From positions 8,865 through 72,864 of the forward strand of contig JBBTTD010000002.1 in assembly GCA_038064415.1 (NCBI GenBank): a stretch of 64,000 nucleotides of DNA, in the 5' to 3' direction. Below the pieces are notes generated by a model. That model made no database searches. It saw only the letters and a program-made list of their open reading frames with translations, and was not told the DNA's origin. Position numbers and translations under genes: made by a program. Positions within the stretch are counted from its first letter, which is position 1. Each line of letters opens with the position of its first letter. This stretch comes from Patescibacteria group bacterium. GTDB lineage: Bacteria; Patescibacteriota; Minisyncoccia; Phycocordibacterales; PALSA-1337. Below are positions 1 to 64,000 of this stretch, in pieces.

Positions 1-384
1 ATATGCTGGGAAAAGGTTGAAAAATGCGTGAGATAAATATTGCGTGGTATTATTAAAAGCTGTAATAACTTGCGATCTGCCGGATTCGTCAATCAAATAC
101 GCGTACATATTTTGGACTTCAGAATATATTTTAGCGGAGATAAAAAGCGCTGGGACAAAAATGATTATGGTAATGATTATCAAAGTTACCAGCGCGCCAA
201 AACTGCTTCGTTCTTTGTCTTTAAATAACCAGCGCACCACTAAACGATGAATTGGTCCAAAAACTACTGCTAATGCTATAGCCAAGACAATTGGCGTTAA
301 AAATGGCAAGAATATTAAAATCGCCAAGACAACAGCGGCTAGTAAAAGTCCAAAGAAGAAATGGCTTGGTGAAGCGGGAATCAT
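1..384 (-). CDS. Membrane protein, N-terminal part (AI-2E/PerM-like transporter family?); gene runs off the window start
   Basis: Minus-strand ATG at 382-384, open to position 1, not in the ORF track because it is truncated. Manual translation gives MIPASPSHFFFGLLLAAVVLAILIFLPFLTPIVLAIALAVVFGPIHRLVVRWLFKDKERSSFGALVTLIIITIIIF, i.e. successive TM helices typical of AI-2E family N-termini. Confidence 0.35.
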   Translation of the reverse strand, partial: MIPASPSHFFFGLLLAAVVLAILIFLPFLTPIVLAIALAVVFGPIHRLVVRWLFKDKERSSFGALVTLIIITIIIFVPALFISAKIYSEVQNMYAYLIDESGRSQVITAFNNTTQYLSHAFFNLFPAY

Positions 385-425
385 GACTATAGATTACCAC
401 ATGTTTTGATTTTTGTGAATTGAGT

Positions 426-695
426 TTATTTTCTTTGTCCTAGCTTATCTATTTTTTTACCAAGATCTTTTCCGAGATTACCTATTTTACTATCAAGATC
501 ATCAATTTTCATTACTAATCTTTTATCAAGACCAACTACTTTACTATCAAGCCCGTCAATTCTCATTACTAATCTCTTTTCGAGACCATCAAACTTTTCA
601 TTGATAGTATAAACTGCACTTCTCAGATTTCTTTCTGATTCATCAATTGTAACTCTTTTTTCTTGCATAATAGTATGTTGTTTATTCATAAGCAT
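426..695 (-). CDS. Hypothetical coiled-coil protein with internal ~18-aa tandem repeats
   Basis: 89-aa ORF with repeats (LEKRLVMRIDGLDSKVVG / LDKRLVMKIDDLDSKIGN) encoded by imperfect ~54-nt DNA tandem repeats at ~450-600. Confidence 0.4.
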   Translation of the reverse strand: MLMNKQHTIMQEKRVTIDESERNLRSAVYTINEKFDGLEKRLVMRIDGLDSKVVGLDKRLVMKIDDLDSKIGNLGKDLGKKIDKLGQRK

Positions 696-821
696 AATTT
701 TTATTTAATTAACTAACAATCATCACTCCCTCGCAGATAGAAGTAACTTATTACTAGAATTGTACCAACCAAAAAAAATTGCACAAGTTCACAGTGCGCA
801 AAAAATGTTTTGTAATAGTTT

Positions 822-989
822 TTAAACTAAGTCTTTATTAAAATCCTCGTATTTATTTTCTTTACCACACCAAGGACAATACCAGTCCTTTTTTTCTAAA
901 GGTATGTCGCCGACAGTCCACCATTTTTTACAAAATATACAATGAAAATGGTTTAGAATTTCGGTTGATTTTTTACTTATTTTGACCAT
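822..989 (-). CDS. Small zinc-ribbon protein (CxxC...CxxC)
   Basis: ORF in the track, with a likely start at internal Met (MVKISKK, ATG at 987-989). Motifs CIFCKK and CPWCGKE are spaced ~19 aa apart. It overlaps the last ~17 nt of secA in another frame. Confidence 0.35.
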   Translation of the reverse strand: MVKISKKSTEILNHFHCIFCKKWWTVGDIPLEKKDWYCPWCGKENKYEDFNKDLV

Positions 990-3684
990 GACACTTTTTA
1001 TATTTCTTCCCAGATCCGCACGGACACGGATCATTCCTGCCCACTTCCGCTTCTTTTTTAATTAACTGTGAATTATTTGATTCATCACCAGCGCCAATCA
1101 TTTGAGCATTTTCATGAACTTCTTTGAGATTTTTTTGTTCAGAATCAACGGGCATGCCATTTACCATCGGAACTATGTGTGGCAAAACTTTGATCACTTG
1201 CGCCTGCATTGCTCCTTGCATTTCTTTGAAAAGGCGTAAACCTTCTTTTTTATATTCAACTAATGGATCACGCTGGCCGTAAGCGCGTAAATTGACGCTA
1301 GAACGAGTATAATCCATGACTTCTAGGTGTTCCACCCAATACATATCAATGGCTTGCAGAAGCACAATCCTGACCGCATTTAGGAAATCTTCACGACCGA
1401 ATTCGGCGATTTTTTTATTGATAATTGAATTGATGTCGGGCGTGGTTGGTGAAAGCGAATCCGAAGGACGCTTCGGAGCGAGCGAAGGCGAGTGAGAACC
1501 AGACGCGGCGCGAGCACGCACCGACGGCGTGTCCTGAGGAACGCTTTCACCAACCACGTCTGTAAGTTCATTCAACTCTTCTTCTACATCATCAGCATTT
1601 CCAAGTAATAATTTTCGGCGTCGTGAATAAATACTGGTTCGCTGATGGTTGATAACATCATCAAATTCCAAAACATGTTTGCGCGAATCAAAGTTAAATC
1701 CTTCAATTTTTTCTTGAGCGCTTTCCAATGAACGAGAAATTAACTTATGCTCAATCGGAACATCATCAGCCGCGCCAAGTTTGCCCATCATGGTTTTCAA
1801 CATGTCAGAAGCAAAAACACGCATCAAAGTATCTTCAAGCGAGACGAAAAATTGCGTCTCGCCAGGATCACCTTGACGACCCGAACGACCACGCAACTGA
1901 TTGTCAATTCGGCGTGCTTCATGTCTTTCGGTTCCAAGAACAAATAATCCACCTGATTTTTTAATTTCAATATATGTTTCAGAAGTATTTGGGTTTCCGC
2001 CAAGCTTGATGTCCACTCCACGACCCGCCATGTTTGTGGCAATTGTAACCGCGCCCTTTTTACCAGCTTGAGCGATAATTTCACCTTCACGCTCATGGTT
2101 TTTGGCATTGAGCATTTGATGAGGAATACCTTCAGATTTCAAAAATTGCGAAAGTAATTCATTTTTTTCAATGGAGACCGTTCCAATCAATACTGGTTGA
2201 CCCTTGGCGTGAAGTTCTTTGACTTTGCGAGCAACAGCTTTGAATTTACCAAGTTCTGTCTGAAAAATCTGGTCATTACTGTCAATACGAATTTGCATAG
2301 CATTCGTCGGAACGACAAAAACTTCCAACCCATAGACTTTATAAAACTCTTCTGAAGAGGTTGCCGCCGTACCTGTCATTCCAGCTAATTTTGGATACAT
2401 TCTGAAAAAGTTCTGAAATGTAATTGAGGCGTAAGTCCGTGATTCTTGCTGAATACTTACTCCCTCTTTGGCTTCAATCGCCTGATGCAAACCATCAGAC
2501 CAACGACGACCTGGTTGCATGCGTCCAGTAAACTCATCAACAATGACGATTTGATTATCTTTGACAACATATTCTTTATCTTTATTGTACAAAGCTTGGG
2601 CCTTTATGGCGGTCTCCAAATGATGCGCGGATTTGATGCCTCTGTCAGTATAAATATTATCTATTCCCAAAATTTTTTCAGCTTTGGTAATTCCGACTGA
2701 TGTCAGCGAAATTGAGCGATGTTTTTCTTCAACAATGTAGTCTTCATCTTTTTTGAATGATCGGACCATTGCGGCAAACTGTTTGTAGATCGCTTCAGCA
2801 TCACGAGTTGGCGCGGAAATAATTAAAGGCGTTCGGGCTTCGTCAATCAAAATAGAGTCAATTTCATCAACAATCGCGTAGTTTGGTTCACGCTGACGCA
2901 ATTTGTCTGGACTATACTCCAAATTATCTCTCAAATAATCAAAACCAAATTCATTGTTAGTTCCATAGGTAATGTCGGCGGCGTAAGCTTCCCGGCGTGT
3001 ACAAGGTCGCAAAAATTCGTGAACAACTTTGAAAGCGCCGAGTTGGTCGCGTTCAGTATCAAGTTTGTCTTCTTTTGTATCTTTGGGGTTTTGAATTTCT
3101 GGTTTTGAATTTGTCTCGGATTTTGGATTTTGAATTTCAGTCTTATTTTTATGCGCTGGATCATACAAAAATGAAGCCTCATTATTTATCACGGCAACCG
3201 ATAAACCAAGAAAAGAATAGACCTGACCCATCCAGACCGCGTCGCGTCGTGACAAATAGTCGTTTACGGTAACGACATGAATTCCTTTTCCAGTAAGCGC
3301 GTTCAAATATGTCGGTAGAGTCGCCACTAAAGTTTTTCCTTCACCAGTTCTCATCTCTGCGATGGCCCCAGAATTCAAAACCATGCCTCCAAGAAGTTGG
3401 ACATCAAAATGTCTTTGACCCAAGGTCCTGCGCGCCGCCTCACGGACAACAGCGAATGCATCGGGAAGAATCTCATTTAAAATCGCTTCAATTTTTGGAT
3501 CATTGGCTTTCAGATCTAATCTCTTCTTGAATTCATCCGTTTTCGCCCTTAATTGATCATCAGAGAGTGCTTGGATTGTCGCTTCAAGCGCGTTGATTTG
3601 CCCGACAATTGGCTGAAACTGCTTCAAGTTTCGGGTATGTGAATTTCCCTTTAATCTATCCCAAAATGACATAATAAGAGCCAC
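973..3684 (-). CDS. secA: Preprotein translocase ATPase SecA
   Basis: 903 aa. Matches SecA throughout: Walker A (MRTGEGKT), REAYAADITYGTNNEFGFDYLRDN, GRSGRQGDPG, DMYWVEHL, and a C-terminal zinc finger (CPCGSGKKYKKCHG). It carries two unusual insertions (see findings). Confidence 0.95.
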   Translation of the reverse strand: MALIMSFWDRLKGNSHTRNLKQFQPIVGQINALEATIQALSDDQLRAKTDEFKKRLDLKANDPKIEAILNEILPDAFAVVREAARRTLGQRHFDVQLLGGMVLNSGAIAEMRTGEGKTLVATLPTYLNALTGKGIHVVTVNDYLSRRDAVWMGQVYSFLGLSVAVINNEASFLYDPAHKNKTEIQNPKSETNSKPEIQNPKDTKEDKLDTERDQLGAFKVVHEFLRPCTRREAYAADITYGTNNEFGFDYLRDNLEYSPDKLRQREPNYAIVDEIDSILIDEARTPLIISAPTRDAEAIYKQFAAMVRSFKKDEDYIVEEKHRSISLTSVGITKAEKILGIDNIYTDRGIKSAHHLETAIKAQALYNKDKEYVVKDNQIVIVDEFTGRMQPGRRWSDGLHQAIEAKEGVSIQQESRTYASITFQNFFRMYPKLAGMTGTAATSSEEFYKVYGLEVFVVPTNAMQIRIDSNDQIFQTELGKFKAVARKVKELHAKGQPVLIGTVSIEKNELLSQFLKSEGIPHQMLNAKNHEREGEIIAQAGKKGAVTIATNMAGRGVDIKLGGNPNTSETYIEIKKSGGLFVLGTERHEARRIDNQLRGRSGRQGDPGETQFFVSLEDTLMRVFASDMLKTMMGKLGAADDVPIEHKLISRSLESAQEKIEGFNFDSRKHVLEFDDVINHQRTSIYSRRRKLLLGNADDVEEELNELTDVVGESVPQDTPSVRARAASGSHSPSLAPKRPSDSLSPTTPDINSIINKKIAEFGREDFLNAVRIVLLQAIDMYWVEHLEVMDYTRSSVNLRAYGQRDPLVEYKKEGLRLFKEMQGAMQAQVIKVLPHIVPMVNGMPVDSEQKNLKEVHENAQMIGAGDESNNSQLIKKEAEVGRNDPCPCGSGKKYKKCHGQNK
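1441..1558. repeat. GC-rich palindromic element inserted in-frame within secA
   Basis: Perfect 17-bp inverted arms CGTGGTTGGTGAAAGCG (1441-1457) and CGCTTTCACCAACCACG (1542-1558) flank an 84-nt segment of ~65% GC with an inner hairpin CCGAAG-GACG-CTTCGG. It encodes an atypical Ser/Pro/Ala-rich SecA segment (VVGESVPQDTPSVRARAASGSHSPSLAPKRPSDSLSPTTP). Confidence 0.55.
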
Positions 3685-3711
3685 TTTAGCACATTTTGAG
3701 GAATTAAAAAA

Positions 3712-4791
3712 CTAATTAACCCACTCAACTTCACCCTCAATAGCAATCCCAGTTTTTTCTTTTACTCGTCCCATCAAGTTGCGCGCGAAAGCGACAACTT
3801 CTTCTGATGTCGCGCCGGATTTGGAAACTAAGACTAAAGCATGTCTTTCATAAGTCCCGACATTTCCAATAGTCAAACCTTTGGCATCGCAAATTTTATC
3901 CAAGATCCATCCAAGAGAAACTTTAATTCGTCCATCTGGTTCGGAAAAACCGGGAAGATCGGGGTATTTTTTCGTCAGTTCGGCAAACTTATCCATAGAA
4001 ATTATCGGGTTTTTGAAAAAAGATCCAGCTGTTCCCCACTTTTTCCAGTCTGGTAATTTGATTGCGCGGATTTTAATTACAGCTTGCCGTACTTGATCTA
4101 GAGTCGGCATAAGTGGTCGCTGAATATTTGCCATCCGATTGTCCACCCTTTTCAAAAGGTCATTATCTGAAGTCTGGAATTTATCAAAATATACCCGCAA
4201 ATCCTCATACTCAATATTTACGTTCCCGTTTTTGATAAGTCTAAAATCAACTCTAGTGATGATATAACGACCTTTTTGGCGTTTGAAAACACTATCACGA
4301 TATTCAAATTTACAGTCATCATTAGAAAAATCCACAAACTTCATTGTATTGGTGTCAAAAGCATGAACCGTCAAAATAGAACTGGAAACATCACAACCAT
4401 AAGCGCCGATATTTTGAACGGGTGTCGCGCCGACCGTGCCTGGAATTGAAGATAAATTTTCTATGCCATAAAACCCTTGTTTTACAGCATAATCAACAAA
4501 ATCGTCCCAAACTTCACCCGCGCCAACGGAAAGTAGCGAGGAGAGACCTCGCTGATCAATCCCCTTTATTTCCATCTTAATAACTAATCCAGCGAAACCA
4601 TAATCTCCAACTAAAATATTTGAACCACCACCCAACACAAAAATCGCTAACCTTTTACCTTCAGCAAACCGCACCGCTTCAACTAATTCTTCTTCTTTTG
4701 TAACCTGACAAAAAAAGCGGGCTGGGCCGCCTATTTTGAAAGTCGTATAAGACGCAAGTTTTATATTTTCCTCTATTTTAATCATTGTCAT
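3712..4791 (-). CDS. murB: UDP-N-acetylenolpyruvoylglucosamine reductase (MurB)
   Basis: 359 aa. FAD-binding N-terminal region (YTTFKIGGPARFF...VLGGGSNILV) and a MurB C-terminal domain. Confidence 0.85.
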   Translation of the reverse strand: MTMIKIEENIKLASYTTFKIGGPARFFCQVTKEEELVEAVRFAEGKRLAIFVLGGGSNILVGDYGFAGLVIKMEIKGIDQRGLSSLLSVGAGEVWDDFVDYAVKQGFYGIENLSSIPGTVGATPVQNIGAYGCDVSSSILTVHAFDTNTMKFVDFSNDDCKFEYRDSVFKRQKGRYIITRVDFRLIKNGNVNIEYEDLRVYFDKFQTSDNDLLKRVDNRMANIQRPLMPTLDQVRQAVIKIRAIKLPDWKKWGTAGSFFKNPIISMDKFAELTKKYPDLPGFSEPDGRIKVSLGWILDKICDAKGLTIGNVGTYERHALVLVSKSGATSEEVVAFARNLMGRVKEKTGIAIEGEVEWVN

Positions 4792-4913
4792 TATTCTCTT
4801 TGCGCCAAATGATGGCGACGGGTGCGAGCTCCAAATAAAATGTTTAAATTTATGTGAGTACAGCCGTCGCCGTCACTTGGTACAATCTTCCATTAGTATA
4901 TCGTGTCAACCTA

Positions 4914-5069
4914 AAAAAGTGAACAGGGCGTGTGGGTATTTTTCTGAGACGAGTATGCGATTGGTGCGTCAGTCTATTGTATGGCAAGGCAGACATTCTT
5001 GGCAGACCACGAAATTGGAAGACGAATACGCAGTCTCAGAAAAATACCCACACACCCTGTTCACTTTTT
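4914..5069. repeat. Long near-perfect inverted repeat (37-bp arms, 1 mismatch, 82-nt spacer); candidate structured RNA or MITE-like element
   Basis: Arm 4914-4950 (AAAAAGTGAACAGGGCGTGTGGGTATTTTTCTGAGAC) is the reverse complement of 5033-5069 except for one C/A mismatch. It lies in the GC-richer 426-nt gap between two minus-strand genes. A second hairpin (GATGGCGACGG...CCGTCGCCGTC) sits at ~4822-4880. Confidence 0.6.
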
Positions 5070-5217
5070 CCCCATCACGCAAAAGGCCGCCGAGGGCGGC
5101 ACTTTGCGAAACATTTAATATCTGGAAATGCCCACACGAGCACTCACTGAACCAGTGTATCATAATTGGACCTGACAATCAACAGGTTGTCCACAGGTTA
5201 AGGTCAGGCCTCCACAT

Positions 5218-7485
5218 CTATTTCTTCCCTGCCTGTATATCCTTTATGGCAGACTCTATCTGGGTTTTTAGTTCAGGATTGTCTTTCTCCAAGGCACGAA
5301 GTGTTTCTATAGCTGCCCAAGATTGACCGCTAGCATACTGCGTCTGCGCGAGCTTCGCTCTAAGTTGTATATTTGTTTTATCCGCCGCGACTAATTTCTG
5401 ATATATAGCTATAGCTTTGGGATACTCTTTGATGGAGACATACGCTTGAGCTATGCGTTCAGTTTCAAATAATGTCGGATCATCACCAAACAATTTTTTG
5501 GCTTCTGCTTCTTTGTCGTTAAAAATAAGGCCAATTATATAAGCTGACTTAGCTTCTTCAAATGTCGGATCTGATTCGTATGCTTGTTTCAATAAAGCGA
5601 CAGCTTCATCTTTTTTACCGACATTAATATAGACTGTGGCTAATTGAAAAGCTACTGACTGCTTTGCTGGAGTCAATTCGTGGGCCTTTACGAGTAATGG
5701 TTCTGATTGAGCAAACTGTCCAACTGAATTCATGAACGAACCTCCCAGAACATACATACGCGCGTCCTTTGGAGCGATTGCGATTTGCGCTTCAATAACT
5801 TTGTTTGCCAAATCAAAAAATGCTTGCTTCGTGGGACCCGGGTATTGGCCGCTAATAACATTACCGGCGCAAGCAAGCACTTGCTCTCTAGTTTCTTGAT
5901 TGGCCATGTAAGAGTTTATGGAGAATATTTTGTCAAATAGAGTTACATCCGCGCCCAGATTCTTACTATCATTACAAGCGGTAAGAGCTTTGATCAAACC
6001 AGTATTAGCTTGAATTGGTCGCACATTCAGAAAATACAGACTTCCAACTAGAGCAACTAAAACTATTGGAGCAACTATATACTCAACCGCATCGGTGCTG
6101 AAAGTCTTATTTTCCAGCCATACTGAAATTTTTGAGGGTGATTTTTGAGATAAGATTTGACCCCCATTCTTGACAGAAGTAATAGATTTGCGATTTGAGA
6201 TTGAAGAAGAACCCACAAAACCAAGAATAGCAAAGAAGAAAACATAACTCGCGAGGTTATCAAACACGAAAATATTGTGTATCGCATATCCAGCAATCAG
6301 TCCGGTCAAAACACTTTTTTGCGCGATGCTCAATTGTGATCGTCTCCAGATTGCAATCAGAGCCAGTACATATAAAGCAAGATATGCGATCAGACCGACG
6401 AAACCTGAAGCTACCAGCCAATCTAGAAAAACGCTGTGGGCGCGGTCAAACCATTGTTCTTGAGCCCACATCTCTGGCTCATAGTTCGCGTTAAAGATAT
6501 AGTTGAAATTCTCTTGCCCCCAACCGAAAATTGGGCGTTCTAGGGCACCAGAAATGGCCATTGGCCAAATGTAGCCTCGAGCTTGAGTCTTGGTATCATT
6601 CCAAGAAATTGTGGCTAGACGATTCAATACTTCGTTGTCTTGAATAAAAGTAGAGGTACGATTCATCCAGAAAACTACACCAATCAGTATGATCACAACT
6701 ATTACACTCCCTGAAATCCAGCGAGATTTTTTTAATTCGCCTCTGCCAAAAATTGCGTATAAAGCCAAAGACAACATAATACCACCAATCAAACCAAGAG
6801 CAGTACCACGAGTCTGGGTTTCAAAGATAATAAAACCAAATAATACAGCTAGAATCGGATATACCCATTGCAAAAATCCCGAATTAATTATTTGTTTTAC
6901 TCTTGCGACAAAGGACATGTACACCGCAATACCAATATGCATCAACATATAGACAGCCATGTATGCGGCGTTGCCGAGGGAGGCGTCAATACGGGTACTA
7001 CCCTGGTGAACAGTCGCATTACCAGTCAATTGTAGTATGCCATAAATTGAGATAACAAAAGCAATGACTAAAGAAAAATTAAACCAGCGGTGCCACATTC
7101 TTTTTCCTTCTTCTCCAAAACCAAACAAATGTGTAGCAGTCATGTAAAACATCCAGAGGTGAATCACAACCAACCATCCTTCCATTCGTTCAAAGTTTGA
7201 TACGATACTACGGATTGAGTTGACTCCTAATAGGTCAGCAACTAAAGCAATCAAAGCAAATAAACTCACGCCAATCGTAAGTGCCGTAAATTTTGGTCGA
7301 TACTTTGCATCAAGAAAAGCTAAAATAATCCAACTGGCAAAGGCTAGTTCTACTAGAATACGGAAATAAAACGCTTTACCTGTGATAAATGGAAAAAAGT
7401 ATGAATTGGCAACAATTAGTGGAAAGATTGGGATTAGAAAAATGGCAACTATCGAAATTGAGCGTAAGATTTTCTGAAGATTCAT
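5218..7485 (-). CDS. O-antigen ligase/polymerase-like polytopic membrane protein with C-terminal TPR repeats
   Basis: 755 aa. About 10-12 TM helices in the N-terminal two-thirds (Wzy/WaaL-like O-antigen ligase domain architecture). The C-terminal ~250 aa is TPR-like repeats (AQAYVSIKEYPKAIAIYQKLV...). Confidence 0.6.
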   Translation of the reverse strand: MNLQKILRSISIVAIFLIPIFPLIVANSYFFPFITGKAFYFRILVELAFASWIILAFLDAKYRPKFTALTIGVSLFALIALVADLLGVNSIRSIVSNFERMEGWLVVIHLWMFYMTATHLFGFGEEGKRMWHRWFNFSLVIAFVISIYGILQLTGNATVHQGSTRIDASLGNAAYMAVYMLMHIGIAVYMSFVARVKQIINSGFLQWVYPILAVLFGFIIFETQTRGTALGLIGGIMLSLALYAIFGRGELKKSRWISGSVIVVIILIGVVFWMNRTSTFIQDNEVLNRLATISWNDTKTQARGYIWPMAISGALERPIFGWGQENFNYIFNANYEPEMWAQEQWFDRAHSVFLDWLVASGFVGLIAYLALYVLALIAIWRRSQLSIAQKSVLTGLIAGYAIHNIFVFDNLASYVFFFAILGFVGSSSISNRKSITSVKNGGQILSQKSPSKISVWLENKTFSTDAVEYIVAPIVLVALVGSLYFLNVRPIQANTGLIKALTACNDSKNLGADVTLFDKIFSINSYMANQETREQVLACAGNVISGQYPGPTKQAFFDLANKVIEAQIAIAPKDARMYVLGGSFMNSVGQFAQSEPLLVKAHELTPAKQSVAFQLATVYINVGKKDEAVALLKQAYESDPTFEEAKSAYIIGLIFNDKEAEAKKLFGDDPTLFETERIAQAYVSIKEYPKAIAIYQKLVAADKTNIQLRAKLAQTQYASGQSWAAIETLRALEKDNPELKTQIESAIKDIQAGKK

Positions 7486-7594
7486 AGATGTTTATAATCA
7501 AATATTATTAAAGAAGTACAGCTTAATATAGCATGTAGATTTGTAAAATACCATTGTCATGAAAGATTGGCGCTAAAATTTAACTTGACACTAC

Positions 7595-7622
7595 TTGACA
7601 CCTTTTGACACTTTGATATAAT
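7595..7622 (+). promoter_or_regulatory. Sigma70-like promoter within 3 direct TTGACAC repeats (10-bp phasing), possible operator
   Basis: TTGACA occurs at 7585, 7595 and 7605. The copy at 7595-7600 is 16 nt upstream of TATAAT at 7617-7622, followed by the HTH gene ATG at 7629. Confidence 0.5.
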
Positions 7623-7628
7623 AGACAA

Positions 7629-7877
7629 ATGGTAAATGAAATCAAGCCAAATGGAATTTATACAACCAGCGAGACGCAAAGCTACTTGCGTATAAGTGAA
7701 AGCACGATCAAGAGAATGCTGAAGAAAGGTCTGATTCGTGCTAACAAGGTTGGTGGACAGTATAGAATTCTTGGAAAAGAGATCTTACGTGTCCTATCAC
7801 CTGATTTGGAAAAGGAGGCAATTAAATCATACTTGGATCTCAAGAAAAAAGTCGTAAAAAAGATAAATAGATGGTAA
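7629..7877 (+). CDS. Helix-turn-helix DNA-binding protein (excisionase/MerR-like HTH_17 type)
   Basis: 82 aa. Motif [37 protein letters not shown] is typical of excisionase-family HTH domains. It is the first gene of the glycan island. Confidence 0.6.
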
Positions 7878-8974
7878 AATCAAAAACTATGAAAAAGAAA
7901 ACGACAAGGAACGCCAAAAGAAAAAAAGCGCTTATTACAGGAATTACTGGTCAGGATGGATCATACCTTGCAGAACTTCTTATTGAAAAAGGATATGAAG
8001 TACACGGACTCATGAGACGATCGAGCTCATTTAACACTTCTCGTATTGATCATCTTTTTCAAGATCCACATACCAAAGGGAAACTATTCACTGGGAGTTT
8101 TGGCGACCTTTCCGACGCAAGCAACCTCTCGCGCCTTATTGAATCTCTAAAGCCAGACGAAATCTACAATCTTGGCGCACAGAGTCATGTGAGAGTAAGT
8201 TTTGATATCCCTGAATATACAGCTGATGTAGTTGGATTGGGAACACTTCGTCTCTTGGATGCAATTAGAGAAAGTGGGGTTAAGACAAAATTTTACCAAG
8301 CCTCGTCCTCTGAAATGTTTGGAAAAGTAACGGAAATTCCTCAAACTGAAAATACCCCTTTCCATCCTCGTTCACCATATGCAGTAGCAAAAGTATTCTC
8401 ATATTGGATCACCAGAAATTATCGTGAGTCATATAATCTTTTCGCGGTAAATGGGATTCTTTTTAATCACGAATCTCCTCGCCGAGGAAAGACATTCGTC
8501 ACTAAGAAAATTACCCGGGGATTAGCACGTATTAAGCTAGGACTTGATGAAAAATTATACCTTGGAAACCTTGATGCAAAACGCGATTGGGGACATGCAA
8601 AAGATTATGTATACGGCATGTGGTTAATGCTCCAACAAGACAAACCAGATGACTACATACTTGCGACTGGTGAAAATCATTCTGTACGTGAATTCGTTGA
8701 AGAAGTTGCAAAATACTTTGACATCGATCTGATGTGGAGAGGAAAAGGAGTAAAAGAAAAAGGAATTGACAAAAAAACTGGTAAAATAATCATTGAGATT
8801 GATCCTATATATTTTAGGCCAGCTGAAGTTGACCTGCTCATTGGTGATGCATCAAAAGCAAGAAAAAAGCTTGGATGGAAACCTAAAATTCGTTTTAAAG
8901 AATTAGTAAGATTGATGTGCGAACATGATCTGAAAGAAGAAAAATATGCAAAGCAAATTCTTGCAAATGAATAA
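7871..8974 (+). CDS. gmd: GDP-mannose 4,6-dehydratase
   Basis: Near-colinear match to Gmd: [77 protein letters not shown]. Confidence 0.95.
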
Positions 8975-9908
8975 CTATATGAATAAAGAATCAAAAATAT
9001 ATGTAGCTGGACATACTGGTCTCGTTGGAGGAGCAATTTTTAGATTACTTAAACAAAAAGGTTACAAAAATCTTATTGGCAAGACACACACCGAGCTCGA
9101 TCTTGAAAATGAATCACAAGTAAAAACATTTTTTGAAAAAGAAAAACCTGAGTATGTATTTTTATGCGCCGCAAAAGCAGGTGGAATAAAAGACAACAGC
9201 GAGAAACCTGCTGAATTTATTTTAAGAAACCTTAAAATACAGACCAATGTTATAGATACGGCATATAGAAACCAAGTAAAAAAACTTCTTTTTATGGGAA
9301 GCTCATGCATATATCCACGGATTACAGAACAGCCCATTAAAGAGGACTACTATATGACAGGAAAGCTTGAACCGACAAATGAAGCATATGCTGTCGCAAA
9401 GATTGCCGGCATATCAATGTGTCAATCATACAGAAAACAATATGGCTGTGATTTTATTTCTGTCATGCCAAACAACATTTATGGACCAGGTGATCATTTT
9501 GAAATAGAGCGTTCACATGTAATACCTGCTTTGATTCGTAGATTCCATGATGCAAAAAAAGAAAACAAGAAAGAGATCGTGCTTTGGGGTACGGGAGTCG
9601 CAATTCGAGAATTTCTCCATTGTGATGATTTGGCTAGTGCAAGCTTATTTCTAATGAAAAACTACAGAGATAAGGAAATTATTAATGTTGGTACAGGAGT
9701 CGGTATATCAATCAAAGATCTCGGAACAATGATACGGAAGATTGCTGGTTTTGAAGGCAAAATCGTATGGGATTCAACAAAACCTGATGGAATGCCGATA
9801 CGACTCCTTGATGCCTCAAAGATTCAATCGCTTGGTTGGAAAGCGAAAATTGATTTTGATAAAGGCCTAAAGGAAACATATGAATGGTTTATTGAACATG
9901 TTGTATAA
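8946..9908 (+). CDS. fcl: GDP-4-keto-6-deoxymannose 3,5-epimerase/4-reductase (Fcl / ColC-type)
   Basis: [61 protein letters not shown] are Fcl hallmarks. ColC (GDP-colitose synthase) is a close homolog and cannot be excluded. Confidence 0.9.
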
Positions 9909-9926
9909 AAAAATAAAATTAAACCA

Positions 9927-11120
9927 ATGAAAAAATCTACTGGATTTAGGGTGCCACTAGTCAAAAATGCTTTAATAAATAATAAGCAAGCACTGCAGGC
10001 GTTATCCACATTCATTTTGAAGACTGACAGATTAAGCATGGGCAACTATTGTCATGCTTTTGAGCTAGCATTTGCAAAAAAACAAAAACGAAAATATGCA
10101 ATACTTTTCAACAGTGGCGGTAGTGCAAATTTGGCGATGATTCAAACTCTAAAAAACTTGGGTAAGTTAAAAAATAAAGATAAGGTCGGTTTCTCTTCCT
10201 TGACTTGGTCTACGAATGTTATGCCTATAATCCAGTTGGGACTTGAAGCGATTCCAGTAGATTGCGATCCTACAACACTCAACAGTATGTCAAAAAATGC
10301 AATAAAAATATTAGAAAAGGAGAAGTGTTCAGCATTTTTTCTGACAAATGCACTAGGATTTGCTGGAGACATAGACATCATAGAAAAAGAGTGTAAAAAA
10401 AGAGGAATTATTGTGCTTGAAGATAACTGTGAAGCCTTGGGAACTGAACTTAATAAAGGAAAAACTGGAAATTTTGGTTTAGCTTCAAGTTTTTCTTTTT
10501 TCGTTGCCCATCATATGTCAACGATTGAGGGTGGTATGGTCTGTACAGACAACGATAATTTTGCAGAAATGCTCAAAATTGTGAGGGCTAACGGATGGGA
10601 TAGAAACATCAGTCCAGAAAGACAAATCTATTGGAGAAATAAATTTGGAATTGAATCTGATTTTCAAGCCAAATATACTTTCTATGATCTGGGTTACAAT
10701 CTTCGTCCAACTGAAATTACAGGATTCCTAGGCCTACATCAGTTGAAGTTTCTTGATAAAACAACAAAAATCCGTGAAAAGAATTTTAGACGAATTTACA
10801 AAGTTCTCAAAGAGAATGGTGACTTTCTCCCTCTTAACTGGAAACATATAAAGATAATCTCAGCATTTGCCATACCACTTATATGCAAAAATCCAAAGCT
10901 TAGAGAAAAATACATCAGGCGGTTTGAGAAGATGGGAGTAGAAGTTCGTCCAATGATTGCTGGAAATATGCAACGACAACCTTTTTATAAAAAATATTCT
11001 TCTAAAAATTATAACTTACCTGGTGCAGATATTATCCATTATAACGGATTTTATTGTGGTAACTGCCCAGATTACACGGAAGAAGAACTCAAAATAATAA
11101 TAGGCTGCATAAAAAAATGA
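9927..11120 (+). CDS. DegT/DnrJ/EryC1 family PLP enzyme with His replacing the Schiff-base Lys (ColD/E1-like sugar 3-dehydratase)
   Basis: Fold-type I aminotransferase family. At the position of the PLP lysine (FSFFGNKTITTGEGG in perosamine synthase) this protein has FSFFVAHHMSTIEGG, the His substitution characteristic of GDP-4-keto-6-deoxymannose 3-dehydratase ColD and CDP-hexulose 3-dehydrase E1. Confidence 0.65.
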   Translation: MKKSTGFRVPLVKNALINNKQALQALSTFILKTDRLSMGNYCHAFELAFAKKQKRKYAILFNSGGSANLAMIQTLKNLGKLKNKDKVGFSSLTWSTNVMPIIQLGLEAIPVDCDPTTLNSMSKNAIKILEKEKCSAFFLTNALGFAGDIDIIEKECKKRGIIVLEDNCEALGTELNKGKTGNFGLASSFSFFVAHHMSTIEGGMVCTDNDNFAEMLKIVRANGWDRNISPERQIYWRNKFGIESDFQAKYTFYDLGYNLRPTEITGFLGLHQLKFLDKTTKIREKNFRRIYKVLKENGDFLPLNWKHIKIISAFAIPLICKNPKLREKYIRRFEKMGVEVRPMIAGNMQRQPFYKKYSSKNYNLPGADIIHYNGFYCGNCPDYTEEELKIIIGCIKK

Positions 11121-11130
11121 AAGAAAAACT

Positions 11131-11955
11131 ATGAATACACTTACCACAATAATAAAACCTAAGAAAACATTTAGTTTGCGAGATTTTAGAGAACTTTGGA
11201 ATTACAGAGAACTTCTATATTTTTTTACATGGAGAGATCTAAAGGTTCGTTACAAACAAACGGTTATTGGAGCTGCTTGGGCAATTCTGCAACCATTTAT
11301 AACCATGGTAATTTTCACTCTATTTTTTGGTACGCTTGCCAAAATGCCATCCGACGGAATTCCATATCCTATCTTCGTTTACACAGGACTTCTTTTTTGG
11401 CAATTTTTTTCAAGTTCCCTTTCCGATACTAGTAATGTGCTTATCGCCAATCAATCAATCATAACTAAAGTCTACTTTCCTCGTTTAATTTTGCCGATAT
11501 CGGGTGTTATAACAAAATTTGTAGATTTCTTGATAGCATCTATTATACTAGCTGGACTAATGATATATTTTGGATTCATTCCACACATAAGTGGACTATT
11601 GATTATACCAATACTGCTTATAATAACTTTTATGGCTTCGGTTGGTACAGGATTATTCTTGGCATCAATTAATGTCAAATATCGTGATATTCGTTATGCT
11701 CTCCCATACTTTATACAAATGCTTCTATTCTTGACACCAGTCATATATCCCGCATCAATTGCAGGTAAATACTCTTGGATTCTCGCATTAAATCCGATGA
11801 CGGGAGTGATACAGTCCGCGCGCGCAGCTCTTTTGGGAACAACACCAATAAACTGGGTACTTCTGTCCATATCATTTTCAACTTGTCTTATTATCTTAAT
11901 CATTGGAATAATGTATTTCAAAAAAGTTGAGAGATATTTCGCAGATATTCTATAG
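11131..11955 (+). CDS. wzm: ABC-2 type polysaccharide export permease (Wzm)
   Basis: 274 aa with 6 TM helices. ABC-2 family pattern and placement immediately upstream of the ATPase. Confidence 0.8.
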   Translation: MNTLTTIIKPKKTFSLRDFRELWNYRELLYFFTWRDLKVRYKQTVIGAAWAILQPFITMVIFTLFFGTLAKMPSDGIPYPIFVYTGLLFWQFFSSSLSDTSNVLIANQSIITKVYFPRLILPISGVITKFVDFLIASIILAGLMIYFGFIPHISGLLIIPILLIITFMASVGTGLFLASINVKYRDIRYALPYFIQMLLFLTPVIYPASIAGKYSWILALNPMTGVIQSARAALLGTTPINWVLLSISFSTCLIILIIGIMYFKKVERYFADIL

Positions 11956-13231
11956 AAACATGAACATTGAACCAATAATAAAAGCAAGAAATATAGGAAA
12001 AAAATACAAAATTAGGCATAATCTTGGTGGTTATGTCGCCCTTAGAGATGTCATTATGACGATAATTAAGAGCCCATTTAGATTTGCTAAAGATAAAATA
12101 AAATCCATAACTGGCATAAAAACAAAAGAAGAATTCTGGGCTTTGAAAGATGTCAGTTTTGACATTTTTCCTGGAGAAGTTGTTGGGATAATTGGACGAA
12201 ATGGAGCAGGAAAATCTACACTTCTTAAAATACTAACTGGCATTACTCCACCTACGACTGGCGAAATACACCTACATGGTCGAGTTGCTTCGCTACTTGA
12301 GGTCGGTACAGGATTTCATCCAGAATTGACTGGCCGAGAAAATATTTTTCTAAACGGGGCAATACTGGGAATGACCAGAAAAGAAATTGCGAAAAATTTT
12401 GATTCCATTGTAGAATTTGCTGAAATAAGCAAATTTCTTGATACACCAGTAAAATACTATTCCAGTGGTATGTATGTTCGTCTAGCATTTTCAGTTTCTG
12501 CGCATATGGAGCCAGATATTCTACTTGTAGATGAGGTACTGGCTGTTGGTGATGCTGAATTTCAGAAAAAATGTTTAGGAAAAATGGAGGAGGTAACACG
12601 TAAACAAGGTAGAACCATTCTATTTGTCAGTCATAATATGGCGGCAATTCAAAGTCTATGTAAAAAATGTATACTGATTGAAAAAGGTAGTATAAAAAAT
12701 ATTGGAAATACAGAGGATATTGTCAATCAGTACTTGAGTGGTAATGCAAAAGAAGGAACGGAGAAGATCTGGCCAGAGGAAAAACGTCCTGGAAATGATA
12801 TAGCTTCTCTTATTTCAACTAGATTAATAAACCGAGAAGGAAAAACTATTTCATATGCTTATTCTGATAAAGAAATTGGTATAGAGATAGTCCACGAGGT
12901 CAAGAAACCTGGTTACATGCCAATACCAAATGTACATGTCTTTACCAACAAGGCAGAATATGCTTTTATCAGTCATGCTGACTATAATGAGAATCTTGAT
13001 AAAGTCGGAATATACAAATCAACTGCTTGGATACCAGCCAATATTTTAAATAATAGTACATACATAATTGGCATTGCGGTTTCTACAATGATTCCTCTAC
13101 AAGTCCATCTCTATGAGCGTGAGGCAATAATCTTTCAGGTTATAGAAGATATAGATAATGCAAAAAAATATGACTACAATCAAAAGATACCTGGAGTCGT
13201 AAGACCAAAATTGGAATGGAGTTATGAATAA
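11927..13231 (+). CDS. wzt: ABC polysaccharide export ATP-binding protein (Wzt) with extended C-terminal domain
   Basis: Walker A GRNGAGKST, signature YSSGMYVRLAFS, Walker B ILLVDEVLAVGD. An extra ~180-aa C-terminal domain resembles the glycan-terminus-binding domain of O-antigen Wzt proteins. Confidence 0.85.
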   Translation: MRDISQIFYRNMNIEPIIKARNIGKKYKIRHNLGGYVALRDVIMTIIKSPFRFAKDKIKSITGIKTKEEFWALKDVSFDIFPGEVVGIIGRNGAGKSTLLKILTGITPPTTGEIHLHGRVASLLEVGTGFHPELTGRENIFLNGAILGMTRKEIAKNFDSIVEFAEISKFLDTPVKYYSSGMYVRLAFSVSAHMEPDILLVDEVLAVGDAEFQKKCLGKMEEVTRKQGRTILFVSHNMAAIQSLCKKCILIEKGSIKNIGNTEDIVNQYLSGNAKEGTEKIWPEEKRPGNDIASLISTRLINREGKTISYAYSDKEIGIEIVHEVKKPGYMPIPNVHVFTNKAEYAFISHADYNENLDKVGIYKSTAWIPANILNNSTYIIGIAVSTMIPLQVHLYEREAIIFQVIEDIDNAKKYDYNQKIPGVVRPKLEWSYE

Positions 13232-13236
13232 CAGTA

Positions 13237-13923
13237 ATGATAATAAATTATTTTGGAAAAATTAAAACTTTGGGCAAACTACTAAAAAGAAAATTTTCAG
13301 TTACACCCGAGGATGAGAAAATAGATTATGATGGCGAAACAATATACGCTGGTCACTTTCAGATCAAATATAGAGGAGTAAATATGATTCGTTGCCCTTT
13401 TGATTATGTGATATATCAAATGATGATCAATGAAGTCAAACCAGACTTAGTAATTGAAATCGGTACAAATCATGGCGGAACCACACTCTATATAGCTGAC
13501 CTCATGGACAAAATTGATCATGGAATGGTGCACTCAATTGATATAGTGAAGAAATCAGATAGACTGGTTCAAAGTAGCCCAAGGATTAAACTTTTTAGTA
13601 ATGGTTGGGATAAATATGATTTAAATGAGACAAAAGGTTTTAATAAGATTATAGTCATAGAAGATGCTTCACATATGTATGAAGACTGTATTGGTTCACT
13701 TAATAAATTTTCTAAACTTGTCAGCATTGGATCATACTATATTGTAGAAGATGGAATTATCAGTAGCCATGGAAGAGATGAAGGGTATAATGGAGGTCCG
13801 CTTAGAGCAATCAGAGAATTTCTGAAATCAAATAGCAACTTTAATGTAGATAGAAAATATTGTGATATGTTTGGCAAAAATGCAACATTCAATGTAAATG
13901 GGTACTTAAAAAGGATAAAATAA
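13237..13923 (+). CDS. CmcI/cephalosporin-hydroxylase-family SAM-dependent O-methyltransferase (glycan chain-terminal methyltransferase candidate)
   Basis: 228 aa. Motifs PFDYVIYQMMINEVKPDLVIEIGTNHGGTTLYIA and IVIEDASH are typical of the CmcI-like methyltransferases found next to Wzm/Wzt. Confidence 0.6.
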   Translation: MIINYFGKIKTLGKLLKRKFSVTPEDEKIDYDGETIYAGHFQIKYRGVNMIRCPFDYVIYQMMINEVKPDLVIEIGTNHGGTTLYIADLMDKIDHGMVHSIDIVKKSDRLVQSSPRIKLFSNGWDKYDLNETKGFNKIIVIEDASHMYEDCIGSLNKFSKLVSIGSYYIVEDGIISSHGRDEGYNGGPLRAIREFLKSNSNFNVDRKYCDMFGKNATFNVNGYLKRIK

Positions 13924-13926
13924 TTT

Positions 13927-14829
13927 ATGGCGAAAATATTTATAGGAATGCCAGTCTATAATGGCGAGCGCTTTATAAAAAGTGCTGTTGACTCAATAGT
14001 AAATCAAACTTTTAATGACTGGAAACTATTTATCTCTGATGATGGTTCTAGTGATAACACTAGTATTATTTGTAAAGAATATTCTAATTCTGATCCAAGA
14101 ATTGAATACTACAGACAACCAAAAAATACAGGACTGTTTGAAAACTTTAAATATGTGCTTGATAAGGCGGATTCGAAATATTTTATATGGTGCGCGCAGG
14201 ATGATATTAGAGAAAAAGAATATTTTGAAATATGTATACATAAATTAGAAGAGAACAAAGACTTGAGTTTTGCTACCACCACAATGGCCGCAATTGATTC
14301 GTTTGATAGAATATTGATTGTTGAGGACCAGCTTACAAAGTTATCTGGCAAACCAAGTATGATAAATGTCGCTAAATATGTTTTACAGCCAGAAATATTA
14401 GGAAAATGTAATCTGATGTATGGACTTTTCAGAACTGAAGTTGTAAAAATGGTCTGGAAAGCATATCCACAAAGAAGTGTTTGGGGTCAGGATTATATGT
14501 TTTCATTAGCTTTAATAAGTCGCTTTGAAATATTTGTCGACAGAAAAATTCTTTTCAAAAAACGTTTAGGAGGATTTTCTAGTCCTAAGGCACTTTTAAA
14601 TGACACCGACAATATGGTAAAAAAAATTGAATACAAAAATCCAAAAAATCAAATGTTCCCATTAGGTGAATTCAAGGATTATTTTAAAGGACATATGGAA
14701 GCATTAAAAGGAACACCTTATCGTAGCTTAACTGCTATACTTCTTTTGATTCGTCTGCCAAGATCATTTGTTATATATTTAAAAGAGAGAAATATAAAGA
14801 AATATTTAAATCATATCATTAACAAATAA
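13927..14829 (+). CDS. Glycosyltransferase family 2
   Basis: IGMPVYNGERFIKSAVDSIVNQTF...ISDDGSSDNT is a GT-A DXD-type N-terminus. Confidence 0.8.
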   Translation: MAKIFIGMPVYNGERFIKSAVDSIVNQTFNDWKLFISDDGSSDNTSIICKEYSNSDPRIEYYRQPKNTGLFENFKYVLDKADSKYFIWCAQDDIREKEYFEICIHKLEENKDLSFATTTMAAIDSFDRILIVEDQLTKLSGKPSMINVAKYVLQPEILGKCNLMYGLFRTEVVKMVWKAYPQRSVWGQDYMFSLALISRFEIFVDRKILFKKRLGGFSSPKALLNDTDNMVKKIEYKNPKNQMFPLGEFKDYFKGHMEALKGTPYRSLTAILLLIRLPRSFVIYLKERNIKKYLNHIINK

Positions 14830-14830
14830 G

Positions 14831-15724
14831 ATGACGGTAATCATCAAAACAATCGGTGGCTTAGGAAACCAATTATTTCAATACGCATTTGCGCGTGGTA
14901 TATCTTCACATCTTGAGACAAGCTTCCTTTTAGATATTGACACATCGGTTGTTTATAAAAATGAAAGAGTTCATGAATTTTCACTTCAACATTTTAATGT
15001 GACCATACCTATGGCTAAATGGTATCATATGTACGGCTTTGTGTGGCTACGAAGACAGAAACGGCTCTTTAATTTTATTTATCACAAGTTACGTCTAAAA
15101 AAAATGTTTTCTTCTTTTTACTTTATTGAGAGATTATTTTGCTTTGATGAAAATGTACTTTCAAAGGGTGATGGTTCATATTTTGAAGGATTCTGGAACA
15201 CAGAAAAATATTTCAAAAATATAGAAAAAGAGATTAGAAAGGAAATCATCATCAATAAACCACTCTCTGAATACGGGCAAAAAATAAATGATGAGATTAT
15301 GAAGAAAAATTCTATATCACTACATGTAAGACGCACAGATTATGTCACTCACAAGATTTCAAATGAGTATCATGGGACATGTTCTCAAGAATATTATAAA
15401 AATGCTATTAAATATGTAGCAGAAAGAGTACCTTCACCACATTTTTTCATCTTCTCTGATGATTATGGTTGGGTAGTTGAAAATTTCAAATTCCTTCAAT
15501 ATCCTTACACTTGCATAAAAAATGGACCAGAAAAAAATTATGAGGATTTAACACTTATGTCCAAATGTAAACACCATATAATAGCAAATAGTACATTCAG
15601 TTGGTGGGGTGCATGGCTCAATCCCAAAAAAGACAAGATTGTTATTGGGCCAAAACAGTGGTTCAAAAATGCTCCGAAAGCAAATACGGTAGATCTTTTC
15701 CCAGATGGTTGGATAAAATTATAA
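14831..15724 (+). CDS. Glycosyltransferase family 11 (alpha-1,2-fucosyl/colitosyl-transferase type)
   Basis: GT11 motifs GGLGNQLFQYAFA, HVRRTDY, FIFSDD, ANSTFSWWGAWLN. Confidence 0.85.
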   Translation: MTVIIKTIGGLGNQLFQYAFARGISSHLETSFLLDIDTSVVYKNERVHEFSLQHFNVTIPMAKWYHMYGFVWLRRQKRLFNFIYHKLRLKKMFSSFYFIERLFCFDENVLSKGDGSYFEGFWNTEKYFKNIEKEIRKEIIINKPLSEYGQKINDEIMKKNSISLHVRRTDYVTHKISNEYHGTCSQEYYKNAIKYVAERVPSPHFFIFSDDYGWVVENFKFLQYPYTCIKNGPEKNYEDLTLMSKCKHHIIANSTFSWWGAWLNPKKDKIVIGPKQWFKNAPKANTVDLFPDGWIKL

Positions 15725-15731
15725 TGCTGCA

Positions 15732-17480
15732 ATGTGCGGAATAATCACTATAGTAGGAAATAATGTAGATAGCATAATTGGAGACATCAAAATAAACTCC
15801 ATGCTTTCTTCTCTTGCAAAAAGAGGACCAGACGATAGGGGTTTTTTGAAATTCAGTAATGCTATAGTCGGGCAAACTCGTCTTTCTATAGTTGATATTG
15901 CCGATGGCCATCAACCAATGAGAGATAATAGAAACCCTTTTACGATTGTATTTAACGGTGAAATCTATGGATACAAGGAGTTACGTAAAAGATTAGAGAC
16001 ATGCGGACATAAATTCAGTAGCAATTCCGATACTGAAGTTATATTGAAATCATATGCAGAATATGGAAATAGATGCCCTGAGTATTTGGATGGTATGTTC
16101 GCCTTTGCAATTTGGAATGAATCTAAACAGGAACTTTTTGTTGCTCGAGACAGATTCGGGAAAAAGCCATTTTATTATGCGTGGGTAAACGAAATGTTCT
16201 TGGGAGTTTCAGAAATAAAAGCTATCTTTGAGAGTGGACTCATAAAAGGAAAAATTGATCTTAGTGTATTAGATAATTATCTTCAGCTTATGTATATACC
16301 GCCATGGAAAACTATCTATTCTAACATTCAGACTATTTTGCCGGCTCATGCAGGGATCATCAAAGATGGGAAAATTAAAACCTGGAAATACTGGGAACTT
16401 AAGAAGAAAATTTTAAACATATCTTATGATGATGCAAAAAAAGAGATAAAAAGACTTTTTGATGAGGCAGTTAGAAAAAGAATGGTAGCGGATGTTGAAA
16501 TTGGAAGTCTTCTGTCTGGAGGTGTGGACTCTACCTTGGCTACAGCTTATGCACAAAGATATGCAACTCATCCAATCAAGACATTTTCCGTTGGTTATGA
16601 TCAATATATAAACGAGCTACCTTACGCTAAACAGGCCTCAAAAAAAATCGGTACAGATCATTATTCGCTCAATGCCGGAATCAACCTGATCAATGAACTG
16701 GAGAAAGTCGTAGAATATATGGATGAACCACATGCTGACTCCTCGGATTTTCCACAACATTTAATATCAGAGTTTGCTTCCTCAAAAGTAAAAGTGGCAT
16801 TATCCGGCGATGGTGCTGATGAACTGTTTCTAGGATATGGCTGGAATTGGAAATACTGGAATACAAGAAAAATCGTCAGACTAAAAAATATGATTTTCTC
16901 AAATCAATTCAAGGAGCATTTAAAAAATGTTGAAGTGTTTTCTAGAAAAAATCGCCTTGGTTTATGGAAAGATAAATCTCCAGTAAATTCTGAAATTGAG
17001 AAAAGGGACATCAATAATATCAATCTTTTTGATCTAACCACATATCTTCCAGGCCAGCTTCTTACAAAAATTGACAGAACAAGTATGATGCATTCCCTAG
17101 AAATACGCTCTCCTTTTCTAGATTATAAACTTGCGGAATTCGTATACAACTTACCTGAAAAATATAAAACGGACAGAAAAAGCGGTAAGATCATTTTGAA
17201 GGATATCTTGATGGAAATAATGCCCAGGGAATTTGTTTATAGGAGAAAACAGGGCTTTGGCGCGCCGATCAAGGAATGGCTTCGGACTGAAAACACTCGA
17301 CAATTTGTCCAAAAAAATTTATTAGAAAGTTCGAGTCTAGGAAATATATTCAACACACACGAAATAGTTGACCTGCTAGATAATTTTTATAAAAAAAATA
17401 ATGAGAGTGTTCAATATAAGATATGGACTTTATTGTGTCTAGCACTATGGTTCAAGTCTCACCAAAAACATCATGAATAA
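15732..17480 (+). CDS. asnB: Asparagine synthase (glutamine-hydrolysing) family amidotransferase
   Basis: N-terminal MCGI with catalytic Cys2, a GATase II domain, and the PP-loop SLLSGGVDST. In a glycan cluster it probably amidates a uronic acid or a similar substrate. Confidence 0.9.
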   Translation: MCGIITIVGNNVDSIIGDIKINSMLSSLAKRGPDDRGFLKFSNAIVGQTRLSIVDIADGHQPMRDNRNPFTIVFNGEIYGYKELRKRLETCGHKFSSNSDTEVILKSYAEYGNRCPEYLDGMFAFAIWNESKQELFVARDRFGKKPFYYAWVNEMFLGVSEIKAIFESGLIKGKIDLSVLDNYLQLMYIPPWKTIYSNIQTILPAHAGIIKDGKIKTWKYWELKKKILNISYDDAKKEIKRLFDEAVRKRMVADVEIGSLLSGGVDSTLATAYAQRYATHPIKTFSVGYDQYINELPYAKQASKKIGTDHYSLNAGINLINELEKVVEYMDEPHADSSDFPQHLISEFASSKVKVALSGDGADELFLGYGWNWKYWNTRKIVRLKNMIFSNQFKEHLKNVEVFSRKNRLGLWKDKSPVNSEIEKRDINNINLFDLTTYLPGQLLTKIDRTSMMHSLEIRSPFLDYKLAEFVYNLPEKYKTDRKSGKIILKDILMEIMPREFVYRRKQGFGAPIKEWLRTENTRQFVQKNLLESSSLGNIFNTHEIVDLLDNFYKKNNESVQYKIWTLLCLALWFKSHQKHHE

Positions 17481-18621
17481 AATTAGAAAAATATATTGGG
17501 CATATAGAAACAAAATTTCAAATAAACTTTTTGGTAAAGTGAGAATGCCTGCTTTGGGCAAAAAGAAAGGTGAAGTGTTAGTCTCATATATTACTGAACC
17601 ATTTACTATTGCACCTTGGGAAAAATTTTCAAATTTCCACACTATGTACTGGGAATGCTTTGAGATTGCGAGATTATTTTCAGAACGAGGATACGCCTGT
17701 GACATAATCGGCACAAATAATACAAAGTTCATTCCACTCAAACCCTATGTTGCTTGTATAGACGCCGAAGGACTTGAAAGACTAGTAAAATATTTACCGA
17801 CAAACTGCAAAAAGGTGTTCCATATATTGATTTCACATTGGGATGCATATAATAAAGCGGAAGAAGACAGATTGGAACAATTAAAAAAAAGAAGAGGTGT
17901 TAGGCTTTTGCCTAGAAGAAAGATGAGACCATCAAGAGATGCTGAGTTGGCTGACTATTTGGAGGGTTTTGGAAATAAAACAATCTTTGAGACATTTAAG
18001 GGATTCGGGAAGCCAGTATTTTTTATTCCTATTTCAGCAGTACTCAAATTTGATTTTCCAAAAAACAAAAACTTTGAAAGTGTTCGGAGAAGTTTTCTGT
18101 GGCTAGGCGGCGGGGGATCAGTCTTGAAAGGTCTTGATCTGACTTTGGAAGCTTTCGCAATAACACCACAACTGCATCTGCATGTTTGTGGTCCCGTTGG
18201 GGCTGAAAAGGATTTCGTGGAGGAATATAAAAATGAACTGTATAATACTCCAAATATTCACTTTCATGGTCGAATTGATATTGGAGGAGAAAAATTTGCT
18301 GAAATAGTAAATAAATGCGGAGCTGTCGTATACCCTTCCGGTGGTGAAGGTTCTTCAGGAGCAATAGTACAAGCAATGCATGCTGGATTAGTCCCAATTA
18401 TAACCCATGAAACTGGTATTCAAGAAGATTCCAAATATATTGCACTGATTGAACCAACTCCAGAATCAGTATCAGAAGCGGTAATTAATTTTTCAAACCT
18501 AACACCGGAAAGAATTAAAGATAAATCATACTCTATATGGAAATATGCTCAGACACACTATACTAGAGAAGAGTTCTCCAAGGCTTATGCGAAGTTTATT
18601 GATTCTGTCTTAAAATTATAG
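17473..18621 (+). CDS. Glycosyltransferase, GT-B fold (GT4-like)
   Basis: C-terminal region (GGEGSSGAIVQAMHAGLVPIITH) matches the GT1/GT4 nucleotide-sugar binding motif. Confidence 0.55.
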   Translation: MNKIRKIYWAYRNKISNKLFGKVRMPALGKKKGEVLVSYITEPFTIAPWEKFSNFHTMYWECFEIARLFSERGYACDIIGTNNTKFIPLKPYVACIDAEGLERLVKYLPTNCKKVFHILISHWDAYNKAEEDRLEQLKKRRGVRLLPRRKMRPSRDAELADYLEGFGNKTIFETFKGFGKPVFFIPISAVLKFDFPKNKNFESVRRSFLWLGGGGSVLKGLDLTLEAFAITPQLHLHVCGPVGAEKDFVEEYKNELYNTPNIHFHGRIDIGGEKFAEIVNKCGAVVYPSGGEGSSGAIVQAMHAGLVPIITHETGIQEDSKYIALIEPTPESVSEAVINFSNLTPERIKDKSYSIWKYAQTHYTREEFSKAYAKFIDSVLKL

Positions 18622-18625
18622 TTTT

Positions 18626-19465
18626 ATGAAACCTCTCATAAGTGTGATAATTCCAGTATATAACTGCGAAAAAACAGTAGAGACAGCAGTCGGTTCAATA
18701 TTAAATCAAACATATCAAAATATTGAAATAATCGTAGTTGATGACAATAGTACAGATAACACAAAAAATGTCGTCAGAAAAATTGCTGAGTCAAATCCAA
18801 AAGTAAAATTGCTTGATGGAGAAAATGATCCAAACAGATTTGACAAAAAACTAAACAGGAATATCAACGCTGGTTATTCTGCTCGAAATGTTGGATTTGA
18901 GCATGCAAGTGGCGAGCTGATCACCTTCCAAGATGCCGACGATGCCAGTTTTTTGAATAGAATTGAAGTTCAATATGAACTGCTTACAAAGTACAAATCA
19001 AGCCATCTTACTCTAGATTGGGTAAGATTTAATGAGAGATATCTGAGTAAAAAACTTGATATAATAAAATATAGCAAAAATGTGGAACTGATTGGTCCAG
19101 TAGATCTTTATAGAATGTCGCAAAGATCAAAAGGTTTCATCGCAAAATTTTCCCAAAATATCAACCGAATAATTCCCTTTCATCTCAAAAGAAAAAGAAT
19201 CATAAACAAATTATTCTTTGGATCCATGGAAAATTATCCTGGTGCTGGAAATTCTCCACTTTTTAGACGTGAGGTAATAAAGAAAATCAAGTTTAGAAAA
19301 CTATCAGAAAGAGTGTGGCCTTCGTTTATGGGACGAGGGGCAGACAAGGACTTCAATTTTCAAGTCGCTGAAACATTCAAAAATAGCTATGTTTGCCTTG
19401 TCCCTTTATACATGTGGCGTGTACCGACCGAAAATCCAAGATATGTAAATGGGTTGCAAGTTTAA
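18626..19465 (+). CDS. Glycosyltransferase family 2
   Basis: ISVIIPVYNCEKTVETAVGSILNQTYQNIEIIVVDDNSTDNT and a QDADD motif. Confidence 0.8.
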   Translation: MKPLISVIIPVYNCEKTVETAVGSILNQTYQNIEIIVVDDNSTDNTKNVVRKIAESNPKVKLLDGENDPNRFDKKLNRNINAGYSARNVGFEHASGELITFQDADDASFLNRIEVQYELLTKYKSSHLTLDWVRFNERYLSKKLDIIKYSKNVELIGPVDLYRMSQRSKGFIAKFSQNINRIIPFHLKRKRIINKLFFGSMENYPGAGNSPLFRREVIKKIKFRKLSERVWPSFMGRGADKDFNFQVAETFKNSYVCLVPLYMWRVPTENPRYVNGLQV

Positions 19466-19536
19466 ACTTATGGAGTATAGTTGTGCTGGATTTGTACACT
19501 GAAATAAACAATATAACCTAGAAAGGAAACCATCAA

Positions 19537-21348
19537 ATGCACAAGCATGAGATTTTTTCTGAGCGGAATGATCCGGTATTGCTGAAGAAAATAACTCGAA
19601 AAATAAGGGGCCTTTTTTCTGGACCATGTGAGCGTATTCTCCTCATAAACATACCACAGGTAGCCGAAGCAGATTTCGATCTTCCCACAGCCAAACTTGC
19701 TCGGTACCCTTGTTTCCCTCCTTGTGGTGCGGGCTTGCTATCACGCGATTTACGAGATGTGGGATATCAGACTAAACTTCTTGATCTGAACTTCGAGATA
19801 CTCTCTCGAGTAAAAGAGTCGGATTTCCATTATAATCTGTGGCAAAATTCAGTAGATCAAGTGATCAAAATTTTTGTCCCGAATCTGATTGGAATAAGTT
19901 GTATGTTTTCCATGACGCACGCTTCAATGCGGGCAGTTGTAGATTATATAAAAAGACACCATCCTCATATACCAATCATAGCTGGAGGTGTACATGTATC
20001 CGGTAATGCAGCGATGGTCTTGAATGAGATTAAAGGAGTAGATCTTGCTCTCCGTTATGAAGCAGATATTGCCTTAGTCACAGTAGTTGATTTTATAAAT
20101 GGCAAGACAACAGAAAATCAACTGACTCAAATAGCGACATCAGTAGAAGGAGAATATCTAGAAATAACGGAAAGAAGCATTCCAGACGGTAATAAAGTAA
20201 ATTATTCTCCAGAATACGATGACCTGCCAATCGGTAATTACAGTTTAACTGGAAGTATCGGTGCTTATCATTGGCTTCGTACTGATCATCCGCCCGTAGG
20301 CACCATCCTTGCAAATAGAGGGTGTAGGGCTGCTTGCACTTTCTGTTCTGTCCATAGTTTTAATGGCGCGGGAGTCCGAAGTAGGACTGCAACTACTGTA
20401 GTAGATGAAATGGAGAGAATGGTCCAAAAATATGGCATCAAGCATTTTATGTGGCTTGATGACGACCTTTTTAGACCAGACTCTGCGGTGGAACTCTTTC
20501 CTGAAATCACTAGGAGAAGACTGGGTATAACATGGGATGCTTCAAACGGCGTGATTGCAAGAGCTTCTACTCCAGAAATGATACATGCGGCTTCGGAATC
20601 CGGATGTATCGGTCTGAGTTTTGGAATAGAATCTGGCAATCCAAAAATACTGAGGGACGTAAAAAAACCCAGTACCGTTGAACATTTCAAAGATGTAAGT
20701 CAAACTCTGAAAAACTATCCAAGAATGTTTTCCAAGGGTTTCCTAATGGTAGGATTTCCTGACGAAAACATCGGTCAAATTCGAGACACTGTAAATCTTG
20801 CTGTAGACATGGCTCTGGATTGGTATCCTATCCAAATTCTTTCCCCTTTTGGTGGGACAATAATGGCAAAGGCACTAGTCAAGAAAGGAGTAGTGGACGA
20901 ACATTCAGTCCTATCTTCAAATATGTTTGTCGGTGTTACCGGCAAGCAGAGAGTGAAGGAAAGACTTGAAACTACCTCTAGCGTCTTTAATCACGAAATT
21001 CTGGATGCTGATCAAGATCAGATGCGTGTTCCATCTAAGGAAGAAATGGCGGATATCTGGTTCCTTATGGATTACAGAGTCAACTACGAGCAGATTCCAA
21101 ACCAGATCAATCCAATCAAATTGGCTATGAAACGCCTCATGCTTCGTGATGTTCGGGACAGAGTCCCTAAACATATTCCAATGGCAAGTCTCTTCCTTGG
21201 GATCATTAACCAAAAGCTTGGTAATCATGAAGAAGCTAAAGAAAACTTCATGGAGACAGAGCAATATCTTAAGGAATCAGTCTTTTGGCAAGTGCGTTTT
21301 AAGAAGCTTGGCTTAATCAATCTTCTCAGAAAACTTAGCAATGACTAG
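19537..21348 (+). CDS. B12-binding domain radical SAM protein (class B radical SAM family)
   Basis: N-terminal cobalamin-binding-like domain, then the CxxxCxxC cluster motif CRAACTFC at ~aa 265, and a long C-terminal extension. Confidence 0.8.
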   Translation: MHKHEIFSERNDPVLLKKITRKIRGLFSGPCERILLINIPQVAEADFDLPTAKLARYPCFPPCGAGLLSRDLRDVGYQTKLLDLNFEILSRVKESDFHYNLWQNSVDQVIKIFVPNLIGISCMFSMTHASMRAVVDYIKRHHPHIPIIAGGVHVSGNAAMVLNEIKGVDLALRYEADIALVTVVDFINGKTTENQLTQIATSVEGEYLEITERSIPDGNKVNYSPEYDDLPIGNYSLTGSIGAYHWLRTDHPPVGTILANRGCRAACTFCSVHSFNGAGVRSRTATTVVDEMERMVQKYGIKHFMWLDDDLFRPDSAVELFPEITRRRLGITWDASNGVIARASTPEMIHAASESGCIGLSFGIESGNPKILRDVKKPSTVEHFKDVSQTLKNYPRMFSKGFLMVGFPDENIGQIRDTVNLAVDMALDWYPIQILSPFGGTIMAKALVKKGVVDEHSVLSSNMFVGVTGKQRVKERLETTSSVFNHEILDADQDQMRVPSKEEMADIWFLMDYRVNYEQIPNQINPIKLAMKRLMLRDVRDRVPKHIPMASLFLGIINQKLGNHEEAKENFMETEQYLKESVFWQVRFKKLGLINLLRKLSND

Positions 21349-21378
21349 AAGACATTTGTTTGTTTTATTTAATCACAC

Positions 21379-21413
21379 GACCTCACCGCATTATGTGTGT
21401 GGGGTCTTTTTTT
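21379..21413 (+). terminator. Rho-independent terminator after the radical SAM gene
   Basis: Stem GACCTCAC (21379-21386) pairs with GTGGGGTC (21399-21406) with one G-U, a 12-nt loop, then TTTTTTT at 21407-21413. It lies between convergent genes. Confidence 0.45.
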
Positions 21414-22437
21414 ATTTTATCTGTTCACGTGCCCACTCAATTGTCCTCTCCAAACCTTTGTCAAAAGTAGTAAAATTGAACCTTTTCATTTCCTTTATTA
21501 TCTTGCTAAGATCGAGTCTGACAACTACTGGGTCTTTTCCAATATGTGAAATTGTTGATCTTGTTTTTGGAATTTTACATGACGCTTTTGTATATTTTGA
21601 AATCTTTTTCGCAAGCTCATATATTGAAATACTGTCTTGACCACCCACATTGTAAACCATATCTTTTCCTTTAAAAGCAGTGAAAAATATCATGGAAATA
21701 ACATCAGTAATATAGCCATAGGTCTTAACTGCCCTTCCTTCATCCAAGAGAATTATATTCTTTTCAACAAGCGCTTTTCTGATAAAATCGCTCATAACTC
21801 GCGTGTCACTGATTGGAAGCCCTGGACCATAGATATGTGATATTCTGACTATTTTTACATTAGTTCCATTCTTCATCTTATATGCCGAGCAAAGCGCTTC
21901 TCCAAGTCGCTTTGATTCACCATACACAGATCGTGGTTTGTGAAGAGGGTGATTTCCATTGTAATCTTCTTTTGTTGGAATAAATTCAGAAAGAACCTCC
22001 CCATAAATTTCCGCGGAGCTAAAATAAATAAAAGTACTTTTAGGCGACCACTTGAGAAGCTCAGATGTAGCATTTACATTTATTTTTACAAGCGAAAGGG
22101 GGTCATCAATAAATTTTGCAGGCTGACCATATCCAGCAGCATGAAAAATATAGTCAAATCCTTTAAGATTAAACTCTCCAGATAAATCTACCTTCTTAAA
22201 TTTCACCATAGGATCACCCTCAAGTATTGAAGAGAATGATCTCTTTGGACTAGAAAATCCAACAGCATAAATTAACGCGTTAAGCTTCAATTCATTATTC
22301 GCTAAGGATAGTGCAGCAACAACATATTGACCCAAAAAACCAGTCGCACCAGTCACGAGTATTTTTTTCCCTTTTATTTTTGTGAAATCAACCCTTGAAA
22401 GGATCTCCCGACAATCCTGCTCAATAATCTTATTCAT
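21412..22437 (-). CDS. NAD-dependent epimerase/dehydratase (extended SDR)
   Basis: The ORF is trimmed to the internal Met (MNKIIEQ, ATG at 22437) to avoid overlap. Rossmann motif ILVTGATGFLGQYVV and catalytic YGESK (YxxxK). Confidence 0.8.
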   Translation of the reverse strand: MNKIIEQDCREILSRVDFTKIKGKKILVTGATGFLGQYVVAALSLANNELKLNALIYAVGFSSPKRSFSSILEGDPMVKFKKVDLSGEFNLKGFDYIFHAAGYGQPAKFIDDPLSLVKINVNATSELLKWSPKSTFIYFSSAEIYGEVLSEFIPTKEDYNGNHPLHKPRSVYGESKRLGEALCSAYKMKNGTNVKIVRISHIYGPGLPISDTRVMSDFIRKALVEKNIILLDEGRAVKTYGYITDVISMIFFTAFKGKDMVYNVGGQDSISIYELAKKISKYTKASCKIPKTRSTISHIGKDPVVVRLDLSKIIKEMKRFNFTTFDKGLERTIEWAREQIK

Positions 22438-24271
22438 GACTTTCAACCTTTTTGACCTTTGGACCACCCCCAGGAAGAGGAGGATTCTCCCAACCCTCAA
22501 CAGGCTCAATAATCATGTTTTTTTTGAATTCCTCTCTTGGCAAATATGGGTACATATCTTCAATGGGAGTGTTCCATCCAAAAACTCTAGGTTCGTACGC
22601 ATACCAATCCCCACAATCAACATCACAGATAATTGGCCCGTTGAAAGAAAGTACCTCCCTGATCATTTTTCGAGAATCTTGGTTTTTGGAGATTTTCTTT
22701 GTTGCGACTCCATATGCATCAGTAATTTTTATAAAATCTGGCGGGACATAACCTTTTGGACCAGACGCTTCGTGTCTAGATTCAACATTTGTATCTTGAA
22801 AAGCTTTGATAATTCCATAGAAATGATTGTTGATGATAAAGGTTTTGATCTTGATACCATATGTAATGAGAGTTTGAATCTCCTGAATATTCATATTAAA
22901 ACCTCCATCACCGATGATACATACTACACTTCTTTTTTTATCAGCGGCAAACCACGAACCCATTGCTCCACAAAAAGAGAACCCCATCGGTGAGTTACCA
23001 TTATTTGTAATATAGTTCTGACCATTTTTTGTCTCAAACGCGTGATTGCTTGTTACAATGTTCCCCCCACAATCAGCCACAAGCACATCTCCTTTCTTCA
23101 TTTCTTCTGATAAGATACGCATAAAAGAGTACGGATTGACCTTGCCTTTGGCTTTAATAAATTCTTGACGAACGGGATCGTATTTATTCTTCCATGTCAT
23201 GACCTGTTTTGTCCAAGAGGAGACATCTGGAAGATTTATCTTTTCAAGCTTAATCATTAGTCTTTCAAGAAAGATCTTCGCGTCAGAATATATGCTGACA
23301 TCAAAAGGAACTTGCTGAAGTTTTTTTTGAAGTAGGGCGGGATCAACATCCACAACATACTTTTTCGCGCCCCTGGCAAATGTTTTCAAATTTCCACCAG
23401 TTATGCGTCCAGATATTCTACTTCCAATTGCTATAAGTAGATCACTATTTTGCAAACCAAAATTTCTTCCTCTACCACCGTATGTTCCAACTCGTCCACC
23501 ATAATATTCATAATCAGAAGGCACGACTTCTAGGGCATTCCATGTTGGAAACATTGGAATTTTTAGTATTCTACCGACTTTCTGTAAAAATGCTGTGCCT
23601 TTTGCAATGCCAACACCACCCCCAATAAGCATTACAGGTCTTTCTGATTTTATTAAATCCTTGAGCAATTGGTCTATTTGTTTATCAATAACATCAATGT
23701 CGTAATTTACACGATGTGCTTTCTCGTCAAAGCCGATCAGCTTTGTAGGATCTATCTCTGTTTTCTGCAGATTCATGGGGATATCCAGAAGAACTGGCCC
23801 AGGTCTTCCGTCTGTCGCAAGAAATAAGGCCTTTTCAAGTTCATATTTAATGTCTTCTGCTTTTCTTATCAATTTGGAATATTTTGTAATTGGGGATGTA
23901 ATAGCAACAATATCAGTCTCTTGAAATCCAACTTGTCTTATTGTAGGATCTGCACGCAAAAAATCAGAATTTATCTGCCCTGTTATAAAAAGTGCCGGTA
24001 CGGAATCGTAAAAGCAATTACCAATAGGAGTGACTAAATTCATGCCGCCTGGACCACTAGTCGCAATAGCAACACCGGAAATACCTTTAACTTTTGCATA
24101 CCCCTCTGCCGCAAAACCAGCTGCCTGTTCGTGCATCATGGCCACATATTTGGTCTTTTTCGTACGCGTAAAAGCATCAATCAGATATGCATTAGCGGCA
24201 CCTGAAACAACAAACATTCTGTCAATCCCCTTATCAGCGAGGTAATTTATGACGAAATCAGATAATTTCAT
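22430..24271 (-). CDS. Thiamine-pyrophosphate-dependent enzyme, acetolactate-synthase-like (YerE-like candidate)
   Basis: 613 aa with the three ALS-type domains: TPP_N (VVSGAANAYLIDAF), a central domain, and TPP_C (IIGDGGFNMNIQE with GDG). The ~50-aa C-terminal tail is unusual. Its location in a sugar cluster argues against a branched-chain amino acid role. Confidence 0.8.
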   Translation of the reverse strand: MKLSDFVINYLADKGIDRMFVVSGAANAYLIDAFTRTKKTKYVAMMHEQAAGFAAEGYAKVKGISGVAIATSGPGGMNLVTPIGNCFYDSVPALFITGQINSDFLRADPTIRQVGFQETDIVAITSPITKYSKLIRKAEDIKYELEKALFLATDGRPGPVLLDIPMNLQKTEIDPTKLIGFDEKAHRVNYDIDVIDKQIDQLLKDLIKSERPVMLIGGGVGIAKGTAFLQKVGRILKIPMFPTWNALEVVPSDYEYYGGRVGTYGGRGRNFGLQNSDLLIAIGSRISGRITGGNLKTFARGAKKYVVDVDPALLQKKLQQVPFDVSIYSDAKIFLERLMIKLEKINLPDVSSWTKQVMTWKNKYDPVRQEFIKAKGKVNPYSFMRILSEEMKKGDVLVADCGGNIVTSNHAFETKNGQNYITNNGNSPMGFSFCGAMGSWFAADKKRSVVCIIGDGGFNMNIQEIQTLITYGIKIKTFIINNHFYGIIKAFQDTNVESRHEASGPKGYVPPDFIKITDAYGVATKKISKNQDSRKMIREVLSFNGPIICDVDCGDWYAYEPRVFGWNTPIEDMYPYLPREEFKKNMIIEPVEGWENPPLPGGGPKVKKVESHE

Positions 24272-24360
24272 ATATTAAAAAATACTATAACAGATTGCTT
24301 ATTTATGCAACACGAACATTTCAGCTGGTGTCCGAACCACTGAACCTACTTGATTGTCTC

Positions 24361-25599
24361 TTATTTTTTAATTACACTTTCTACTGCTCTATTCAATCTT
24401 CTACAGCCCTCCCGAAGTTTTTCTTCAGTATTTGCATAACATACCCGTACATAATTTTTTCCTCCTGGACCAAATCCTGAACCTGGACACACGACAACTC
24501 CTTCTGTCTCCATGGCATGTTTAGTAAATTCATCTCCATTCATGCCGGTCTTAGTAACGTCAATCATCAAATAAAAAGCTCCGCGAGGCTTTGAAAATTC
24601 AAATTCGGAAATTTTTCCTAATTCTTCGCATACGATATCTCTAAGCTTTCTGTATTCATGTAGATATCTTTCAGAAAATTCATTTCGGCACTCTATAGCT
24701 GTGACGCAAGCGTCCTGTAAAAATGGTGGCACACAAGACACTATTGTTTGAGATAGTAAGGCAATTTTTTGAATAATCTTTTCAGGGCCAACGGCGTAAC
24801 CAACTCGCCATCCTGTCATCGCGAATGGTTTAGAGAAGCCATTGGTAACTATAACTCGCTCACGACATTCATCTAGAGTACCGACACAAAAATGTTTCCC
24901 TTCATATACCATTCTAGCGTATATTTCATCACTTAATATCAATATATTATGCTTCTTGGCTAATTTATATATCTTTATAAGATCGTCTTTTGTATAAACT
25001 GCTCCCGTTGGATTGGATGGAGAGTTAATGACTATAATGCGTGTTTTGGGAGTAATACAATCTTCAATTGATGACGGATTCATGCGAAAACCGTCTTTAT
25101 GGGTAACTGGGATATGGATACCTTTTATATTCAACATATTTATCACAGCATTGTATGTAACGAAAGATGGGTCAGCTAAAATCACTTCTTCGCCCTCGTT
25201 AACAAGTATTGAAAAAATATAAAATATAAGAGGATTAGCTCCAGAAGTAACAACTATTTGAGAGAGGTCTGGTTCAAAAGAAAAATCTTCAGAAATAGAT
25301 TTCTGAATAGCGACCCTCAATGTATGCTCACCATAAGAACTACCATAATGGGTATTCCCAGCGTTAATAGAAGAAATAGCTACATCTTTAACTTTTTGTG
25401 GCATTTCAAGATGCGTATCGCCAATTTCAAAATGAATTAATTTTTTTCCATGCCTTTCTAATTCCTTTGCCTTTTCCAACACTTGAAACATTGATTGACC
25501 GACTATCTTATCAGCAAATTCTGAAAGTCTGATTCCAGAGTCCGTTATATTGATTTTATTCATAACGGATAGTATATGCCCCTTTAATATAGCGGTCAA
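24361..25599 (-). CDS. Class I/II pyridoxal-phosphate-dependent aminotransferase
   Basis: 412 aa aspartate-aminotransferase-fold enzyme (NPSNPTGAVYTKDDL, SKPFAMTGWRVGY with the PLP-Lys). Confidence 0.85.
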   Translation of the reverse strand: MTAILKGHILSVMNKINITDSGIRLSEFADKIVGQSMFQVLEKAKELERHGKKLIHFEIGDTHLEMPQKVKDVAISSINAGNTHYGSSYGEHTLRVAIQKSISEDFSFEPDLSQIVVTSGANPLIFYIFSILVNEGEEVILADPSFVTYNAVINMLNIKGIHIPVTHKDGFRMNPSSIEDCITPKTRIIVINSPSNPTGAVYTKDDLIKIYKLAKKHNILILSDEIYARMVYEGKHFCVGTLDECRERVIVTNGFSKPFAMTGWRVGYAVGPEKIIQKIALLSQTIVSCVPPFLQDACVTAIECRNEFSERYLHEYRKLRDIVCEELGKISEFEFSKPRGAFYLMIDVTKTGMNGDEFTKHAMETEGVVVCPGSGFGPGGKNYVRVCYANTEEKLREGCRRLNRAVESVIKK

Positions 25600-25601
25600 T
25601 C

Positions 25602-26435
25602 ATGTATTTTTATGATTTACAATTCACTATAGGTATGTATAATATTGGTATGCTTTATAAAATTTTTCTGCTTTCTTTAAATACTTCTTTTATCAAGAGA
25701 GTATTACGCAAATTTGGTATAAGAAAATTAAGCCCTCGCAAAGAAGATTTGGAAAATGCTCCTCTAATTAAAAAATACATCAGTGGAAAATCATTCGCGG
25801 ACATTGGATGTATGTGGGGAGTCAATGGACTAAATTCTTTCATCGCAGAAGAAAACGGAGCGACGAAAGTTACCGCTGTTGATGTCTATCCAGAAAGTAA
25901 AGAATTTTTGGAAAAGAAAAACAATAATAATTCAAAAATTCAATATGTAAAAGGAGATATTAATTTATTAAGTACCACACAAAAAATAGGCATCGCTGAT
26001 GTCGTCCTGTGTGCTGGAGTGCTATACCATACACCTGACCCTGTCCATTTACTCACACAATTACGTTCAATTTGTGGTGAAATTTTAATTTTAAGTACTT
26101 CTATTGTGCCGGAATCTCCTGGCATAAGAAATACTGCGGTTTTTTATCCTTTTTTAGACGCAAATCAACGAAAAATCTGGAATAGGGGCGTGGGCACACA
26201 AAAAGCCATTACAGGTCCATACGAGCCGGAAAGTGGCTATGGAAACTGGTTCTGGGGCTTCAGCCCTAGTTGTGTAGAGTCCATGCTTCAATGTTCTGGG
26301 TTTGAGGTTATAGAAAAATATATTTTCCCATTCAATTCTACTTTTGTATGCAGGGTTGTATCTTCAAAATTCATTGCGAAATCTGGAGAATGGACGACTC
26401 CACAAGATGCGGATTTCGCAAAATTTAAGCGTTAG
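25602..26435 (+). CDS. Class I SAM-dependent methyltransferase
   Basis: Motif I FADIGCMWG, with an acidic residue following the beta2 strand (TAVDVY). Confidence 0.55.
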   Translation: MYFYDLQFTIGMYNIGMLYKIFLLSLNTSFIKRVLRKFGIRKLSPRKEDLENAPLIKKYISGKSFADIGCMWGVNGLNSFIAEENGATKVTAVDVYPESKEFLEKKNNNNSKIQYVKGDINLLSTTQKIGIADVVLCAGVLYHTPDPVHLLTQLRSICGEILILSTSIVPESPGIRNTAVFYPFLDANQRKIWNRGVGTQKAITGPYEPESGYGNWFWGFSPSCVESMLQCSGFEVIEKYIFPFNSTFVCRVVSSKFIAKSGEWTTPQDADFAKFKR

Positions 26436-26441
26436 GATTTT

Positions 26442-27353
26442 ATGATCACAAATAACATTCAACTTTCCTATCTCGTAATAACAAAAAATAAACTTCCCTA
26501 TCTCAAGAACAGATTGGAAAGATTGTTTTCTGAAAAACTAGGTGACGAAGAGGTTCTAGTAGCTGACGGTCACAGCACAGATGGGACAAAAGAATATATA
26601 GATCAATTAAAAAAAGATGGTAAAATATCTTATTGTATTTCAGAAAATGATGTCGGGATCGCTCAAGCACTGAATAAACTAGCTCTAGTAGCAAGAGGGA
26701 CATTGATCACATCTATAACTGACGACGATGTTTTCCATTATCCAACAATACTAGACTGCAAAAATTTCATGCTCCAACATCCTCAAACTGATGTTGTTTT
26801 CACAAATGGTGGCATAAAAAATCGAGACATTGAAAAATCAGTGAGACCACTAATTTATCACCCATATTACGAAAGATGGCAAAAGGATAGAACCCCTTTC
26901 ACGGCAACTGATCTTGGAATGATGTTTCGTCGAGCCTCTATCTCACTCATCGGTCTATGGAACACATCCTTTCCAGCACCTGACGCAGAGTTTGTCTTCA
27001 GAATCATGACAAGTAAGGCAAATGTTGCATGGTGTAAAGGTTTCTCATTTATCAATGTCAGTAATGCGCATGCAGTAAGTCTATCGCACATGAAACAGAT
27101 AAAGCTTGATATGGATAAACTAAACAAATACTATCTAGATAAAAATCCAGATCCATTCATTATTGAAAAACTGAAAATCATCCGAAACAAGTGGCGAAGC
27201 AAATCATTATTCCAAAGAACAAAAGATAGGGTAAATAAAAAAATAAATAATGAAAATCCAGATGAATGGCTAAAACTTATCAGTGTCGCTGAAAAATGGC
27301 TAGATCAGAAATACCTAGAAAATAAACCTGCATTTCTTTGGAACAAAATATGA
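26442..27353 (+). CDS. Glycosyltransferase family 2
   Basis: LSYLVITKNKLPYL...VLVADGHSTDGT is a GT2 N-terminus. DDD occurs in ITSITDDDVF. Confidence 0.7.
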   Translation: MITNNIQLSYLVITKNKLPYLKNRLERLFSEKLGDEEVLVADGHSTDGTKEYIDQLKKDGKISYCISENDVGIAQALNKLALVARGTLITSITDDDVFHYPTILDCKNFMLQHPQTDVVFTNGGIKNRDIEKSVRPLIYHPYYERWQKDRTPFTATDLGMMFRRASISLIGLWNTSFPAPDAEFVFRIMTSKANVAWCKGFSFINVSNAHAVSLSHMKQIKLDMDKLNKYYLDKNPDPFIIEKLKIIRNKWRSKSLFQRTKDRVNKKINNENPDEWLKLISVAEKWLDQKYLENKPAFLWNKI

Positions 27354-28117
27354 AAGAATATTTAAAATCTATTTCATTTTTCAAAATCATAGTCATAACT
27401 TTCAAAACTATGAGGTGTAGACATGGATTTTTTTTGAAAATTAAAAATTTAATAGCATTCTATATTGGTTATGTTAAATACAAAAAACTCAGAAAAAATA
27501 ACAAATTTATACTTAATACTAAAGACTTGTTTCCTAGAATTTACGACAAAACATCTTTGACTGCCCTGGATCCTGTTTATTTTTATCAAGACACATGGTG
27601 CGCAAAAAAAATATTTGAATCTATGCCAGAACATCATTATGATATAGGATCAAAAGCTGATATGGTAGGGATTATTTCCCAGTTTGTACCGACAACAATG
27701 GTTGACATAAGACCGTTGACTGTAAAACTTTTTAATTTGACATTTATGGAGGGAAATATCTTATCGCTTCCATTTGAAGATAACTCAATCCATTCGCTAA
27801 GTTCTATTTGCGTCATTGAGCACATTGGTTTGGGGCGTTATGGTGATCCGCTTGATCAGTTTGGCTCAGAAAAAGCGGTCTTGGAGCTTTTTCGTGTACT
27901 TGCGCCTTTGGGAAATTTGTATATTTCTGTTCCCATTGATAAAGAAAACAAAATCTATTTTAATGCTCACCGCGCTTTCACGAGAGAATATATTTTGGAT
28001 ATTTTCAAACCCCTGGAACTTATTGAAGAAAAATACATCTTTGGTAATAATTTAATTGACGTCTGCAAAAAAGAAAACGGGTTTGGGACAGGTTTATACC
28101 ATTTTAGAAAAAAATGA
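27338..28117 (+). CDS. Putative SAM-dependent methyltransferase (DUF268-like fold)
   Basis: 259 aa with conserved HYDIGSKADMVG...VDIRPL...LPFEDNSIHSLSSICVIEHIGLGRYGDPLD, reminiscent of class I MTases. Low certainty. Confidence 0.4.
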   Translation: MEQNMKEYLKSISFFKIIVITFKTMRCRHGFFLKIKNLIAFYIGYVKYKKLRKNNKFILNTKDLFPRIYDKTSLTALDPVYFYQDTWCAKKIFESMPEHHYDIGSKADMVGIISQFVPTTMVDIRPLTVKLFNLTFMEGNILSLPFEDNSIHSLSSICVIEHIGLGRYGDPLDQFGSEKAVLELFRVLAPLGNLYISVPIDKENKIYFNAHRAFTREYILDIFKPLELIEEKYIFGNNLIDVCKKENGFGTGLYHFRKK

Positions 28118-28968
28118 CTAATACATTCACCATAGTAACCCCATCATACAATCAGGGTTCTGTCTTGGAAGAAACGATCCTTAGCGTCCTTTCTCAACAA
28201 GGAAATTTTCATATTGAATACATAATAGCTGATGGTGGTTCAACAGATCAAAGTGTAGAAATAATAAAAAAATATGATAAATTATTAAAGAAAAATGGAT
28301 TTCCTATAAAGTGTAGAGGTATAGAATTTCGATGGTGGTCAAAAAAGGACAATGGAGAGGCAGCAGCCGTTAATGAAGGATTCAGAAACGCAAGAGGTGA
28401 TATTTTGGCATGGATTTCTTCTGATGATTTCTATGAATCAAATGCTTTAAATATTGTTTTGAAAAGGTTTCAAGAAGATAATACTGTCATTCTAGTACAT
28501 GGAGATGCCTACCATTATTACTCTAAAAATAAAAAAATATTGGCACGCTCAATCGAAACTAACTTTGACGATTTATTAAATAAAGGAAATGTAATCTCTG
28601 TACCTTCGGTTTTTTTTACAAAAAAAGCACTAACTGAAGCTGGTCCTTTAGATGAAAATCTACATATCACAGATCTAGATTTATGGCTTAGGCTTGCAAA
28701 AATTGGAAAAATATCCTATGTGCCCCACATATTAGGTAATTTTAGAGTTTGGAAAAATTCTAGATCTATTTATCTTCATGATAAATTTGGTACAAAAGAA
28801 AGGAAGAAGCTACTTAAAAGATACGGCGGCAGAAGAATTGATCCAAAACATATTTATAAAATAAAATCAAAAATCAAATTAATTGGCTACATAAAAAGTA
28901 GTGCACCAGGATTATACATCTTTATAAAGAAAATTTTCTATAAAGTCCTCGATGCTTTCCGTTATTAA
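28114..28968 (+). CDS. Glycosyltransferase family 2
   Basis: FTIVTPSYNQGSVLEETILSVLSQ...YIIADGGSTD and SSDDFY. Confidence 0.8.
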   Translation: MTNTFTIVTPSYNQGSVLEETILSVLSQQGNFHIEYIIADGGSTDQSVEIIKKYDKLLKKNGFPIKCRGIEFRWWSKKDNGEAAAVNEGFRNARGDILAWISSDDFYESNALNIVLKRFQEDNTVILVHGDAYHYYSKNKKILARSIETNFDDLLNKGNVISVPSVFFTKKALTEAGPLDENLHITDLDLWLRLAKIGKISYVPHILGNFRVWKNSRSIYLHDKFGTKERKKLLKRYGGRRIDPKHIYKIKSKIKLIGYIKSSAPGLYIFIKKIFYKVLDAFRY

Positions 28969-29954
28969 TGTATAATTCAAGAATGATATCTATGGATAAT
29001 ACCATTAAAACTCCAATTGCTTTCTTTGTTTTTAATAGACCAAATATAACCCAGAAGGTTTTTAATGAAATAAGAAAAGCGAAACCCGAAAAACTTTTCC
29101 TCGTTGCCGACGGACCTCGAAATCAGGCAGAAAAACAAAAGTGTGATGACGTTAAAAAAATAATTGGAAATGTAGATTGGAAATGCGAAGTCTATAAAAA
29201 TTATTCAGTTATCAATATGGGGTGTGATCCGCGAATTGCTTCTGGCATAAATTGGGTATTTCAAAATACAGACAGAGCAATATTCCTTGAAGATGATTGC
29301 TTTCCCAATCAATCGTTTTTTCGATTTTGTGATGAATTGCTAGAAAAATATAAGGACGACAAAGAAATTATGCACATAAGCGGAGATAATTTCCAGACTG
29401 GAAACAAGAAATTCAAATGTAAAGAAGATTATTATTTCTCAACGATATCGCAAAGTTGGGGGTGGGCGACATGGAAAAGGTCTTGGAATCTTTATGATAA
29501 AGATTTAAAAAGATGGCCTGAAGCAAAAAAATCCAACTTATTAGGTAAAATCTTTGACGACAAGGCATATGCAGATTATTGGGAAAATTTACTTCAGAAA
29601 TTCTACGAGAGACAGAGAGTAAACTGGGATGGACGGTGGACATTCGCCTGTTTTGTTAATAGAGGATTATGTATAATGCCGAAAGTAAACCTTATCTCAA
29701 ACATCGGCTTTGGTGAAAGTGCTACTCATACGAAACAACAAAAACACAAATCTGCTAATCTTCCAACATATCCTATTGAGTTTCCGCTGACACATCCGGA
29801 TAAGAAAACAACTAACCAGATAGCCGACGATTATACTATGAAACAATTTTTTGGGGTAAACGAAAACTTAAAACAGACAATAAAATGGTGGCTTAAATCA
29901 ATGTTCCCTGCGCCATATCGGTATTTAAAAAATCTCCATTATAGAAATATATGA
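28968..29954 (+). CDS. Putative GT-A-fold glycosyltransferase / nucleotide-diphospho-sugar transferase-like protein
   Basis: 328 aa. The N-terminus IAFFVFNRPNITQKVFNEI...LFLVADGPR resembles GT-A-like transferases. Weak. Confidence 0.35.
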   Translation: MYNSRMISMDNTIKTPIAFFVFNRPNITQKVFNEIRKAKPEKLFLVADGPRNQAEKQKCDDVKKIIGNVDWKCEVYKNYSVINMGCDPRIASGINWVFQNTDRAIFLEDDCFPNQSFFRFCDELLEKYKDDKEIMHISGDNFQTGNKKFKCKEDYYFSTISQSWGWATWKRSWNLYDKDLKRWPEAKKSNLLGKIFDDKAYADYWENLLQKFYERQRVNWDGRWTFACFVNRGLCIMPKVNLISNIGFGESATHTKQQKHKSANLPTYPIEFPLTHPDKKTTNQIADDYTMKQFFGVNENLKQTIKWWLKSMFPAPYRYLKNLHYRNI

Positions 29955-30880
29955 AAAAAATAATTATCATCAGAAGCTCCGGCAATGAACTCGCAAATCA
30001 ATTATGGAACTATGCGAGCATATATGCTTATTCTCTTGAGAAAAAATATTCAATAGTTAATTCATCATTTTTTGAATATGGAGAATATTTTAATTTTAAA
30101 TCCGCGCCAAATTTATTATTCAGAATCATGTTTTTTAGACCATTTAGAAATTACACAAAAAGAAAAACCGCGATTAAAAGGAGGGTTTGGAGAAAAATGT
30201 ATTCTTGGTATTCTATGATTGTGTTATTTTTAAATAAAAAAAATACTGTCACAACTGCGAATGAAGTATGCTATTTACCACCGACAAAGCAACCAGATTT
30301 TAAATTGAAAATGTTGGAAAATTCTAATGATGACATATACCTTGATGGTTGGCTTTTCAGAAATCCAATCGGTCTCGAAAAATTTAGAAAAGAAATTAAA
30401 AAAACTTTTATACCTAGAAAGGATGTGCGGATCACGGTAGAATCAACGATTGGAAAAATTAGATCTGATTATAATAAAATTGTCGGATTACACATTCGCC
30501 AAGGAGATTATATGACATGGAGAAATGGTGATTATTTTATTGAACAAAAAAGAGTTCGAGAAATAATTGACGAATTCATCTCAAATTTTAATATAGATAA
30601 AAACAAAACTTGTTTTTTGATAGCCTCGGATGGTCCGATTGATAAAGAAATATTCTTTGATCTGAACATTTTTATAAGCAAAAACAATGCGGTAACTGAT
30701 CTTTATCTGCTTTCATGTACAGATGCGATAATAGGGTCAAATAGCACCTTTGGTGCCTTTGCTTCATATTATGGCAATGTCCCACTTATAGTTATGCAAA
30801 AAGATCCTATGGATTGGCAATATTATAGTGGTAGGCAGAAGTATTTTGAAAATAAATACTCTACCTTCGTTCAATATTAG
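29951..30880 (+). CDS. Divergent glycosyltransferase family 11-like (second fucosyl/colitosyl-transferase-type)
   Basis: Parallels the GT11 motifs: SSGNELANQLWNYASIYAYS (vs GGLGNQLFQYAFA), HIRQGDY (vs HVRRTDY), LIASDGP, IIGSNSTFGAFASYYG. Confidence 0.55.
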   Translation: MKKIIIIRSSGNELANQLWNYASIYAYSLEKKYSIVNSSFFEYGEYFNFKSAPNLLFRIMFFRPFRNYTKRKTAIKRRVWRKMYSWYSMIVLFLNKKNTVTTANEVCYLPPTKQPDFKLKMLENSNDDIYLDGWLFRNPIGLEKFRKEIKKTFIPRKDVRITVESTIGKIRSDYNKIVGLHIRQGDYMTWRNGDYFIEQKRVREIIDEFISNFNIDKNKTCFLIASDGPIDKEIFFDLNIFISKNNAVTDLYLLSCTDAIIGSNSTFGAFASYYGNVPLIVMQKDPMDWQYYSGRQKYFENKYSTFVQY

Positions 30881-30884
30881 CTCT

Positions 30885-31640
30885 CTATTTCCTTATTGCA
30901 AGAAAATTAGTAGTAAATAAGAGCTTATTTATCTTGTCCTCACTTTCTATTCTATATAAACCATCTTTCAGAATTCTATAGATCTTATATTCAAAAAGAA
31001 AGTTAAAAATGTCTCTGAAATAAGTCCGCGAATCCCTGTTTGATATGCTAATTTCAAATTGGATATATTTTATATTTTGAAGCATTTTTTTTGCTCCCCG
31101 AAGACAAGCGAGCTCATTACCTTCTACATCAAGTTTAAGAAATGTTATCACGCTTATTCCCTGCTCATGACAAAAAGAGTCAATGGTCTGAACTTTTACA
31201 TCTTCTGAAGTTACAGATTTTTTAGTCCCTATATGCAAAGAAGCTACACCTCTAACATTATCTGGATAGTAGAGCTTGCCTTCCCCATTATAATCACTCA
31301 AAGCTTTATTTATGATTGTAGCTTTTTTACCAAAAGCCTCCTCTAGAGGCCTATAATCCCTTAGGCAGGGTTCAAAGGCATAGATACGTGCCTTGCCTTT
31401 ACCCTGCGTAGCTTTGATTACTTCTTCGAGGTAATATCCACCTTGCGCGCCAACATCAAATACGATAGGTTCAATTTCCTTATCTAATACATGGTGAATA
31501 GCAAACAATTCGCCTGTTTTTTCAAGACCCTGTCCTCCTGTTCCTATATTCATACCTTCAATGGAAAGAAAGAAAAGTTTTTGAAAAAACTTTTGACAGA
31601 ATTTTTTGCCAAAGAATAGTTTTTTGAAAATTTTGTTCAT
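30885..31640 (-). CDS. FkbM-family methyltransferase
   Basis: 251 aa. FDVGAQGGYY...ARIYAFEP and FLKLDVEGNE are typical of FkbM-domain methyltransferases. Confidence 0.75.
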   Translation of the reverse strand: MNKIFKKLFFGKKFCQKFFQKLFFLSIEGMNIGTGGQGLEKTGELFAIHHVLDKEIEPIVFDVGAQGGYYLEEVIKATQGKGKARIYAFEPCLRDYRPLEEAFGKKATIINKALSDYNGEGKLYYPDNVRGVASLHIGTKKSVTSEDVKVQTIDSFCHEQGISVITFLKLDVEGNELACLRGAKKMLQNIKYIQFEISISNRDSRTYFRDIFNFLFEYKIYRILKDGLYRIESEDKINKLLFTTNFLAIRK

Positions 31641-31651
31641 TATAGAATATA

Positions 31652-33214
31652 CTAATTACCCTTCTTCCTCCCCAAAATATACAAATGAGTTGCAACTACT
31701 TCCGATCCTGGAATATATATGAAAAGATAATCAAGGTATTTGATTGGCCCCAGAACTAACATGAATACATGCGCTAAAAATGGAGCAGTTTTCCTTGAGT
31801 TAAAAGAGAAAATGACTCCAAGCCAATAAGCCATGAACATCAACAATGTAGACCATGGGCCGGAACGCACACCAGATTCAACGATTTTAAGGTCTCTGAA
31901 CATATATTTTAGCCCGCTCATAGTCCAACGATTGAAATCGTCAGGCGAGGCGTGATATGGATGCATGAACGGTGCACTTACATAAATATAACCACCTGGC
32001 TTAACTATCCTCACCATTTCCCTAGCTACCTTATGCGCATCTGGAACATGCTCAAATAGTGATTCTGAAACTGTAGCATCAACTGTATTATCTTTGAATG
32101 GTAGCTGTGTCGCATCGGATACAATATCAACTTCGGGAAAAGGAAAAATATCTACATTGATAAATTCTTTTCCGAGACGCTCTGGACCAGATCCAATATC
32201 AATAATGATCGATCCTTTGGGAACTTTTCTAAGAATCATCCTTGGACCATTTACAAGCATCATAACAGGACAAAAAATGTGCCAAATAGAATAGTACAAT
32301 CTTGGAAACTGCTTTAGGAAAGATTTGAGCCAGTTCACGCCAGACTCATGCTGAGTTCTATTTTTTTCATAAACTTGTTTTTCAATCAAGATCGGCCTTT
32401 GAGATTCGTCAGTAATGAAAAATCCGTGCTGTCTGCATTGATAGACATTTTTAATCTTTAAAAAAGATTCTTTGCAAAAGGGGCAGCAAACTATTCGTGA
32501 ATAGTCCCCCACAACACGAATTTTAGGCTTTTTTATATTTATAAGCTTATCAGCAATAAGAAGTTGTATCGCTCTGAAACCATCACGATAGCGGATCTTC
32601 TTGCCATGCTTGGCATCACGAGGTGTATGAGAGATTGGCACTTCACAAATAGTGAAACCTCCACGCAAAACAGCGGCGGTAAATAGTAATTCCGCTTCAA
32701 ATCTGCCCGACACAAAATATTTTTTCGCTTCCTGGGGAAAAAACTTGTAGCAAGTCCATACATCAGTAAGATTTGTCCCATAAAGAATATTTATTAGTTT
32801 TGTGATCATCCAGACGCCTAAACGCTGGAAATAGAAATTTTCTCTTTTTGCATGATATATATTTCGTGAACCATATACAACAATTCCCTTTCTTTCTTCT
32901 AAAGCTTCTATGAAGATGGGAAACTCATTCGGATTGTATTCTAGATCTGCGTCTTGAATGATGATGTAGTCTCCCGTGGCTTGTTCTAAACCCATCTTAA
33001 CTGCGGAACCCTTACCACTATTTCTTTCTAGTCGAAAAACTTTCAGTCTGTTTCCATATTGCTTCAAAATATCTTGAGTGTCATCGGTAGAAGCATCATC
33101 AACTACAATTATCTCCTTATCCCAGGGAGTTATCTTAACACCTATAACGCAGTCTATAAGCTCTTGAAGGGTGTATGCCTCGTTATAACATGGAATTATT
33201 ATTGAAAGCTTCAT
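31652..33214 (-). CDS. Fusion protein: N-terminal GT2 (DPM1/GtrB-like polyprenyl-phosphate glycosyltransferase) plus C-terminal class I SAM methyltransferase domain
   Basis: N-terminus LSIIIPCYNEAYTLQELIDCV...VVDDASTDDT...IQDADLEY. C-terminal ~200 aa contain IIDIGSGPERLG...VDATVSESLFEHVPD (methyltransferase type 11) followed by a hydrophobic C-terminal segment. Confidence 0.75.
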   Translation of the reverse strand: MKLSIIIPCYNEAYTLQELIDCVIGVKITPWDKEIIVVDDASTDDTQDILKQYGNRLKVFRLERNSGKGSAVKMGLEQATGDYIIIQDADLEYNPNEFPIFIEALEERKGIVVYGSRNIYHAKRENFYFQRLGVWMITKLINILYGTNLTDVWTCYKFFPQEAKKYFVSGRFEAELLFTAAVLRGGFTICEVPISHTPRDAKHGKKIRYRDGFRAIQLLIADKLINIKKPKIRVVGDYSRIVCCPFCKESFLKIKNVYQCRQHGFFITDESQRPILIEKQVYEKNRTQHESGVNWLKSFLKQFPRLYYSIWHIFCPVMMLVNGPRMILRKVPKGSIIIDIGSGPERLGKEFINVDIFPFPEVDIVSDATQLPFKDNTVDATVSESLFEHVPDAHKVAREMVRIVKPGGYIYVSAPFMHPYHASPDDFNRWTMSGLKYMFRDLKIVESGVRSGPWSTLLMFMAYWLGVIFSFNSRKTAPFLAHVFMLVLGPIKYLDYLFIYIPGSEVVATHLYILGRKKGN

Positions 33215-34601
33215 TTTTTTTCAATTTACTGAGTATAGACGACGACAGGCCTAAAAGTCCATAGACTGCAAAAGCAAATATAAAAACTTCTACTGGTATC
33301 TTGAATCTAGCATTCACGCCAAAACCATTTATGGCAGTAGTAGCGGCAAAGTATCCCACCACAGCTATACTAAAAAGTATCTCTGTTTTTAGCCAACCTC
33401 GTCTACATAGAGAACGAAATACCCCTATAAACGCCAAAATAGCTATAATAAACCAAGCTATTCTCGCAAAAACAATAAGAATAATTGGACTTCCAAATGA
33501 GGAGCGAATAAAAGATATGAACCCGGCCGGATCGGCAATTATCATCCCAAGTGCTGGTTTTTGAAAAGTATTTACCAATGGAACGCCAGCATATCCAAAT
33601 ATGTTCAGCAAACCATCGTGAGTAAAAAATGTAACAACAGTTGTAAATAGCGAAATTAAAAGTTCTTTTGGATGTTTTTTCAAGACCGCTAGTGCAAGTC
33701 TGGTAATTTCCTTGGAGTTTGAAAGATTGATAGTACTTTCATCAAAACCATCCTTTCTCACGAATGCTAACCATTCCGTTTTAAAATCAGTCTTATTTTC
33801 TATTGCCAAAACTGTTGGCACAAGATAAACGTAAAGATTGAAAGCTGGCTGCGCACTCATACCCCACACTCCAAATTCTGACTTATTTCTATAAAGCCAA
33901 GAAGATATGATTAAACAGAATAGAATAATAAATATTCCCGTATGAACAAAAACTTTTTTTGAAAGATTTCGCCTTGAGTGAAATATAAGTAATGCTACAA
34001 CAACAACTGGTAAATATTGAATTGTTGGTTTGATAAGTGTCGCTAATCCAAAAAATACCGAAAACCAAACTATATTCCTCATTGTTGCATCTTTAAAATA
34101 CTTAAGGAGAAAAATAATTGAGATAAGAAAAAAGAAAGTAAAAGATGTCTCTGTATAAAATATAAATGACAGAAATATTGCATACGGTTCAATTGCCATA
34201 AGAACACCTGTTGCTGTGATAACGCGTCTATCACCAAAAATAAAACGTACGATTTTCATACCAATAATTGGTATGAAACTACCCATGATAATCTCAAAAA
34301 ATGCCACAGCCCAATAGCTCTTGAACAATAATAGTATTCCCGCGATTAGAAATGGCCATACAGGTGGACGTAGAGGATTAGGAGCAAAGACACCTTGTGT
34401 ATTTATTGAACCGAAACCGTTTCCATCAACAAGACTTTTGCTAATTTCGTAATAACCATCATCACCTCTGATCGTTGGCACAATATCAAAATTATTGTGA
34501 GTGAAATTAATTGAAAATAAGACTATGCGTAAAACAAGAGCAAGGAGAAATATTATACACTCCGCTTTGTGGTTTTTTAAAAAAATCTTGAAGTTAGTCA
34601 T
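33183..34601 (-). CDS. GT-C fold membrane glycosyltransferase (GT39/GT83 ArnT/PMT-like)
   Basis: 472 aa with ~11 TM helices. The N-terminal lumenal-loop motif RGDDGYY after TM1 is typical of the PMT/ArnT family. Confidence 0.55.
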   Translation of the reverse strand: MTNFKIFLKNHKAECIIFLLALVLRIVLFSINFTHNNFDIVPTIRGDDGYYEISKSLVDGNGFGSINTQGVFAPNPLRPPVWPFLIAGILLLFKSYWAVAFFEIIMGSFIPIIGMKIVRFIFGDRRVITATGVLMAIEPYAIFLSFIFYTETSFTFFFLISIIFLLKYFKDATMRNIVWFSVFFGLATLIKPTIQYLPVVVVALLIFHSRRNLSKKVFVHTGIFIILFCLIISSWLYRNKSEFGVWGMSAQPAFNLYVYLVPTVLAIENKTDFKTEWLAFVRKDGFDESTINLSNSKEITRLALAVLKKHPKELLISLFTTVVTFFTHDGLLNIFGYAGVPLVNTFQKPALGMIIADPAGFISFIRSSFGSPIILIVFARIAWFIIAILAFIGVFRSLCRRGWLKTEILFSIAVVGYFAATTAINGFGVNARFKIPVEVFIFAFAVYGLLGLSSSILSKLKKNEAFNNNSML

Positions 34602-35734
34602 GAAATAAAAGAAAGTATTGATCTAGCTCTGGATGCCCAAGTAAAACTTTGTACGACTTGTAGTGCCCGCCGTGAAAGACTATCACTAACAGTACTATCC
34701 ATACAAATTCTACTAATTGCGTCTGCCAAAATTTTTGGACTATCTGGCTCCACCAACACTACACATGAATCATCAACAATTTCCATAATTGAGGGAATTC
34801 TTGAGGCAATTATAGGTCTTGAGCTTGCCATATATTCAAAAAGCTTCATCGGGGAAGTATAAAAAGTGGAAATATTTTCCTTTGCTGTATTTGGAATAAT
34901 CAAAACATCACCCGCTTTTTGCCAAACTGGGATTTCATCGTGCTTCCTATACCCTGCTATCATTACTTTTTTATCATTACCAAACTTATCTTTAAACAAT
35001 TTTATATCTTTCTCCGTTCCACCAACGAATACTATCAAAAAATCATTCGGGAGAAGCAAAGCGGCTTCAGCCAATATATCAACACCTTTCCAACCATAAA
35101 GATGACCAGTATACACTACGATGTGTTTGTCGATCGGCAATCCAAGTTGCTTACGAGCCTCAATCTTCGTCAACTGAATATCAAACTTTTTTATATCAAC
35201 AGCATTAGGAATTGAAATTATTTTTTTAGAAGAAACACTAAAATCAGTCTCTAGTTTATCTTTCTTCCACTTATTATGAGCAAGGATATACTTGACTCTT
35301 GAGAAAAATTTTATATAAAACCAGTACGCACTTTCTGGAAAATCATGTAATTCATAAAATGTTCTAGGAAATAAGAAAGTGGCAAAGAAAATCGGCATCC
35401 ATTCATTGGAATATATGATGTCGTCCTTTTTTGCTTTAAAAATAATAAAAACCAAAGAAAAAAACGAGAATGAAAGAAAACTCACAAAAAATGCAAGTTT
35501 TGAAAGCAGTGGAATAAAAAAAATGTCAATTATTGGAACATAAGTAATTTTGAAATTACTTTTAACTCCGTAAAATTCATATGCATTTTCCTTTTTTCTC
35601 CCAATTCTCCTCGGGACTATCAAAGTCACATCCACACCTTCATCAGCAAAAGACTCAGCGCTTTTCGCAGCAAACAAGGAAGCGGCCTTTTCACTTGGAA
35701 ACCTGCCGTGAAATAATAAGAATAGTCTGGTCAT
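34598..35734 (-). CDS. Glycosyltransferase family 4 (GT-B)
   Basis: Trimmed to Met36 (MTRLFLLFHGRFPSEKAAS, ATG at 35734). C-terminal E-x7-E-type GT4 region, with N-terminal hydrophobic stretches. Confidence 0.7.
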   Translation of the reverse strand: MTRLFLLFHGRFPSEKAASLFAAKSAESFADEGVDVTLIVPRRIGRKKENAYEFYGVKSNFKITYVPIIDIFFIPLLSKLAFFVSFLSFSFFSLVFIIFKAKKDDIIYSNEWMPIFFATFLFPRTFYELHDFPESAYWFYIKFFSRVKYILAHNKWKKDKLETDFSVSSKKIISIPNAVDIKKFDIQLTKIEARKQLGLPIDKHIVVYTGHLYGWKGVDILAEAALLLPNDFLIVFVGGTEKDIKLFKDKFGNDKKVMIAGYRKHDEIPVWQKAGDVLIIPNTAKENISTFYTSPMKLFEYMASSRPIIASRIPSIMEIVDDSCVVLVEPDSPKILADAISRICMDSTVSDSLSRRALQVVQSFTWASRARSILSFIS

Positions 35735-35788
35735 GGTTAGGCAATTGGGGTATAGTGTAGCAAATTTGATGATATAATTGAAGCCAAA

Positions 35789-36835
35789 ATGAAATTCGCA
35801 TATGTAAATACTCAAAATATTTTTCCGCATGATATCCATCTAATTGATGGTTTGAGACAGTTGGGACATGAGGTCAATGAAATATGTGAAAAGGGCACAG
35901 GGATCAAAAAGTATCTAAACTTAGCCAGAAAAATCCGTACATACAATAAATCAGTAAATGCCATCTTTGTTGGGTACACATCTCCTCTTTTTGTGCCAAT
36001 TGTCAAACTAATGTCACAGCATCCAATTATTTTCAACGCGGCTTCATCTCAATATGAAGCAAATGTAGTCTCAAGAGAAGAAGAATCATTTGGAATATTC
36101 AAGACAATAAAATGGCTAGCTATAGATTTTTTTTCATTTCATTTTTCTGACAAAATTTTACTTGAAAGCAATGAGCAAATAAAATATATTAAAAAAACTT
36201 TTTTTGTCTCAAAAAAGAAACTTATTAGATCATGGACTGGGCTTAATGAAAGTGAGTTCTTCTTTGATTCTAGTATTACTAAAAGGGTTGACTTCACCGT
36301 ACTATTCAGAGGAAGATTCTTGCCAGAATCAGGTATTCTCACAGTTATACAGGCCGCGAAAATACTTGAAAACCAAGACATTAAATTTTTGATAATTGGT
36401 CATGGTTATTTATATAGAAAAGTAAATGCAATGATGGCGGAACTCTCTCCGAAAAATCTGCAGATGCTGAACAATAAATTATCAATTCAAGAATTGCGAA
36501 ATCTTATGCTCTCCTGTCATATAAGTTTGGGCCAACTTGCAAACCACCCAAGACTTGATCGTACACTCCCCTGTAAACTTTTTGAAAGTCTGGCACTCAA
36601 GCTTCCATATTTGACTGGAAGAAATAAGGCAGCACTGAAACTTCTAACTGAGAATAAATCTTGTATATGTGTGAACCCCGGTGATGAGCAAGATTTAGCT
36701 AAAAAAATTTTAGAAATGAGAAACAACCCAATTAGATTAGAGACTATTGGAAATAGTGGATATGAATTATATAAAAATGAACTAACATCAAAAAAACTAG
36801 CAGAAAAAATCATTGCTGAATGTTTTAAAAAATAA
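35789..36835 (+). CDS. Glycosyltransferase family 4 (GT-B)
   Basis: 348 aa with a GT1/GT4 C-terminal domain (FLIIGHGYLYRKV...CKLFESLALKLP). Confidence 0.7.
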   Translation: MKFAYVNTQNIFPHDIHLIDGLRQLGHEVNEICEKGTGIKKYLNLARKIRTYNKSVNAIFVGYTSPLFVPIVKLMSQHPIIFNAASSQYEANVVSREEESFGIFKTIKWLAIDFFSFHFSDKILLESNEQIKYIKKTFFVSKKKLIRSWTGLNESEFFFDSSITKRVDFTVLFRGRFLPESGILTVIQAAKILENQDIKFLIIGHGYLYRKVNAMMAELSPKNLQMLNNKLSIQELRNLMLSCHISLGQLANHPRLDRTLPCKLFESLALKLPYLTGRNKAALKLLTENKSCICVNPGDEQDLAKKILEMRNNPIRLETIGNSGYELYKNELTSKKLAEKIIAECFKK

Positions 36836-36837
36836 AA

Positions 36838-38004
36838 ATGAAAATATTAGTCATTGGAACAATAGATAATAAAGGCGGTGCGGCCCAGATATCATGGGAG
36901 CTTCGGAATAGACTAAAAACTGATGGGCATACAGTAAATACTTTTGTTAGATACAAATATTCAAACGAACCTGATGTATTTGTTATACCGAGAAAACGCT
37001 ATCAGGATTGGTTGGTAAAAATTTTCGCCAATGACCTTATTTTTGCGGGATCAAGTTTTATTTTAAACTCAAAAGAATACAAAGGGGCAGACATTATCCA
37101 TTGTCACAACCTTCACAGTAATTTTTTTAACCTCAAAGACCTTATTAGAATGTCTAAGGAAAAACCAATTATTTGGACACTTCACGATATATGGGCAATT
37201 ACTGGATTTGCCAGTGATAGCACAACACTGAAAAAACCAAACAAAAAAAGATTTCTTTTGTATTTCTGGGACAATACAAGACATCTTTTGAAAGCAAAGA
37301 AAAAGATTTACGACAAGATAAAGATACACATTGTCGCAGTCTCTGAGTGGTTAAAAAATGAATTGGAAAACAGTATATTAAAGAACCAGAATATTTCAAG
37401 AATATATAATGGCGTAGACGTAGAAATATTCAAGCCAAGTGATAAAAATTTCGTAAGAAGAGAATTAGGACTACCTATTAATAAAAAGATAATTGCTTTA
37501 GGTATAAAGGGTTGGTTAGATTCTAGATCAATAATTGAAAGTTATAAAGACCAAAATGATATTTTCTTTTTAGCGATAGGCCATTCAAACATTGATACTA
37601 GCAATAAAAATTATGTATCTATAGGCTATATAGAAAAAAGGGAGCTTTTATCTAAATATCTTTCAGCTAGCGACATTTTCCTTTACCCAACTCAAGGTGA
37701 TACCTTTGGACTTATTTGCGCTCAATCGTCAGCGTGCGGTACACCAGTGGTAACTTATGATACTGATGCGTTACCTGAAATAATCTCTCATACTCAAACT
37801 GGTTATGTCGCTAAACGCGGAGATCTTGAGGATATTAGAGTCGGTATAGAGTATATACTAAATTTACCCTTAAATGACTATACAGCAATGTGTAGTAAGG
37901 TACGCCAAGTCGCAATAGAAAAATTTTCAAAAGAAAAGATGTATGCACAATATCTCAAGCTTTACAAAAAAATATTAGCTTCTAGAAAAATCAATATTTT
38001 GTAA
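36838..38004 (+). CDS. Glycosyltransferase family 4 (GT-B)
   Basis: 388 aa. N-terminus KILVIGTIDNKGGAAQ and C-terminus FLYPTQGDTFGLICAQSSACGTPVVTYD. Confidence 0.75.
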   Translation: MKILVIGTIDNKGGAAQISWELRNRLKTDGHTVNTFVRYKYSNEPDVFVIPRKRYQDWLVKIFANDLIFAGSSFILNSKEYKGADIIHCHNLHSNFFNLKDLIRMSKEKPIIWTLHDIWAITGFASDSTTLKKPNKKRFLLYFWDNTRHLLKAKKKIYDKIKIHIVAVSEWLKNELENSILKNQNISRIYNGVDVEIFKPSDKNFVRRELGLPINKKIIALGIKGWLDSRSIIESYKDQNDIFFLAIGHSNIDTSNKNYVSIGYIEKRELLSKYLSASDIFLYPTQGDTFGLICAQSSACGTPVVTYDTDALPEIISHTQTGYVAKRGDLEDIRVGIEYILNLPLNDYTAMCSKVRQVAIEKFSKEKMYAQYLKLYKKILASRKINIL

Positions 38005-38632
38005 TTTTGACCACAAATGACAAACTAAAAAGATTTGGCATGATTTTTGCAAAAAATTTCATCAAATATGAAATGACCGGTAATGATTCTAGAAAAGTGT
38101 TTGATCTAAAATCCGTGAATTTCACTTGAGAATGTAAACACATCAATTTGAGAACATTATAATTGAACCAATATACATGTCCTTTTTTTGGTCGATTATT
38201 TTCGGGAACTTTTCCAAATAATACTTGCAACCTTGATGGTAGAGAACTAAAGTTTGGTATACCAACAATAAGACTTTGCTTTGATACACGAACCGCTTCT
38301 TTAAACAGAGTTTCAGGATCATACAAATGCTCTAGTAAATCAAGCATAACAACAACATCAAAAGTATCATCTGAAAAAGGTAATTTATTACTAAAATCAA
38401 AAACGGAAGCGTTAATCCCTCTTGCACGAGCTTTGGATACGCCCTCTTCTGAAATATCCAGACCTTCACCTATTATTCCCTTGTCTTTAAGCATTGAAAG
38501 AAGCAATCCGTCACCACAACCGAGATCTAAAACTTTCCCAAAACCAATCATCTCAAGTGTGGCTCTGTGTCTAAATTCAAGTTTTTGATCATTATCAGAC
38601 CACCTTTTATTTTCAAAATTTTTTACACTCAT
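37991..38632 (-). CDS. Class I SAM-dependent methyltransferase
   Basis: Motif I VLDLGCGDGLL and motif II VVMLDLLEHLYDP. Confidence 0.7.
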   Translation of the reverse strand: MSVKNFENKRWSDNDQKLEFRHRATLEMIGFGKVLDLGCGDGLLLSMLKDKGIIGEGLDISEEGVSKARARGINASVFDFSNKLPFSDDTFDVVVMLDLLEHLYDPETLFKEAVRVSKQSLIVGIPNFSSLPSRLQVLFGKVPENNRPKKGHVYWFNYNVLKLMCLHSQVKFTDFRSNTFLESLPVISYLMKFFAKIMPNLFSLSFVVKITKY

Positions 38633-38634
38633 AT

Positions 38635-39051
38635 TTATTTTATTATTTCATCATTTTGTCTGAAAATAAAGTATCTGTATACAAAAAAACTTATTCCGGC
38701 AATAATTCCAATAGTCATTACCTGGGCAATGAGATACCAGATATGCAACAAACCGATAAATATATAAAGGAAAAAGGTCGTCATAATCATGCTTGAGGCA
38801 TATAGCATGCTATACATGATTATCTGCTTATGGACATTCAAACCACGATCTTTGAAGGCAAAAACTTTTTGGAGATAAAACCTCGCAAAAAATGAAACGG
38901 TGACGGATATTGCCGCAGATGGGATGTAATGTAAGCCAAACATTTGTATCATAAGCGAAAAAAGCAGTATGTCTATTGCGGAAGATAGACCTCCTGATAT
39001 TAAATATCTGATAACAAGATGCTTATCTAAAAATAACATAATCTTTTTCAT
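38635..39051 (-). CDS. gtrA: GtrA-family polysaccharide biosynthesis membrane protein (flippase-associated)
   Basis: 138 aa with 4 TM helices. LVIRYLISGGLSSAIDILLFSL is a GtrA-like signature. Confidence 0.75.
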   Translation of the reverse strand: MKKIMLFLDKHLVIRYLISGGLSSAIDILLFSLMIQMFGLHYIPSAAISVTVSFFARFYLQKVFAFKDRGLNVHKQIIMYSMLYASSMIMTTFFLYIFIGLLHIWYLIAQVMTIGIIAGISFFVYRYFIFRQNDEIIK

Positions 39052-40140
39052 TTAATTAATATTTTTGGACAAAGAATCCGCTAAATGACTGAGGCTGTGT
39101 TTTTTGACAAATCGCCCCAAAGAAACCTGCGCTGTTTTTCTATTTTCTTCACTGTAGTCCAGGAGTTTCTTGATTTTTTCTGTAAGCTCATCAATATCAC
39201 ATTGTTTGAATATAAAATCATCACTAATCTGTCCGACAAGATTATCATTTGACGCGACAATAAGACAGCCGCAAGCAATTGATTCAAATATGGTCTTATC
39301 ATACATCCCACTTGCTGATAGATTTACAAATATCTCATGCGCCGAGTATATTTCAGGAGTTTTATAGTTTGGCACTCCATTGAAAAATTTCACATCTAGA
39401 GCATATTTTAGTACATGCTCTTTTATTGATTGATAATATTCCCTATCTGACTCTATAGGATCTCCATACATTGACGCAGTATATTCTATACCCTGATCAG
39501 TAATTTTTTTAAGGGCCTCAACGAGAAAATCTGGGCGTTTGGATGGAGAAAAACGAGCCAGAAAAAGTATTGATCTTTTCCCTCTAGCTATTTCAGTTTT
39601 TGGCTTAAAATTTTCCAGATCCACTCCTACTGGCATCAGCACAGTTTTCTTATATCTAGCGGTATATGAAAACCTTGAAGTACAGAATATTTTATTACAA
39701 AAAAATGATGCAAAGTCCGTTAAAAATGACCCCGCGTAGTGATTTCTCCACATGGTCACTTTTTTACCAATTAACCTCCAGATTCCGCCACCCATGATCA
39801 AATACTCCTGATTCATATGCACAAACACAACATCATAATTTTTCCGCTCCTGCCAAATATATTTATAAAATCTCAAAATATATTGAATCCTAGACTTTCT
39901 ATTTTCCTTACCGAGCGACAATACTTTTACATTTGAAGGTAATTCATAGGCACCTTTTTCCAAGCAAATAACCACAATAGACTCAAAATGCTTGGCAAAT
40001 TCAATTATCCATCTATGAAAAAAGCCAAGGATTGGGTCATTTTTATCAACTTTCTGGGTAACAATTAATAAACGCATGAAGTTAGTATAAGTCACAAAGC
40101 GCAAGTTGCAAGCGTACCCGAAATCACAATAACTGTTCAA
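39052..40140 (-). CDS. Glycosyltransferase family 4 (GT-B)
   Basis: 362 aa with a GT4 C-terminal domain (ILFLARFSPSKRPDFLVEAL...FESIACGCLIVASN). Confidence 0.75.
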   Translation of the reverse strand: MNSYCDFGYACNLRFVTYTNFMRLLIVTQKVDKNDPILGFFHRWIIEFAKHFESIVVICLEKGAYELPSNVKVLSLGKENRKSRIQYILRFYKYIWQERKNYDVVFVHMNQEYLIMGGGIWRLIGKKVTMWRNHYAGSFLTDFASFFCNKIFCTSRFSYTARYKKTVLMPVGVDLENFKPKTEIARGKRSILFLARFSPSKRPDFLVEALKKITDQGIEYTASMYGDPIESDREYYQSIKEHVLKYALDVKFFNGVPNYKTPEIYSAHEIFVNLSASGMYDKTIFESIACGCLIVASNDNLVGQISDDFIFKQCDIDELTEKIKKLLDYSEENRKTAQVSLGRFVKKHSLSHLADSLSKNIN

Positions 40141-41209
40141 TTACTTTCTTAGCAACTTCTTCCGGGCTATATCCCACAACTTTAGCCCCAACCTCCATTG
40201 CTACTCCAACATCCGTTGAAACAATTTCACAACCAGCTGCCTTGGCCTCTACAAGTGTCATACCATAACCTTCATATAGTGAGGTGTTTAGAAACAGATC
40301 CGCGGTCTTATAATAAGAAACTAGGACATTTTTATCCGCCCACTGTTCAAAAATAACATTCTCATTTAAGCTAAGTCTTGAGACTAGAGATTTGAGATTA
40401 GAAATTTGAGATCCATTACCAACAATAATTAACCCAGTTTTGGGAATCTCTTCAACCACTTTTTTCCAAGATTGAATTGCCAATGCAATGTTTTTTTCTT
40501 TTTCAATCCTTGAGGCCATTAAGACTATCTGACTAAACTGTGGGTATTTTTTGTGGAGATCAGCACCATCAATAATTGGCGCAGACTTTATCCAATCAGT
40601 ATTAACTGCAATTGGTCGTACTTCAATTTTTGAATCTTCTATCTTCAAAACATCCTTTAGATAATTCTTAATTCTTTGAGAAACTACACGAATTCTATCA
40701 GCTTTAAAAATATAGTTTGTGGCCATAAATTTCCTAATCTTATTACTAAAAGAATAAGTGAAGTATGGACTTCCGATATCAGTGTGAATTTGAATTTCAA
40801 GAGGTAAATCAAACTTATTTTTCAAAGAAACTCCGGCCATGGCAGTGAGGAAAGGATCCTGACAAGTAATATTTGTTATCCTCCTTCCTTGAACAATAAA
40901 TCGCCCTAATCGAATGGCGTCAAATGGATACAGAAACTTTGATCGTGATTGTGTTGAATATGCCCAGCAATTGGAAGACACGACAACTTCTTTACTCCTA
41001 AAATCCCTCTTTGAAAAAGATGGTGCCAAAGGTGAAGAATCTTTATCAAAAACAATTATGTGAACTTCTGCCCAATCTTTTGCATACTCAACCTGACGCG
41101 CCCGAACAGTACTTTCTTTTTCAAAGATCTTCCTATCAGTTGAAATCATTAATAATTTTCTTGATTGCACAATGATAATATAGTTACAACTTTTTCCACA
41201 CTTCCACAA
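40124..41209 (-). CDS. Glycosyltransferase family 4 (GT-B)
   Basis: 361 aa. VLMASRIEKEKNIALAI...SLYEGYGMTLVEAKAAGCEIVSTDVG. Confidence 0.75.
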   Translation of the reverse strand: MWKCGKSCNYIIIVQSRKLLMISTDRKIFEKESTVRARQVEYAKDWAEVHIIVFDKDSSPLAPSFSKRDFRSKEVVVSSNCWAYSTQSRSKFLYPFDAIRLGRFIVQGRRITNITCQDPFLTAMAGVSLKNKFDLPLEIQIHTDIGSPYFTYSFSNKIRKFMATNYIFKADRIRVVSQRIKNYLKDVLKIEDSKIEVRPIAVNTDWIKSAPIIDGADLHKKYPQFSQIVLMASRIEKEKNIALAIQSWKKVVEEIPKTGLIIVGNGSQISNLKSLVSRLSLNENVIFEQWADKNVLVSYYKTADLFLNTSLYEGYGMTLVEAKAAGCEIVSTDVGVAMEVGAKVVGYSPEEVAKKVIEQLL

Positions 41210-42203
41210 TCTCCCCCGCTATCTCCCTCCACGAATGCTTAAACTCTATCTTGGATACCTTTTCCGCTTGCAACGCTCTATTTTTCGGATCAGCCATCCA
41301 AACTATCTTTTCTATAATGTCCTTCTTATTTAGTGGATCAATGATAACGCCTGCATTGTTAATTCGATGAGCTATGCCAGTCTCTTTTGTAACAATAAAT
41401 GGCACGCCGACTCTTATAGAATCAAATATCATATTGGGGCTTATATCGCCGATTGAAGCCAATATCACGCAATATGACCTGCGCATCTTTTCTAGAAAAC
41501 TATCGTAAACTGCCTTACCTGTATCTAACTTAATGTCAGGAAAACCACATCTTTTTACTTCCTTTCTTGCTTCTTCAAAAGCCACTTTTAAAAAATCAGT
41601 ATTCTTCCACTTCAAAGATCTCGTCGCGGCGATAAAATTTCTATTTTCGGGTTTAATCTGAATCAATCTGTCTTCGCAATAATTTTCAATCACGCAAGTT
41701 TTTTCTTTTTTAAGTTCATAAGTATCAGTAAATATTTCGCGTTGCCATTCTGTGCTAAATATTACTTTTGAAGCACCACGCAAAGCGTTGCCTCCAAACA
41801 CAAAAACTGTTCTCTCTTTTTTGGTCAATTTATTGATACTTGTCCTATAAAAATTTTTAAACGGCACCATGTCTCCAGTCCGTTCAATGTAAGTTTCCCA
41901 GAGAAAGTCACCTCCAGTGCGAATCATGTATTTTTTATGCATCATTCTGCAAGCCCACATCGTCGGGACAGCCGCGCTCCAAGTGTCTAAAACCAAAACT
42001 AAATCCGCATTCCAGCCCTTTCTAATAATCTTTGTAAAATACAGAACATGCCTCAAAAACGCTGGAAATGCTCTTTCCCAGCGGTATGCGGCGACTTTTA
42101 CCTCATGACCCTGTGATTTCCAGGTTTCATACAGATTTCTGGCATATTGGGCCGGTCCCCCTATATCAGGTGGGTATATACCTGAAGCGATTAAAATCTT
42201 CAT
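41184..42203 (-). CDS. Glycosyltransferase, GT-B fold (GT4-like)
   Basis: 339 aa. N-terminus KILIASGIYPPDIGGPAQYARNL is typical of GT4. Confidence 0.6.
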   Translation of the reverse strand: MKILIASGIYPPDIGGPAQYARNLYETWKSQGHEVKVAAYRWERAFPAFLRHVLYFTKIIRKGWNADLVLVLDTWSAAVPTMWACRMMHKKYMIRTGGDFLWETYIERTGDMVPFKNFYRTSINKLTKKERTVFVFGGNALRGASKVIFSTEWQREIFTDTYELKKEKTCVIENYCEDRLIQIKPENRNFIAATRSLKWKNTDFLKVAFEEARKEVKRCGFPDIKLDTGKAVYDSFLEKMRRSYCVILASIGDISPNMIFDSIRVGVPFIVTKETGIAHRINNAGVIIDPLNKKDIIEKIVWMADPKNRALQAEKVSKIEFKHSWREIAGEIVEVWKKL

Positions 42204-42245
42204 ATATTAAGTCTACCATTATTTTTACTTCTATAAAATAAAAAA

Positions 42246-43364
42246 TTAAAGAACTTCTCTCATGTACGGCTCTATCTTCACCGTTCCTTTAACATTCTTA
42301 AAAGCATTATCACGATCTTTCTGTGTTTTGAAAATATATAGACCATAGCCACCAAAGCCCGCTCCGACATATTTTTTGCCTATTGATTTATTTATCGTCG
42401 GCAATTTTTCCATACCCTCTTTAATTTGCGCTTTGTAACTCAAGTTTACGGCTTGGGCAAGTTTAAGTATATTTTTCTTGTATGCCGCGTCTCTAGCAAT
42501 TTTTCCAGCTTTTTCAATCAAATTATAATCCCTCTTATTATCAAGATGGTCAGTAGATAGATGCCTCTTACCCGTCCAATAAATAAGCATCTTTCCGAGT
42601 AGCCAATCAGAATTAAAGTGAGCGTCAAGTATGGGTCTGCTACCTGATTTCCAGACGCAAAATCCTGTATGAAACATAATGGCGGGATCTTGCCATCCAA
42701 CACCCATATCTAGCTCTGACTTCACTCCGCTTTTTATCTGAAGTAACGCATACGCCGCGGACCCGCCAAGACCAGCGCCTTTTTCATAGGGCCATTCTCC
42801 TAGAGAAACAAGTGGGGAAATCGCGCAGTTAACAATATAAGCGCCAGGTCGAGCCAAACTAGGGACATCGAGCCAACCTCCACCAAAATCCACACGAAGT
42901 GGAACTTTCTGCGCGTCTTTAATTGAAGCAAGGACTGAAGTCGTGGATACGCGTTTCACAATATTTCTTTTAGGTAAAACCACAAGCGTCATGCCATATC
43001 TATCACAAAATTCTTTTTTCAATTTAACATTTTTATCATCATCAGTGACAGCAAGAATATCTGGATGCAATTCTTTTATGTGACCCTCAAAATCAAAGAC
43101 TGGGTGAAGGTCTGAACTTGTAACGACACGATCAATACATCTTATGGAGCTTAGGATAATTTGTTTATTGTCTTGCGGAATTGAAGGCGGGCGTTTCTTC
43201 GCAAGCAATAACACTTCATCACTCGCAAAACAAACAGTAAGGTGGTCACCGAGAGCTTTGGCATCTTCAAAAAATTGCACATGTCCGGCATGTAAAATAT
43301 CATAACAGCCAGAGACAAAGACCTTCTTGCCGCTCTTTTGTCTTGTTTTCTTACTTTTTCTCAT
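42246..43364 (-). CDS. Bifunctional protein: N-terminal HIGH-family nucleotidyltransferase (cytidylyltransferase/RfaE-domain-II-like) plus C-terminal GHMP sugar kinase
   Basis: N-terminal ~140 aa contain KVFVSGCYDILHAGHVQFF (the HxGH nucleotidyltransferase motif). The C-terminal ~230 aa carry the GHMP motif GAGLGGSAAYA. Confidence 0.65.
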   Translation of the reverse strand: MRKSKKTRQKSGKKVFVSGCYDILHAGHVQFFEDAKALGDHLTVCFASDEVLLLAKKRPPSIPQDNKQIILSSIRCIDRVVTSSDLHPVFDFEGHIKELHPDILAVTDDDKNVKLKKEFCDRYGMTLVVLPKRNIVKRVSTTSVLASIKDAQKVPLRVDFGGGWLDVPSLARPGAYIVNCAISPLVSLGEWPYEKGAGLGGSAAYALLQIKSGVKSELDMGVGWQDPAIMFHTGFCVWKSGSRPILDAHFNSDWLLGKMLIYWTGKRHLSTDHLDNKRDYNLIEKAGKIARDAAYKKNILKLAQAVNLSYKAQIKEGMEKLPTINKSIGKKYVGAGFGGYGLYIFKTQKDRDNAFKNVKGTVKIEPYMREVL

Positions 43365-43394
43365 TTTCCTAATTTAACACTTTTTTCTCACTTG

Positions 43395-44597
43395 TCAAAA
43401 GTGAGTCCCCTCAAACACCCCCCTCATCTCCTCAACCACTCTTTCCCACCCATATTTCTCTTTTACCATCTTCCTGGCGTTTTCAACTATATAATTCCTA
43501 GATTCCTTGTCTTTAATCAACTTTTCAACTTTTCTCGCGATACTTTTTGGATTATTAATTTCACAAAACAATCCAGTCTGTCCGTCAACCAAAAAATCAG
43601 GAATACCACCAATGGGCGTGGCAATCACTGGAATGCCAGCGGCCATGGCTTCTAAAAATGAATTGCCCAAGCCTTCTGATAAAGAAGGGCGAACGAATAT
43701 ATCGGAAATATGTAAATATCTAGGCATTTCCGCGTGCGAAACAAAACCAAGAAATTTAACTCGCTCGGTCAACTTGAGCATTGAACATTGATCTTTGAGA
43801 ATTTTCTCTTGGTATCCTTGACCTAGAATGATAAACTTAACATTGGTCGGTAAATATTGAAGTGCTGAAATAATGTCACCAACCGCATTTTTTGTCACCA
43901 ATCTAGAAGTGGTAATAAGAAAAATATCTCCTTCTTTTTTGACAAGTCTATCTTTCAAATTATCGCTATCACTATTAGAAATTTTTTTGCTAAATAATTC
44001 AATATCAACTCCATTTGGCACGACCACAATTGGACATACTGCTCCCATTTTCTTTGACCAATCCGCGAGAAAATTTGAAATAGCTTGAATATAGTCCGCG
44101 CAGGCAAATATTTTTCTAAACAGAAAATTAAACATGCCGTCGCGGATTTCAAAATTGTCTCCCTCTTGAATTGTTAAGACCACTGGAATTTTTGGATTTT
44201 TTTTCTTGAATAGAAACGCCGCAAAACCTGCGTAACTTGCCATAATTGGCCAAACTAGATCATAATGATTTTTCTTATGTAATTTTACAGCTTTGAGATA
44301 TGCAAAAAATGGAAAAAGTAATTTAGAAAGTGGAAAGATTCTTGAACTTTTTGTATTGCTTCCAAGCCAAGGCAAACCTACTCTATATACATTAACATTC
44401 CCAATCCTTTCAAATTCGGGAGCATGTTTGCGTAAAGTAATCATATCAAACTCAATTTCTCGCGGAGAAATCCTATCAGTAATTTCCTTGACCGCAACTT
44501 CAGCCCCGCCGATAAAACGGGGGTAATAAACTAGAGAAAAAATAAGGATTCGGCGCATGGTTCTATTCAAATAGGTTAGCGTGATTGCCGATATCAA
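43395..44597 (-). CDS. Glycosyltransferase family 4 (GT-B)
   Basis: 400 aa. RILIFSLVYYPRFIGGAEVAVKEI...PSLSEGLGNSFLEAMAAGIPVIATPIGG. Confidence 0.8.
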   Translation of the reverse strand: MISAITLTYLNRTMRRILIFSLVYYPRFIGGAEVAVKEITDRISPREIEFDMITLRKHAPEFERIGNVNVYRVGLPWLGSNTKSSRIFPLSKLLFPFFAYLKAVKLHKKNHYDLVWPIMASYAGFAAFLFKKKNPKIPVVLTIQEGDNFEIRDGMFNFLFRKIFACADYIQAISNFLADWSKKMGAVCPIVVVPNGVDIELFSKKISNSDSDNLKDRLVKKEGDIFLITTSRLVTKNAVGDIISALQYLPTNVKFIILGQGYQEKILKDQCSMLKLTERVKFLGFVSHAEMPRYLHISDIFVRPSLSEGLGNSFLEAMAAGIPVIATPIGGIPDFLVDGQTGLFCEINNPKSIARKVEKLIKDKESRNYIVENARKMVKEKYGWERVVEEMRGVFEGTHF

Positions 44598-44879
44598 TTA
44601 ACTATTCAAATCTGCCATAAGTGCTTCAACTGTTTTAAAAGTTCTTTCCCGTCCATTCTTCATCGCCTTAAGTTCATCCAAAATCATTGCTTCATATTCA
44701 GGAGTATAACCATTAACAGTTCTTGCTATAAATGGAATGGATTTGGTTCTAATCACTTGTGTCAAAAAAAGTTTCACCGCAGACGACAAATCAGTACCTA
44801 GTTTCTTGAGAACAGCTTGTGCTTGGGATTTGGTCTTACTATCTATGCGAAGTTGAATTGTTGTTTGTATTGTAGACAT
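44598..44879 (-). CDS. RelB/DinJ-family type II antitoxin (orphan; no cognate toxin adjacent)
   Basis: 93 aa. IQLRIDSKTKSQAQAVLKKLGTDLSSAVKLFLTQVIRTKSIPF matches the DinJ/RelB ribbon-helix-helix antitoxin pattern. Confidence 0.75.
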   Translation of the reverse strand: MSTIQTTIQLRIDSKTKSQAQAVLKKLGTDLSSAVKLFLTQVIRTKSIPFIARTVNGYTPEYEAMILDELKAMKNGRERTFKTVEALMADLNS

Positions 44880-44936
44880 AATAGACTATGATAGCAAATG
44901 TAATGACATTGTCAATACACAAAATAACCCTATAAT

Positions 44937-46949
44937 TCAATCATCCTTCAACACCCGCTTCAACACCTCCTCCGGCACTTCTTTTGGAGGCCGTGAAAAA
45001 TTTCCCTTTTGATCATCCTCTACTACTTTAGGTATTTTGGGAATCACCTTCAAATTTTTTAAGGAATTGAGTGGCTGAAAATCATCATTATTCTGTCTGC
45101 CTGGAATATTTTGAGCTAGAGACGCTTTCGGACTGTCAGCTTGAGTTGTCGTGGGTGATTTTTCTTGAACCCCGATTTCAGACTTTGGTTGAGAAAAATT
45201 TCGCGCCACGCCGAAATTTGACTGACTCTTCTGCAGCGCGGCCGCTAGAGCACTCTTTAAGTCGCCGAGATTTTTCTGTGTCGGAACTTTCGGATCATTT
45301 TTTGGAGAAATTGGCTTTGATGCAAGTGATGATAAGGAAACGGGTTTAATCGGTTGAGCAGAAGTCTGAGCTGGACGAGGCGCAACAGGCACAGAATGAT
45401 CTGACCTCTTCGCAGGCGCCATGGAGACATTGTCTGCCTGTTGCGCTGAGGAATTGCTAGGTTTTGCATCAACAGGCGAATTTTTAATACTTGAAGATGG
45501 TGTTGAATTTGAGACTGGTTTTGGTGCTGGTGGTTGCGCTGATTTTGGAACATTTGCCAATACTGGCGCGGGTGCAGGTGTAGCAGATTTTTGGACATTT
45601 GTGGCAACAGATGCAGGGGCAGGGGCAGCCACCTTCTTTGGAATCACGATCGGCTCATGGAACTTTATAACTTGCGCCTCAACTTCAGCCCTTGGTCTTG
45701 AGAATTGTTCTCGTGAGGACGCGATAATTTCATTCATGTACGAAGTATCTGGATGCGGAATCGGCGGCAAAGTTTTCGCGGAAAATGGCGACGAGCTCAA
45801 ACCGTCAATCATTAACTTTAGGTAAATTTGCGCGAAGCCAAGATTTACCAGATCCTCAATCGTAAAAGCTGGAGCAAATTCTTGTTCCAAAGCTTCGGCG
45901 TCAGTCGCGCCGACTCGAAAAGCAATCATTGTCCCGACGTTACCAAAAACCGCTGGACGAACCATTTCATCCATCTGTTCAATGTATTGATGGGCAATCG
46001 TCAAATTGAGTTTGTATTTTCTGGCTTCAGAAAGAATGTCGGCAAAAGAGGCATTGGCGAAGTTCTGAAATTCGTCAACAAAAAGATAAAAGTTCGGCAA
46101 CATCTGCATGACACGATCTGACACATCGGCACGCGACATGGCGGCCAGATAAATTTTGGTGACTAAAAGTCCACCGAGAAGCTTCATATTCTCATCACCA
46201 ATTCTCCCTTTTGAAAGGTTGATGATGATGATTTTTCTACTATCCATTGCTTCACGAAAATCAAAAGATGAGACGGGTTGGCCAATCATATTGCGAATCA
46301 ATGGATTGGCGGTAAATTGACCAACTTTGTTTTGAATTGCCGGAACCGCCTCTGCCGCCTGACGTTCGGTATAACTGGCAAATTCTTTAGTCCAAAATGC
46401 TTTAACCGACGGATCTTGAATGTGAGATATGATTTCTTTGCGATATTCTTTATCAGAAAGCATGCGATTGACGCCCAACAGAGTCGTGCCGGGCGCTTCG
46501 AGTAGAGCCAGCAAAGTGTTGGTCAGAATATATTCCATGCGAGCCGACCATGCGTCAACCCAAATCTTTTTGAAAGTACTCATCAATCCTGAAACCACAA
46601 GGTGGCGTTTTGTTTGATCCACGCTTTCAAGGACATTAAAAGAAATCGGATAGTCAACATCAAACGGCGCGATGTAAATGACATCTTTGATACGCTCCTT
46701 TGGAACATATTCAAGCATCAGATCGGCAGTTTTGCCGTGCGGATCAATAAAACACATACCTTCGCCATTTTGGATATCTTGGACGGCCATATTCTCCAGC
46801 ATGGTTGATTTTCCCATGCCGGTTTTACCAATCACATAGACATGTTTGGTACGATCTTTGGCTTTAATGCCAAATCTTACGCGTTTGTTGCGAGCGTCAG
46901 TTTCGGCAAAATAAGTTATGCGATTTTCGTCAATAGGTACAGGGGCCAT
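44937..46949 (-). CDS. Soluble VirD4/TraD/TraG-like (type IV coupling protein family) P-loop ATPase with a ~250-aa disordered Pro/Ala/Ser-rich C-terminal tail
   Basis: Walker A VIGKTGMGKST, FIDPHG (the DPxG coupling-protein motif), and Walker B LFVDEFQNF. No N-terminal TM helices. The C-terminal low-complexity tail is PKKVAAPAPASVATNV... Confidence 0.55.
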   Translation of the reverse strand: MAPVPIDENRITYFAETDARNKRVRFGIKAKDRTKHVYVIGKTGMGKSTMLENMAVQDIQNGEGMCFIDPHGKTADLMLEYVPKERIKDVIYIAPFDVDYPISFNVLESVDQTKRHLVVSGLMSTFKKIWVDAWSARMEYILTNTLLALLEAPGTTLLGVNRMLSDKEYRKEIISHIQDPSVKAFWTKEFASYTERQAAEAVPAIQNKVGQFTANPLIRNMIGQPVSSFDFREAMDSRKIIIINLSKGRIGDENMKLLGGLLVTKIYLAAMSRADVSDRVMQMLPNFYLFVDEFQNFANASFADILSEARKYKLNLTIAHQYIEQMDEMVRPAVFGNVGTMIAFRVGATDAEALEQEFAPAFTIEDLVNLGFAQIYLKLMIDGLSSSPFSAKTLPPIPHPDTSYMNEIIASSREQFSRPRAEVEAQVIKFHEPIVIPKKVAAPAPASVATNVQKSATPAPAPVLANVPKSAQPPAPKPVSNSTPSSSIKNSPVDAKPSNSSAQQADNVSMAPAKRSDHSVPVAPRPAQTSAQPIKPVSLSSLASKPISPKNDPKVPTQKNLGDLKSALAAALQKSQSNFGVARNFSQPKSEIGVQEKSPTTTQADSPKASLAQNIPGRQNNDDFQPLNSLKNLKVIPKIPKVVEDDQKGNFSRPPKEVPEEVLKRVLKDD

Positions 46950-46969
46950 ATGAGGACATTATACCACTT

Positions 46970-48259
46970 TCAATTCTCCACCTCCAACGCCGCTTTATCA
47001 TAAACACTTCCCGCGTTCCAGAGCATCCAACTAGTCAGGCCAGAATCATAAGTCGCTTGAATTTGGGAACGAATCATTTCTGGAGTGTAAATCGCGCCCA
47101 GATCAAAAGCTTGTAACCAAGGCCTTAATTTATTCTTGTCATATATTTCTCTTGTATACGATTGGGATGTCGTGGACGCGATCGGATCTAAGGCGAAATA
47201 AAGCAAGCGCGTGGTCGTCGCCTCGGCTTTACTAATGGCTTTATCCATTGAATATTTAACCACTTCATAAGGATATTGAGCCGGCTTGGCATGACCATTA
47301 AATCCATAACCAAAATGAGATGGGTAGACCATTGGCGAAACATAGTCAAAATATTTCAAGGCATATTCCAGAATTTGACCAATACCCAAATCTCCTTCCG
47401 CGCTAGTAGTTAAACCAAATAAATCAGCTGAAATTGGGATGCTGGTAGAAGCAAACTGGTCGTGAATATACACAAAAAATTCTTTCATTATTTCAGATCT
47501 TGATTTTCCGTCACTCCAAGAGTACGAAATATTGTCAAGATTTCCATCCGACGGAAAACGAACATAATCAAAATTCAGTTCGTCAAAACCTATGGCATAT
47601 GATTCATTACCAATTGCCGCTAAATAATCCCAAACGGGTTTTGCTCCAGGATCTAGCCATCTCACGCCTTTGTAATCTTTCCAAATCTCTCCAGTTTTCG
47701 TCTTGACCGCCCATTCTGGATGGATATTTATCAGATATGAATCCTGAAATGCCGAAATGCGCGCGATAACATAAACGCCTTTTTTATGGAGTGCGCCGAT
47801 AAATTGTCTGACATCTGGAATTCGCGATTCCGCCGCGCCAGTCGCGATCAATTCAGGACTGCTAACTGAAAAACTAATACGACCAGTGTAATCTTTAACA
47901 TCAATTACCACGGCATTAATTTCAGTATTATCAACTAAATCAAACAAATGATCTCTAGACTTCTTGCTACCACTCGCCCAACTGGTCATATAAACTCCTT
48001 TAAGTGGATTTGGCGTGGGTAAATGCGTAACGACAAATATCGGCGTTGATGACGCGCCGATTAAATCCGTGGAAGTCGCTTGATTGATCATCATAACCGA
48101 AGTCGTAGCGAGACTAATATTTGTCCCAATATTGGAATAAGTGATTTGACCGACGGGAAAAAACCACGCTAGAGAAAAAGTAATCGCGATAATGAAAAAC
48201 GCGCCGATGATAACCGTCGCCGTACGTGTGGCTCCAAAGTCGCGCCAAAATCTCATCAT
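46970..48259 (-). CDS. Putative membrane-anchored glycoside hydrolase-like protein (GHL/TIM-barrel family)
   Basis: 429 aa with an N-terminal TM anchor. Motifs AVVIDVKDYTGRISF, GVYVIARISAFQD, WLDPGAKPVWDY, GFDELNFDYVRFPSDGN resemble the GHL (hypothetical glycosyl hydrolase) families. Confidence 0.45.
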   Translation of the reverse strand: MMRFWRDFGATRTATVIIGAFFIIAITFSLAWFFPVGQITYSNIGTNISLATTSVMMINQATSTDLIGASSTPIFVVTHLPTPNPLKGVYMTSWASGSKKSRDHLFDLVDNTEINAVVIDVKDYTGRISFSVSSPELIATGAAESRIPDVRQFIGALHKKGVYVIARISAFQDSYLINIHPEWAVKTKTGEIWKDYKGVRWLDPGAKPVWDYLAAIGNESYAIGFDELNFDYVRFPSDGNLDNISYSWSDGKSRSEIMKEFFVYIHDQFASTSIPISADLFGLTTSAEGDLGIGQILEYALKYFDYVSPMVYPSHFGYGFNGHAKPAQYPYEVVKYSMDKAISKAEATTTRLLYFALDPIASTTSQSYTREIYDKNKLRPWLQAFDLGAIYTPEMIRSQIQATYDSGLTSWMLWNAGSVYDKAALEVEN

Positions 48260-48468
48260 GGATTCATTGATGAATTATTTTTATGCTCAACATAAGGGAC
48301 CTGACTTAGAGAATTTTGTCTGGCTGGGGGTTTGAGTCTAAACGCGATAATCAATATTATGGCGCCAAAAACCAAAGCCAAAATTTTATCCAACGCCAAA
48401 GGAAAACCAACATACAGAAAAGCCATAATCGCGATTCCGATGATGATTAGAACTTGTCTTTTTGACAT
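48256..48468 (-). CDS. Small membrane protein (2 TM), translationally coupled to the downstream hydrolase-like gene
   Basis: Only the 3-prime portion of the 238-aa track ORF is plausible: MSKRQVLIIIGIAIMAFLYVGFPLALDKILALVFGAIILIIAFRLKPP... (ATG at 48468). There is a 4-nt overlap with the next gene's start. Confidence 0.4.
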   Translation of the reverse strand: MSKRQVLIIIGIAIMAFLYVGFPLALDKILALVFGAIILIIAFRLKPPARQNSLSQVPYVEHKNNSSMNP

Positions 48469-48537
48469 GTTGATATTATAGCCCAAAGTGATACGATAAC
48501 ACCAGAAATCTGTTGGCAACAACAGTGGAAAGGTACT

Positions 48538-48942
48538 ATGAAAGAAATGGTTAGAACATTGGAAATGGCGCTTAAAGATTTCAGTCCTGGTCCGCAAAAA
48601 CGAGTAATCATCTGGATTCATGCTCATCCAAAAAATAAACAAGACGGGGAGCATTGGGTCGGAGAAATGGAAAATTCTGATCTTAGTGAAAATGAATGCC
48701 AGCTCGTCATCAGATGCAAATGGACAATCCGTGTAGAGCCAACTAAACAGGAAAATATCTCCAGATGGAGAGTGGTGCCTGGAAGCAGAACTGAAAATCC
48801 GATTACAATAGATTGGCCAACCATGAGATCCGTCAATCATGACAAGATTGAGGTCTTTGAGCAGGATGGTGATACGGTAAATATGTATATCTCGGCAGAC
48901 CGTGTTATTGAGGCAGACGAACTCTTGAAGCAATACTCGTGA
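48538..48942 (+). CDS. Hypothetical protein
   Basis: 134-aa ORF of non-repetitive, balanced composition, followed by a good terminator. No recognisable family. Confidence 0.45.
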   Translation: MKEMVRTLEMALKDFSPGPQKRVIIWIHAHPKNKQDGEHWVGEMENSDLSENECQLVIRCKWTIRVEPTKQENISRWRVVPGSRTENPITIDWPTMRSVNHDKIEVFEQDGDTVNMYISADRVIEADELLKQYS

Positions 48943-48962
48943 GTGGATCGCAGGCCCAAGCA

Positions 48963-48998
48963 AAGCCGCCATATGAAAATATGCGTGGCTTCTTTTTT
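48963..48998 (+). terminator. Rho-independent terminator
   Basis: AAGCCGCCATAT-GAAAAT-ATATGCGTGGCTT is a hairpin with a 12-bp stem (one bulge, one G-U), followed by CTTTTTT at 48992-48998. Confidence 0.5.
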
Positions 48999-49092
48999 AA
49001 AAGAAAAAATTCTAAACCCGAAATCAATACTAGTTGTGTCATCCACGCGAAAGCGAGAATGACAAGTTTGTTTATTCGTTGATTCGTGTTTT

Positions 49093-49806
49093 TTATTTCA
49101 CTGAAACAATCACCACAAATTCACCTTTGATTTTGTCTTGATGTTCTTCAAAATAATTTTTCACTTCTTTCGGAGTCCCTTGCACGACCTGCTCAAAAAT
49201 TTTCGTAAGTTCACGACAAATGGTTATTTTTTTCGGTAAAAAATCAGAGCAACCATTCAAGTGTTCCTCAAGACTGGTTAAAGATTTAAGAATTCTATGC
49301 GGTGATTCATAAAAAATCATCGTTCGTTCTGACAATGCGATTTCCTTAAACAAGGTCTCTCTACCCTTTTTGTGCGGCAAAAATCCTAAAAAAGTAAAAT
49401 CCGCGCAATGCACGCCCGCAATTGAAATCGCGGCGGTAAGCGCGGATGGTCCGGGAATAGTTTCAATTTTCACTTCGCCATTTTTTATCTCATTCTCCAA
49501 TTCTTGTCTAATAATTCTCACTAACTCTGAACCTGGATCTGAAATACCGGGCGTACCAGCATCTGAAACCAAAGCGATATTTTTCCCTTTTTTTAATAGT
49601 CCAATAACTTCATTGGTTCGCGAAATTTTACTGTGGGTATGATACGACATTGTCGGCCTTGAAATAGAATGCCGTGCCATCAATTTTTTTGTGACGCGAG
49701 TATCTTCGCAGAGAATTAGATCAGCTGATGAGAGGGTCTTCAAAGCTCGAAGCGTGATGTCTTCAAGATTGCCGATCGAAGTAGCGATAACGGAGAATGT
49801 GGACAT
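49093..49806 (-). CDS. rsmI: 16S rRNA (cytidine1402-2'-O)-methyltransferase RsmI
   Basis: Tetrapyrrole-methylase-fold protein. SADLILCEDTRVTKKL and DAGTPGISDPG are RsmI signatures. Confidence 0.85.
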   Translation of the reverse strand: MSTFSVIATSIGNLEDITLRALKTLSSADLILCEDTRVTKKLMARHSISRPTMSYHTHSKISRTNEVIGLLKKGKNIALVSDAGTPGISDPGSELVRIIRQELENEIKNGEVKIETIPGPSALTAAISIAGVHCADFTFLGFLPHKKGRETLFKEIALSERTMIFYESPHRILKSLTSLEEHLNGCSDFLPKKITICRELTKIFEQVVQGTPKEVKNYFEEHQDKIKGEFVVIVSVK

Positions 49807-49859
49807 AAATGTACATTACTACTGTTAAGACAGAAAGACAATGACTGCTCTATATTATA

Positions 49860-49961
49860 CGAGGTATGGTACATGAATTTCATAGGAGTTGTGCTGTATC
49901 ATCAACGAAAGTAATGTGATGGAACAACACAATTCCTATGAAATTCATGTACCATACCTCG
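49860..49961. repeat. Long inverted repeat (34-bp arms, one G-U position, 34-nt loop) in a divergent intergenic region
   Basis: Arm CGAGGTATGGTACATGAATTTCATAGGAGTTGTG (49860-49893) pairs with CACAATTCCTATGAAATTCATGTACCATACCTCG (49928-49961). One position pairs only as G-U, which hints at RNA-level structure. Confidence 0.6.
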
Positions 49962-50008
49962 TATTAAGATGCTTGCGTACTTTCATTCTACAGATTAGAC
50001 TGTTTTGC

Positions 50009-51220
50009 ATGCAACCAGAAGCTAAAATCTACTATATAACCCGTGACATAGAACGCGCCGTAGGAATGACCCCGGGGCCTAATTACCACATCATCTCTAA
50101 CAAAACCCCATATGGTGAATCTATCAAACAACAGTACCCTGATTTTGTAACCTTACTCAATAGTCCAGACGGAAGATCCTTAGGCACCGGCGCCTTAATG
50201 GAACATCCAGAAACCGTCACAATAGTGCCAAGTGGTTCAAGTGTCTTAGTTTTCAAAAATACCGCTAGAATTGAGCCAATCGTCGCGGCAAAAGGTTGGA
50301 AAATGATAAATCCAAAAGCTACCCTATCAGAAACGGTTGAAAATAAAATCAGTCAGGTTGAATGGCTAGGCGAACTGGGTAAAAAATATCTACCAACGCA
50401 TAACATCATAGTCGCTAGACGTTTGACTTGGACCGGTGAACCATTTGTCTTGCAATGGGCGCACGGACATACGGGTGGCGGAACTATTTTGGTCCGTTCT
50501 GAAGCTGAATTGAAATCTCTTCAGCAAAAATTTCCAGAAAGAATGACTAGGCGAACGACATATATTCAAGGGCCGTCTTTTACCATAAACGCGATCGTAG
50601 CCGCGGACAAAATCTTGGTTGGCAACATCAGTTACCAAATCACTGGCTTGGCGCCATTCACGGACAATGCGTTCAGTACTGTCGGTAATGATTGGGCTGT
50701 GCCAAATACCTTACTAAATACCGATGAAATTGAATATATAGAGACGATGGTCAGTGACATTGGAAAAAAATTAAATATTTCCGGTTGGCGTGGTCTTTAT
50801 GGTGTTGATGTGATCAAGGATGACAAGCGCGACACTATTCATTTGATTGAAATCAACGCTAGACAACCAGCTTCAACAAGCTTTGAATCATTTCTGCAAA
50901 ATGAGAATCGCGTAAAAGGTGACGATGGATTTACCACTTTTGAGACTCATCTAAAAGCCATGTTGGGAGAAAAAATTGATAAGCCATTAATTCCGGTAAA
51001 TGACGGAGCACAGATAATCCAACGAATCACGAGATTGAAAAGAGATGTCAATCATAAAATAAAAAATTCACTTGAACTTTCTGGATACCAAGCTGTTATT
51101 TATCAAAACACAGAATACAACACTGATCTGATTAGGATTCAGAGTTTAAAAAATATCACGGAGGGAAATGGAAAACTTAATGAGAATGGCAGAAAGATAG
51201 TTAGTATAATTTCTGATTAA
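50009..51220 (+). CDS. ATP-grasp domain protein
   Basis: The track ORF starts at 49889 inside the inverted repeat, so it is trimmed to Met41 (MQPEAK, ATG at 50009-50011). The C-terminal GLYGVDVIKDDKRDTIHLIEINARQ is an ATP-grasp signature. Confidence 0.6.
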   Translation: MQPEAKIYYITRDIERAVGMTPGPNYHIISNKTPYGESIKQQYPDFVTLLNSPDGRSLGTGALMEHPETVTIVPSGSSVLVFKNTARIEPIVAAKGWKMINPKATLSETVENKISQVEWLGELGKKYLPTHNIIVARRLTWTGEPFVLQWAHGHTGGGTILVRSEAELKSLQQKFPERMTRRTTYIQGPSFTINAIVAADKILVGNISYQITGLAPFTDNAFSTVGNDWAVPNTLLNTDEIEYIETMVSDIGKKLNISGWRGLYGVDVIKDDKRDTIHLIEINARQPASTSFESFLQNENRVKGDDGFTTFETHLKAMLGEKIDKPLIPVNDGAQIIQRITRLKRDVNHKIKNSLELSGYQAVIYQNTEYNTDLIRIQSLKNITEGNGKLNENGRKIVSIISD

Positions 51221-51326
51221 CCCAATTATCTAATTTCTAAAAGACATCCAAGTCTCAACCAACAACACTGTAAAAAATTGGGGCGCTGTTTTCATTAATC
51301 ATTGAAAACTAGATATTAAAAGAACC

Positions 51327-51356
51327 CCCCGAAACTTTTTTCAAAGTTTCAGAGGG
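51327..51356. terminator. Candidate bidirectional terminator hairpin between convergent genes
   Basis: CCCC-GAAACTTT-TTTC-AAAGTTTC-AGAGGG. On the minus strand it is followed by TTCTTTTAA. The plus-strand T-tract is weak. Confidence 0.35.
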
Positions 51357-51403
51357 TTTGAGATTCAAAGGATCAAAACACAGAGTGTCAAAATCCTAAA
51401 GAA

Positions 51404-52042
51404 TCAGCGGGAGAAGACCTGGCGACCAGCATCCCAGCCGTCCGAGCACCCGACAGAATCGGCACCGAGGTACCAACCACCGTCGTACCAGCGGGCGTGC
51501 ACGGCCCAGAGGTTACCATCTATGCCTCGGATATAGAAGATGTTTGCGTATCCATTTGTCAACAGGACACCTTTTTCACCATTACCTTGGAGTGTGAGTA
51601 GATGGTGGAGGTGTGCGAGTTTCGTCTCTTCCTTGTCTTCACCAATCTCGGTACGAATACCGAGATCTTTTGAGTTTTGGAGGAGTTTGTGGACTTGGAG
51701 GTCCACTGCTTGCACATCTCCTTCAATCTTAGGCAAGAAGTGGAGGTTGAAGTTGTCGCCAAAGGAAGAGTGGTACTTTACTCCATCAATGGTTTGACCC
51801 GCTTTGAAGCGATCGGCGGTGATGAACTGCTTGACGGCATCCACTCTAACCTGTGTCACAAACTCCAGAAGTTTGTTGATAATAATTCTTGCACGATTTT
51901 TCACAGCACTCACAAAGAGCGCGACTGTGTCGTGACCGTTCTTGATCGCCCAATCAACATCTTCAGTAGAGAGGGCGGCGAATCCGGATTGGTGTTCAGT
52001 AATGATTCCAGCGAGCTTGGGTATCTGTTTTTCGGTAGCCAT
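51404..52042 (-). CDS. Hypothetical protein, compositionally atypical (high GC)
   Basis: Trimmed to MATEKQ (ATG at 52042). The CDS is ~50-60% GC, against ~35% for its neighbours. No recognisable family. The C-terminus is WYDGGWYLGADSVGCSDGW. Confidence 0.5.
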   Translation of the reverse strand: MATEKQIPKLAGIITEHQSGFAALSTEDVDWAIKNGHDTVALFVSAVKNRARIIINKLLEFVTQVRVDAVKQFITADRFKAGQTIDGVKYHSSFGDNFNLHFLPKIEGDVQAVDLQVHKLLQNSKDLGIRTEIGEDKEETKLAHLHHLLTLQGNGEKGVLLTNGYANIFYIRGIDGNLWAVHARWYDGGWYLGADSVGCSDGWDAGRQVFSR

Positions 52043-52266
52043 AATGATGTCCGTTTTTACAGTTGTTTTTGTTGTGCTGTATTGGCTCGGTCTCATAACT
52101 TCGCCACAGCATTGGATGCGCTATAATATTCAAGAAACTCAATGTCAGAGTAAAATCATGTAACCTGTCAATGAGCCCTTAAATTTCTACTTACAATATT
52201 ACATCCAAACACAGTAGTTGTCAAGTATCACAAAGCCCTTATTTTAAGGTACATTTATGGATACAA

Positions 52267-53037
52267 ATGAACACCAAAACTCTCTCAAACCGCGCACTTT
52301 CAACTATTAATCAGTATCTTAATTTTAGAGTTGGGACTGCTGTTTGTTCTATTCCCTATTTCAATAACAAAACAATAAAAGCCCGAGCCACTTTGCGTGC
52401 CTATGGTGGAAAAGGTAGTCCAAAAGATATCTTTGAAGAAATTCAAACAATCGCGGTAAAATCTCACGTGAATATTGAATCTCTGACCAATGAGTCACTA
52501 AAAAAAATACTCACGGACAATAATATCGGAATTGATTGTTCGGGTTTTGTCTATTATATACTCAATGCTCAAAGTGAAGAATTGAAAAACGAGACTTTAG
52601 ATAGACGCCTATCATTCGTAAATTGTCACGGACTTATCGGTAAAATCAGATGCTCACTTCGCCCAATTGAAAATTGTGATGTTGGAACTCTAGCTCATGA
52701 CAAAAATAGTCTGACTGTTCCAATTAAAGAAATCTCACCTAGCGATATAATTACGATGATTGGTGATAGTGAAGAAAACGAACACGATCACATTCTCGTC
52801 ATACACCAAGTTGAATACCAAAATTTTATTCCTTGCAAAATTCATTACTCACACGCTGTCGCATATCCTGAAGATGGTATTTATGGTACAGGGATCAGAC
52901 AAGGTACAATTGAAATAGTTGACCCAGATAAATCAATTTCGGAAGCGCGTTGGATTGAAAATAATAAAGAAGGAGTTGCCAATAGGATCTTTATCAGAGC
53001 AACAAAATCGAAAACAGAGATGAGGAGGTTGAGGTAA
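52267..53037 (+). CDS. NlpC/P60-like (papain-fold) cysteine peptidase/amidase family protein, no signal peptide
   Basis: GIDCSGFVYYIL (a catalytic-Cys motif like DCSGLV) and a downstream SDIITMIGDSEENEHDHILVIH (a His partner in the position of GDLVFF...HVGIY). Confidence 0.45.
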   Translation: MNTKTLSNRALSTINQYLNFRVGTAVCSIPYFNNKTIKARATLRAYGGKGSPKDIFEEIQTIAVKSHVNIESLTNESLKKILTDNNIGIDCSGFVYYILNAQSEELKNETLDRRLSFVNCHGLIGKIRCSLRPIENCDVGTLAHDKNSLTVPIKEISPSDIITMIGDSEENEHDHILVIHQVEYQNFIPCKIHYSHAVAYPEDGIYGTGIRQGTIEIVDPDKSISEARWIENNKEGVANRIFIRATKSKTEMRRLR

Positions 53038-53040
53038 TCA

Positions 53041-53197
53041 GGAAGCATGGAATAGTTTGTATTTTTATTGCCGAGGACTGTTTGAACGACTATAAATTGC
53101 TTGATAAAATGCGAATGACGTTTCTAGAGTATTTTATCAAGCAATTTAAGAAGTGAGTTCCGCAGGCACATAAAAATACAAACTATTCCATGCTTCC
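53041..53197 (+). ncRNA. Candidate structured RNA / palindromic element, copy A (nested perfect inverted repeats plus conserved blocks shared with copy B)
   Basis: Outer 28-bp perfect arms at 53041-53068 and 53170-53197. Inner 16-bp perfect arms at 53095-53110 and 53131-53146. Conserved blocks TGCCGAGGACTGTTTGAACGACTA, GCGAATGACG and GAGTTCCGCAGGCAC are shared with 60570-60735 (opposite strand), with compensatory changes in the inner stem. Confidence 0.45.
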
Positions 53198-53235
53198 AAT
53201 CGTAACATTGCCGCACTTCATATTTTCGTGATATC

Positions 53236-54372
53236 GTGTACTTCATGATAACAATCCTAGAAGGTACCGCTGATTTGGCCTATATCATGGGTTTTGCGCT
53301 TATTGGCACGGTAGCGGCATATTTATGGGCGCCACTTTTGATTAAATTCCTGTATCATTTTCACATCATAAAAGGACCAAAAAGTGAGCTCACTATGCTC
53401 GGTTCACATGCATATAAAGCCACTACACCAGTCATGGGCGGACTTCTGGTTGTGATCACTGTCGCGGTAATTACCTATTTTTTCAATTGGTCCAGATCAT
53501 TCACTTATGTGCCAATCGGCGTGATGATCATATCAGCCGCTTTGGGCGCGATTGATGACATCATGAATATTTACGGTAGCGAAAGACGCTCTAGAAAACT
53601 TGGACATATCGTCAATCTGATTAAGATTCACAGAGAACTGAAGATGCGCGTTTGGTACATTATCACTTTTCCTTGGAGCGCGTTCAAACGCATGTCAGTT
53701 TGGTTTGGTTCGCGGACAAATAAAGGAGTTTTTGTCCATGAAAAATTGATTCTGCAATTTATCGCCGGTTCAATCACTGCTTGGTGGATTTATACCAAAC
53801 TCGGACCGGCATGGCATTATATTTATCTTCCTTTTGAAACTGGATTTGACCTTGGTTGGATCATTATCCCAGTTGTTATTTTTATAGTGATGTTCACGGC
53901 AAACGCGGTTAATATCGCCGATGGGATGGATGGCTTGGCTGGTGGAATGTTGATTACGACTTTCAGCGCGCTGACTATTTTGTCTTGGATTAACGGTTTT
54001 GGTGAAATCGCTATTTTAAATGCCACAACCGTCGGAGCATTGGTTTCTTATACTTATTTCAATATCAAACCGGCTAGATTTATGATGGGAGATATCGGAT
54101 CTCTCGGTCTCGGCGCGCTTTTAGCGGTCAACGCCATGGCTATTGGCGAAACTATTTCTCTGTTCTTCCTCGGTTTTATGTTTTATGTTGAAGCCTTATC
54201 GGTGGTCATCCAAGTTGCTTCTAGATATATTTTTGGTCGTAAAGTCTTCAAAATGGCGCCATTACATCATCATTTTGAATTAAAAGGTTGGAGTGAAGAA
54301 AAAACCGTGATGCGATTCTGGGTGGTACATTTTATCTTTGTGGTATCTGGATTTTGGCTGGCGTTGCACTAG
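53236..54372 (+). CDS. mraY: Phospho-N-acetylmuramoyl-pentapeptide transferase (MraY)
   Basis: MraY signatures: DDIMNIYG, NAVNIADGMDGLAGG, GDIGSLGLGA, APLHHHFE. There is an extra cytoplasmic loop insertion relative to typical MraY. Confidence 0.9.
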   Translation: MYFMITILEGTADLAYIMGFALIGTVAAYLWAPLLIKFLYHFHIIKGPKSELTMLGSHAYKATTPVMGGLLVVITVAVITYFFNWSRSFTYVPIGVMIISAALGAIDDIMNIYGSERRSRKLGHIVNLIKIHRELKMRVWYIITFPWSAFKRMSVWFGSRTNKGVFVHEKLILQFIAGSITAWWIYTKLGPAWHYIYLPFETGFDLGWIIIPVVIFIVMFTANAVNIADGMDGLAGGMLITTFSALTILSWINGFGEIAILNATTVGALVSYTYFNIKPARFMMGDIGSLGLGALLAVNAMAIGETISLFFLGFMFYVEALSVVIQVASRYIFGRKVFKMAPLHHHFELKGWSEEKTVMRFWVVHFIFVVSGFWLALH

Positions 54373-54451
54373 TCCCTGCGTCATTTCCGATCCCGATCGG
54401 AATTGAGGGCAGACTCCAGTGGGAATCAATGCTTGGCCTAAAGACTAACAC

Positions 54452-55162
54452 ATGGATCACAATTTTCACGGAGATGACAAGAATAAATTCGTATTACATA
54501 TTATGAACTACCTCCACTGGGACAAAAAAACAATAACTGATTTCTCTGGAAAAAATATCACCAATCTTTATAATCAAGGTTATGTTTTTACTCGTCTTGG
54601 TAAGGGAGTAATGCATCAGACGCGATCTGTAAGAATAAATCTTGCAAAATTTGAACCGACCAGTGAAAACAAAAGAATTCTCAAAAAAGTTGATGACATC
54701 GCCATGCAAGAAGTGACATTACCTTACGGAGAATATCACTGGTCCCTAGGAAAACTCGCCCAAGATTTTTATGAGGCAAAATTTGGCTCGGGAATTATGA
54801 GTACGCAAAAAGTAAAAGAAATGCTCACTGATAAAGAAAAAAGTAATTTTAATATTCTACTTATATTCTCAAACCCACAAGACATAATTGGATATGTGAT
54901 CTGTTATTTAGACTCTGAAATTATTCATTATAGTTATCCATTTTATGATCTAGGGAAATCATCAAAAGATATGGGTTTGGGAATGATGACAAAAACAATC
55001 CAGTATGCCAAAGGAAAGGGTCTGAAATATGCTTATTTGGGTTCCCTTCAACGGTCAGGAGATACTTATAAAATTCAGTTTGATGGTCTAGAATGGTTTG
55101 ATGGAAAAAGTTGGCAGACTGATATTAAAGAAGTGAAGAAAATCCTGGCAGCAATTATATAA
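54452..55162 (+). CDS. Bpt/ATE-like aminoacyl-tRNA--protein transferase family protein (ATE_N-like without Cys cluster, plus ATE_C)
   Basis: YNQGYVFTRLGKGVMHQTRSVRINLAKFEPTSENKRILKK resembles the ATE_N GWRRSG...R region. The C-terminal YAYLGSLQRSGDTYKIQFDGLEWFDG matches the ATE_C consensus (YLGYWI...M.YK..F.P.E). Confidence 0.5.
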   Translation: MDHNFHGDDKNKFVLHIMNYLHWDKKTITDFSGKNITNLYNQGYVFTRLGKGVMHQTRSVRINLAKFEPTSENKRILKKVDDIAMQEVTLPYGEYHWSLGKLAQDFYEAKFGSGIMSTQKVKEMLTDKEKSNFNILLIFSNPQDIIGYVICYLDSEIIHYSYPFYDLGKSSKDMGLGMMTKTIQYAKGKGLKYAYLGSLQRSGDTYKIQFDGLEWFDGKSWQTDIKEVKKILAAII

Positions 55163-55170
55163 AATTTGAT

Positions 55171-56634
55171 ATGACAAAAAATTCTGTTCAAAAAATACCC
55201 GCGCACCTCCACATCATCGGCATCTGCGGTGTCGCTACTAGTGCCTTGGCAATTGCTTTTCACAAGAAGGGCGTAAAAGTGACCGGAAGCGATAAGGGAT
55301 TTTTTCCTCCAGTTTCAATTGAATTAGAGAAACAAAAAATTGAGTTCTACGCTGGTTGGCATCCAGAAAAGATGGTCGCGAATGGTAGACCGGATACTAT
55401 TATAATCGGCGGTGGCGGAACTAGTCCTTCAAATCCCGAAATTATTTACGCCAAAGAACATAACATTTCTGTTTATTCATACGCGGAAATTCTACAAAAA
55501 TATTTCATCAAAAAAAATTCAATCGTTGTGACAGGAACCTGGGGAAAAACAACCATTTCCGCCATGCTTTCATTCGTTCTTTTGAGAGCCAAAATGGATC
55601 CAAGTTATTTTACCGGCGGACTTTCACTTTCTCATGATACCGGCGCGTTGTCCGATTCAAATTGGAGTGTGGTTGAAGGCGATGAATATCAAGTTTCAAT
55701 TTCTGATCATAGACCAAAATTTGTCTACTATTCCCCTACTTATCTAATTTTGACTTCAGTGTCTTGGGATCATGCTGATTTATATCCAACAGAAAAGGCA
55801 TATTTTGATGAATTCAGAAATTTAGTCAATAAAATTCCAGAAAATGGAAAAATCGTTGCTTGTATTGATAATGATGGAGTGAAAAAAATTATTGGAGACA
55901 AATTAGAATCTGGCGAAAGAATCATTACTTATGGAAAAACTGCCGGTACAAATTATCAATATGATTCAGTCATTCCGACAAAAAATGGCTTGGATTTCAT
56001 AATTGAATCAGCGCGGGGTAGACCAGCGCACGCGTCATTCAAGATTCACTCGCCAATGCTCGGTCGCTTCAATGCTGAAAATATCACCGCAGTATTCGCT
56101 ATGGCTAGTGAAGTTGGGATCAAACCGGAAAAAATAATCAAAGCTATTGCTGAATTCAAAGGAATAAAACGCCGATTTGAGAAACGGTTTGAAGGTGAAA
56201 TAACCGTCATGGATTGTCACGCTCCAACTCCCGAAAAAGCAGCATCGGTGTTGGAAAATATCAAAGAAGTATATAAAAATAAAATAATCGCGGTTTATGA
56301 ACCGAATATCGGCGGACGACAAAGAAGTTCCGCAGGAATGTATGATGGCGCCTTTAAAGATGCTGATATCGTGATTGTCCCGCGATTAACAAAACTAAAG
56401 ATTGAGCGAGGTCCGACCTCGCTAGCGAGGTCCGACCTCGCTCAAAAACCTCTGGAGGGCGATGAATTGGCGCGAATTATTGGTAAAACACACACCAATG
56501 TCCACTATTTAGCAAATGATGAGGATCTAGTCACATTTTTGAAGTCAGAAGCAAAAAGAGGTGATATGATCGCCTTTCTCGGCTCACATGGCTTCAGGGG
56601 AATGATTGAGGAGACAGTAAAAAAATTCCAATAA
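55171..56634 (+). CDS. Mur ligase family: UDP-N-acetylmuramate--L-alanine ligase (MurC) or Mpl-type ligase
   Basis: N-terminus HIIGICGVATSALAIAF...VTGSD is MurC/Mpl-type. P-loop VVTGTWGKTT. The C-terminal domain carries the inserted palindrome. Confidence 0.75.
   Translation: MTKNSVQKIPAHLHIIGICGVATSALAIAFHKKGVKVTGSDKGFFPPVSIELEKQKIEFYAGWHPEKMVANGRPDTIIIGGGGTSPSNPEIIYAKEHNISVYSYAEILQKYFIKKNSIVVTGTWGKTTISAMLSFVLLRAKMDPSYFTGGLSLSHDTGALSDSNWSVVEGDEYQVSISDHRPKFVYYSPTYLILTSVSWDHADLYPTEKAYFDEFRNLVNKIPENGKIVACIDNDGVKKIIGDKLESGERIITYGKTAGTNYQYDSVIPTKNGLDFIIESARGRPAHASFKIHSPMLGRFNAENITAVFAMASEVGIKPEKIIKAIAEFKGIKRRFEKRFEGEITVMDCHAPTPEKAASVLENIKEVYKNKIIAVYEPNIGGRQRSSAGMYDGAFKDADIVIVPRLTKLKIERGPTSLARSDLAQKPLEGDELARIIGKTHTNVHYLANDEDLVTFLKSEAKRGDMIAFLGSHGFRGMIEETVKKFQ
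56402..56445. repeat. 44-bp GC-rich near-perfect palindrome (tandem 20-bp units) inserted in-frame in the Mur ligase gene
   Basis: TTGAGCGAGGTCCGACCTCGCTAGCGAGGTCCGACCTCGCTCAA matches its own reverse complement at 42 of 44 positions. ~60% GC against a ~35% background. It encodes ERGPTSLARSDLAQ. Confidence 0.6.
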
Positions 56635-56655
56635 TCAAAAAGATTGATCATTAAT

Positions 56656-56829
56656 CTACTTCCCTTCGTCAACAATATCCGTCTCAACCGCGCCATCAGA
56701 AGCAATTTCCTTAACAAGTAAAGTCATGCCACAATGGTTACATTCTATAACCATGCCCATTGAGAGATTCGGGTAACGAGACAAATCAATAGTATTTTTA
56801 CATTCAGGGCACACACAAAGCATATTCAT
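56656..56829 (-). CDS. LysW-like zinc-ribbon protein (amino-group carrier protein-like)
   Basis: From the internal Met (MNMLCVCPECKNTIDLSRYPNLSMGMVIECNHCGMTLLVKEIASDGAVETDIVDEGK). It parallels LysW (CPECGAEI.L......GEIIECPDCGAELEV) with an acidic C-terminal tail, but ends in DEGK rather than the Glu-terminal EDWGE. Confidence 0.45.
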   Translation of the reverse strand: MNMLCVCPECKNTIDLSRYPNLSMGMVIECNHCGMTLLVKEIASDGAVETDIVDEGK

Positions 56830-56925
56830 AGTTTTAAGGTTTTGATGAAACATTATCCAGTAAAGTACGATTATAATCGCGCTTTCCATAGTAACCGAAA
56901 AAGTGTAATATGGCAATTGTAATTT

Positions 56926-57801
56926 ATGATTACCCCATTAGAAAAATTCAATGGTTTGGCTAAAGTTCTAAAGACTAAAGAGCTTTATTTCAAGCGCGAA
57001 GACCTACATCCATACGGCTCTCACAAGGGTCGTTCTATCCCTATAATGATTGACCACTATTACCAGAATGGTGATCGTACTTTTGCCATTTCAAGTTCAG
57101 GAAATGCGGCATTAGCGGCGGCAATACACGCTCAAAAATTAAATAACATTAAGCTGGATATCTTCGTCGGAAATCATGTATCGCCAGAAAAGTTGAAAAA
57201 AATTCGCGCGATTGCCGAAAAAAGTATTGGGAATATTCGCGTTTTGGTAAAAGAACGGCCACTTCAAGCTCTGATTCAAGCGACACAAGAAGGCGTTCGA
57301 AGCTTGCGCCAATCTACTGATGACCAGGCTTTGATGGGTTATCAATCATTAGCTGAAGAACTGACGCAAACCTATAATGCGCAAAAAATCGGCGCTATTT
57401 TTATTGGCACTTCTTCAGGCACGACTGCCCAAGCGCTCGCTCAATATTTTTTGGATAAAAAAATTCCAATTCAAGTCCATATCATCCAAACATCTTCATG
57501 TCATCCAATTTCAGAACAATTTGAACCATATGACGGGCCAGATGAACGATCAATTGCCGATGCCATCACAGACATTACCGGACACAGAAAATCAGCGCTT
57601 ATGCCTTTAATAGAAAAAACCGGCGGAAAAGGTTGGATTGCCACAAATGAAGATATTAAAACCGCGCAAAAATTGGTCAGTGAACATACTAAATTAAATA
57701 TTTCCACGAATAGCGCGCTCTCAATTGTTGGGATAATGAAGGCAAATTATGTCGGACACAAAATAGACGGCGCGATAGTTTGCATGATTTGTGGAGAATG
57801 A
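56926..57801 (+). CDS. Fold-type II PLP-dependent enzyme (cysteine synthase/CysK-like, PALP family)
   Basis: KREDLHPYGSHKGRSIPIMID matches K.E..NP.GS.KDR..L.MI, so the PLP-Lys is present. SSGNAALAAAIHAQKL matches TSGNTG.ALA..AA. 291 aa. Confidence 0.65.
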   Translation: MITPLEKFNGLAKVLKTKELYFKREDLHPYGSHKGRSIPIMIDHYYQNGDRTFAISSSGNAALAAAIHAQKLNNIKLDIFVGNHVSPEKLKKIRAIAEKSIGNIRVLVKERPLQALIQATQEGVRSLRQSTDDQALMGYQSLAEELTQTYNAQKIGAIFIGTSSGTTAQALAQYFLDKKIPIQVHIIQTSSCHPISEQFEPYDGPDERSIADAITDITGHRKSALMPLIEKTGGKGWIATNEDIKTAQKLVSEHTKLNISTNSALSIVGIMKANYVGHKIDGAIVCMICGE

Positions 57802-57809
57802 CAGTGAGA

Positions 57810-57921
57810 AACAAAGCAAGAAGCGGGTGTGAATTTTATGAAAGACTGCAATCTCTTTGCGTGGAACGCGAGACAATTATAACGGTCTTTCATAAAATTC
57901 ACACCCGCTTCTTGCTTTGTT
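57810..57921. repeat. 37-bp perfect inverted repeat (38-nt loop) exactly between convergent stop codons; candidate bidirectional terminator or structured element
   Basis: Arm 57810-57846 (AACAAAGCAAGAAGCGGGTGTGAATTTTATGAAAGAC) is the perfect reverse complement of 57885-57921. It is flanked by the PALP gene stop at 57799-57801 and the murD stop at 57930. Confidence 0.6.
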
Positions 57922-57929
57922 ACTATTTC

Positions 57930-59348
57930 TTAAATCCCCCTAACCGCCCTGACAAATCTCTCGCCTCTCTCAATTTTAGAACCATCAGCCCCACCAGCGC
58001 CAAAGCCGGGACTAAAAAGCACTCGATCACCTTTTTTCGCGTGATCCAAAGCTGACCTCACCGCTTCTTCAATGTTTGGCGCGGAATAAATCGTCAGTCC
58101 GCCAACTTCTTGCAGAATGGCGCGTTGCCTCAATGTTCCACTACCTGGAATGTTTATCAGCGTATGGACATATCTAGGCAACTCAATATAAAGAGTCCGA
58201 TAATCATGACCAACATCCGCGCCGCCAAAAATTAAAACAATATTTCTGTCTTTAGATAAAGCCATGATTCCAACTAAAGTAGCGTCAGGAGTAATGGACA
58301 TCGTATCATTATAAAACTCAATACCTTTGACTTTTTTAACTAATTCCAACCTACCTTTCAAAGATCTCCATTTGCTAAAAACATTTCGCGCGGTGTCTTC
58401 ATCGGCTTTAAAAATCTGAGCCGTCTGGAGTGCCAAAGCGGCATTTGAACGATCGTGTATACCACTACCAGAAAAACCCCAATCCGCTGGTATAAGTGAA
58501 GACTTGGTGCGCAACATTTTGGCCTTGGGCTGAAATTTCATCGCTCTAGTGGCGTCAATAATCTCGTCGGATGCCACAATATAATTGTTATATGTTTGAT
58601 ACGCTAATATTTCAAAAGGTGATGAAATGTACGAATTTTTTGAAGGTATGCTGGTAAATATCGCCACATGAGGACTGATTCGTAATGTATTTAATTCCGG
58701 CAAAATCAAATCAACTATTCGCATCAAAACAATATCGCCGCTTTTGACTTTTCTTAGATGCGCGAGAATCCCATCTGATGATTCTGGATCGAGAATAAAG
58801 AGATCCTGTGTTTCATATTCTTTACAGACTTTTTCTAAAATCGGTCCAAGAATTGAAATAACCGTGGATTTACCACAACAACCAATCACTCCGATCAGAG
58901 TTATGGGTGGCGCCAATCTAAAGAAAAGGGTTTCGGGATATTCAACGACAATAACTTTATTTCTTTCTTTATCCACGACTTTAATTTCACTTTCAGATTT
59001 TTCCGTGCTTAATTGATCACTGATATTTGATGCTTGATTATTACCATAAACCTCCTTTAAGAATGAGGAATCGCGCGGATATTCATGTGAAAGAATTATC
59101 ATATCCATGTCCAAAAGGTCTTCAGCTGGAATAGAACCGCAAACATAATTGGCCAAACCAATAGAACGAAGAAAAATCAGATGATTTTTCAAACGCGCCT
59201 CACTTTTCAAATCATATATTGAGACCCAAGCTCCGGCTTTGATCAAATATTTAACATCCTCAACCATTTCTCCATGAATACCAAGACCAATAACCGCGAT
59301 GCGTTTGCCTTTGAAATAATCACGGGAAGCCATGTAACTATTATACAA
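57930..59348 (-). CDS. murD: UDP-N-acetylmuramoylalanine--D-glutamate ligase (MurD)
   Basis: N-terminal Rossmann motif KRIAVIGLGIHG, Mur ligase P-loop LIGVIGCCGKST, and a C-terminal domain. Confidence 0.85.
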   Translation of the reverse strand: MYNSYMASRDYFKGKRIAVIGLGIHGEMVEDVKYLIKAGAWVSIYDLKSEARLKNHLIFLRSIGLANYVCGSIPAEDLLDMDMIILSHEYPRDSSFLKEVYGNNQASNISDQLSTEKSESEIKVVDKERNKVIVVEYPETLFFRLAPPITLIGVIGCCGKSTVISILGPILEKVCKEYETQDLFILDPESSDGILAHLRKVKSGDIVLMRIVDLILPELNTLRISPHVAIFTSIPSKNSYISSPFEILAYQTYNNYIVASDEIIDATRAMKFQPKAKMLRTKSSLIPADWGFSGSGIHDRSNAALALQTAQIFKADEDTARNVFSKWRSLKGRLELVKKVKGIEFYNDTMSITPDATLVGIMALSKDRNIVLIFGGADVGHDYRTLYIELPRYVHTLINIPGSGTLRQRAILQEVGGLTIYSAPNIEEAVRSALDHAKKGDRVLFSPGFGAGGADGSKIERGERFVRAVRGI

Positions 59349-59699
59349 TCAATTTTGTTTTGTTGTAAATTTTTTGATCTTAATCATTTCTTGAAGCATG
59401 GCTTGAAGCGTAACCGTATCATCAGGTCTCGGTTCTGGCTCAACGATGAAATGTGAAAGTTTTTTCATAAACACGCCATAAACATCATTGAAGTATTGTT
59501 CAATGACTTTATGGTCTTGTTCAGAACATAATGCTTCTCTATGTTCATTAATAATAGATGAATCTTTTTTATTACCTTTAGCATTTGGACCGTCTAATAT
59601 TCTTAATATTTCAGCCGGACGGTGAATCCCCTCATAAACGACAGAGTCGTGATAAAGGATGCCATCAAGCGATGGTGAAACAAGTTGATAATCGCGCAT
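59349..59699 (-). CDS. Hypothetical protein, translationally coupled upstream of murD
   Basis: 116-aa ORF whose stop abuts the murD start. No recognisable family. Confidence 0.4.
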   Translation of the reverse strand: MRDYQLVSPSLDGILYHDSVVYEGIHRPAEILRILDGPNAKGNKKDSSIINEHREALCSEQDHKVIEQYFNDVYGVFMKKLSHFIVEPEPRPDDTVTLQAMLQEMIKIKKFTTKQN

Positions 59700-59786
59700 G
59701 AGATTAAATAGAAAGTTAAAAAGTCCTTAAAGTTAAAAAGTTAACGCGACTACTTTTAGACTTCCAGACTTTGACTTCTGACTTGG

Positions 59787-60521
59787 TTAATAGTCCGCAC
59801 TTATACTTACAAATGCGTCTTTGGTGATGATGACATGATCTAAAACACGAATGCCCAGGATCTTCCCTGCCTGAACAAGCTGTCTGGTAATTTGAATATC
59901 TTCGGCACTTGGAGTAACTTCACCCGAAGGATGATTGTGAGCTAAAATAACTGCGACAGCATTGCGTTCAATGGCTGGACGAAAGACTTCGCGAGCATGA
60001 ATAACATTGGCATTGACTGTCCCAATTGAAATAACTTCGTCAGCAATCACGCGGTTGTGACTATTGAGATACAATCCACGAAGATGTTCTTTGGGTAAAT
60101 TGCGCATATCAACGAGATAGTCATACGCGTCTTTGGCGTTACGAATTGTCTTGAATCCCGAATCAGAGCGCTGATATAAACGCCTTCCTAGTTCACCTAC
60201 GGCAACAATAGAACACGCCTTGACGATCGGTATGTTTAACTCTTTGGATAATTTCTCGGGATTACATTCGGCGAAAACGCTTTTCTCGCCATATTCACGA
60301 ACAATGCGCGTGGACATCTCCAAGACATCTTCTTTGGTAGTCCCAGTTACAAGCAGAAGGGTTGTAAGCTCCGCAATAGAAAGCGACTCTGGACCGTGAG
60401 TCAAGAGTTTTTCTCGTGGCTTCTCGCTCGAAGGCAGGTCCCGAAACATGAGTGGGTACTCACGCGGGCTCCGATCAAGAATGAGCGTGGTATCGGGTAT
60501 GATGTACATGCTCTTCTGCAT
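59787..60521 (-). CDS. radC: RadC-family JAB/MPN domain protein
   Basis: JAMM motif ILAHNHPSGEVTPSAEDIQIT, an HhH-like N-terminus, and a C-terminal LDHVII. Confidence 0.85.
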   Translation of the reverse strand: MQKSMYIIPDTTLILDRSPREYPLMFRDLPSSEKPREKLLTHGPESLSIAELTTLLLVTGTTKEDVLEMSTRIVREYGEKSVFAECNPEKLSKELNIPIVKACSIVAVGELGRRLYQRSDSGFKTIRNAKDAYDYLVDMRNLPKEHLRGLYLNSHNRVIADEVISIGTVNANVIHAREVFRPAIERNAVAVILAHNHPSGEVTPSAEDIQITRQLVQAGKILGIRVLDHVIITKDAFVSISADY

Positions 60522-60569
60522 GAAAACAATTATAACATAGTGAGAGAAAAATCAAGAAAAAGAAACCTG

Positions 60570-60735
60570 ACAAGGTATGCATTTTTATGTGCCTGCGGAA
60601 CTCGCTCCTGAAATTTCTAGGTAAAAGGCTCAGGAATTACTCAAATCTTCGACTTGGTAATTCCAACGCCATTCGCCTTTTACCAAGAAATTTCTAGTCG
60701 CTCAAACAGTCCTCGGCAATAAAAATGCATACCTT
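60570..60735 (-). ncRNA. Candidate structured RNA / palindromic element, copy B (opposite strand to copy A)
   Basis: Outer 18-bp perfect arms at 60570-60587 and 60718-60735. Inner 19-bp arms have one mismatch. An extra internal hairpin GGAATTAC...GTAATTCC is present. In minus orientation it shares TGCCGAGGACTGTTTGAGCGACTA, CGAATGGCG and GAGTTCCGCAGGCAC with copy A. Confidence 0.45.
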
Positions 60736-60757
60736 GCCGAGTTTCTTTAGCTTTTTA

Positions 60758-62191
60758 CTACAACGTCTCCACTAAAATAAAGTTTGTCTCACTAGATGTC
60801 CCAAACGGCATTCCTGCGACTATCACCACCTTATCCCCTTTTTTGACTATTTCATTATCAAGAGTAACTTTGCGCACAATCTCCATAATTTCTTCAACTG
60901 TCTTAAATGTTGGCGCAACTATCGGATAGCAACCATAAGTCAACATCAATTTATTGACATTCTCTTGAGCGTCAGAAAGCGCCAGAACATGCTCAGCGGG
61001 CCTATAACGAGCAATCATACGAGCGCTCCTACCCGTTCGCGTCAGAGCCACGATTAGAGCCGCACCGACGTTGTGGGCGGCTCTAACGGCAGATTGGGAA
61101 ACGACATCTGTAACACCGTGAGATCCCTCATATTCGGCAATTGTGTCCCGTGTATAAACTTCTTTTTCCACGCGACATGCAATACGCGTCATAACCTTGA
61201 CTGCCTCTACAGGAAAATCACCCAAAGTCGTCTCTTCGGAAAGCATGATCGCGTCCGTGCCGTCAATGATCGCGTTGGCAATATCCGAGACTTCAGCTCT
61301 TGTCGGTACTGGATTTTTTATCATTGACTCAAGCATTTGAGTGGCAGTTATTACCGGCTTGCCAATAGCATTGCATTTACTGATAATCATTTTCTGAACC
61401 AACGGGACTTCTTCAGCGGGAATTTCAATAGCTAGATCACCACGAGCAATCATTATCCCATCAGCCACCGAAATAATTTCATCAATGCATTTCAGAGCTT
61501 CGGGTGTTTCAATCTTTGCGATAATGTGTGCATTGGATCCGGCTTTATTAAGAATCTTTCTAAGATCATCAACATCAGAAGCGCGACGGACAAAAGACAA
61601 TGCGACAAAATCAACTTTATTTTTAATTCCAAACTCAACATCTTCTTTATCTTTGTCAGTCAGGGCTGAAATAGAAAGATTCGCCCCTGGCACATTGACT
61701 CCTTTGCGTCCAGATAGACGACCACCAATCATGACTTTGGTAATGATGTCGTTGCCTTTGATTTCCACGACTTCCAACCGTTTGGTGCCATCTTGGAGCA
61801 TAATGATAGTTCCTGGTTTCACTTCATACGGTAGTCGTGGATAATTTATATGCACTTTATCTTCAGTCCCCTCAATTTCATCGGTCGTTAATGTGAAGGT
61901 CTGACCTTCATGCAACATGATCATATTATCTCTGAAAGTCCCGATGCGGATTTTCGGTCCGCAAAGATCTTGTAAAATCGCCACGGTCTTGCCAGATTTT
62001 TTCATAATCTCGTGAATTGACTCCACGCGTTTCTGGTGTTCAGAAAAATCACCGTGCGAAAAATTCAATCTGACCACATTCATGCCCGCATCAACCATTT
62101 CGGCCATCTTTTCTTTGGTCTCTGTATTTGGGCCAATAGTACAAACGATTTTTGTTTTTTTGCCGAGATTCATGATAAAAGTGTGTGGCAA
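60758..62191 (-). CDS. pyk: Pyruvate kinase
   Basis: KIVCTIGPNTETKE, VVRLNFSHG, and MIARGDLAIEIP..V..QK.II..C. 477 aa. Confidence 0.9.
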   Translation of the reverse strand: MPHTFIMNLGKKTKIVCTIGPNTETKEKMAEMVDAGMNVVRLNFSHGDFSEHQKRVESIHEIMKKSGKTVAILQDLCGPKIRIGTFRDNMIMLHEGQTFTLTTDEIEGTEDKVHINYPRLPYEVKPGTIIMLQDGTKRLEVVEIKGNDIITKVMIGGRLSGRKGVNVPGANLSISALTDKDKEDVEFGIKNKVDFVALSFVRRASDVDDLRKILNKAGSNAHIIAKIETPEALKCIDEIISVADGIMIARGDLAIEIPAEEVPLVQKMIISKCNAIGKPVITATQMLESMIKNPVPTRAEVSDIANAIIDGTDAIMLSEETTLGDFPVEAVKVMTRIACRVEKEVYTRDTIAEYEGSHGVTDVVSQSAVRAAHNVGAALIVALTRTGRSARMIARYRPAEHVLALSDAQENVNKLMLTYGCYPIVAPTFKTVEEIMEIVRKVTLDNEIVKKGDKVVIVAGMPFGTSSETNFILVETL

Positions 62192-62208
62192 GACCTACCC
62201 TTGCCAAG

Positions 62209-63177
62209 TTAATTTGGTACTTGTAATTTTGGCGTTACGGGATATTTATCAGGATCAATTGCGCGCTTAAAGCAAGTTCTCTCTGCTTTATGATTCCAAT
62301 TATCTTCTGTGCCTTTGATTGAAACTGACATGTCGTATGCTGGATATGATATACCGCCACCATAATACGAACCTCTCCCTTGATTGTCCGACGAAACCTC
62401 GGAGAATGTGGCGCACAATTCAAACGAGGTCTTACCGCCTAGAGAATATTCATACGAAACCTCGGTATCTGGATCAGTTGGCAAGATAAAACCTGAAATC
62501 GGATCTGTAAGGTCGGTCAATGCAACCGGTAATCTTCCTTTTTGTTGCCAATAATTTACGATCTGCCACTGAATATTAGTAAGATCACTAACGCGTTGAT
62601 TGTCAAAACGAATTGCGCGTTGTTTTGCTGGTGAACCAATTGCGATAAATCCGATGATGACAGCCGCTAAAACCAAAACGATACCAAACCAAGCATTGGC
62701 AGTCCGTATCATTTTTGACCATTTGTGACTTGTATATATACTGAAAGAATAATATTTACCAACCGAGCCGGCGATAAATAACACCACGATAATCTTATAA
62801 ATAAAGCGTGAAGTTATTTCTCCATTCAAATATACATTGATCAAAGCTATCAAATCTCCGCCAAAGAGCACTACCGCTAAAAAGATTGTCAGATAGATAC
62901 GCCACCTACGAATCCATAAGTCAGATTTTCCAGGGTTTTTTGTAATATCGCGAGCGATTAGCCATTCTAAAATATAAAGTATTGGCACCAACACAATCAA
63001 CATTGAAATCGGCCAAGCCACCGAATTGCCATAAAAATATCCCGCTAACGCATCTGGCAGGAAGTAGTTAATAACACTAAACGATAGGTTAATGAGAGCG
63101 CCCGCGGCTACATATAGAGTTACGGTTGCGCCGAGGTGAAGAAAAAAATCTTTGGGACTGGTTTTTGTAGTGTTCAT
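62209..63177 (-). CDS. Hypothetical polytopic membrane protein with C-terminal extracytoplasmic domain
   Basis: 322 aa with ~6 TM helices in the first 200 aa, then a Gly/Tyr-rich soluble domain. Confidence 0.5.
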   Translation of the reverse strand: MNTTKTSPKDFFLHLGATVTLYVAAGALINLSFSVINYFLPDALAGYFYGNSVAWPISMLIVLVPILYILEWLIARDITKNPGKSDLWIRRWRIYLTIFLAVVLFGGDLIALINVYLNGEITSRFIYKIIVVLFIAGSVGKYYSFSIYTSHKWSKMIRTANAWFGIVLVLAAVIIGFIAIGSPAKQRAIRFDNQRVSDLTNIQWQIVNYWQQKGRLPVALTDLTDPISGFILPTDPDTEVSYEYSLGGKTSFELCATFSEVSSDNQGRGSYYGGGISYPAYDMSVSIKGTEDNWNHKAERTCFKRAIDPDKYPVTPKLQVPN

Positions 63178-63264
63178 GATAGTTATAGTTTAAATTATAA
63201 ACATTTTATATTATACAACAAAAGTTCACTATGCGCATTACTAGATTTCTGTCGAGGGTAGGCA

Positions 63265-63864
63265 TCAAACTTTCTTTCTACAACCGTAAATAAACGCGGG
63301 TGGTAAATTTCGACACTCATAGCCGATGATTTTGGCGTCAAAGAGTTTCTTAACTGAAATCAGACTAGATAAAAAATATTGAAATTGAATGAATAAACCA
63401 GTATCACTCAAAGATCCATGAATTGCCATCAGTAACGAATTTCTCATTGACTTGGAAAAATTACCAATCGGTATTCCAGAAATTATATAGTCCGGCTTGG
63501 TCAAATTGAGATTTCTCAAATGGCCAGCTATGTCCACGGCATCGGCCTCAATTATTATCACGCGTGAATCAATTATACTGTCGCGAAGATGCTTGACTAG
63601 AATCGGATTTATTTCAAAAATTACAAGTTTACCAGTTTTGGGCATTTCGGAAAGAATCATATTGGTGAAAGCACCAGTGCCAGCGCCAAGCTCAACAATA
63701 AATATTCCTTCCCTCATTTCCACTTGCTTTAATATTTTCCTGCTCAAATATCTTGAACTTGGCAATAATGAGCCATGGACCTTGAACCTTTTGATTCCTT
63801 CTCTGAAAAACAATCCTAGAGCATGTGGTTTTTTTGAGAACTTTGTGGTCATTTGTACGAACAA
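63265..63864 (-). CDS. Class I SAM-dependent methyltransferase (rRNA adenine dimethylase KsgA/Erm-like N-terminal fold)
   Basis: VELGAGTGAFTNMIL...LVIFEINPILVKHL...IIEADAVD parallels the KsgA motifs (LEIGPGLGALT...VEID..L...L......I.GDAL). Confidence 0.5.
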   Translation of the reverse strand: MFVQMTTKFSKKPHALGLFFREGIKRFKVHGSLLPSSRYLSRKILKQVEMREGIFIVELGAGTGAFTNMILSEMPKTGKLVIFEINPILVKHLRDSIIDSRVIIIEADAVDIAGHLRNLNLTKPDYIISGIPIGNFSKSMRNSLLMAIHGSLSDTGLFIQFQYFLSSLISVKKLFDAKIIGYECRNLPPAFIYGCRKKV

Positions 63865-63892
63865 GAATACTTTAAAAAATATTAAAGTTTTG

Positions 63893-63965
63893 TGCGCGCA
63901 CTAGGATTCGAACCTAGGACCCCACCAGTATCAGTGGTGTGCTCTACCAACTGAGCTATGCGCGC
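63893..63965 (-). tRNA. tRNA-Ile (anticodon GAT)
   Basis: The reverse complement folds as a cloverleaf: acceptor GCGCGCA/TGCGCGC, D-arm GCTC-AGTTGGTA-GAGC, anticodon arm CACCA-CTGATAC-TGGTG (anticodon GAT, A37), variable loop GGGTC, T-arm CTAGG-TTCGAAT-CCTAG, discriminator A. No CCA is encoded. Confidence 0.85.
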
Positions 63966-64000
63966 AGATTAAATATTCTGACCTACCTTCGCATATCTGC

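Follow-up and report, generated by a model that had tools for sequence, protein, structure and literature searches.

A Histidine-Type, ColD-Like Sugar 3-Dehydratase in a Glycan Gene Island of a Groundwater Patescibacterium

Organization of the Locus

The gene reported here belongs to a glycan island of a groundwater Patescibacterium and lies in a window of 64 kb, which is the whole stretch of DNA analyzed. Patescibacteria are ultra-small, largely uncultured episymbionts, and we know of none whose surface glycans have been characterized. The annotation and organization of the locus are provided in Table 1.

Table 1. Features of the glycan island, with their positions in the window and the basis of each assignment
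Feature	Position	Strand	Basis
Divergently transcribed membrane protein of the Wzy_C type (O-antigen ligase-like), with TPR repeats at the C terminus; candidate glycan ligase or oligosaccharyltransferase	5218..7485	-	PF04932 86 bits; TPR families
Small HTH_17 protein upstream of gmd, possible regulator	7629..7877	+	Pfam PF12728 43.8 bits
[quoted passage not shown]
Fcl-type GDP-4-keto-6-deoxymannose epimerase/reductase	8979..9908	+	E. coli Fcl 1bws 3.4e-101
Sugar-nucleotide 3-dehydratase, PMP-dependent, ColD-type (His-type, Fe-S-free), 397 aa	9927..11120	+	Pfam, PDB sequence match, Foldseek
His195 codon; residue replacing the Schiff-base lysine and matching His188 of ColD and His220 of E1	10509..10511	+	Alignments
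Wzm (11131-11955) and Wzt (11927-13231), predicted ABC exporter for an undecaprenyl-linked glycan	11131..13231	+	Pfam ABC2_membrane, ABC_tran, weak Wzt_C
CmcI/rhamnosyl-type O-methyltransferase	13237..13923	+	PF04989 117 bits
GT2 glycosyltransferase	13927..14829	+	PF00535
GT11 glycosyltransferase (fucosyl/colitosyl-transferase family), probable transferase for the GDP-L-deoxyhexose of the pathway	14831..15724	+	Pfam PF01531
B12-binding radical SAM enzyme (probable methyltransferase), between two operons	19537..21348	+	PF04055, PF02310
Reductase of the SDR family in a YerF-like position, immediately downstream of the YerE-like gene	21412..22509	-	Pfam Epimerase 138 bits
Thiamine-diphosphate carboligase, YerE-like; may also draw on the dehydratase product for acyl branching at C4	22430..24271	-	JanthE 8rph
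Aminotransferase of class I/II (aspartate-type), encoded upstream of the YerE-like gene	24361..25599	-	PF00155 209 bits; NCBIfam matches sub-threshold only
Second, more divergent GT11-family glycosyltransferase	29951..30880	+	PF01531 35.7 bits (cut-off 23.9)

The surroundings of the operon are partly conserved. Homologues of the HTH_17 protein, 51-81% identical, were present in 11 of 80 related loci and the gene is kept with the operon in related Patescibacteria, in whose loci the Wzy_C gene also stands beside the operon. The order of the O-methyltransferase and GT2 genes is likewise conserved in related loci. The first GT11 protein scored 104.9 bits against PF01531 (gathering threshold 23.9) and showed 34% identity with WbgN, the colitosyltransferase of E. 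coli O55. With regard to the Fcl-type gene, the ORF list places its start at 8946 and the gene callers at 8979. As a separate observation, weak homologues of the B12-binding radical SAM enzyme recur by His-type DegT genes in marine loci.

The Dehydratase Gene and Its Catalytic Histidine

The ORF of the dehydratase starts with ATG, and its coordinates agree with those of a previous sequence-only reading of this DNA. The product scored 189 bits against Pfam DegT (PF01041), which assigns it to the DegT sugar-aminotransferase fold (fold-type I); Pfam scans of the island ORFs revealed no second DegT gene in the window. Bases 10491-10535 translate to FSFFVAHHMSTIEGG, giving the motif FSFFVA-H-HMSTIEGG, in which His195 is the third residue after FSFF. 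That reading had placed this histidine at the position of the Schiff-base lysine of sugar aminotransferases, and the alignments bear it out. HMMER alignments to PDB chains paired His195 with His188, the catalytic residue of E. coli ColD that is mutated in PDB entries 3b8x (H188N), 2r0t (H188K), and 3gr9 (S187N/H188K), and with His220 of E1. In a MAFFT alignment, the catalytic column held lysine in four aminotransferases (lysine-type paralogues from related loci, used as comparators) and histidine in the window protein, ColD, E1, and every member of the subfamily, and no lysine occurs anywhere in residues 180-215 of the dehydratase. In addition, His195 and His196 were invariant across 24 aligned relatives, a motif scan found the histidine in 120 of the 120 nearest database homologues, and an identical protein is encoded on 15 contigs of the sequence collection. 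Therefore, the histidine is due neither to chance nor to a sequencing error.

Other conserved positions were also compared. R226, R341, N258, and R260 are conserved and match Arg219, Arg331, Asn248, and Arg250 of ColD. The catalytic histidine is preceded by Ala194 where ColD has Ser187; E1 likewise has alanine. Turning ColD into an aminotransferase reportedly needs the double change S187N/H188K, the one present in 3gr9. A preprint names Ser187 as a residue that converts ColD towards an aminotransferase and finds no conservation of this site among dehydratases, so Ser187 is a weak criterion for membership of the ColD group. The gene is thus real and intact and belongs with the histidine-type sugar 3-dehydratases already known, among which E. 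coli ColD is its nearest relative; it does not represent a new kind of enzyme.

Relationship to ColD, E1, and Sugar Aminotransferases

The best sequence match in the PDB was ColD (2gms, 6.6e-55), with scores decreasing from 189.8 bits for ColD to 119.5 for E1 and 79.8 for perosamine synthase. ColD (WbdK) of E. coli O55 and Yersinia pseudotuberculosis (PDB 2gms, 3b8x) is a GDP-4-keto-6-deoxy-D-mannose 3-dehydratase, and the dehydratase is 32.5% identical to the E. coli O55 enzyme. The two have in common the DegT fold, the histidine in place of the Schiff-base lysine, the motif EDNCE, which is EDCCD in E1 and EDAAE in aminotransferases, and the lack of Fe-S cysteines. Scores, MAFFT alignment, and neighbor-joining trees agreed in clustering the dehydratase with ColD and away from lysine-type aminotransferases, as the earlier reading had anticipated; the trees were built without bootstrap, their groupings being backed by pairwise identities and HMM scores. 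Both the trees and the identity place it in a sister subfamily outside the characterized ColD group, whose members are 62-67% identical to one another (PMC10440746). The AF2 model (pLDDT 82.6, with residues 193-200, the active-site loop, at low confidence) had ColD chains as its top Foldseek hits (TM 0.83-0.86).

In the fold comparison, aminotransferases were close behind (TM 0.77-0.81), and since their TM is only slightly lower, the fold alone does not discriminate a dehydratase from an aminotransferase. It must be noted that this common fold and the NCBI name of an identical protein ("DegT/DnrJ/EryC1/StrS family aminotransferase") would both suit a genuine sugar aminotransferase, producing for instance GDP-perosamine. 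However, with the Schiff-base lysine missing and histidine at the catalytic column throughout the subfamily, we give this identity hardly any credence. The name is uninformative, since PGAP applies the same generic one to the biochemically proven ColD of E. coli O55; for a dehydratase it is misleading, and the vague database name is corrected here. The GDP-perosamine synthase Per (PDB 3bn1, 3dr4) has the same fold and the same substrate, GDP-4-keto-6-deoxymannose, but it is a lysine-type transaminase and its sequence match to the dehydratase is much weaker.

A second identity to be weighed is that of E1 (RfbH/DdhC/AscC; PDB 3bcx), the CDP-6-deoxy-L-threo-D-glycero-4-hexulose 3-dehydrase that, partnered by an E3 reductase, leads to abequose, paratose, tyvelose, or ascarylose. 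Many homologues are labeled "CDP-6-deoxy-D-xylo-4-hexulose-3-dehydrase" or "E1" by JGI, KEGG-style names do likewise, and RfbH was the best NCBIfam model for the dehydratase. E1 also resembles it in the alanine before the catalytic histidine (PAHH in E1, VAHH in the window) and in PMP-dependent C3 deoxygenation. However, the RfbH score was 202.9 bits and did not pass the cut-off of 423, and E. coli ColD itself matched RfbH alone, again below the cut-off, because NCBIfam returns no ColD-specific model, neither for the dehydratase nor for E. coli ColD. Furthermore, of the E1 motif C-X57-C-X1-C-X7-C the dehydratase keeps the first cysteine alone (E1 Cys193, window Cys168), which it shares with ColD; the equivalents of Cys251, Cys253, and Cys261, the [2Fe-2S] ligands of E1, are all non-cysteine in the alignment, and the CxC motif was found in the Fe-S stretch of none of the 120 nearest homologues. 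With three of the four cysteines missing, the dehydratase is ColD-type and not E1-type, which narrows the earlier "ColD/E1-type" assignment to its first half. ColD works without an Fe-S cluster and regenerates PMP with glutamate (PMC8987622). The gene context agrees, since Pfam and NCBIfam searches detected no RfbF, RfbG, or E3-like gene and no genes for CDP-glucose synthesis or dehydration among the island ORFs, the dehydratase being syntenic with Gmd and Fcl, and the paralogues that are truly E1-type, cysteine motif included, fall in a clade of their own. We consider an E1 identity very improbable.

Upstream Genes, Substrate, and End Product

Gmd scored 578 bits against TIGR01472 (cut-off 415) and is 62% identical to E. 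coli Gmd. It is the sole 4,6-dehydratase recognized in the island by Pfam and NCBIfam, which supports GDP-4-keto-6-deoxymannose as the substrate of the dehydratase, and a GDP-linked substrate can be assumed with good confidence. Neither manB nor manC was detected in the 64 kb of the window. In this regard, another GDP-sugar must also be considered, such as the GDP-6-deoxy-4-keto-heptose on which ColD homologues of Campylobacter jejuni act (PMC10440746); the C3-dehydratase of strain HS:5 is likewise GDP-linked, ColD-type, and PLP/PMP-dependent, and a weak heptose/glycerol-phosphate nucleotidyltransferase-like domain was detected at 42246-43364 of the window. However, that match is far below the cut-offs and 31 kb distant, no GDP-heptose genes were seen in the window, and the adjoining 4,6-dehydratase passes the Gmd equivalog model by a wide margin, so that a substrate of this kind appears most unlikely. 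The C. jejuni enzyme also differs in its 62-67% identity to E. coli ColD, which places it in the classical ColD group (PMC10440746), in its heptose substrate, and in its separate epimerase and reductase enzymes.

The sequence-only reading had the dehydratase directly after gmd and an Fcl/ColC-type reductase. The positions are right; the reductase is Fcl-type. It retains the motifs GSSCIYP, YAVAK, and SHVIPAL, presumably the sites of the catalytic residues Ser107/Cys109, Tyr136/Lys140, and His179 of E. coli GFS. Its identity is 48% to E. coli Fcl versus 37% to E. coli ColC, and in the neighbor-joining tree it groups with Fcl and with Gmd-adjacent "true Fcl" paralogues and not with ColC. Against the NCBIfam Fcl model (cut-off 500) it scored 455.6, compared with 304 for ColC, 418-434 for the ColD-adjacent clade, and 490-551 for Fcl. 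On these three grounds (identity, tree, and HMM score) a ColC identity was dropped. It must be noted that the Fcl-type enzyme is the operon's only candidate for the ColC step. In genomes outside the Candidate Phyla Radiation (that is, outside Patescibacteria), such as those of loci L014 and L052, a ColC-like paralogue adjoins the dehydratase despite an extra true Fcl; an ordinary Fcl may therefore serve the 3-deoxy substrate poorly.

A His-for-Lys, ColD-type enzyme in a GDP-mannose-derived deoxysugar operon implies a 3,6-dideoxyhexose, and this part of the earlier interpretation stands. Its claim that the three genes indicate colitose rather than fucose is not established, given that the reductase is Fcl-type and both sugars may be made. 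As far as the sequence allows, colitose is a likely end product, although we judge the question to be about evenly balanced and fucose is possible as well. The two GT11 genes had been thought to fit colitose. Both are present, but WbgN and FUT2, also of GT11, transfer GDP-Fuc and GDP-Col alike (PMC11987014); therefore, the two genes do not discriminate between these donors, and they were rejected as evidence for colitose over fucose.

Proposed Pathway

We regard it as likely that the gene encodes a PMP-dependent ColD-type 3-dehydratase acting in the following pathway. Gmd would convert GDP-mannose to GDP-4-keto-6-deoxy-D-mannose, whose C4 keto group would form a Schiff base with PMP in the dehydratase. 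His195 would then abstract the C4' proton, the C3 hydroxyl would be expelled, and hydrolysis would yield GDP-4-keto-3,6-dideoxy-D-mannose, ammonia, and PLP. PLP would be returned to PMP with glutamate, requiring neither an iron-sulfur cluster nor a reductase partner. The Fcl-type enzyme would most likely epimerize C5 and reduce C4 to give GDP-L-colitose (3-deoxy-L-fucose), which a GT11 transferase would add to a polymer exported by Wzm/Wzt; this polymer, in all its aspects, is one that we infer. In the light of this gene, it is very probable that the groundwater Patescibacterium produces a 3,6-dideoxy sugar, for example colitose, for its surface glycan. The finding provides a concrete and testable prediction on the surface chemistry of Patescibacteria.

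Distribution and Gene Order of the Subfamily

The dehydratase subfamily was present in at least 584 species-representative genomes of many phyla, including Flavobacterium, Chryseobacterium, Mucilaginibacter, Patescibacteria, Elusimicrobia, Lentisphaerae, and Spirochaetes. Therefore, the gene occurs outside enterics and Vibrio as well, and the rarity of 3,6-dideoxyhexoses outside enterobacterial and Vibrio O-antigens, as the earlier reading had it, does not hold at the gene level. Our literature search found no characterized member of the subfamily and no paper on it, and no report of colitose chemistry in Flavobacterium, Chryseobacterium, or Patescibacteria; a review places colitose in Vibrio and Aeromonas only. 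The lack of a ColD-specific NCBIfam model, together with the generic PGAP name, hides the 3-deoxygenation step in hundreds of these genomes. The genetic capacity for GDP-derived 3,6-dideoxyhexoses extends far beyond enteric and Vibrio O-antigens, to Bacteroidota, Patescibacteria, and other phyla, and colitose-type epitopes may be commoner as environmental antigens, or as phage or lectin targets, than one would gather from glycan databases.

Gene order was compared in a sample of 80 loci, each from a different genome, covering many phyla. An Fcl-family gene lies directly upstream of the dehydratase in 58 of 76 related loci and a GT11 gene directly downstream in 31 of 74. Where at least 8 kb was available on each side, an Fcl-family gene was found in 42 of 46 loci and Gmd (within 10 kb) in 24 of 46. 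The order in the window (gmd, fcl-type gene, dehydratase gene) is like that of E. coli O55, where colC is immediately upstream of colD, and both clusters have gmd, a GT11 transferase, and an Fcl-family gene immediately before that of the dehydratase. They differ in the partner enzyme, which is Fcl-type and not ColC-type in the window, and in export, with a Wzm/Wzt ABC transporter in the Patescibacterium and Wzx/Wzy in the Gram-negative O-antigen locus. The dehydratase itself differs from ColD in belonging to a separate and far more widespread subfamily.

A YerE-Like Enzyme and a Possible Branched Sugar

The dehydratase product could also be taken, wholly or partly, by the thiamine-diphosphate (TPP) enzyme of the island, which would add an acyl branch from a 2-oxoacid at C4, with the adjacent SDR as reductase. 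The product would then be a GDP-linked branched 3,6-dideoxyhexose, an analogue of yersiniose, and not colitose; this is compatible with the colitose pathway proposed above. The best PDB match of the TPP enzyme was JanthE (8rph, 313.7 bits, versus 279.5 for the best acetolactate synthase), and it was through this comparator, itself YerE-like (PMC12188165), that its YerE-likeness was judged. It carries the ThDP motif GDG...NN at residue 454 and remained below every acetolactate synthase equivalog cut-off of NCBIfam. YerE uses an acceptor of exactly this kind, CDP-4-keto-3,6-dideoxyglucose, before the reductase YerF acts (PMC9306805). The YerE/YerF system of yersiniose biosynthesis, taken together with JanthE, and the window share a ThDP carboligase followed by a reductase, in an island with a 3-dehydratase making a 4-keto-3,6-dideoxy sugar nucleotide. 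Unlike the window, with its Fe-S-free dehydratase in a GDP context, the yersiniose system is CDP-linked with E1/E3.

The neighborhoods of related TPP genes in metagenomes are also informative. Among 80 loci with relatives 54-80% identical to the window enzyme, a DegT-family neighbor occurred in 46, and in each of the 15 loci with 4 kb or more on both sides. Histidine was present in all 46 neighbors that could be read at the catalytic column, and the E1 cysteine motif was missing in the 15 examined, except for one E1-type gene in locus L133. Homologues of the SDR, for which NCBIfam returned no equivalog, share the locus with TPP relatives in 15 of 80 cases, often directly adjacent, and the nearest relative (L091 and L001) also has the TPP-SDR pair on its contig. 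That genes of the YerE-like clade are almost always found next to a His-type dehydratase hints at a branched 3,6-dideoxy sugar, and the sole His-type dehydratase of the window is the one studied here. Against this, the TPP gene lies on the other strand, 11 kb from the dehydratase, TPP genes elsewhere are paired with dehydratases of another subfamily (about 30-39% identical), and in the window's own subfamily a TPP gene lies within 8 kb in only 4 of 80 loci, one of which also has an E1-type paralogue. Moreover, another dehydratase could sit outside the window. We therefore propose only tentatively that the ColD-type dehydratase is the entry to a GDP-linked, C4-acyl-branched 3,6-dideoxyhexose whose branch is built by the YerE-like enzyme and the SDR.

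If this were true, the route would be a GDP-mannose-derived, chemically undescribed counterpart of the CDP-linked yersiniose pathway; the YerE-like link points to a possible undescribed branched-sugar pathway. The class I/II aminotransferase may supply the donor 2-oxoacid or aminate the branch, and this enzyme and the B12-binding radical SAM enzyme could possibly tailor the branched sugar further. The synteny in marine and freshwater metagenome contigs suggests that such a pathway is widespread. In L133, genes for Gmd, a ColC-like enzyme, ColD (60% identical to that of E. coli), two SDRs, and TPP stand in one row, and the same locus contains a CDP-type set consisting of a nucleotidyltransferase, a 4,6-dehydratase, the E1-type gene, and a second TPP gene.

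The catalytic histidine of the dehydratase

The gene encoding the dehydratase is intact, starts with ATG and specifies a protein whose entire length matches the Pfam family DegT_DnrJ_EryC1 (189 bits). The coordinates of this and the other features are provided in the table below. Translation of bases 10491-10535 gave FSFFVAHHMSTIEGG, in which the third residue after FSFF is His195, as had been read from the sequence alone. An identical protein is public as 'MAG: DegT/DnrJ/EryC1/StrS family aminotransferase [Patescibacteria group bacterium]' and is encoded on 15 collection contigs, those listed including Hainich groundwater 0.1 µm-filtrate assemblies; therefore, the dehydratase is not an assembly artefact.

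A phmmer search of all PDB sequences ranked E. coli O55 GDP-4-keto-6-deoxy-D-mannose 3-dehydratase (ColD; 2gms, 189.8 bits, 6.6e-55) ahead of CDP-hexulose 3-dehydrase (E1; 3bcx, 119.5 bits, 1.5e-33) and GDP-perosamine synthase (3bn1, 79.8 bits, 1.7e-21), and the other lysine-type aminotransferases scored below 79.8 bits. The alignment set 'vaHh' of the dehydratase over 'ysHh' of ColD. Given that the ColD mutant entries change exactly the first of these histidines (3b8x 'ysNh', 2r0t 'ysKh', 3gr9 'yNKh'), the aligned residue is ColD His188, and E1 His220 falls in the same column. When MAFFT was used to align the DegT paralogues of related loci, this column held Lys in four aminotransferase-like paralogues and His in the dehydratase, ColD, E1 and 22 subfamily members. 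His195 and His196 were invariant among 24 aligned relatives, and a motif scan found the His in 120/120 of the nearest homologues. No Lys was found by sequence scan in residues 180-215, where a displaced Schiff-base lysine was sought. In NJ trees the dehydratase subfamily was sister to ColD and apart from the E1-type and lysine-type proteins, thus outside the bona fide aminotransferases. The proposal of a ColD/E1-type 3-dehydratase, based on the replacement of Lys by His, was correct in substance.

Coordinates of the features discussed, in the window and in loci from other genomes or metagenomes (L-numbers)
Feature	Sequence	Positions	Strand	Remarks
Glycan island	window	~5.2-44.6 kb
Fcl-type gene	window	8979-9908		gene callers' start
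Dehydratase	window	9927-11120	+	397 aa
Wzt	window	11927-13923 (with the O-methyltransferase)		weak Wzt_C match
GT11	window	14831-15724		34% identical to colitosyltransferase WbgN
B12-binding radical SAM enzyme	window	19537-21348	+
SDR	window	21412-22509	-	adjacent to thiamine enzyme
Thiamine (TPP) enzyme	window	22430-24271	-	YerE/JanthE-like
Aspartate-type aminotransferase	window	24361-25599	-
ORF without Pfam match	window	28968-29954	+	328 aa; in glycan island, directly upstream of second GT11
TrwB/TraG-like type IV coupling-protein homologue	window	44937-46949	-	weak Pfam matches; directly at island end
ORF without Pfam match	window	48256-48972	-	238 aa
ORF without Pfam match	window	51404-52096	-	230 aa
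colD	L082 (E. coli O55:H7 CB9615)	8702-9868
colC	L082	9865-10788
Two Fcl-family genes	L014	6500-7438, 9018-10001
Two Fcl-family genes	L052	2218-3195, 9078-10013
GDP-type module	L133	4143-19038 (both modules)

ColD-type versus E1-type chemistry

E1 and SpnQ carry a [2Fe-2S] cluster held by four cysteines and require a reductase, while ColD works without a cluster, hydrolysing an aminomannoseen intermediate and regenerating PMP with glutamate (PMC8987622). The E1 stretch 'DCYCAPGCDNTC' (Cys251, Cys253, Cys261) aligned with 'DRNISPERQIYW' of the dehydratase, and CxC occurred there in 0/120 nearest homologues. Only E1 Cys193 was matched (Cys168), a residue also present in ColD. Around the pyridine-binding Asp, the dehydratase and ColD share EDNCE, E1 has EDCCD and the aminotransferases EDAAE. 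With the NCBIfam RfbH (E1) model, whose cut-off is 423, the dehydratase scored 202.9 bits. The AlphaFold2 model had an overall pLDDT of 82.6, falling below 50 at residues 193-200 (the catalytic His loop) and 252-258, the latter a loop contributed in ColD by the partner subunit; both drops probably reflect modelling of a monomer without cofactor. A fold search with this model placed ColD chains first (TM 0.83-0.86), followed by E1, and aminotransferases only slightly lower, so that the predicted fold is in agreement with the ColD type, yet not discriminating. Judged by its sequence, the gene is an under-annotated, putative ColD-type 3-dehydratase.

ColD of E. coli O55 is biochemically proven. 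RefSeq/PGAP nevertheless calls it 'DegT/DnrJ/EryC1/StrS family aminotransferase', so the same name on the window protein is uninformative, and colC (GDP-L-colitose synthase) is called 'GDP-L-fucose synthase family protein'. Among the NCBIfam models, E. coli ColD matched RfbH best, though below cut-off, and none specific to ColD came up for it. Together with the generic names, this makes the under-annotation systematic.

Substrate, reductase and product

The G+C content is 0.32-0.37 over most of the glycan island (window 10001-40000) and 0.38-0.44 in its flanks, which are made up of housekeeping genes (SecA, MurB, Mur ligases, pyruvate kinase); such a drop is usual for variable polysaccharide loci. 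Ahead of the operon lie genes for a small HTH_17 protein and, in divergent orientation, for a Wzy_C/TPR membrane protein. Past the dehydratase the operon encodes Wzm, Wzt, a CmcI/rhamnosyl-type O-methyltransferase, GT2, GT11, an AsnB-type amidotransferase, more glycosyltransferases and the B12-radical-SAM enzyme, and several other Patescibacteria share its gene order, with identities of 55-85%. The Wzt_C carbohydrate-binding match was below cut-off (21 bits); its pairing with an O-methyltransferase is typical of glycans with a methyl-capped chain end read by the exporter. From the family names, the glycan looks ABC-transporter-exported and methyl-capped, with ligase-like attachment to some acceptor.

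Gmd (578 bits, cut-off 415) is the one recognisable sugar-nucleotide 4,6-dehydratase of the island, in which Pfam/NCBIfam family scans found neither CDP-glucose/dTDP-glucose pathway genes nor an E3-like reductase; manB and manC were not found in the 64-kb window. When the window proteins were compared with the ORFs of 80 related genome loci, an Fcl-family gene lay directly upstream of the dehydratase in 58 of the 76 loci with room, and a GT11 gene directly downstream in 31 of 74. Among the 46 loci with at least 8 kb on both sides, 42 had an Fcl-family gene within 10 kb, 24 a Gmd of at least 45% identity and 25 a GT11. E. coli O55 likewise has colC followed by colD. Mainly from this phylum-spanning synteny, we infer that the substrate is GDP-4-keto-6-deoxymannose.

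The neighbouring reductase had been read as Fcl/ColC-type and given the ColC role; the comparisons place it with Fcl, not with ColC. Its identity is 48% to E. coli Fcl and 37% to E. coli ColC, and it retains the GSSCIYP, YAVAK and SHVIPAL motifs. In the NJ tree it and all the other Patescibacteria copies clustered with E. coli Fcl and with the 'true Fcl' paralogues found next to gmd in L014 and L052, apart from E. coli ColC and from a large clade of dehydratase-adjacent paralogues from bacteria outside the Candidate Phyla Radiation (CPR, the Patescibacteria). The NCBIfam Fcl scores followed the same order: 551 bits for E. coli Fcl, 490-499 for the true-Fcl paralogues of L014 and L052, 456-484 for the Patescibacteria copies (456 in the window), 418-434 for the non-CPR dehydratase-adjacent clade and 304-313 for the ColC clade. 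Thus, the organism has an Fcl-type enzyme at the place of ColC in enterics. Several non-CPR genomes (L014, L052, L017) have two Fcl-family genes. The 'true Fcl' is next to gmd or close to it, and the other, a distinct paralogue, immediately precedes the dehydratase and is likely a ColC analogue, in a clade of its own that differs from enterobacterial ColC; the Patescibacteria loci have the Fcl-type copy only.

The dehydratase implies a putative GDP-derived 3,6-dideoxyhexose, of which colitose would be the simplest. Since colitose is 3-deoxy-L-fucose, GDP-colitose would result if Fcl accepted the 3-deoxy intermediate; GDP-fucose may be a parallel product. The two GT11 genes, taken in the sequence-only reading as fitting colitose, do not settle the choice against fucose, since WbgN can transfer either L-Col or L-Fuc, as can human FUT2 (PMC11987014).

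Subfamily and distribution

The E. coli O55:H7 reference genes were reached by matching gmd at the DNA level, where the E. coli sequence closest to the window gmd proved to be the O55 O-antigen copy. Gmd is 62% identical to its E. coli counterpart, and the dehydratase 32.5% identical to E. coli ColD over 375 aa. Among characterised ColDs, namely those of E. coli and Y. pseudotuberculosis and the heptose C3-dehydratase of C. jejuni, identity is 62-67% (PMC10440746), which places the dehydratase outside the ColD orthologous group. Its own subfamily is tight (60-79% identity to the window protein; motifs AHHMSTIE and IVRANGWD) and was found by pattern scan, at one genome per GTDB species, in at least 584 genomes. 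Among the matches listed, the cultured carriers include Flavobacterium, Chryseobacterium and Mucilaginibacter; others are MAGs of Patescibacteria, Gammaproteobacteria, Verrucomicrobia, Elusimicrobia, Lentisphaerae and Spirochaetes. The supposed rarity of such sugars outside enterics and Vibrio therefore applies to the glycan structures described to date, not to the genes. The dehydratase is a new member, from an uncharacterised subfamily, of a well-known enzyme kind, and this subfamily is common in environmental bacteria, for which reasons the surprise is only modest.

Four loci (L027, L038, L046, L053) combine the ColD-like subfamily with a classical E1-type dehydrase bearing the Cys motif in one polysaccharide locus, the E1-type paralogues lying at about 1.9-6.9 kb in each. 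The locus L037 (CAZTIC010000002.1, 'uncultured Gammaproteobacteria') has the gene order seen in the Patescibacteria loci, and most of its genes (HTH, Wzm, Wzt and AsnB among them) share 53-76% identity with those of the window, a pattern that points to mis-binning or to a recent horizontal transfer.

Possible coupling to a YerE-like branching enzyme

The most interesting thread is a possible coupling of the dehydratase to the thiamine enzyme, which is encoded 11 kb downstream on the opposite strand, together with an aminotransferase and an SDR. It scored below every NCBIfam acetolactate synthase equivalog cut-off, its best solved relative being the YerE-like carboligase JanthE (8rph, 313.7 bits), and is accordingly annotated here as a predicted YerE-like enzyme. 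YerE puts an acetyl branch on CDP-4-keto-3,6-dideoxyglucose, the E1 product, and the reductase YerF acts next, towards yersiniose (PMC9306805). As the window has one His-type dehydratase only, some of the product may be diverted into a branched 3,6-dideoxy sugar.

In 80 metagenome loci (L089-L168) with TPP relatives 54-80% identical to the window enzyme, a DegT-family neighbour was present in 46, among them every one of the 15 loci that extend at least 4 kb to either side. The catalytic column was His in all 46 neighbours readable there, and the E1 cysteine motif was absent from the 15 examined, except for one E1-type gene in L133. This locus carries in parallel a GDP-type module (Gmd, ColC-like, ColD 60% identical to that of E. 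coli, two SDRs, window-type TPP enzyme) and a CDP-type module (nucleotidyltransferase, 4,6-dehydratase, E1-type, second TPP enzyme). In the nearest relative (L001 and L091), the same TPP-SDR pair is on a contig with the dehydratase cluster. However, the TPP gene and the dehydratase are not adjacent in the window, the usual partner of the TPP clade is another dehydratase subfamily (most of the neighbours examined fall into a third Fe-S-free subfamily, next to ColD and that of the window dehydratase), and only 4/80 loci of the window dehydratase's subfamily have a TPP gene nearby.

The B12-binding radical SAM enzyme matched P-/C-methyltransferase models only sub-threshold. Weak homologues of it (21-26% identical) lie directly beside a His-type DegT gene in marine TPP loci, L103, L119, L123, L125, L129 and L131 among them.

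Follow-up and report, generated by a model that had tools for sequence, protein, structure and literature searches.

JanthE is described as a characterized YerE-like carboligase that accepts ketones (PMC12188165), and the substrates that two papers describe for YerE-like enzymes are all 3,6-dideoxy-4-keto sugars (PMC9306805, PMC12247030). Other YerE-like enzymes have a donor-supplying aldolase encoded adjacent to them (PMC9306805). The dehydratase ColD regenerates PMP with glutamate (PMC8987622). The window analyzed here, a 64-kb stretch of DNA from a Patescibacteria group bacterium, contains an ABC-transporter-type glycan island of roughly 37 kb (~7.9 to 44.6 kb), within which a block on the minus strand encodes an aminotransferase, a ThDP enzyme, and an SDR (Table 1). 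Judged by homology and gene context, this block is moderately likely to be the branching module of a GDP-linked pathway to a yersiniose-like branched sugar.

An earlier note had placed the block at 21412-25599. The three ORFs were confirmed, as was the 8-nt overlap between the ThDP enzyme and SDR genes (...GTTGAAAGTCATGAATAAG), in which the SDR ATG occupies 22437-22435 and the ThDP enzyme TAA occupies 22432-22430. The far end of the block had to be revised, since the maximal aminotransferase ORF has its TTG at 25599, while a start at the ATG at 25563 is supported by a 400-aa database protein (P0121) that matches 100% of the aminotransferase query with 100% identity. The aminotransferase, ThDP enzyme, and SDR genes are co-transcribed, and the SDR is translationally coupled to the ThDP enzyme through the overlap.

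Table 1. Genes of the branching block, the predicted acceptor-sugar genes, and a neighboring radical SAM gene, in window coordinates.
Feature	Coordinates	Strand	Remarks
GDP-mannose 4,6-dehydratase (Gmd)	7871..8974	+	TIGR01472, 578 bits (cutoff 415); Pfam GDP_Man_Dehyd 2.2e-151
Fcl/ColC-like GDP-sugar epimerase-reductase	8946..9908	+	NF047922 GDP-L-fucose synthase, 455.6 bits (under the cutoff of 500)
ColD-type PMP-dependent 3-dehydratase	9927..11120	+	Closest solved structures: ColD of E. coli, 184-190 bits
B12-binding radical SAM enzyme	19537..21348	+	Pfam B12-binding and Radical_SAM; convergent with the SDR gene
Extended SDR, 341 aa from ATG	21412..22437	-	Pfam Epimerase 3.2e-40
YerE-like ThDP-dependent carboligase, 613 aa, probably FAD-binding	22430..24271	-	Pfam TPP_enzyme_N/M/C
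Class I (AspAT/aromatic-AT-like) PLP aminotransferase	24361..25563	-	First gene of the operon; Pfam Aminotran_1_2 1.2e-61

The B12-binding radical SAM enzyme is possibly an accessory C-methyltransferase, and its membership in the pathway is uncertain; the loci most closely related to this one (L001, L006, and L033) do not have it at the corresponding place. Nonorthologous B12-binding radical SAM genes directly adjoin the ThDP enzyme gene in three related loci (L011, L024, and L025) and lie ~2 to 4 kb from it in two others (L008 and L034).

The ThDP enzyme matches TPP_enzyme_N (4.7e-31), TPP_enzyme_M (2.4e-23), and TPP_enzyme_C (1.5e-32), so the middle domain for which the earlier note had proposed a check is present. 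Among solved structures it is closest to JanthE (8RPH, 314 bits) and the 5AHK protein (281 bits), which we take to be PpYerE; both score higher than any AHAS, plant AHAS reaching 248 bits. A neighbor-joining tree (300 bootstraps, a small outgroup sample, and without YerE of Yersinia pseudotuberculosis, ErwE, or MMAR_2332) joined the window clade to the JanthE clade at 99% and both to the 5AHK clade at 99%, while IlvB, IlvI, Gcl, and PoxB of Escherichia coli fell outside this grouping. The enzyme thus groups with YerE-like enzymes rather than with IlvB, IlvI, or Gcl, as had been suggested. Identity to the characterized YerE-like enzymes is only ~32%, and the window clade forms a tight subfamily of its own, with identities of at least 59%. 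The enzyme has the GDG...NN motif and the catalytic Glu, and it has in common with the JanthE clade the C-terminal tail PIEDMxPxLPREEF and a Pro-Arg/Lys pocket residue. On this basis, we assign the ThDP enzyme to the YerE-like family and propose that it would decarboxylate a 2-oxo acid and attach the acyl group at C4 of the acceptor.

Gmd is predicted to produce GDP-4-keto-6-deoxymannose. The ColD-like dehydratase claimed for the island is real: the 9927-11120 product is closest to ColD structures, with lower scores against E1 (119 bits) and perosamine synthase (80 bits), and in its motif AHHMSTIEGG a His replaces the PLP lysine of the aminotransferases. We propose that this enzyme makes GDP-4-keto-3,6-dideoxymannose, the candidate acceptor. 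The same His in place of Lys occurs in a DegT gene close to the ThDP enzyme gene in 12 related loci, which also hold Gmd homologs with 48 to 75% identity. The island Gmd and His-type ColD, together with the His-type dehydratases of these 12 loci, support a 4-keto-3,6-dideoxy GDP-sugar as the acceptor. The Fcl/ColC-like gene is assigned to a parallel route leading to GDP-fucose or GDP-colitose, outside the branching step itself. It is unlikely that the YerE-like enzyme instead branches another acceptor, such as GDP-4-keto-6-deoxymannose with its 3-OH kept, a GDP-heptose derivative, or another NDP-4-ketosugar, with ColD and the Fcl-like enzyme serving only a separate colitose branch. The Gmd, Fcl-like, and ColD genes do form a plus-strand unit of their own, ~10 kb from the module and on the opposite strand; the two GT11 genes in the island suggest that colitose or fucose is also made; and GHMP kinase, NTP-transferase, and HAD genes in some related loci recall GDP-heptose synthesis. 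However, a His-type dehydratase gene directly adjoins the aminotransferase/ThDP enzyme/SDR block in L005, L010, L011, L023, and L026, and in L013 one GT11-like gene alone lies between the two. The 3,6-dideoxy-4-keto substrates described above for YerE-like enzymes also speak against such acceptors.

The SDR carries the GxxGxxG and YxxxK motifs, and its SSAEIYG motif is without the dehydratase Asp. Its best solved relative is 8V4G (96 bits), with UDP-xylose synthase close behind at 94. The SDRs of ~290 to 306 aa encoded beside JanthE-clade and 5AHK-clade enzymes are not orthologous to it. The pairing of ThDP enzyme and SDR is kept in L001 to L006, L010, L013, L023, L026, and L033, a set that spans phyla. 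A ketoreductase role fits the overlap with the ThDP enzyme gene, the retention of the pair across phyla, and a nearest solved relative that reduces a nucleotide-linked ketone, and we propose that the SDR is an NAD(P)H ketoreductase for the new branch carbonyl, in the manner of YerF.

The order aminotransferase, ThDP enzyme, reductase would also fit an Ehrlich-type side pathway with no sugar branching, in which the aminotransferase forms a 2-oxo acid, ThDP-dependent decarboxylation gives an aldehyde, and the SDR reduces it to an alcohol. In another form of this idea, the aldehyde would be a direct nonsugar substituent of the glycan, comparable to the route from cysteate through sulfopyruvate and sulfoacetaldehyde to isethionate. 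The SDR or the 3-dehydratase is indeed missing from the fetched sequence of some related loci. Such a pathway is nonetheless improbable, given that the ThDP enzyme lies in the YerE-like carboligase clade and that its middle domain is one typical of AHAS-like ligases. Sulfopyruvate and phosphonopyruvate decarboxylases are not known to have this domain. Furthermore, no phosphonate genes, including PEP mutase, were found among the scanned ORFs of the window; the SDR belongs to the nucleotide-sugar group of extended SDRs; and a pathway of this kind would not explain why linkage to Gmd and His-type 3-dehydratases recurs.

The best solved relative of the aminotransferase is the aromatic aminotransferase of Pyrococcus horikoshii (1DJU, 248 bits), and two features are conserved in the alignment, namely NGFSKPF, the motif with the PLP Lys, and the Arg of YVRVCYA, which we take to be the alpha-carboxylate-binding Arg of class I aminotransferases. 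A DegT-type sugar aminotransferase was rejected, because the match to PF01041 reaches just 34 bits over a partial stretch versus 209 bits for PF00155. We therefore classify it by homology as an amino-acid/2-oxo-acid enzyme of the AspAT/aromatic-AT type of class I. Identity in its homolog list falls abruptly from 62% to 47%. All three homolog contexts sampled (65%, 70%, and 46% identity) have a gene for a three-domain ThDP enzyme nearby, directly downstream in L034, beyond one short ORF in L033, and ~5 kb away in L032. The aminotransferase gene is thus linked to the ThDP enzyme gene even at 46% identity. It is not obligatory, since it is absent from the sequence retrieved around the ThDP enzyme gene in five loci (L009, L011, L013, L023, and L026). 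At the pocket motifs compared, ThDP enzymes do not differ between loci that have the aminotransferase and loci that lack it, so the sequences give no sign of a different donor. The aminotransferase is most likely the source of the 2-oxo-acid donor and may, in addition, recycle from 2-oxoglutarate the glutamate consumed by ColD. Its presence suggests a donor other than plain pyruvate and hence a branch that is perhaps other than the two-carbon branch of yersiniose.

The earlier note had also raised the possibility of further amination, which in its explicit form would have the ThDP enzyme use pyruvate to add an acetyl branch, whose carbonyl the aminotransferase would then aminate to give a 4-C-(1-aminoethyl) dideoxyhexose. 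A few class I/II enzymes, HisC for example, take ketones without an alpha-carboxylate. The aminotransferase gene is co-transcribed with and directly upstream of the ThDP enzyme gene, and transaminases can further modify acetyl branches in secondary metabolism (PMC9306805). Even so, amination of the branch is quite improbable and did not gain support: the enzyme is an AspAT/aromatic-AT-type one in which the PLP Lys and the putative alpha-carboxylate Arg are in place, the sugar aminotransferases known are members of the DegT family and its own match to that family is weak, and the translationally coupled SDR, present in most aminotransferase-bearing loci, would be left with no ketone as its substrate.

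A genuine acetolactate or acetohydroxyacid synthase for branched-chain amino acids, lying in the glycan island by chance, is exceedingly improbable and was ruled out, for although TIGR00118, a model of the ALS large subunit, gives the top NCBIfam match (E = 7e-118) and relatives are labeled "acetolactate synthase large subunit" in the source databases, the score of 394.5 bits is under the cutoff of 538.35, as it is under that of every NCBIfam ALS model, the scanned ORFs of at least 150 aa in the window (all but two at 62209-63864) include no small-subunit gene (ilvN), ilvC, or ilvD, in line with the claim that branched-chain amino acid genes are distant, the tree sets the enzyme apart from IlvB and IlvI at 99%, and every relative examined keeps a glycan context.

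In the GDP-linked branching pathway that we favor, the island Gmd and the ColD-type 3-dehydratase, both identified by homology, would convert GDP-mannose to GDP-4-keto-3,6-dideoxymannose. The class I aminotransferase would convert an amino acid to a 2-oxo acid, the amino acceptor probably being the 2-oxoglutarate released whenever ColD regenerates PMP from glutamate. After decarboxylation of this 2-oxo acid by the YerE-like enzyme, the enzyme would join the acyl-anion equivalent to the C4 ketone, yielding a 4-C-acyl tertiary alcohol whose branch carbonyl the coupled SDR, like YerF, would reduce to a 1-hydroxyalkyl group. An island glycosyltransferase would attach the branched 3,6-dideoxyhexose to the glycan, which would be exported by the Wzm/Wzt ABC transporter. 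The core of this idea, a YerE-like enzyme and a reductase acting on the product of Gmd and a ColD-like enzyme, was already in the earlier note and is supported by the tree, the middle domain, the lack of phosphonate and branched-chain amino acid genes among the scanned ORFs of the window, and the recurrence of the ThDP enzyme gene beside Gmd and His-type 3-dehydratase genes in relatives. If true, the pathway would be of the yersiniose type but coupled to GDP and an aminotransferase, a variant that many uncultivated bacteria and archaea share.

Like YerE/YerF of yersiniose A synthesis in Y. pseudotuberculosis, the module places a ThDP enzyme with three domains, from the AHAS-like decarboxylase superfamily, next to a predicted NAD(P)H reductase and is encoded alongside genes for a 4-keto-3,6-dideoxy nucleotide hexose. 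The predicted chemistry, acyl addition at C4 and then reduction of the branch carbonyl, is also the same (PMC9306805, PMC12247030). It differs in the predicted nucleotide (GDP via Gmd and a ColD-type enzyme, where yersiniose uses CDP via E1/E3), in a C2 configuration that would be manno-derived, in the co-transcribed class I aminotransferase, and in an SDR from another extended-SDR subgroup than the short SDRs encoded next to YerE-like genes elsewhere. With JanthE (8RPH) and the 5AHK protein, the ThDP enzyme shares domain order, the catalytic Glu, and the Pro-Lys/Arg pocket residue, but its clade has the canonical GDG where JanthE has CDG and has Phe at the position of JanthE V121. The erwiniose (ErwE/ErwF/ErwI/ErwJ), caryophyllose (MMAR_2332), and MyGE clusters resemble this locus in that an adjacent gene makes the non-pyruvate 2-oxo-acid donor of the YerE-like enzyme (PMC9306805); there, however, the supplier is a pyruvate aldolase and the sugars are CDP-linked, whereas the supplier proposed here is a class I aminotransferase, its place taken in L026 by a PanB-like 2-oxo-acid enzyme. 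The SDR resembles HS5.17 (8V4G), which is a CDP-6-D-glucitol synthase from Campylobacter jejuni and an extended SDR with an N-terminal extension ahead of the Rossmann fold that reduces a nonring (open-chain) ketone on a nucleotide-linked sugar, but the similarity is only 96 bits, and substrate and nucleotide differ. Finally, the Gmd, Fcl/ColC-like, and His-type ColD-like genes in a row at 7871-11120 match the colitose pathway (Gmd, ColD, and ColC), from which the locus would differ in diverting the ColD product at least partly to C4 branching, beyond reduction by ColC.

The block at 21412-25599 consists of three co-directional genes on the minus strand, encoding a class I aminotransferase, a ThDP enzyme, and an extended SDR. 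The earlier note had recognized all three from the sequence alone, and its observation is borne out by ORFs at those sites and by Pfam assignments for each (see table). The 8-nt overlap it described is also real, with the ATG of the SDR gene lying inside the stop region of the ThDP enzyme gene (ATGAATAA). The ThDP enzyme gene lies 89 nt downstream of the aminotransferase gene. The maximal aminotransferase ORF begins with a TTG at 25599 and contains an ATG at 25563; we took the latter as the start because the 400-aa database protein P0121 matches the query at 100% identity and 100% coverage.

The block lies within a glycan island of ∼37 kb (about 7.9 to 44.6 kb of the window). One flank of the island encodes SecA, MurB, and a Wzy_C+TPR protein, while Mur ligases, an MraY-like gene, and pyruvate kinase are found downstream. 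GC content is 0.32 to 0.37 between ∼10 and 40 kb compared to 0.38 to 0.44 in the flanks, which fits a hypervariable surface-glycan region subject to horizontal exchange. Besides the genes in the table, the island encodes several methyltransferases, many GT2 and GT4 enzymes, and one PMT_2-type GT-C enzyme. Given the Fcl/ColC-like gene and the two GT11 genes, fucose or colitose is probably a further product of the island, which would transfer it as well.

Features of the block and the surrounding glycan island, with positions in the window
Feature	Position	Strand	Match or remark
Wzy_C (O-antigen-ligase-like) + TPR protein, 755 aa	5218-7485	-	Island border
Gmd	7871-8974		TIGR01472, 578 bits, above cut-off
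Fcl/ColC-like gene	8946-9908		455.6 bits, just below the Fcl equivalog cut-off of 500
ColD-like gene, DegT family	9927-11120		ColD structures are the best match
Wzm/Wzt ABC exporter	11131-13231
Wzt ATPase, 434 aa, including the next gene	11927-13923	+	ABC domain at residues 73-204 only
GT11 gene (alpha-1,2-fucosyltransferase family)	14831-15724
AsnB-like glutamine amidotransferase	15732-17480	+
B12-binding radical SAM gene	19537-21348	+	Between GT2b and SDR
SDR, 341 aa	21412-22437	-	Pfam Epimerase, 3.2e-40
ThDP enzyme, 613 aa	22430-24271	-	Pfam TPP_enzyme_N, 4.7e-31; TPP_enzyme_M, 2.4e-23; TPP_enzyme_C, 1.5e-32
Aminotransferase	24361-25563	-	Pfam Aminotran_1_2 (PF00155), 209 bits, 1.2e-61
ORF, 328 aa	28968-29954	+	No Pfam or NCBIfam match
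GT11 gene (alpha-1,2-fucosyltransferase family)	29951-30880

Several other island genes have counterparts in related loci. The architecture of the Wzy_C+TPR protein recurs in a 756-aa protein that adjoins Gmd in locus L032 (4399-6669). In a bacterium that presumably has no outer membrane, the window protein could serve the exported glycan as a ligase or an O-oligosaccharyltransferase. A CmcI/rhamnosyl-O-methyltransferase-like gene directly follows that of the long Wzt ATPase. We take this order to resemble that of ABC-exported O-antigens with a methylation-capped chain end that is read by a C-terminal domain of Wzt. The order GT11a, AsnB, GT4a, and GT2b is kept in the CPR relatives L001 to L004, L006, and L033 (GT4a was not detected in L006), and the AsnB-like gene is not linked to the ThDP enzyme gene in more distant loci. 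The 328-aa ORF has a homolog, 45% identical, in an archaeal (Pacearchaeota) glycan locus (L009, 19348-20253).

The candidate acceptor pathway is encoded in the same island. The DegT family protein matches Escherichia coli ColD structures at 184 to 190 bits, compared to 119 for E1 and ∼80 for perosamine synthase. Its sequence AHHMSTIEGG aligns with SHHIATMEGG of ColD, placing a histidine at the PLP-lysine position, and Gmd is encoded two genes upstream. It is chiefly the replacement of this lysine by histidine that sets 3-dehydratases apart from aminotransferases, and ColD lacks the Fe-S cluster and the E3 partner of E1 (PMC8987622). Nothing like an E3 reductase was seen in the window. An Fe-S cysteine motif meant to separate E1-type from ColD-type enzymes gave no matches, even in an E1-length control from locus L019, and is therefore uninformative. 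The histidine substitution, the lack of a visible E3, and the neighboring Gmd identify the protein as a predicted ColD-type GDP-4-keto-6-deoxymannose 3-dehydratase. Together with Gmd, it is predicted to produce GDP-4-keto-3,6-dideoxymannose, the GDP analog of the YerE substrate.

The earlier note had set the ThDP enzyme beside genes for a 4-keto-3,6-dideoxyhexose, and related loci agree with this placement. Histidine (as HH, HQ, or HI) occupies the lysine position in all 10 DegT neighbors of the ThDP gene that were examined first and in 2 more examined later, 12 loci in total, while an unrelated DegT protein in a JanthE-clade locus keeps the lysine. In several loci, Gmd, Fcl-like, and His-type DegT genes are close to the ThDP gene. 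The orders are Gmd, three short ORFs, Fcl-like, His-type DegT, aminotransferase, ThDP enzyme, and SDR (L010); aminotransferase, ThDP enzyme, SDR, epimerase, and His-type DegT (L005); Gmd, ThDP enzyme, SDR, His-type DegT, epimerase, and Fcl-like (L023); Fcl-like, ThDP enzyme, SDR, His-type DegT, and PanB-like (L026); and, in SAR11, Gmd, Fcl-like, one unassigned ORF, His-type DegT, GT11, ThDP enzyme, and SDR (L013). Comparative genomics ties 3-dehydratase chemistry to this ThDP clade. It is possible that the carboligase acts on a different acceptor sugar, since the Gmd/Fcl-like/ColD unit is ∼10 kb from the block in the window and some related loci look heptose oriented; the recurrent His-type linkage speaks for a 3,6-dideoxyhexose acceptor.

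The SDR contains GxxGxxG and YxxxK motifs, and its SSAEIYG sequence lacks the Asp of RmlB-type 4,6-dehydratases. Its nearest solved relative, 8V4G, is a weak match (96 bits), and this likeness is only suggestive because UDP-xylose synthases score nearly as well (94 bits). 8V4G had been annotated as a putative nucleotide sugar dehydratase, carries an extra helix ahead of the Rossmann fold, and was shown to be CDP-6-D-glucitol synthase, an NADPH ketoreductase that acts on a non-ring ketone of a nucleotide-linked sugar (PMC10918830). Stronger evidence for a ketoreductase role is the conservation of the ThDP enzyme-SDR pair, often with overlapping genes, in L001 to L006, L010, L013, L023, L026, and L033, which mirrors yerE-yerF and erwE-erwF (PMC9306805). 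The ∼290- to 306-aa SDRs encoded next to JanthE-clade and 5AHK-clade genes are not its orthologs, and it is best regarded as an analog of YerF rather than as an established member of the YerF family.

The ThDP enzyme has the N/PYR, middle, and C/PP architecture and falls within the ∼570 to 620 aa expected of YerE-like carboligases. Its ThDP-binding GDG...NN motif is canonical (GDGGFNMNIQEIQTLITYGIKIKTFIINN, residues 454-482), and the catalytic glutamate is Glu48 in MMHEQ. A search of the PDB ranked 8RPH (314 bits, E = 1e-92) first and then 5AHK (281 bits), which we take to be a Pseudomonas protegens YerE homolog, ahead of plant AHAS (∼248 bits) and glyoxylate carboligase (∼179 bits). 8RPH is JanthE, which is described as a characterized, FAD-binding ThDP carboligase of the YerE-like type that accepts ketones (PMC12188165). 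A neighbor-joining tree (586 columns, 300 bootstraps) was built from the window protein, 18 homologs from the related loci, JanthE, 5AHK, and E. coli IlvB, IlvI, Gcl, and PoxB, a sampling without YpYerE, ErwE, and Xsc. The window clade was recovered at 100%, joined by the JanthE clade at 99% and then by the 5AHK clade at 99%, with IlvB, IlvI, Gcl, and PoxB outside. A phylogeny of the kind that the earlier note had called for places the enzyme with the YerE-like proteins. Identity is ∼32% to JanthE and 5AHK versus 27 to 28% to IlvB, IlvI, and Gcl, and the C-terminal tail PIEDMxPxLPREEF is common to the JanthE clade and missing from IlvB, IlvI, Gcl, and PoxB. A Pro-Arg in the enzyme matches K567 of JanthE. 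The middle domain, the presence of which the note had also wanted checked, contains RPVMLIGGG and SRISGRITG motifs resembling those of AHAS and 5AHK, and a Tyr equivalent to JanthE Y268 is conserved; FAD binding by the enzyme is putative. The tree and the structural matches assign the enzyme to the YerE-like carboligase group, and it is predicted to transfer an acyl group from a 2-oxo acid to a ketone acceptor. An Ehrlich-type decarboxylation route would match the order of the genes in the block, but it is a poor fit to the carboligase clade, to an SDR of the nucleotide-sugar type, and to the 3-dehydratase linkage.

The aminotransferase is closest among solved structures to the Pyrococcus horikoshii aromatic aminotransferase 1DJU (248 bits), followed by Thermus AspAT. 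Its NGFSKPF and YVRVCYA sequences align with the matching motifs of 1DJU; we assume that they hold the PLP-binding Lys and the alpha-carboxylate-binding Arg, respectively, of class I aminotransferases. The sugar-aminotransferase family PF01041 (DegT/DnrJ/EryC1) matches weakly and in part (34 bits, residues 103 to 216 only). The solved relatives, the conserved Lys and Arg motifs, and this weak, partial match indicate an amino-acid/2-oxo-acid aminotransferase, and its family assignment and conserved residues led us to reject a sugar aminotransferase. The earlier note had allowed for further amination of the sugar. The type of aminotransferase speaks against amination of the branch carbonyl, which would also leave the coupled SDR without its substrate.

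The aminotransferase gene is linked to the ThDP enzyme gene, though not in every locus. Identity in the list of aminotransferase homologs falls abruptly from 62% to 47%, and many close homologs are on contigs equal in size to those of the ThDP enzyme homologs. A three-domain ThDP gene was found near the homolog in each of three contexts sampled (P0155, 65% identity; P0139, 70%; P0168, 46%); in the P0168 context, the ThDP enzyme is itself only 41% identical to that of the window. In L008, L012, L024, and L025, more distant class I aminotransferases (27 to 41% identity) are encoded at most 7 kb from the ThDP gene. The aminotransferase is missing from the fetched sequence of L009, L011, L013, L023, and L026.

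True AHAS is effectively excluded by model cut-offs, gene context, and phylogeny: TIGR00118, the best NCBIfam model, has a cut-off of 538.35 bits and scores only 394.5, the remaining ALS models likewise fall far short of theirs, and ilvN, ilvC, and ilvD were not found among the scanned ORFs of at least 150 aa in the 64-kb window (a scan that did not include two at 62209-63864). Phosphonopyruvate and sulfopyruvate decarboxylases are two-domain ThDP enzymes that lack the middle domain and are encoded with PEP mutase or sulfonate genes. No model for either was among the best 25 of 51 NCBIfam matches, and we rejected a phosphonate or sulfonate decarboxylase on the presence of the middle domain and on the lack of PEP mutase among the same scanned ORFs.

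The B12-binding radical SAM gene next to the SDR is a window-specific insertion, because GT2b directly adjoins the SDR gene in L001, L006, and L033, the closest relatives. Other B12-binding radical SAM genes adjoin the ThDP gene in L011, L024, and L025 and lie ∼2 to 4 kb away in L008 and L034. At only 22 to 24% identity to the window gene, their orthology is unsupported; their recurrence near ThDP genes hints at recurrent accessory C-methylation.

YerE-like enzymes that use donors other than pyruvate are encoded beside a donor-making enzyme, an aldolase, and two test donors were made in vitro by amino-acid transamination (PMC9306805). L026, which lacks a class I aminotransferase, has a PanB-like (Pantoate_transf) gene at 14168-15151, downstream of its ThDP enzyme, SDR, and ColD-like genes, and a 2-oxo-acid hydroxymethyltransferase of this kind might instead supply a hydroxymethylated 2-oxo acid as donor. 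Because the precedents encode a donor-making enzyme adjacently, as L026 may likewise do, we propose the aminotransferase as the source of the 2-oxo-acid donor. In each turnover, ColD uses up one glutamate, and one 2-oxoglutarate and one ammonium are set free (PMC8987622). The aminotransferase would convert an amino acid and the ColD-derived 2-oxoglutarate to glutamate and the donor; it could in this way regenerate the glutamate for ColD while donor 2-oxo acid and acceptor are formed exactly one to one. The YerE-like carboligase would use this donor on the ColD-made acceptor, with the SDR in the reductase role. The analysis establishes the families of the enzymes, the linkage of their genes, and the His type of the dehydratase; the substrates, the sequence of steps, the reductase function, and the coupling are inferred. 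Loci that have the aminotransferase and loci that lack it encode ThDP enzymes with identical pocket motifs at the positions examined, with no residue differing, so the donor is not predictable from sequence.

Our tentative proposal, in which our confidence as a whole is low, is an undescribed GDP-linked sugar-branching pathway, widespread in uncultivated lineages, in which an aminotransferase stoichiometrically couples ColD-type 3-deoxygenation to a YerE-like carboligase. It would yield a 4-C-(1-hydroxyalkyl)-3,6-dideoxyhexose, whose branch would derive from an amino acid and not be acetyl, on the surfaces of CPR bacteria, DPANN archaea, and SAR11. If the proposal is correct, this sugar is not yet known from any organism, and the recycling of glutamate would be an appealing saving where metabolism is minimal.

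The ThDP clade is tight (at least 59% identity) yet taxonomically very broad, with members in Parcubacteria, Saccharibacteria, Sungbacteria, Liptonbacteria, Pacearchaeota, Woesearchaeota, Pelagibacteraceae, Nitrospira, and bacteria with 4.1-Mb and 6.5-Mb genomes; the cross-lineage loci are L009, L012, L013, L017, L023, and L024. Such a spread implies that the module has been transferred horizontally on a wide scale and across domains. The envelope glycans of Patescibacteria, DPANN archaea, and SAR11 are almost uncharacterized, and the module would carry branching chemistry to their surfaces and to GDP-sugars. It also suggests a testable rule, that the enzyme adjoining the carboligase (aldolase, aminotransferase, or PanB-like) may predict the branch. 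A clade this large and well conserved is in addition a resource for biocatalysis, where ketone-accepting ThDP carboligases are wanted for tertiary alcohols.

The chemistry itself, YerE/YerF-type branching, is known. Undescribed in the literature we found are a subfamily at only ∼32% identity to characterized YerE-like enzymes, the coupling to an aminotransferase, the spread over CPR bacteria, DPANN archaea, and SAR11, and the pairing of a YerE-like enzyme with Gmd and ColD-type partners. Literature on yersiniose, GDP-4-keto sugars, and named branched sugars yielded no description of a GDP-linked YerE pathway; the YerE-like branched sugars reported there come from CDP-linked pathways only, in a few cultured bacteria. 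Whereas those pathways draw on the CDP/E1-E3 route, the module in the window has Gmd and a ColD-type enzyme as partners, which implies a GDP-sugar.

Follow-up and report, generated by a model that had tools for sequence, protein, structure and literature searches.

Two long hairpins in a Patescibacteria genome share a core that recurs in at least seven phyla and may be a mobile structured module

Two long hairpins lie between housekeeping genes in the DNA of a groundwater Patescibacterium that is near Candidatus Taylorbacteria. Their interiors agree and their outer stems do not, which raises the question of whether such an element is a selected RNA structure, a mobile piece of DNA, or both. 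An earlier note on this DNA had recognised the pair and had argued for a selected structure. Throughout, the window means the whole stretch of DNA that was analysed, 64,000 nucleotides in length. The two hairpins are called copy A and copy B. Each is built from two outer arms (P1), a 5' core block, an extended inner hairpin (P2), and a 3' core block, at the following positions.

53041..53197, plus strand: copy A, whole hairpin, from sequence, fold, and covariance-model match
53041..53068, plus strand: copy A, P1 5' arm, 28 nt, in perfect pairing with 53170-53197, with the end ATTTTTAT
53069..53092, plus strand: copy A, 5' core block TGCCGAGGACTGTTTGAACGACTA
53093..53148, plus strand: copy A, extended P2, an 18-bp perfect stem and a 20-nt apex with GCGAAUGACG
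53093-53110 / 53131-53148, plus strand: copy A, the two perfect strands of the P2 stem
53111-53130, plus strand: copy A, P2 apex with GCGAATGACG
53149..53169, plus strand: copy A, 3' core block AGAAGTGAGTTCCGCAGGCAC
53170..53197, plus strand: copy A, P1 3' arm, 28 nt
60554..60753, minus strand: copy B, whole hairpin including the imperfect outer part
60571-60588 and 60719-60736, minus strand: copy B, perfect 18-nt arms
60719..60753, minus strand: copy B, P1 5' arm, proximal 18 nt perfect and the remainder imperfect
60695..60718, minus strand: copy B, 5' core block TGCCGAGGACTGTTTGAGCGACTA
60610..60694, minus strand: copy B, extended P2, a 20-bp stem with one mismatch and an apex with GCGAAUGGCG
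60589..60609, minus strand: copy B, 3' core block AGGAGCGAGTTCCGCAGGCAC
60554..60588, minus strand: copy B, P1 3' arm

The 5' block of copy A runs in the order U, GCC (P1a), GA, GGA (P1b), CUGUUUGA, A (closing P2), and CGACUA. Its 3' block runs AGAAG, U (closing P2), GAGU, UCC (P1b'), GCA, GGC (P1a'), and AC. The apex of copy B has an additional small hairpin that is not present in copy A. There are exactly two occurrences of the 5'-block 17-mer TGCCGAGGACTGTTTGA in the 64 kb, where 0.10 are expected (two or more were seen in 0 of 100 shuffles). The 15 nt of the 3' block that are shared exactly also occur exactly twice in the window. Folding, which the earlier note had proposed, gave energies of -78.1 kcal/mol for copy A and -91.7 kcal/mol for copy B; both are 11-13 SD better than dinucleotide shuffles (z = -13.0 and -11.1, respectively). 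When the window is searched with a covariance model of the core, copies A and B alone are found (64.2 and 62.9 bits), and the next match has 11 bits. Compensatory changes between A and B were recovered in P2 by an independent RNAalifold run, at the closing pair (A-U/G-C) and then at three further pairs (U-A/G-C, A-U/G-C, and U-A/G-C). The sequence check and this run bear out the architecture, the shared blocks, and the compensatory inner-stem changes as they had first been described. The coordinates given for copy A were exact. Copy B had been placed at 60570-60735 and extends slightly past these limits, to 60554-60753, as its arms continue beyond the perfect 18 nt with 86% complementarity.

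Copy A starts 3 nt past the stop codon of the open reading frame 52267-53037 and ends 38-47 nt ahead of mraY. Copy B follows directly on the pyk stop codon (60758), and 33 nt separate its end from radC, which starts at 60521. The genes beside copy A encode a hypothetical protein and a Glycos_transf_4/MraY protein, and those beside copy B encode pyruvate kinase and RadC, which confirms the flanking genes mraY, radC, and pyk as named before; Mur ligases are also among the neighbours. The copies have opposite orientations at a distance of 7.4 kb, and each matches local transcription. Each sits in sense orientation between a stop codon and the TATAAT-like box of the next gene, which lies 7-8 nt ahead of the ATG and is kept in relatives. 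The GC skew of the window tracks gene orientation and is uninformative on the replication strand.

Given this position, the hairpins could be taken for ordinary intrinsic terminators or chance palindromes whose shared blocks have no special meaning. Both copies do stand at gene 3' ends, and a T-rich tract follows copy B, whose stem is 35 bp long and A+T-rich. The window also contains further long near-perfect hairpins at gene ends that lack this core. An intrinsic terminator, however, is a short, G+C-rich hairpin with a U-tract behind it. Copy A has no U-tract, and a terminator scan made no call at either element (counts from promoter and terminator scans of the window were at background level). 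An ordinary terminator would also leave unexplained that the two copies have blocks of 17 and 15 nt in exact agreement, which recur across phyla with covarying helices, and that relatives do without the element. This explanation is already contradicted by the family-level data given below, and we consider it highly improbable.

No family was found by Rfam 15 at the gathering threshold in the window or in 16 loci. Relaxing the limit to E ≤ 10 for the long, short, permuted, and large forms yielded only spurious miRNA-type hairpin matches far below threshold. The earlier impression that no known RNA family motif is recognisable thus holds even at this permissive setting. Searches of a library of papers by sequence words (the core blocks) and by topic returned nothing matching; the nearest topic was TIGR-Tas. 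Apparent likenesses to domain IV of 23S rRNA (ACUGUUUA, AAGUUCCGACCUGCAC, and CGAAUGGCG), and others to 5S rRNA, 6S RNA, SRP RNA, the K-turn, and the sarcin-ricin loop, are in each case short enough for chance and carry no weight here. A viral or plasmid origin was rejected: IMG/VR contigs contain no full copy, with 16-mer and 15-mer matches that lack the partner block and are due to chance, and copy A is unmatched among PLSDB plasmids. The element lies outside every known family tested and fails the defining tests of REP/Correia-type hairpins and of small ribozymes.

The core is nevertheless widespread. The exact 17-mer of the 5' block was searched in one genome per GTDB species and gave 62 matches, about half of which also have the 3' block at the right distance. 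In the confirmed copies, the hairpin that separates the blocks and the helix that encloses them both vary. Dozens of copies in at least seven phyla were found, so that the description as a two-copy family was wrong, and the further homologous copies on which the earlier reading depended do exist. Carriers include Saccharibacteria, Peptococcaceae, Phascolarctobacterium, Fusicatenibacter, Desulfobacterota/'delta' (Syntrophorhabdales), two Gammaproteobacteria, Acidobacteriota (Edaphobacter), Hydrogenedentota, and Bdellovibrionia. The common core can be written as (U)GCC-GA-GGA-CUGUUUGA-[G..P2..C]-GAGU-UCC-G[optional P3]CA-GGC(A), in which the 5' block is invariant partly because the scans were made with exact 17- or 20-mers.

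This core occurs as simple hairpins, as circularly permuted forms with tetraloop caps, as three-way junctions, and as long rods with a core on each strand. A metagenome scan that targeted the long form gave L128, on a contig of the Hainich metagenome, which is 92% identical to copy B inside. The same scan gave short forms (L127, L134), a three-way form (L130), and the permuted class. Permuted copies (L133, L135, L138, L129, and L132, as well as L072, L069, and L086) have the order stem-AAAGCGAGUUCCGCAGGC-tetraloop-GCCGAGGACUGUUUGAGCGACU-stem, with P1 capped (GUAA, UUAA) and P2 open. GNRA caps are present in the family, and in several lineages P2 is capped by GNA triloops of the GCGNAGC type. 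An optional hairpin between UUCC(G) and CAGGC is seen in Peptococcaceae variants, in L130, and, by comparison with the ortholog L065, in L114. L092, L117, L120 (Bdellovibrionia), L136, L073, and L097 each have a pair of cores with opposite polarity, either in one rod of about 300 nt or at most about 200 nt apart. Single genomes can hold several copies: one Peptococcaceae MAG has at least nine near-identical copies and one metagenome has three permuted ones, and the arms are conserved within such bursts. One repeat of about 300-650 bp is common to Phascolarctobacterium and Fusicatenibacter, which belong to different classes.

In the fold of the core, P1a (3 bp, GCC/GGC) and P1b (3 bp, GGA/UCC) are separated by a GA//GCA internal loop. 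P1b and P2 are joined by an internal loop of 8x4, CUGUUUGA//GAGU, in which tandem sheared G.A pairs could form beside P2. P2 is a variable hairpin and forms, in the Taylorbacteria-like lineage, a long rod with its own conserved apex. Covariation was assessed for P1a, P1b, and the first 5 bp of P2 (11 pairs) in an alignment of 29 diverse copies of standard topology. Pairing is found in 86% of the cells compared with 75% in column shuffles (none of 500 was as high) and 31-50% after a shift of the partner by 1-3 columns, and 8 of the 11 pairs show double-sided changes; many of the rows are related, and the copies were ascertained with the exact 5' block. P1a occurs as GCC/GGC, GUC/GAC, GGC/GCC, CGC/GCG, and GAU/AUC, the last of these in a Bdellovibrionia copy. 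In the divergent copy L148, P1a has changed from GCC/GGC to GUC/GAC and P1b from GGA/UCC to GAA/UUU. The same helices were predicted independently by RNAalifold, and a covariance model made from the 29-copy alignment gave 27 matches of at least 32 bits among the collected loci. Covariation supports helices P1a, P1b, and P2. The original view that a secondary structure is selected on one strand, and that this is not a transposon family with conserved TIRs, is supported. Selection of the core as a folded single strand with fixed polarity belongs to the explanation that we find best, and shares with it a probability slightly short of even.

Comparison of related genomes shows that the element comes and goes. 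The spacer between pyk and radC is empty in five relatives (L139, L140, L152, L155, and L156), where it measures 33-55 nt and contains no hairpin; the pyruvate kinase identity of these relatives is 82-86%. The spacer before mraY is likewise empty in L146 (39 nt), and L148 has at the same site a divergent copy with different arms that overlap the upstream stop codon. The close relative of copy B, L128, sits upstream of hisS and not behind pyk, and its arms are unrelated to those of copy B. The earlier note had set mobility against selection at the RNA level; mobility is in fact shown by this pattern of presence and absence. No target-site duplication is evident by inspection of the flanks of A and B against the empty sites; the sole repeat noted is a 4-nt AATC at A, in non-adjacent positions.

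Permutation tests found no significant similarity among the distal arms of A, B, L128, and L148 (A vs B, p 0.26-0.66). Homology of the arms of A and B was considered and rejected: right-justified, they have 19/28 matches, yet the permutation tests are not significant. The statement that the outer stems differ completely was therefore correct in that no significant similarity exists, but the difference did not come from compensatory substitution, as B compared with L128 and the empty sites show. Since sites are empty in relatives, and since B and L128 are nearly the same inside and have unrelated arms, the arms are locus-specific and were made or acquired at or after insertion. On the explanation that we find best, A and B are two insertions of one member of a large multi-phylum family of mobile hairpins.

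For copy B, an origin of the arms can be suggested. In L139, one of the relatives with an empty site, the spacer sequence GAAAAATCAAGAA directly behind the pyk stop codon is the reverse complement of TTCTTGATTTTTC in the 3' flank of copy B, which is carried by the 3' arm and adjoining bases to about 60546. The best match of this spacer to the reverse complement of the flank is 13/13, a score reached in 2 of 5000 shuffles. The 5' arm of copy B also resembles the ancestral spacer behind the pyk stop codon, of which it is the counterpart. Judging from this one locus, the arms of copy B apparently are an inverted duplication of the 5' flank. No source was found in the collected sequences for the arms of A and L148, nor was a source of arms found elsewhere in these sequences. 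A phage tape-measure gene matches 21 nt of one arm exactly, which is compatible with chance. Phage-derived arms were rejected, as 1 of 6 20-mers matched this gene where roughly 0.1-0.3 would do so by chance, which is not evidence. A pre-existing terminator hairpin as the target of copy B is also made less likely by the five empty sites, which have no hairpin.

An unrelated hairpin is present in the same pyk-radC spacer in L144. Because the window has other long perfect hairpins without the core, the long stems may be a property of the genome and not of the element. These genomes may tend to grow palindromes in general.

It is harder to say whether RNA or folded single-stranded DNA is the form in which the selected strand acts. 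Interior G.U pairs number 68 on the core-sense strand vs 44 on the other (9 vs 2 in L133), and the sense fold is the more stable in 17 of 24 cases; this bias is modest, is not significant in a sign test, and would equally fit a folded ssDNA strand. Rods of double polarity lie between convergent genes in all four cases with clear gene calls (L092, L117, L120, and L073), so that each transcript would carry one sense core. Copies A and B, L148, and L128 are all co-oriented with the downstream gene, and the first three of these stand directly behind a co-oriented stop codon. In the wider family the upstream neighbours show no orientation preference (11 co-oriented vs 9 divergent, from crude gene calls). 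This counts against a strictly cis-acting 3'-UTR role, which should show a bias. The core also has traits that resemble those of RNA, namely a non-palindromic sequence with fixed polarity, GNRA-capped permutations, an optional helix, and the G.U excess. From these patterns in the sequence we infer that the selected strand probably acts as RNA rather than ssDNA.

The main rival explanation is a non-autonomous DNA element in the style of REP/REPIN, PATE, or MITE, with a conserved, asymmetric core that is recognised on folded ssDNA and an RNA structure that is a by-product. The enzyme could conceivably be trans-encoded and single-strand-specific, such as a Y1/HUH transposase or another recombinase. 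The presence/absence polymorphism at two loci would fit such an element, as would the bursts of near-identical copies with conserved arms within single genomes, the 300-650-bp repeat common to Phascolarctobacterium and Fusicatenibacter, the lack of orientation bias relative to genes, and the paired or nested copies on opposite strands. GNA triloops of the GCGNAGC type are very stable DNA mini-hairpins, and in L150, a related Taylorbacteria genome, 2.3 kb separate a Y1_Tnp gene from the mraY site. However, Pfam found no transposase among the ORFs flanking A and B (about 49.9-63.9 kb), no integrase was found among their neighbours, and a tblastn search with the L150 Y1 transposase fragment, covering the 64-kb window and the surroundings of the other copies examined, gave no relative. 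Inspection of the flanks shows no recognisable target-site duplication, and the terminal repeats are not conserved, as the arms differ. The loops are near-identical across phyla, unlike those of the species-specific REPs. RNA motifs typically have GNRA-capped permutations, an optional helix, and an excess of G.U pairs on the sense strand, as seen here. The specific placement of double-polarity rods between convergent genes, and the opposite orientation of A and B in step with local transcription, also speak against a DNA element. We regard this explanation as possible but doubtful, for the element and for its enzyme alike.

A further explanation is that the conserved loops form the active site of a new class of small self-cleaving or self-ligating ribozyme, placed in a hairpin cassette. 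On either side of about 28 nearly invariant nucleotides, which are unpaired or in short helices, the helices vary freely. Circular permutation and an optional third helix occur naturally in hammerhead and twister too, and the element is dispersed, multi-copy, and found across phyla with no conserved neighbour gene, the flanking genes of the copies being unrelated housekeeping genes. In our own reading, CUGUUUGA-[stem]-GAG recalls the hammerhead half CUGANGA-[stem II]-GAA with its tandem G.A pairs. No Rfam 15 ribozyme family is matched at E ≤ 10, though, and the element is a two-way junction in which the cleavage-site strand and stem III of hammerhead are absent. A role in docking a protein or RNA would account for the same conservation. 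A ribozyme of this kind appears unlikely. Equally unlikely is the broader proposal that the core is a new catalytic or scaffold RNA cassette, either a self-cleaving or self-ligating ribozyme or a protein scaffold with guide-like arms templated by the flank or by foreign sequence.

The explanation that we prefer, with tentative confidence and at nearly even chances, is a mobile structured module that is selected as a folded single strand, probably RNA, and has locally made arms. The inherited unit would be the interior (P1a, P1b, the two internal loops, and P2), and the outer helix would be produced locally. Copies A and B would be co-transcribed as the 3' end of the upstream mRNA, given their sense position behind a stop codon and ahead of the promoter-like box of the next gene. 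The stem of 28-35 bp would be a very stable 3' structure and a natural substrate of RNase III, and could serve as a 3'-end or RNase III stalk. A cut by RNase III in this stem would free the core-bearing hairpin from any host transcript, which would explain why long perfect stems, independent of sequence, accompany the core at every landing site. The two conserved internal loops would be the docking site of a conserved partner or a catalytic centre. Of this explanation, the anatomy, the family with its topological variants, the covariation, the insertion polymorphism, the locus-specific arms, and the absence from Rfam are shown by the data above; the RNA form, the co-transcription, the RNase III processing, the origin of the arms, and a partner or activity are proposals.

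A core of about 30 nt that is near base-perfect from Patescibacteria to Proteobacteria and is absent from Rfam suggests a strong constraint, which could come from a universal partner or from an intrinsic activity. The usual logic of bacterial hairpin repeats is reversed here, with a conserved interior and arms that are made to measure. The element is also a tractable case for how long perfect palindromes arise at insertion sites. As minimal forms have only about 55 nt, assays of cleavage, binding, and RNase III processing are immediately feasible. A catalytic core would represent a new class of ribozyme, and a core that docks a protein would mark an RNP shared by ultra-small parasitic bacteria and gut anaerobes.

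The element can be compared with several known systems. REP, BIME, and REPIN (mobilised by RAYT) and the PATEs derived from IS200/IS605 are likewise short, non-coding, intergenic, hairpin-forming, multi-copy, and polymorphic for insertion. In REP-type elements the structure of one strand matters, as it does here, and such elements frequently form part of transcripts at gene 3' ends and there make the upstream mRNA more stable. REPs, however, have a stem conserved within a species and a GTAG-type head, whereas the present family keeps its loops across phyla and has outer stems specific to each locus. REP/REPIN systems have a Y1 (RAYT/TnpA) gene in the genome; here tblastn gave no relative of the L150 Y1_Tnp fragment in the 64-kb window or in the other loci. 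To our knowledge, permuted and three-way variants do not occur among REPs.

Hammerhead and twister as dispersed elements have in common with this one a compact core, variable helices, permutations, and optional helices, together with a patchy spread across phyla and often no fixed gene partner. Hammerhead is a three-way junction with CUGANGA, GAAA, and a cleavage-site strand, whereas the element here is two-way and has CUGUUUGA...GAG only. With a limit of E ≤ 10, the hammerhead model matched none of the four forms (long, short, permuted, and large).

MITEs of the Correia, ERIC, and RUP type are co-transcribed and cut by RNase III in Neisseria and enterobacteria, which affects the fate of the mRNA. 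A long hairpin inserted in an mRNA is the proposed likeness to the present element. Those MITEs have conserved TIRs and target-site duplications and are limited to one genus or family; in our case the arms are variable and the interior is conserved. The element departs from a MITE or TIR transposon in that terminal repeats are not conserved between A, B, L128, and L148, and agrees with one in its presence/absence polymorphism. An integron attC site, which has conserved R''/R' core sites at the stem base, was rejected, since the pattern is reversed here (variable base, conserved interior) and there is no integrase among the neighbours. The suggestion that the structure might be retron-like found no support, and a retron ncRNA was rejected: no reverse transcriptase is present among the neighbours of A or B, which are the hypothetical protein, MraY, RadC, pyruvate kinase, and Mur ligases.

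Repetitive hairpin-forming elements of organelle genomes, such as the sponge mitochondrial RHE, are reported to be mobile, hairpin-forming intergenic insertions with no coding capacity (PMC2800124). They belong to another domain of life, and are not known to have any sequence in common with this element. TIGR arrays consist of tandem stem-loops, with variable-spacer loops flanked by boxes of 2-3 nt, beside a Tas gene with a Nop domain (PMC12045711). These box C/D-like guide RNAs resemble the present element in their occurrence in parasitic bacteria and in their hairpins with palindromic variable stems around loop motifs (PMC12045711). A TIGR array was nonetheless rejected, as the copies here are solitary, their loops are conserved, and no Tas (Nop) gene is adjacent. 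By analogy with these systems, the element may work somewhat like the co-transcribed hairpins of the REP and Correia type, and looks somewhat like a small ribozyme motif.

The conserved ~30-base core of the mobile hairpin family to which copies A and B belong also occurs within larger structures. At four comparison loci, in delta-type, Nitrospira-like and Acidobacteria MAGs, it forms part of a larger, conserved structure that extends over ~170 nt:

L068, 3330-3540
L078, 6860-7060
L071, 150-350, - strand
L112, 2090-2300

This architecture has an additional 5' hairpin and, judged by eye, possibly a pseudoknot. It had no match in Rfam. The core is also enclosed in a non-coding repeat of ~300-650 bp that is common to different bacterial classes (L098, L108, L115 and L116 from Phascolarctobacterium; L076, L088 and L113 from Fusicatenibacter and others). 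The ends of this repeat are TIR-like, and a second, degenerate core lies ~250 nt upstream on the opposite strand. Within the window, the sole Rfam match is a tRNA gene (63893-63965, - strand).

The window also contains three long, near-perfect hairpins that lack the core:

49857-49964, arms of 48 nt
57807-57924, arms of 40 nt
4914-5069, arms of 37 nt

The hairpin at 57807-57924 occupies precisely the space that separates two convergent stop codons. This genome appears prone to long palindromes where genes end. In a relative whose pyruvate kinase is 81% identical (L144, 3920-4080; also L145), the pyk-radC spacer is occupied, as it is by copy B in the window, by a hairpin unrelated to the core element, with a 30-bp near-perfect stem and an interior of ~54 nt.

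A TATAAT-like (TGn-extended) box is located 7-8 nt before the starts of radC and mraY (~60522-60545 and ~53205-53245, respectively) and is kept at the same sites in relatives (L139, L140, L142, L152, L155, L156, and L146), suggesting that both mRNAs are leaderless. Compared with its counterparts in relatives, the ORF preceding copy A is shorter by two codons at its 3' end (53029-53037). The ancestral ...TGG TCA TGA has become ...TAA TCA, so that copy A begins at the position of the ancestral stop codon. In a Taylorbacteria genome, the following gene is found at a distance of 2.3 kb from the mraY site, a site that does not carry the core element there:

L150/L151, 1-222, - strand, Y1_Tnp (IS200-like/RAYT-like) gene

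The 5' arm of L128 (3565-3585), a metagenomic relative of copy B with unrelated arms, has an exact 21-nt match in the IMG/VR contig L157 (8431-8451), within a phage tail tape-measure gene. Searches with five other element arms gave no match. As roughly 0.1-0.3 such matches are expected by chance, this one is probably a coincidence.

A further palindromic segment is located inside a coding sequence, secA (973-3684, - strand):

1441-1558, 118 nt, in frame within secA

Its inverted ends of 17 nt are perfect, and its GC content is 64%, compared to 42% for the gene. It codes for a 40-aa low-complexity stretch (DVVGESVPQDTPSVRARAASGSHSPSLAPKRPSDSLSPTT). The segment resembles in-frame palindromic insertions of the Rickettsia RPE kind.
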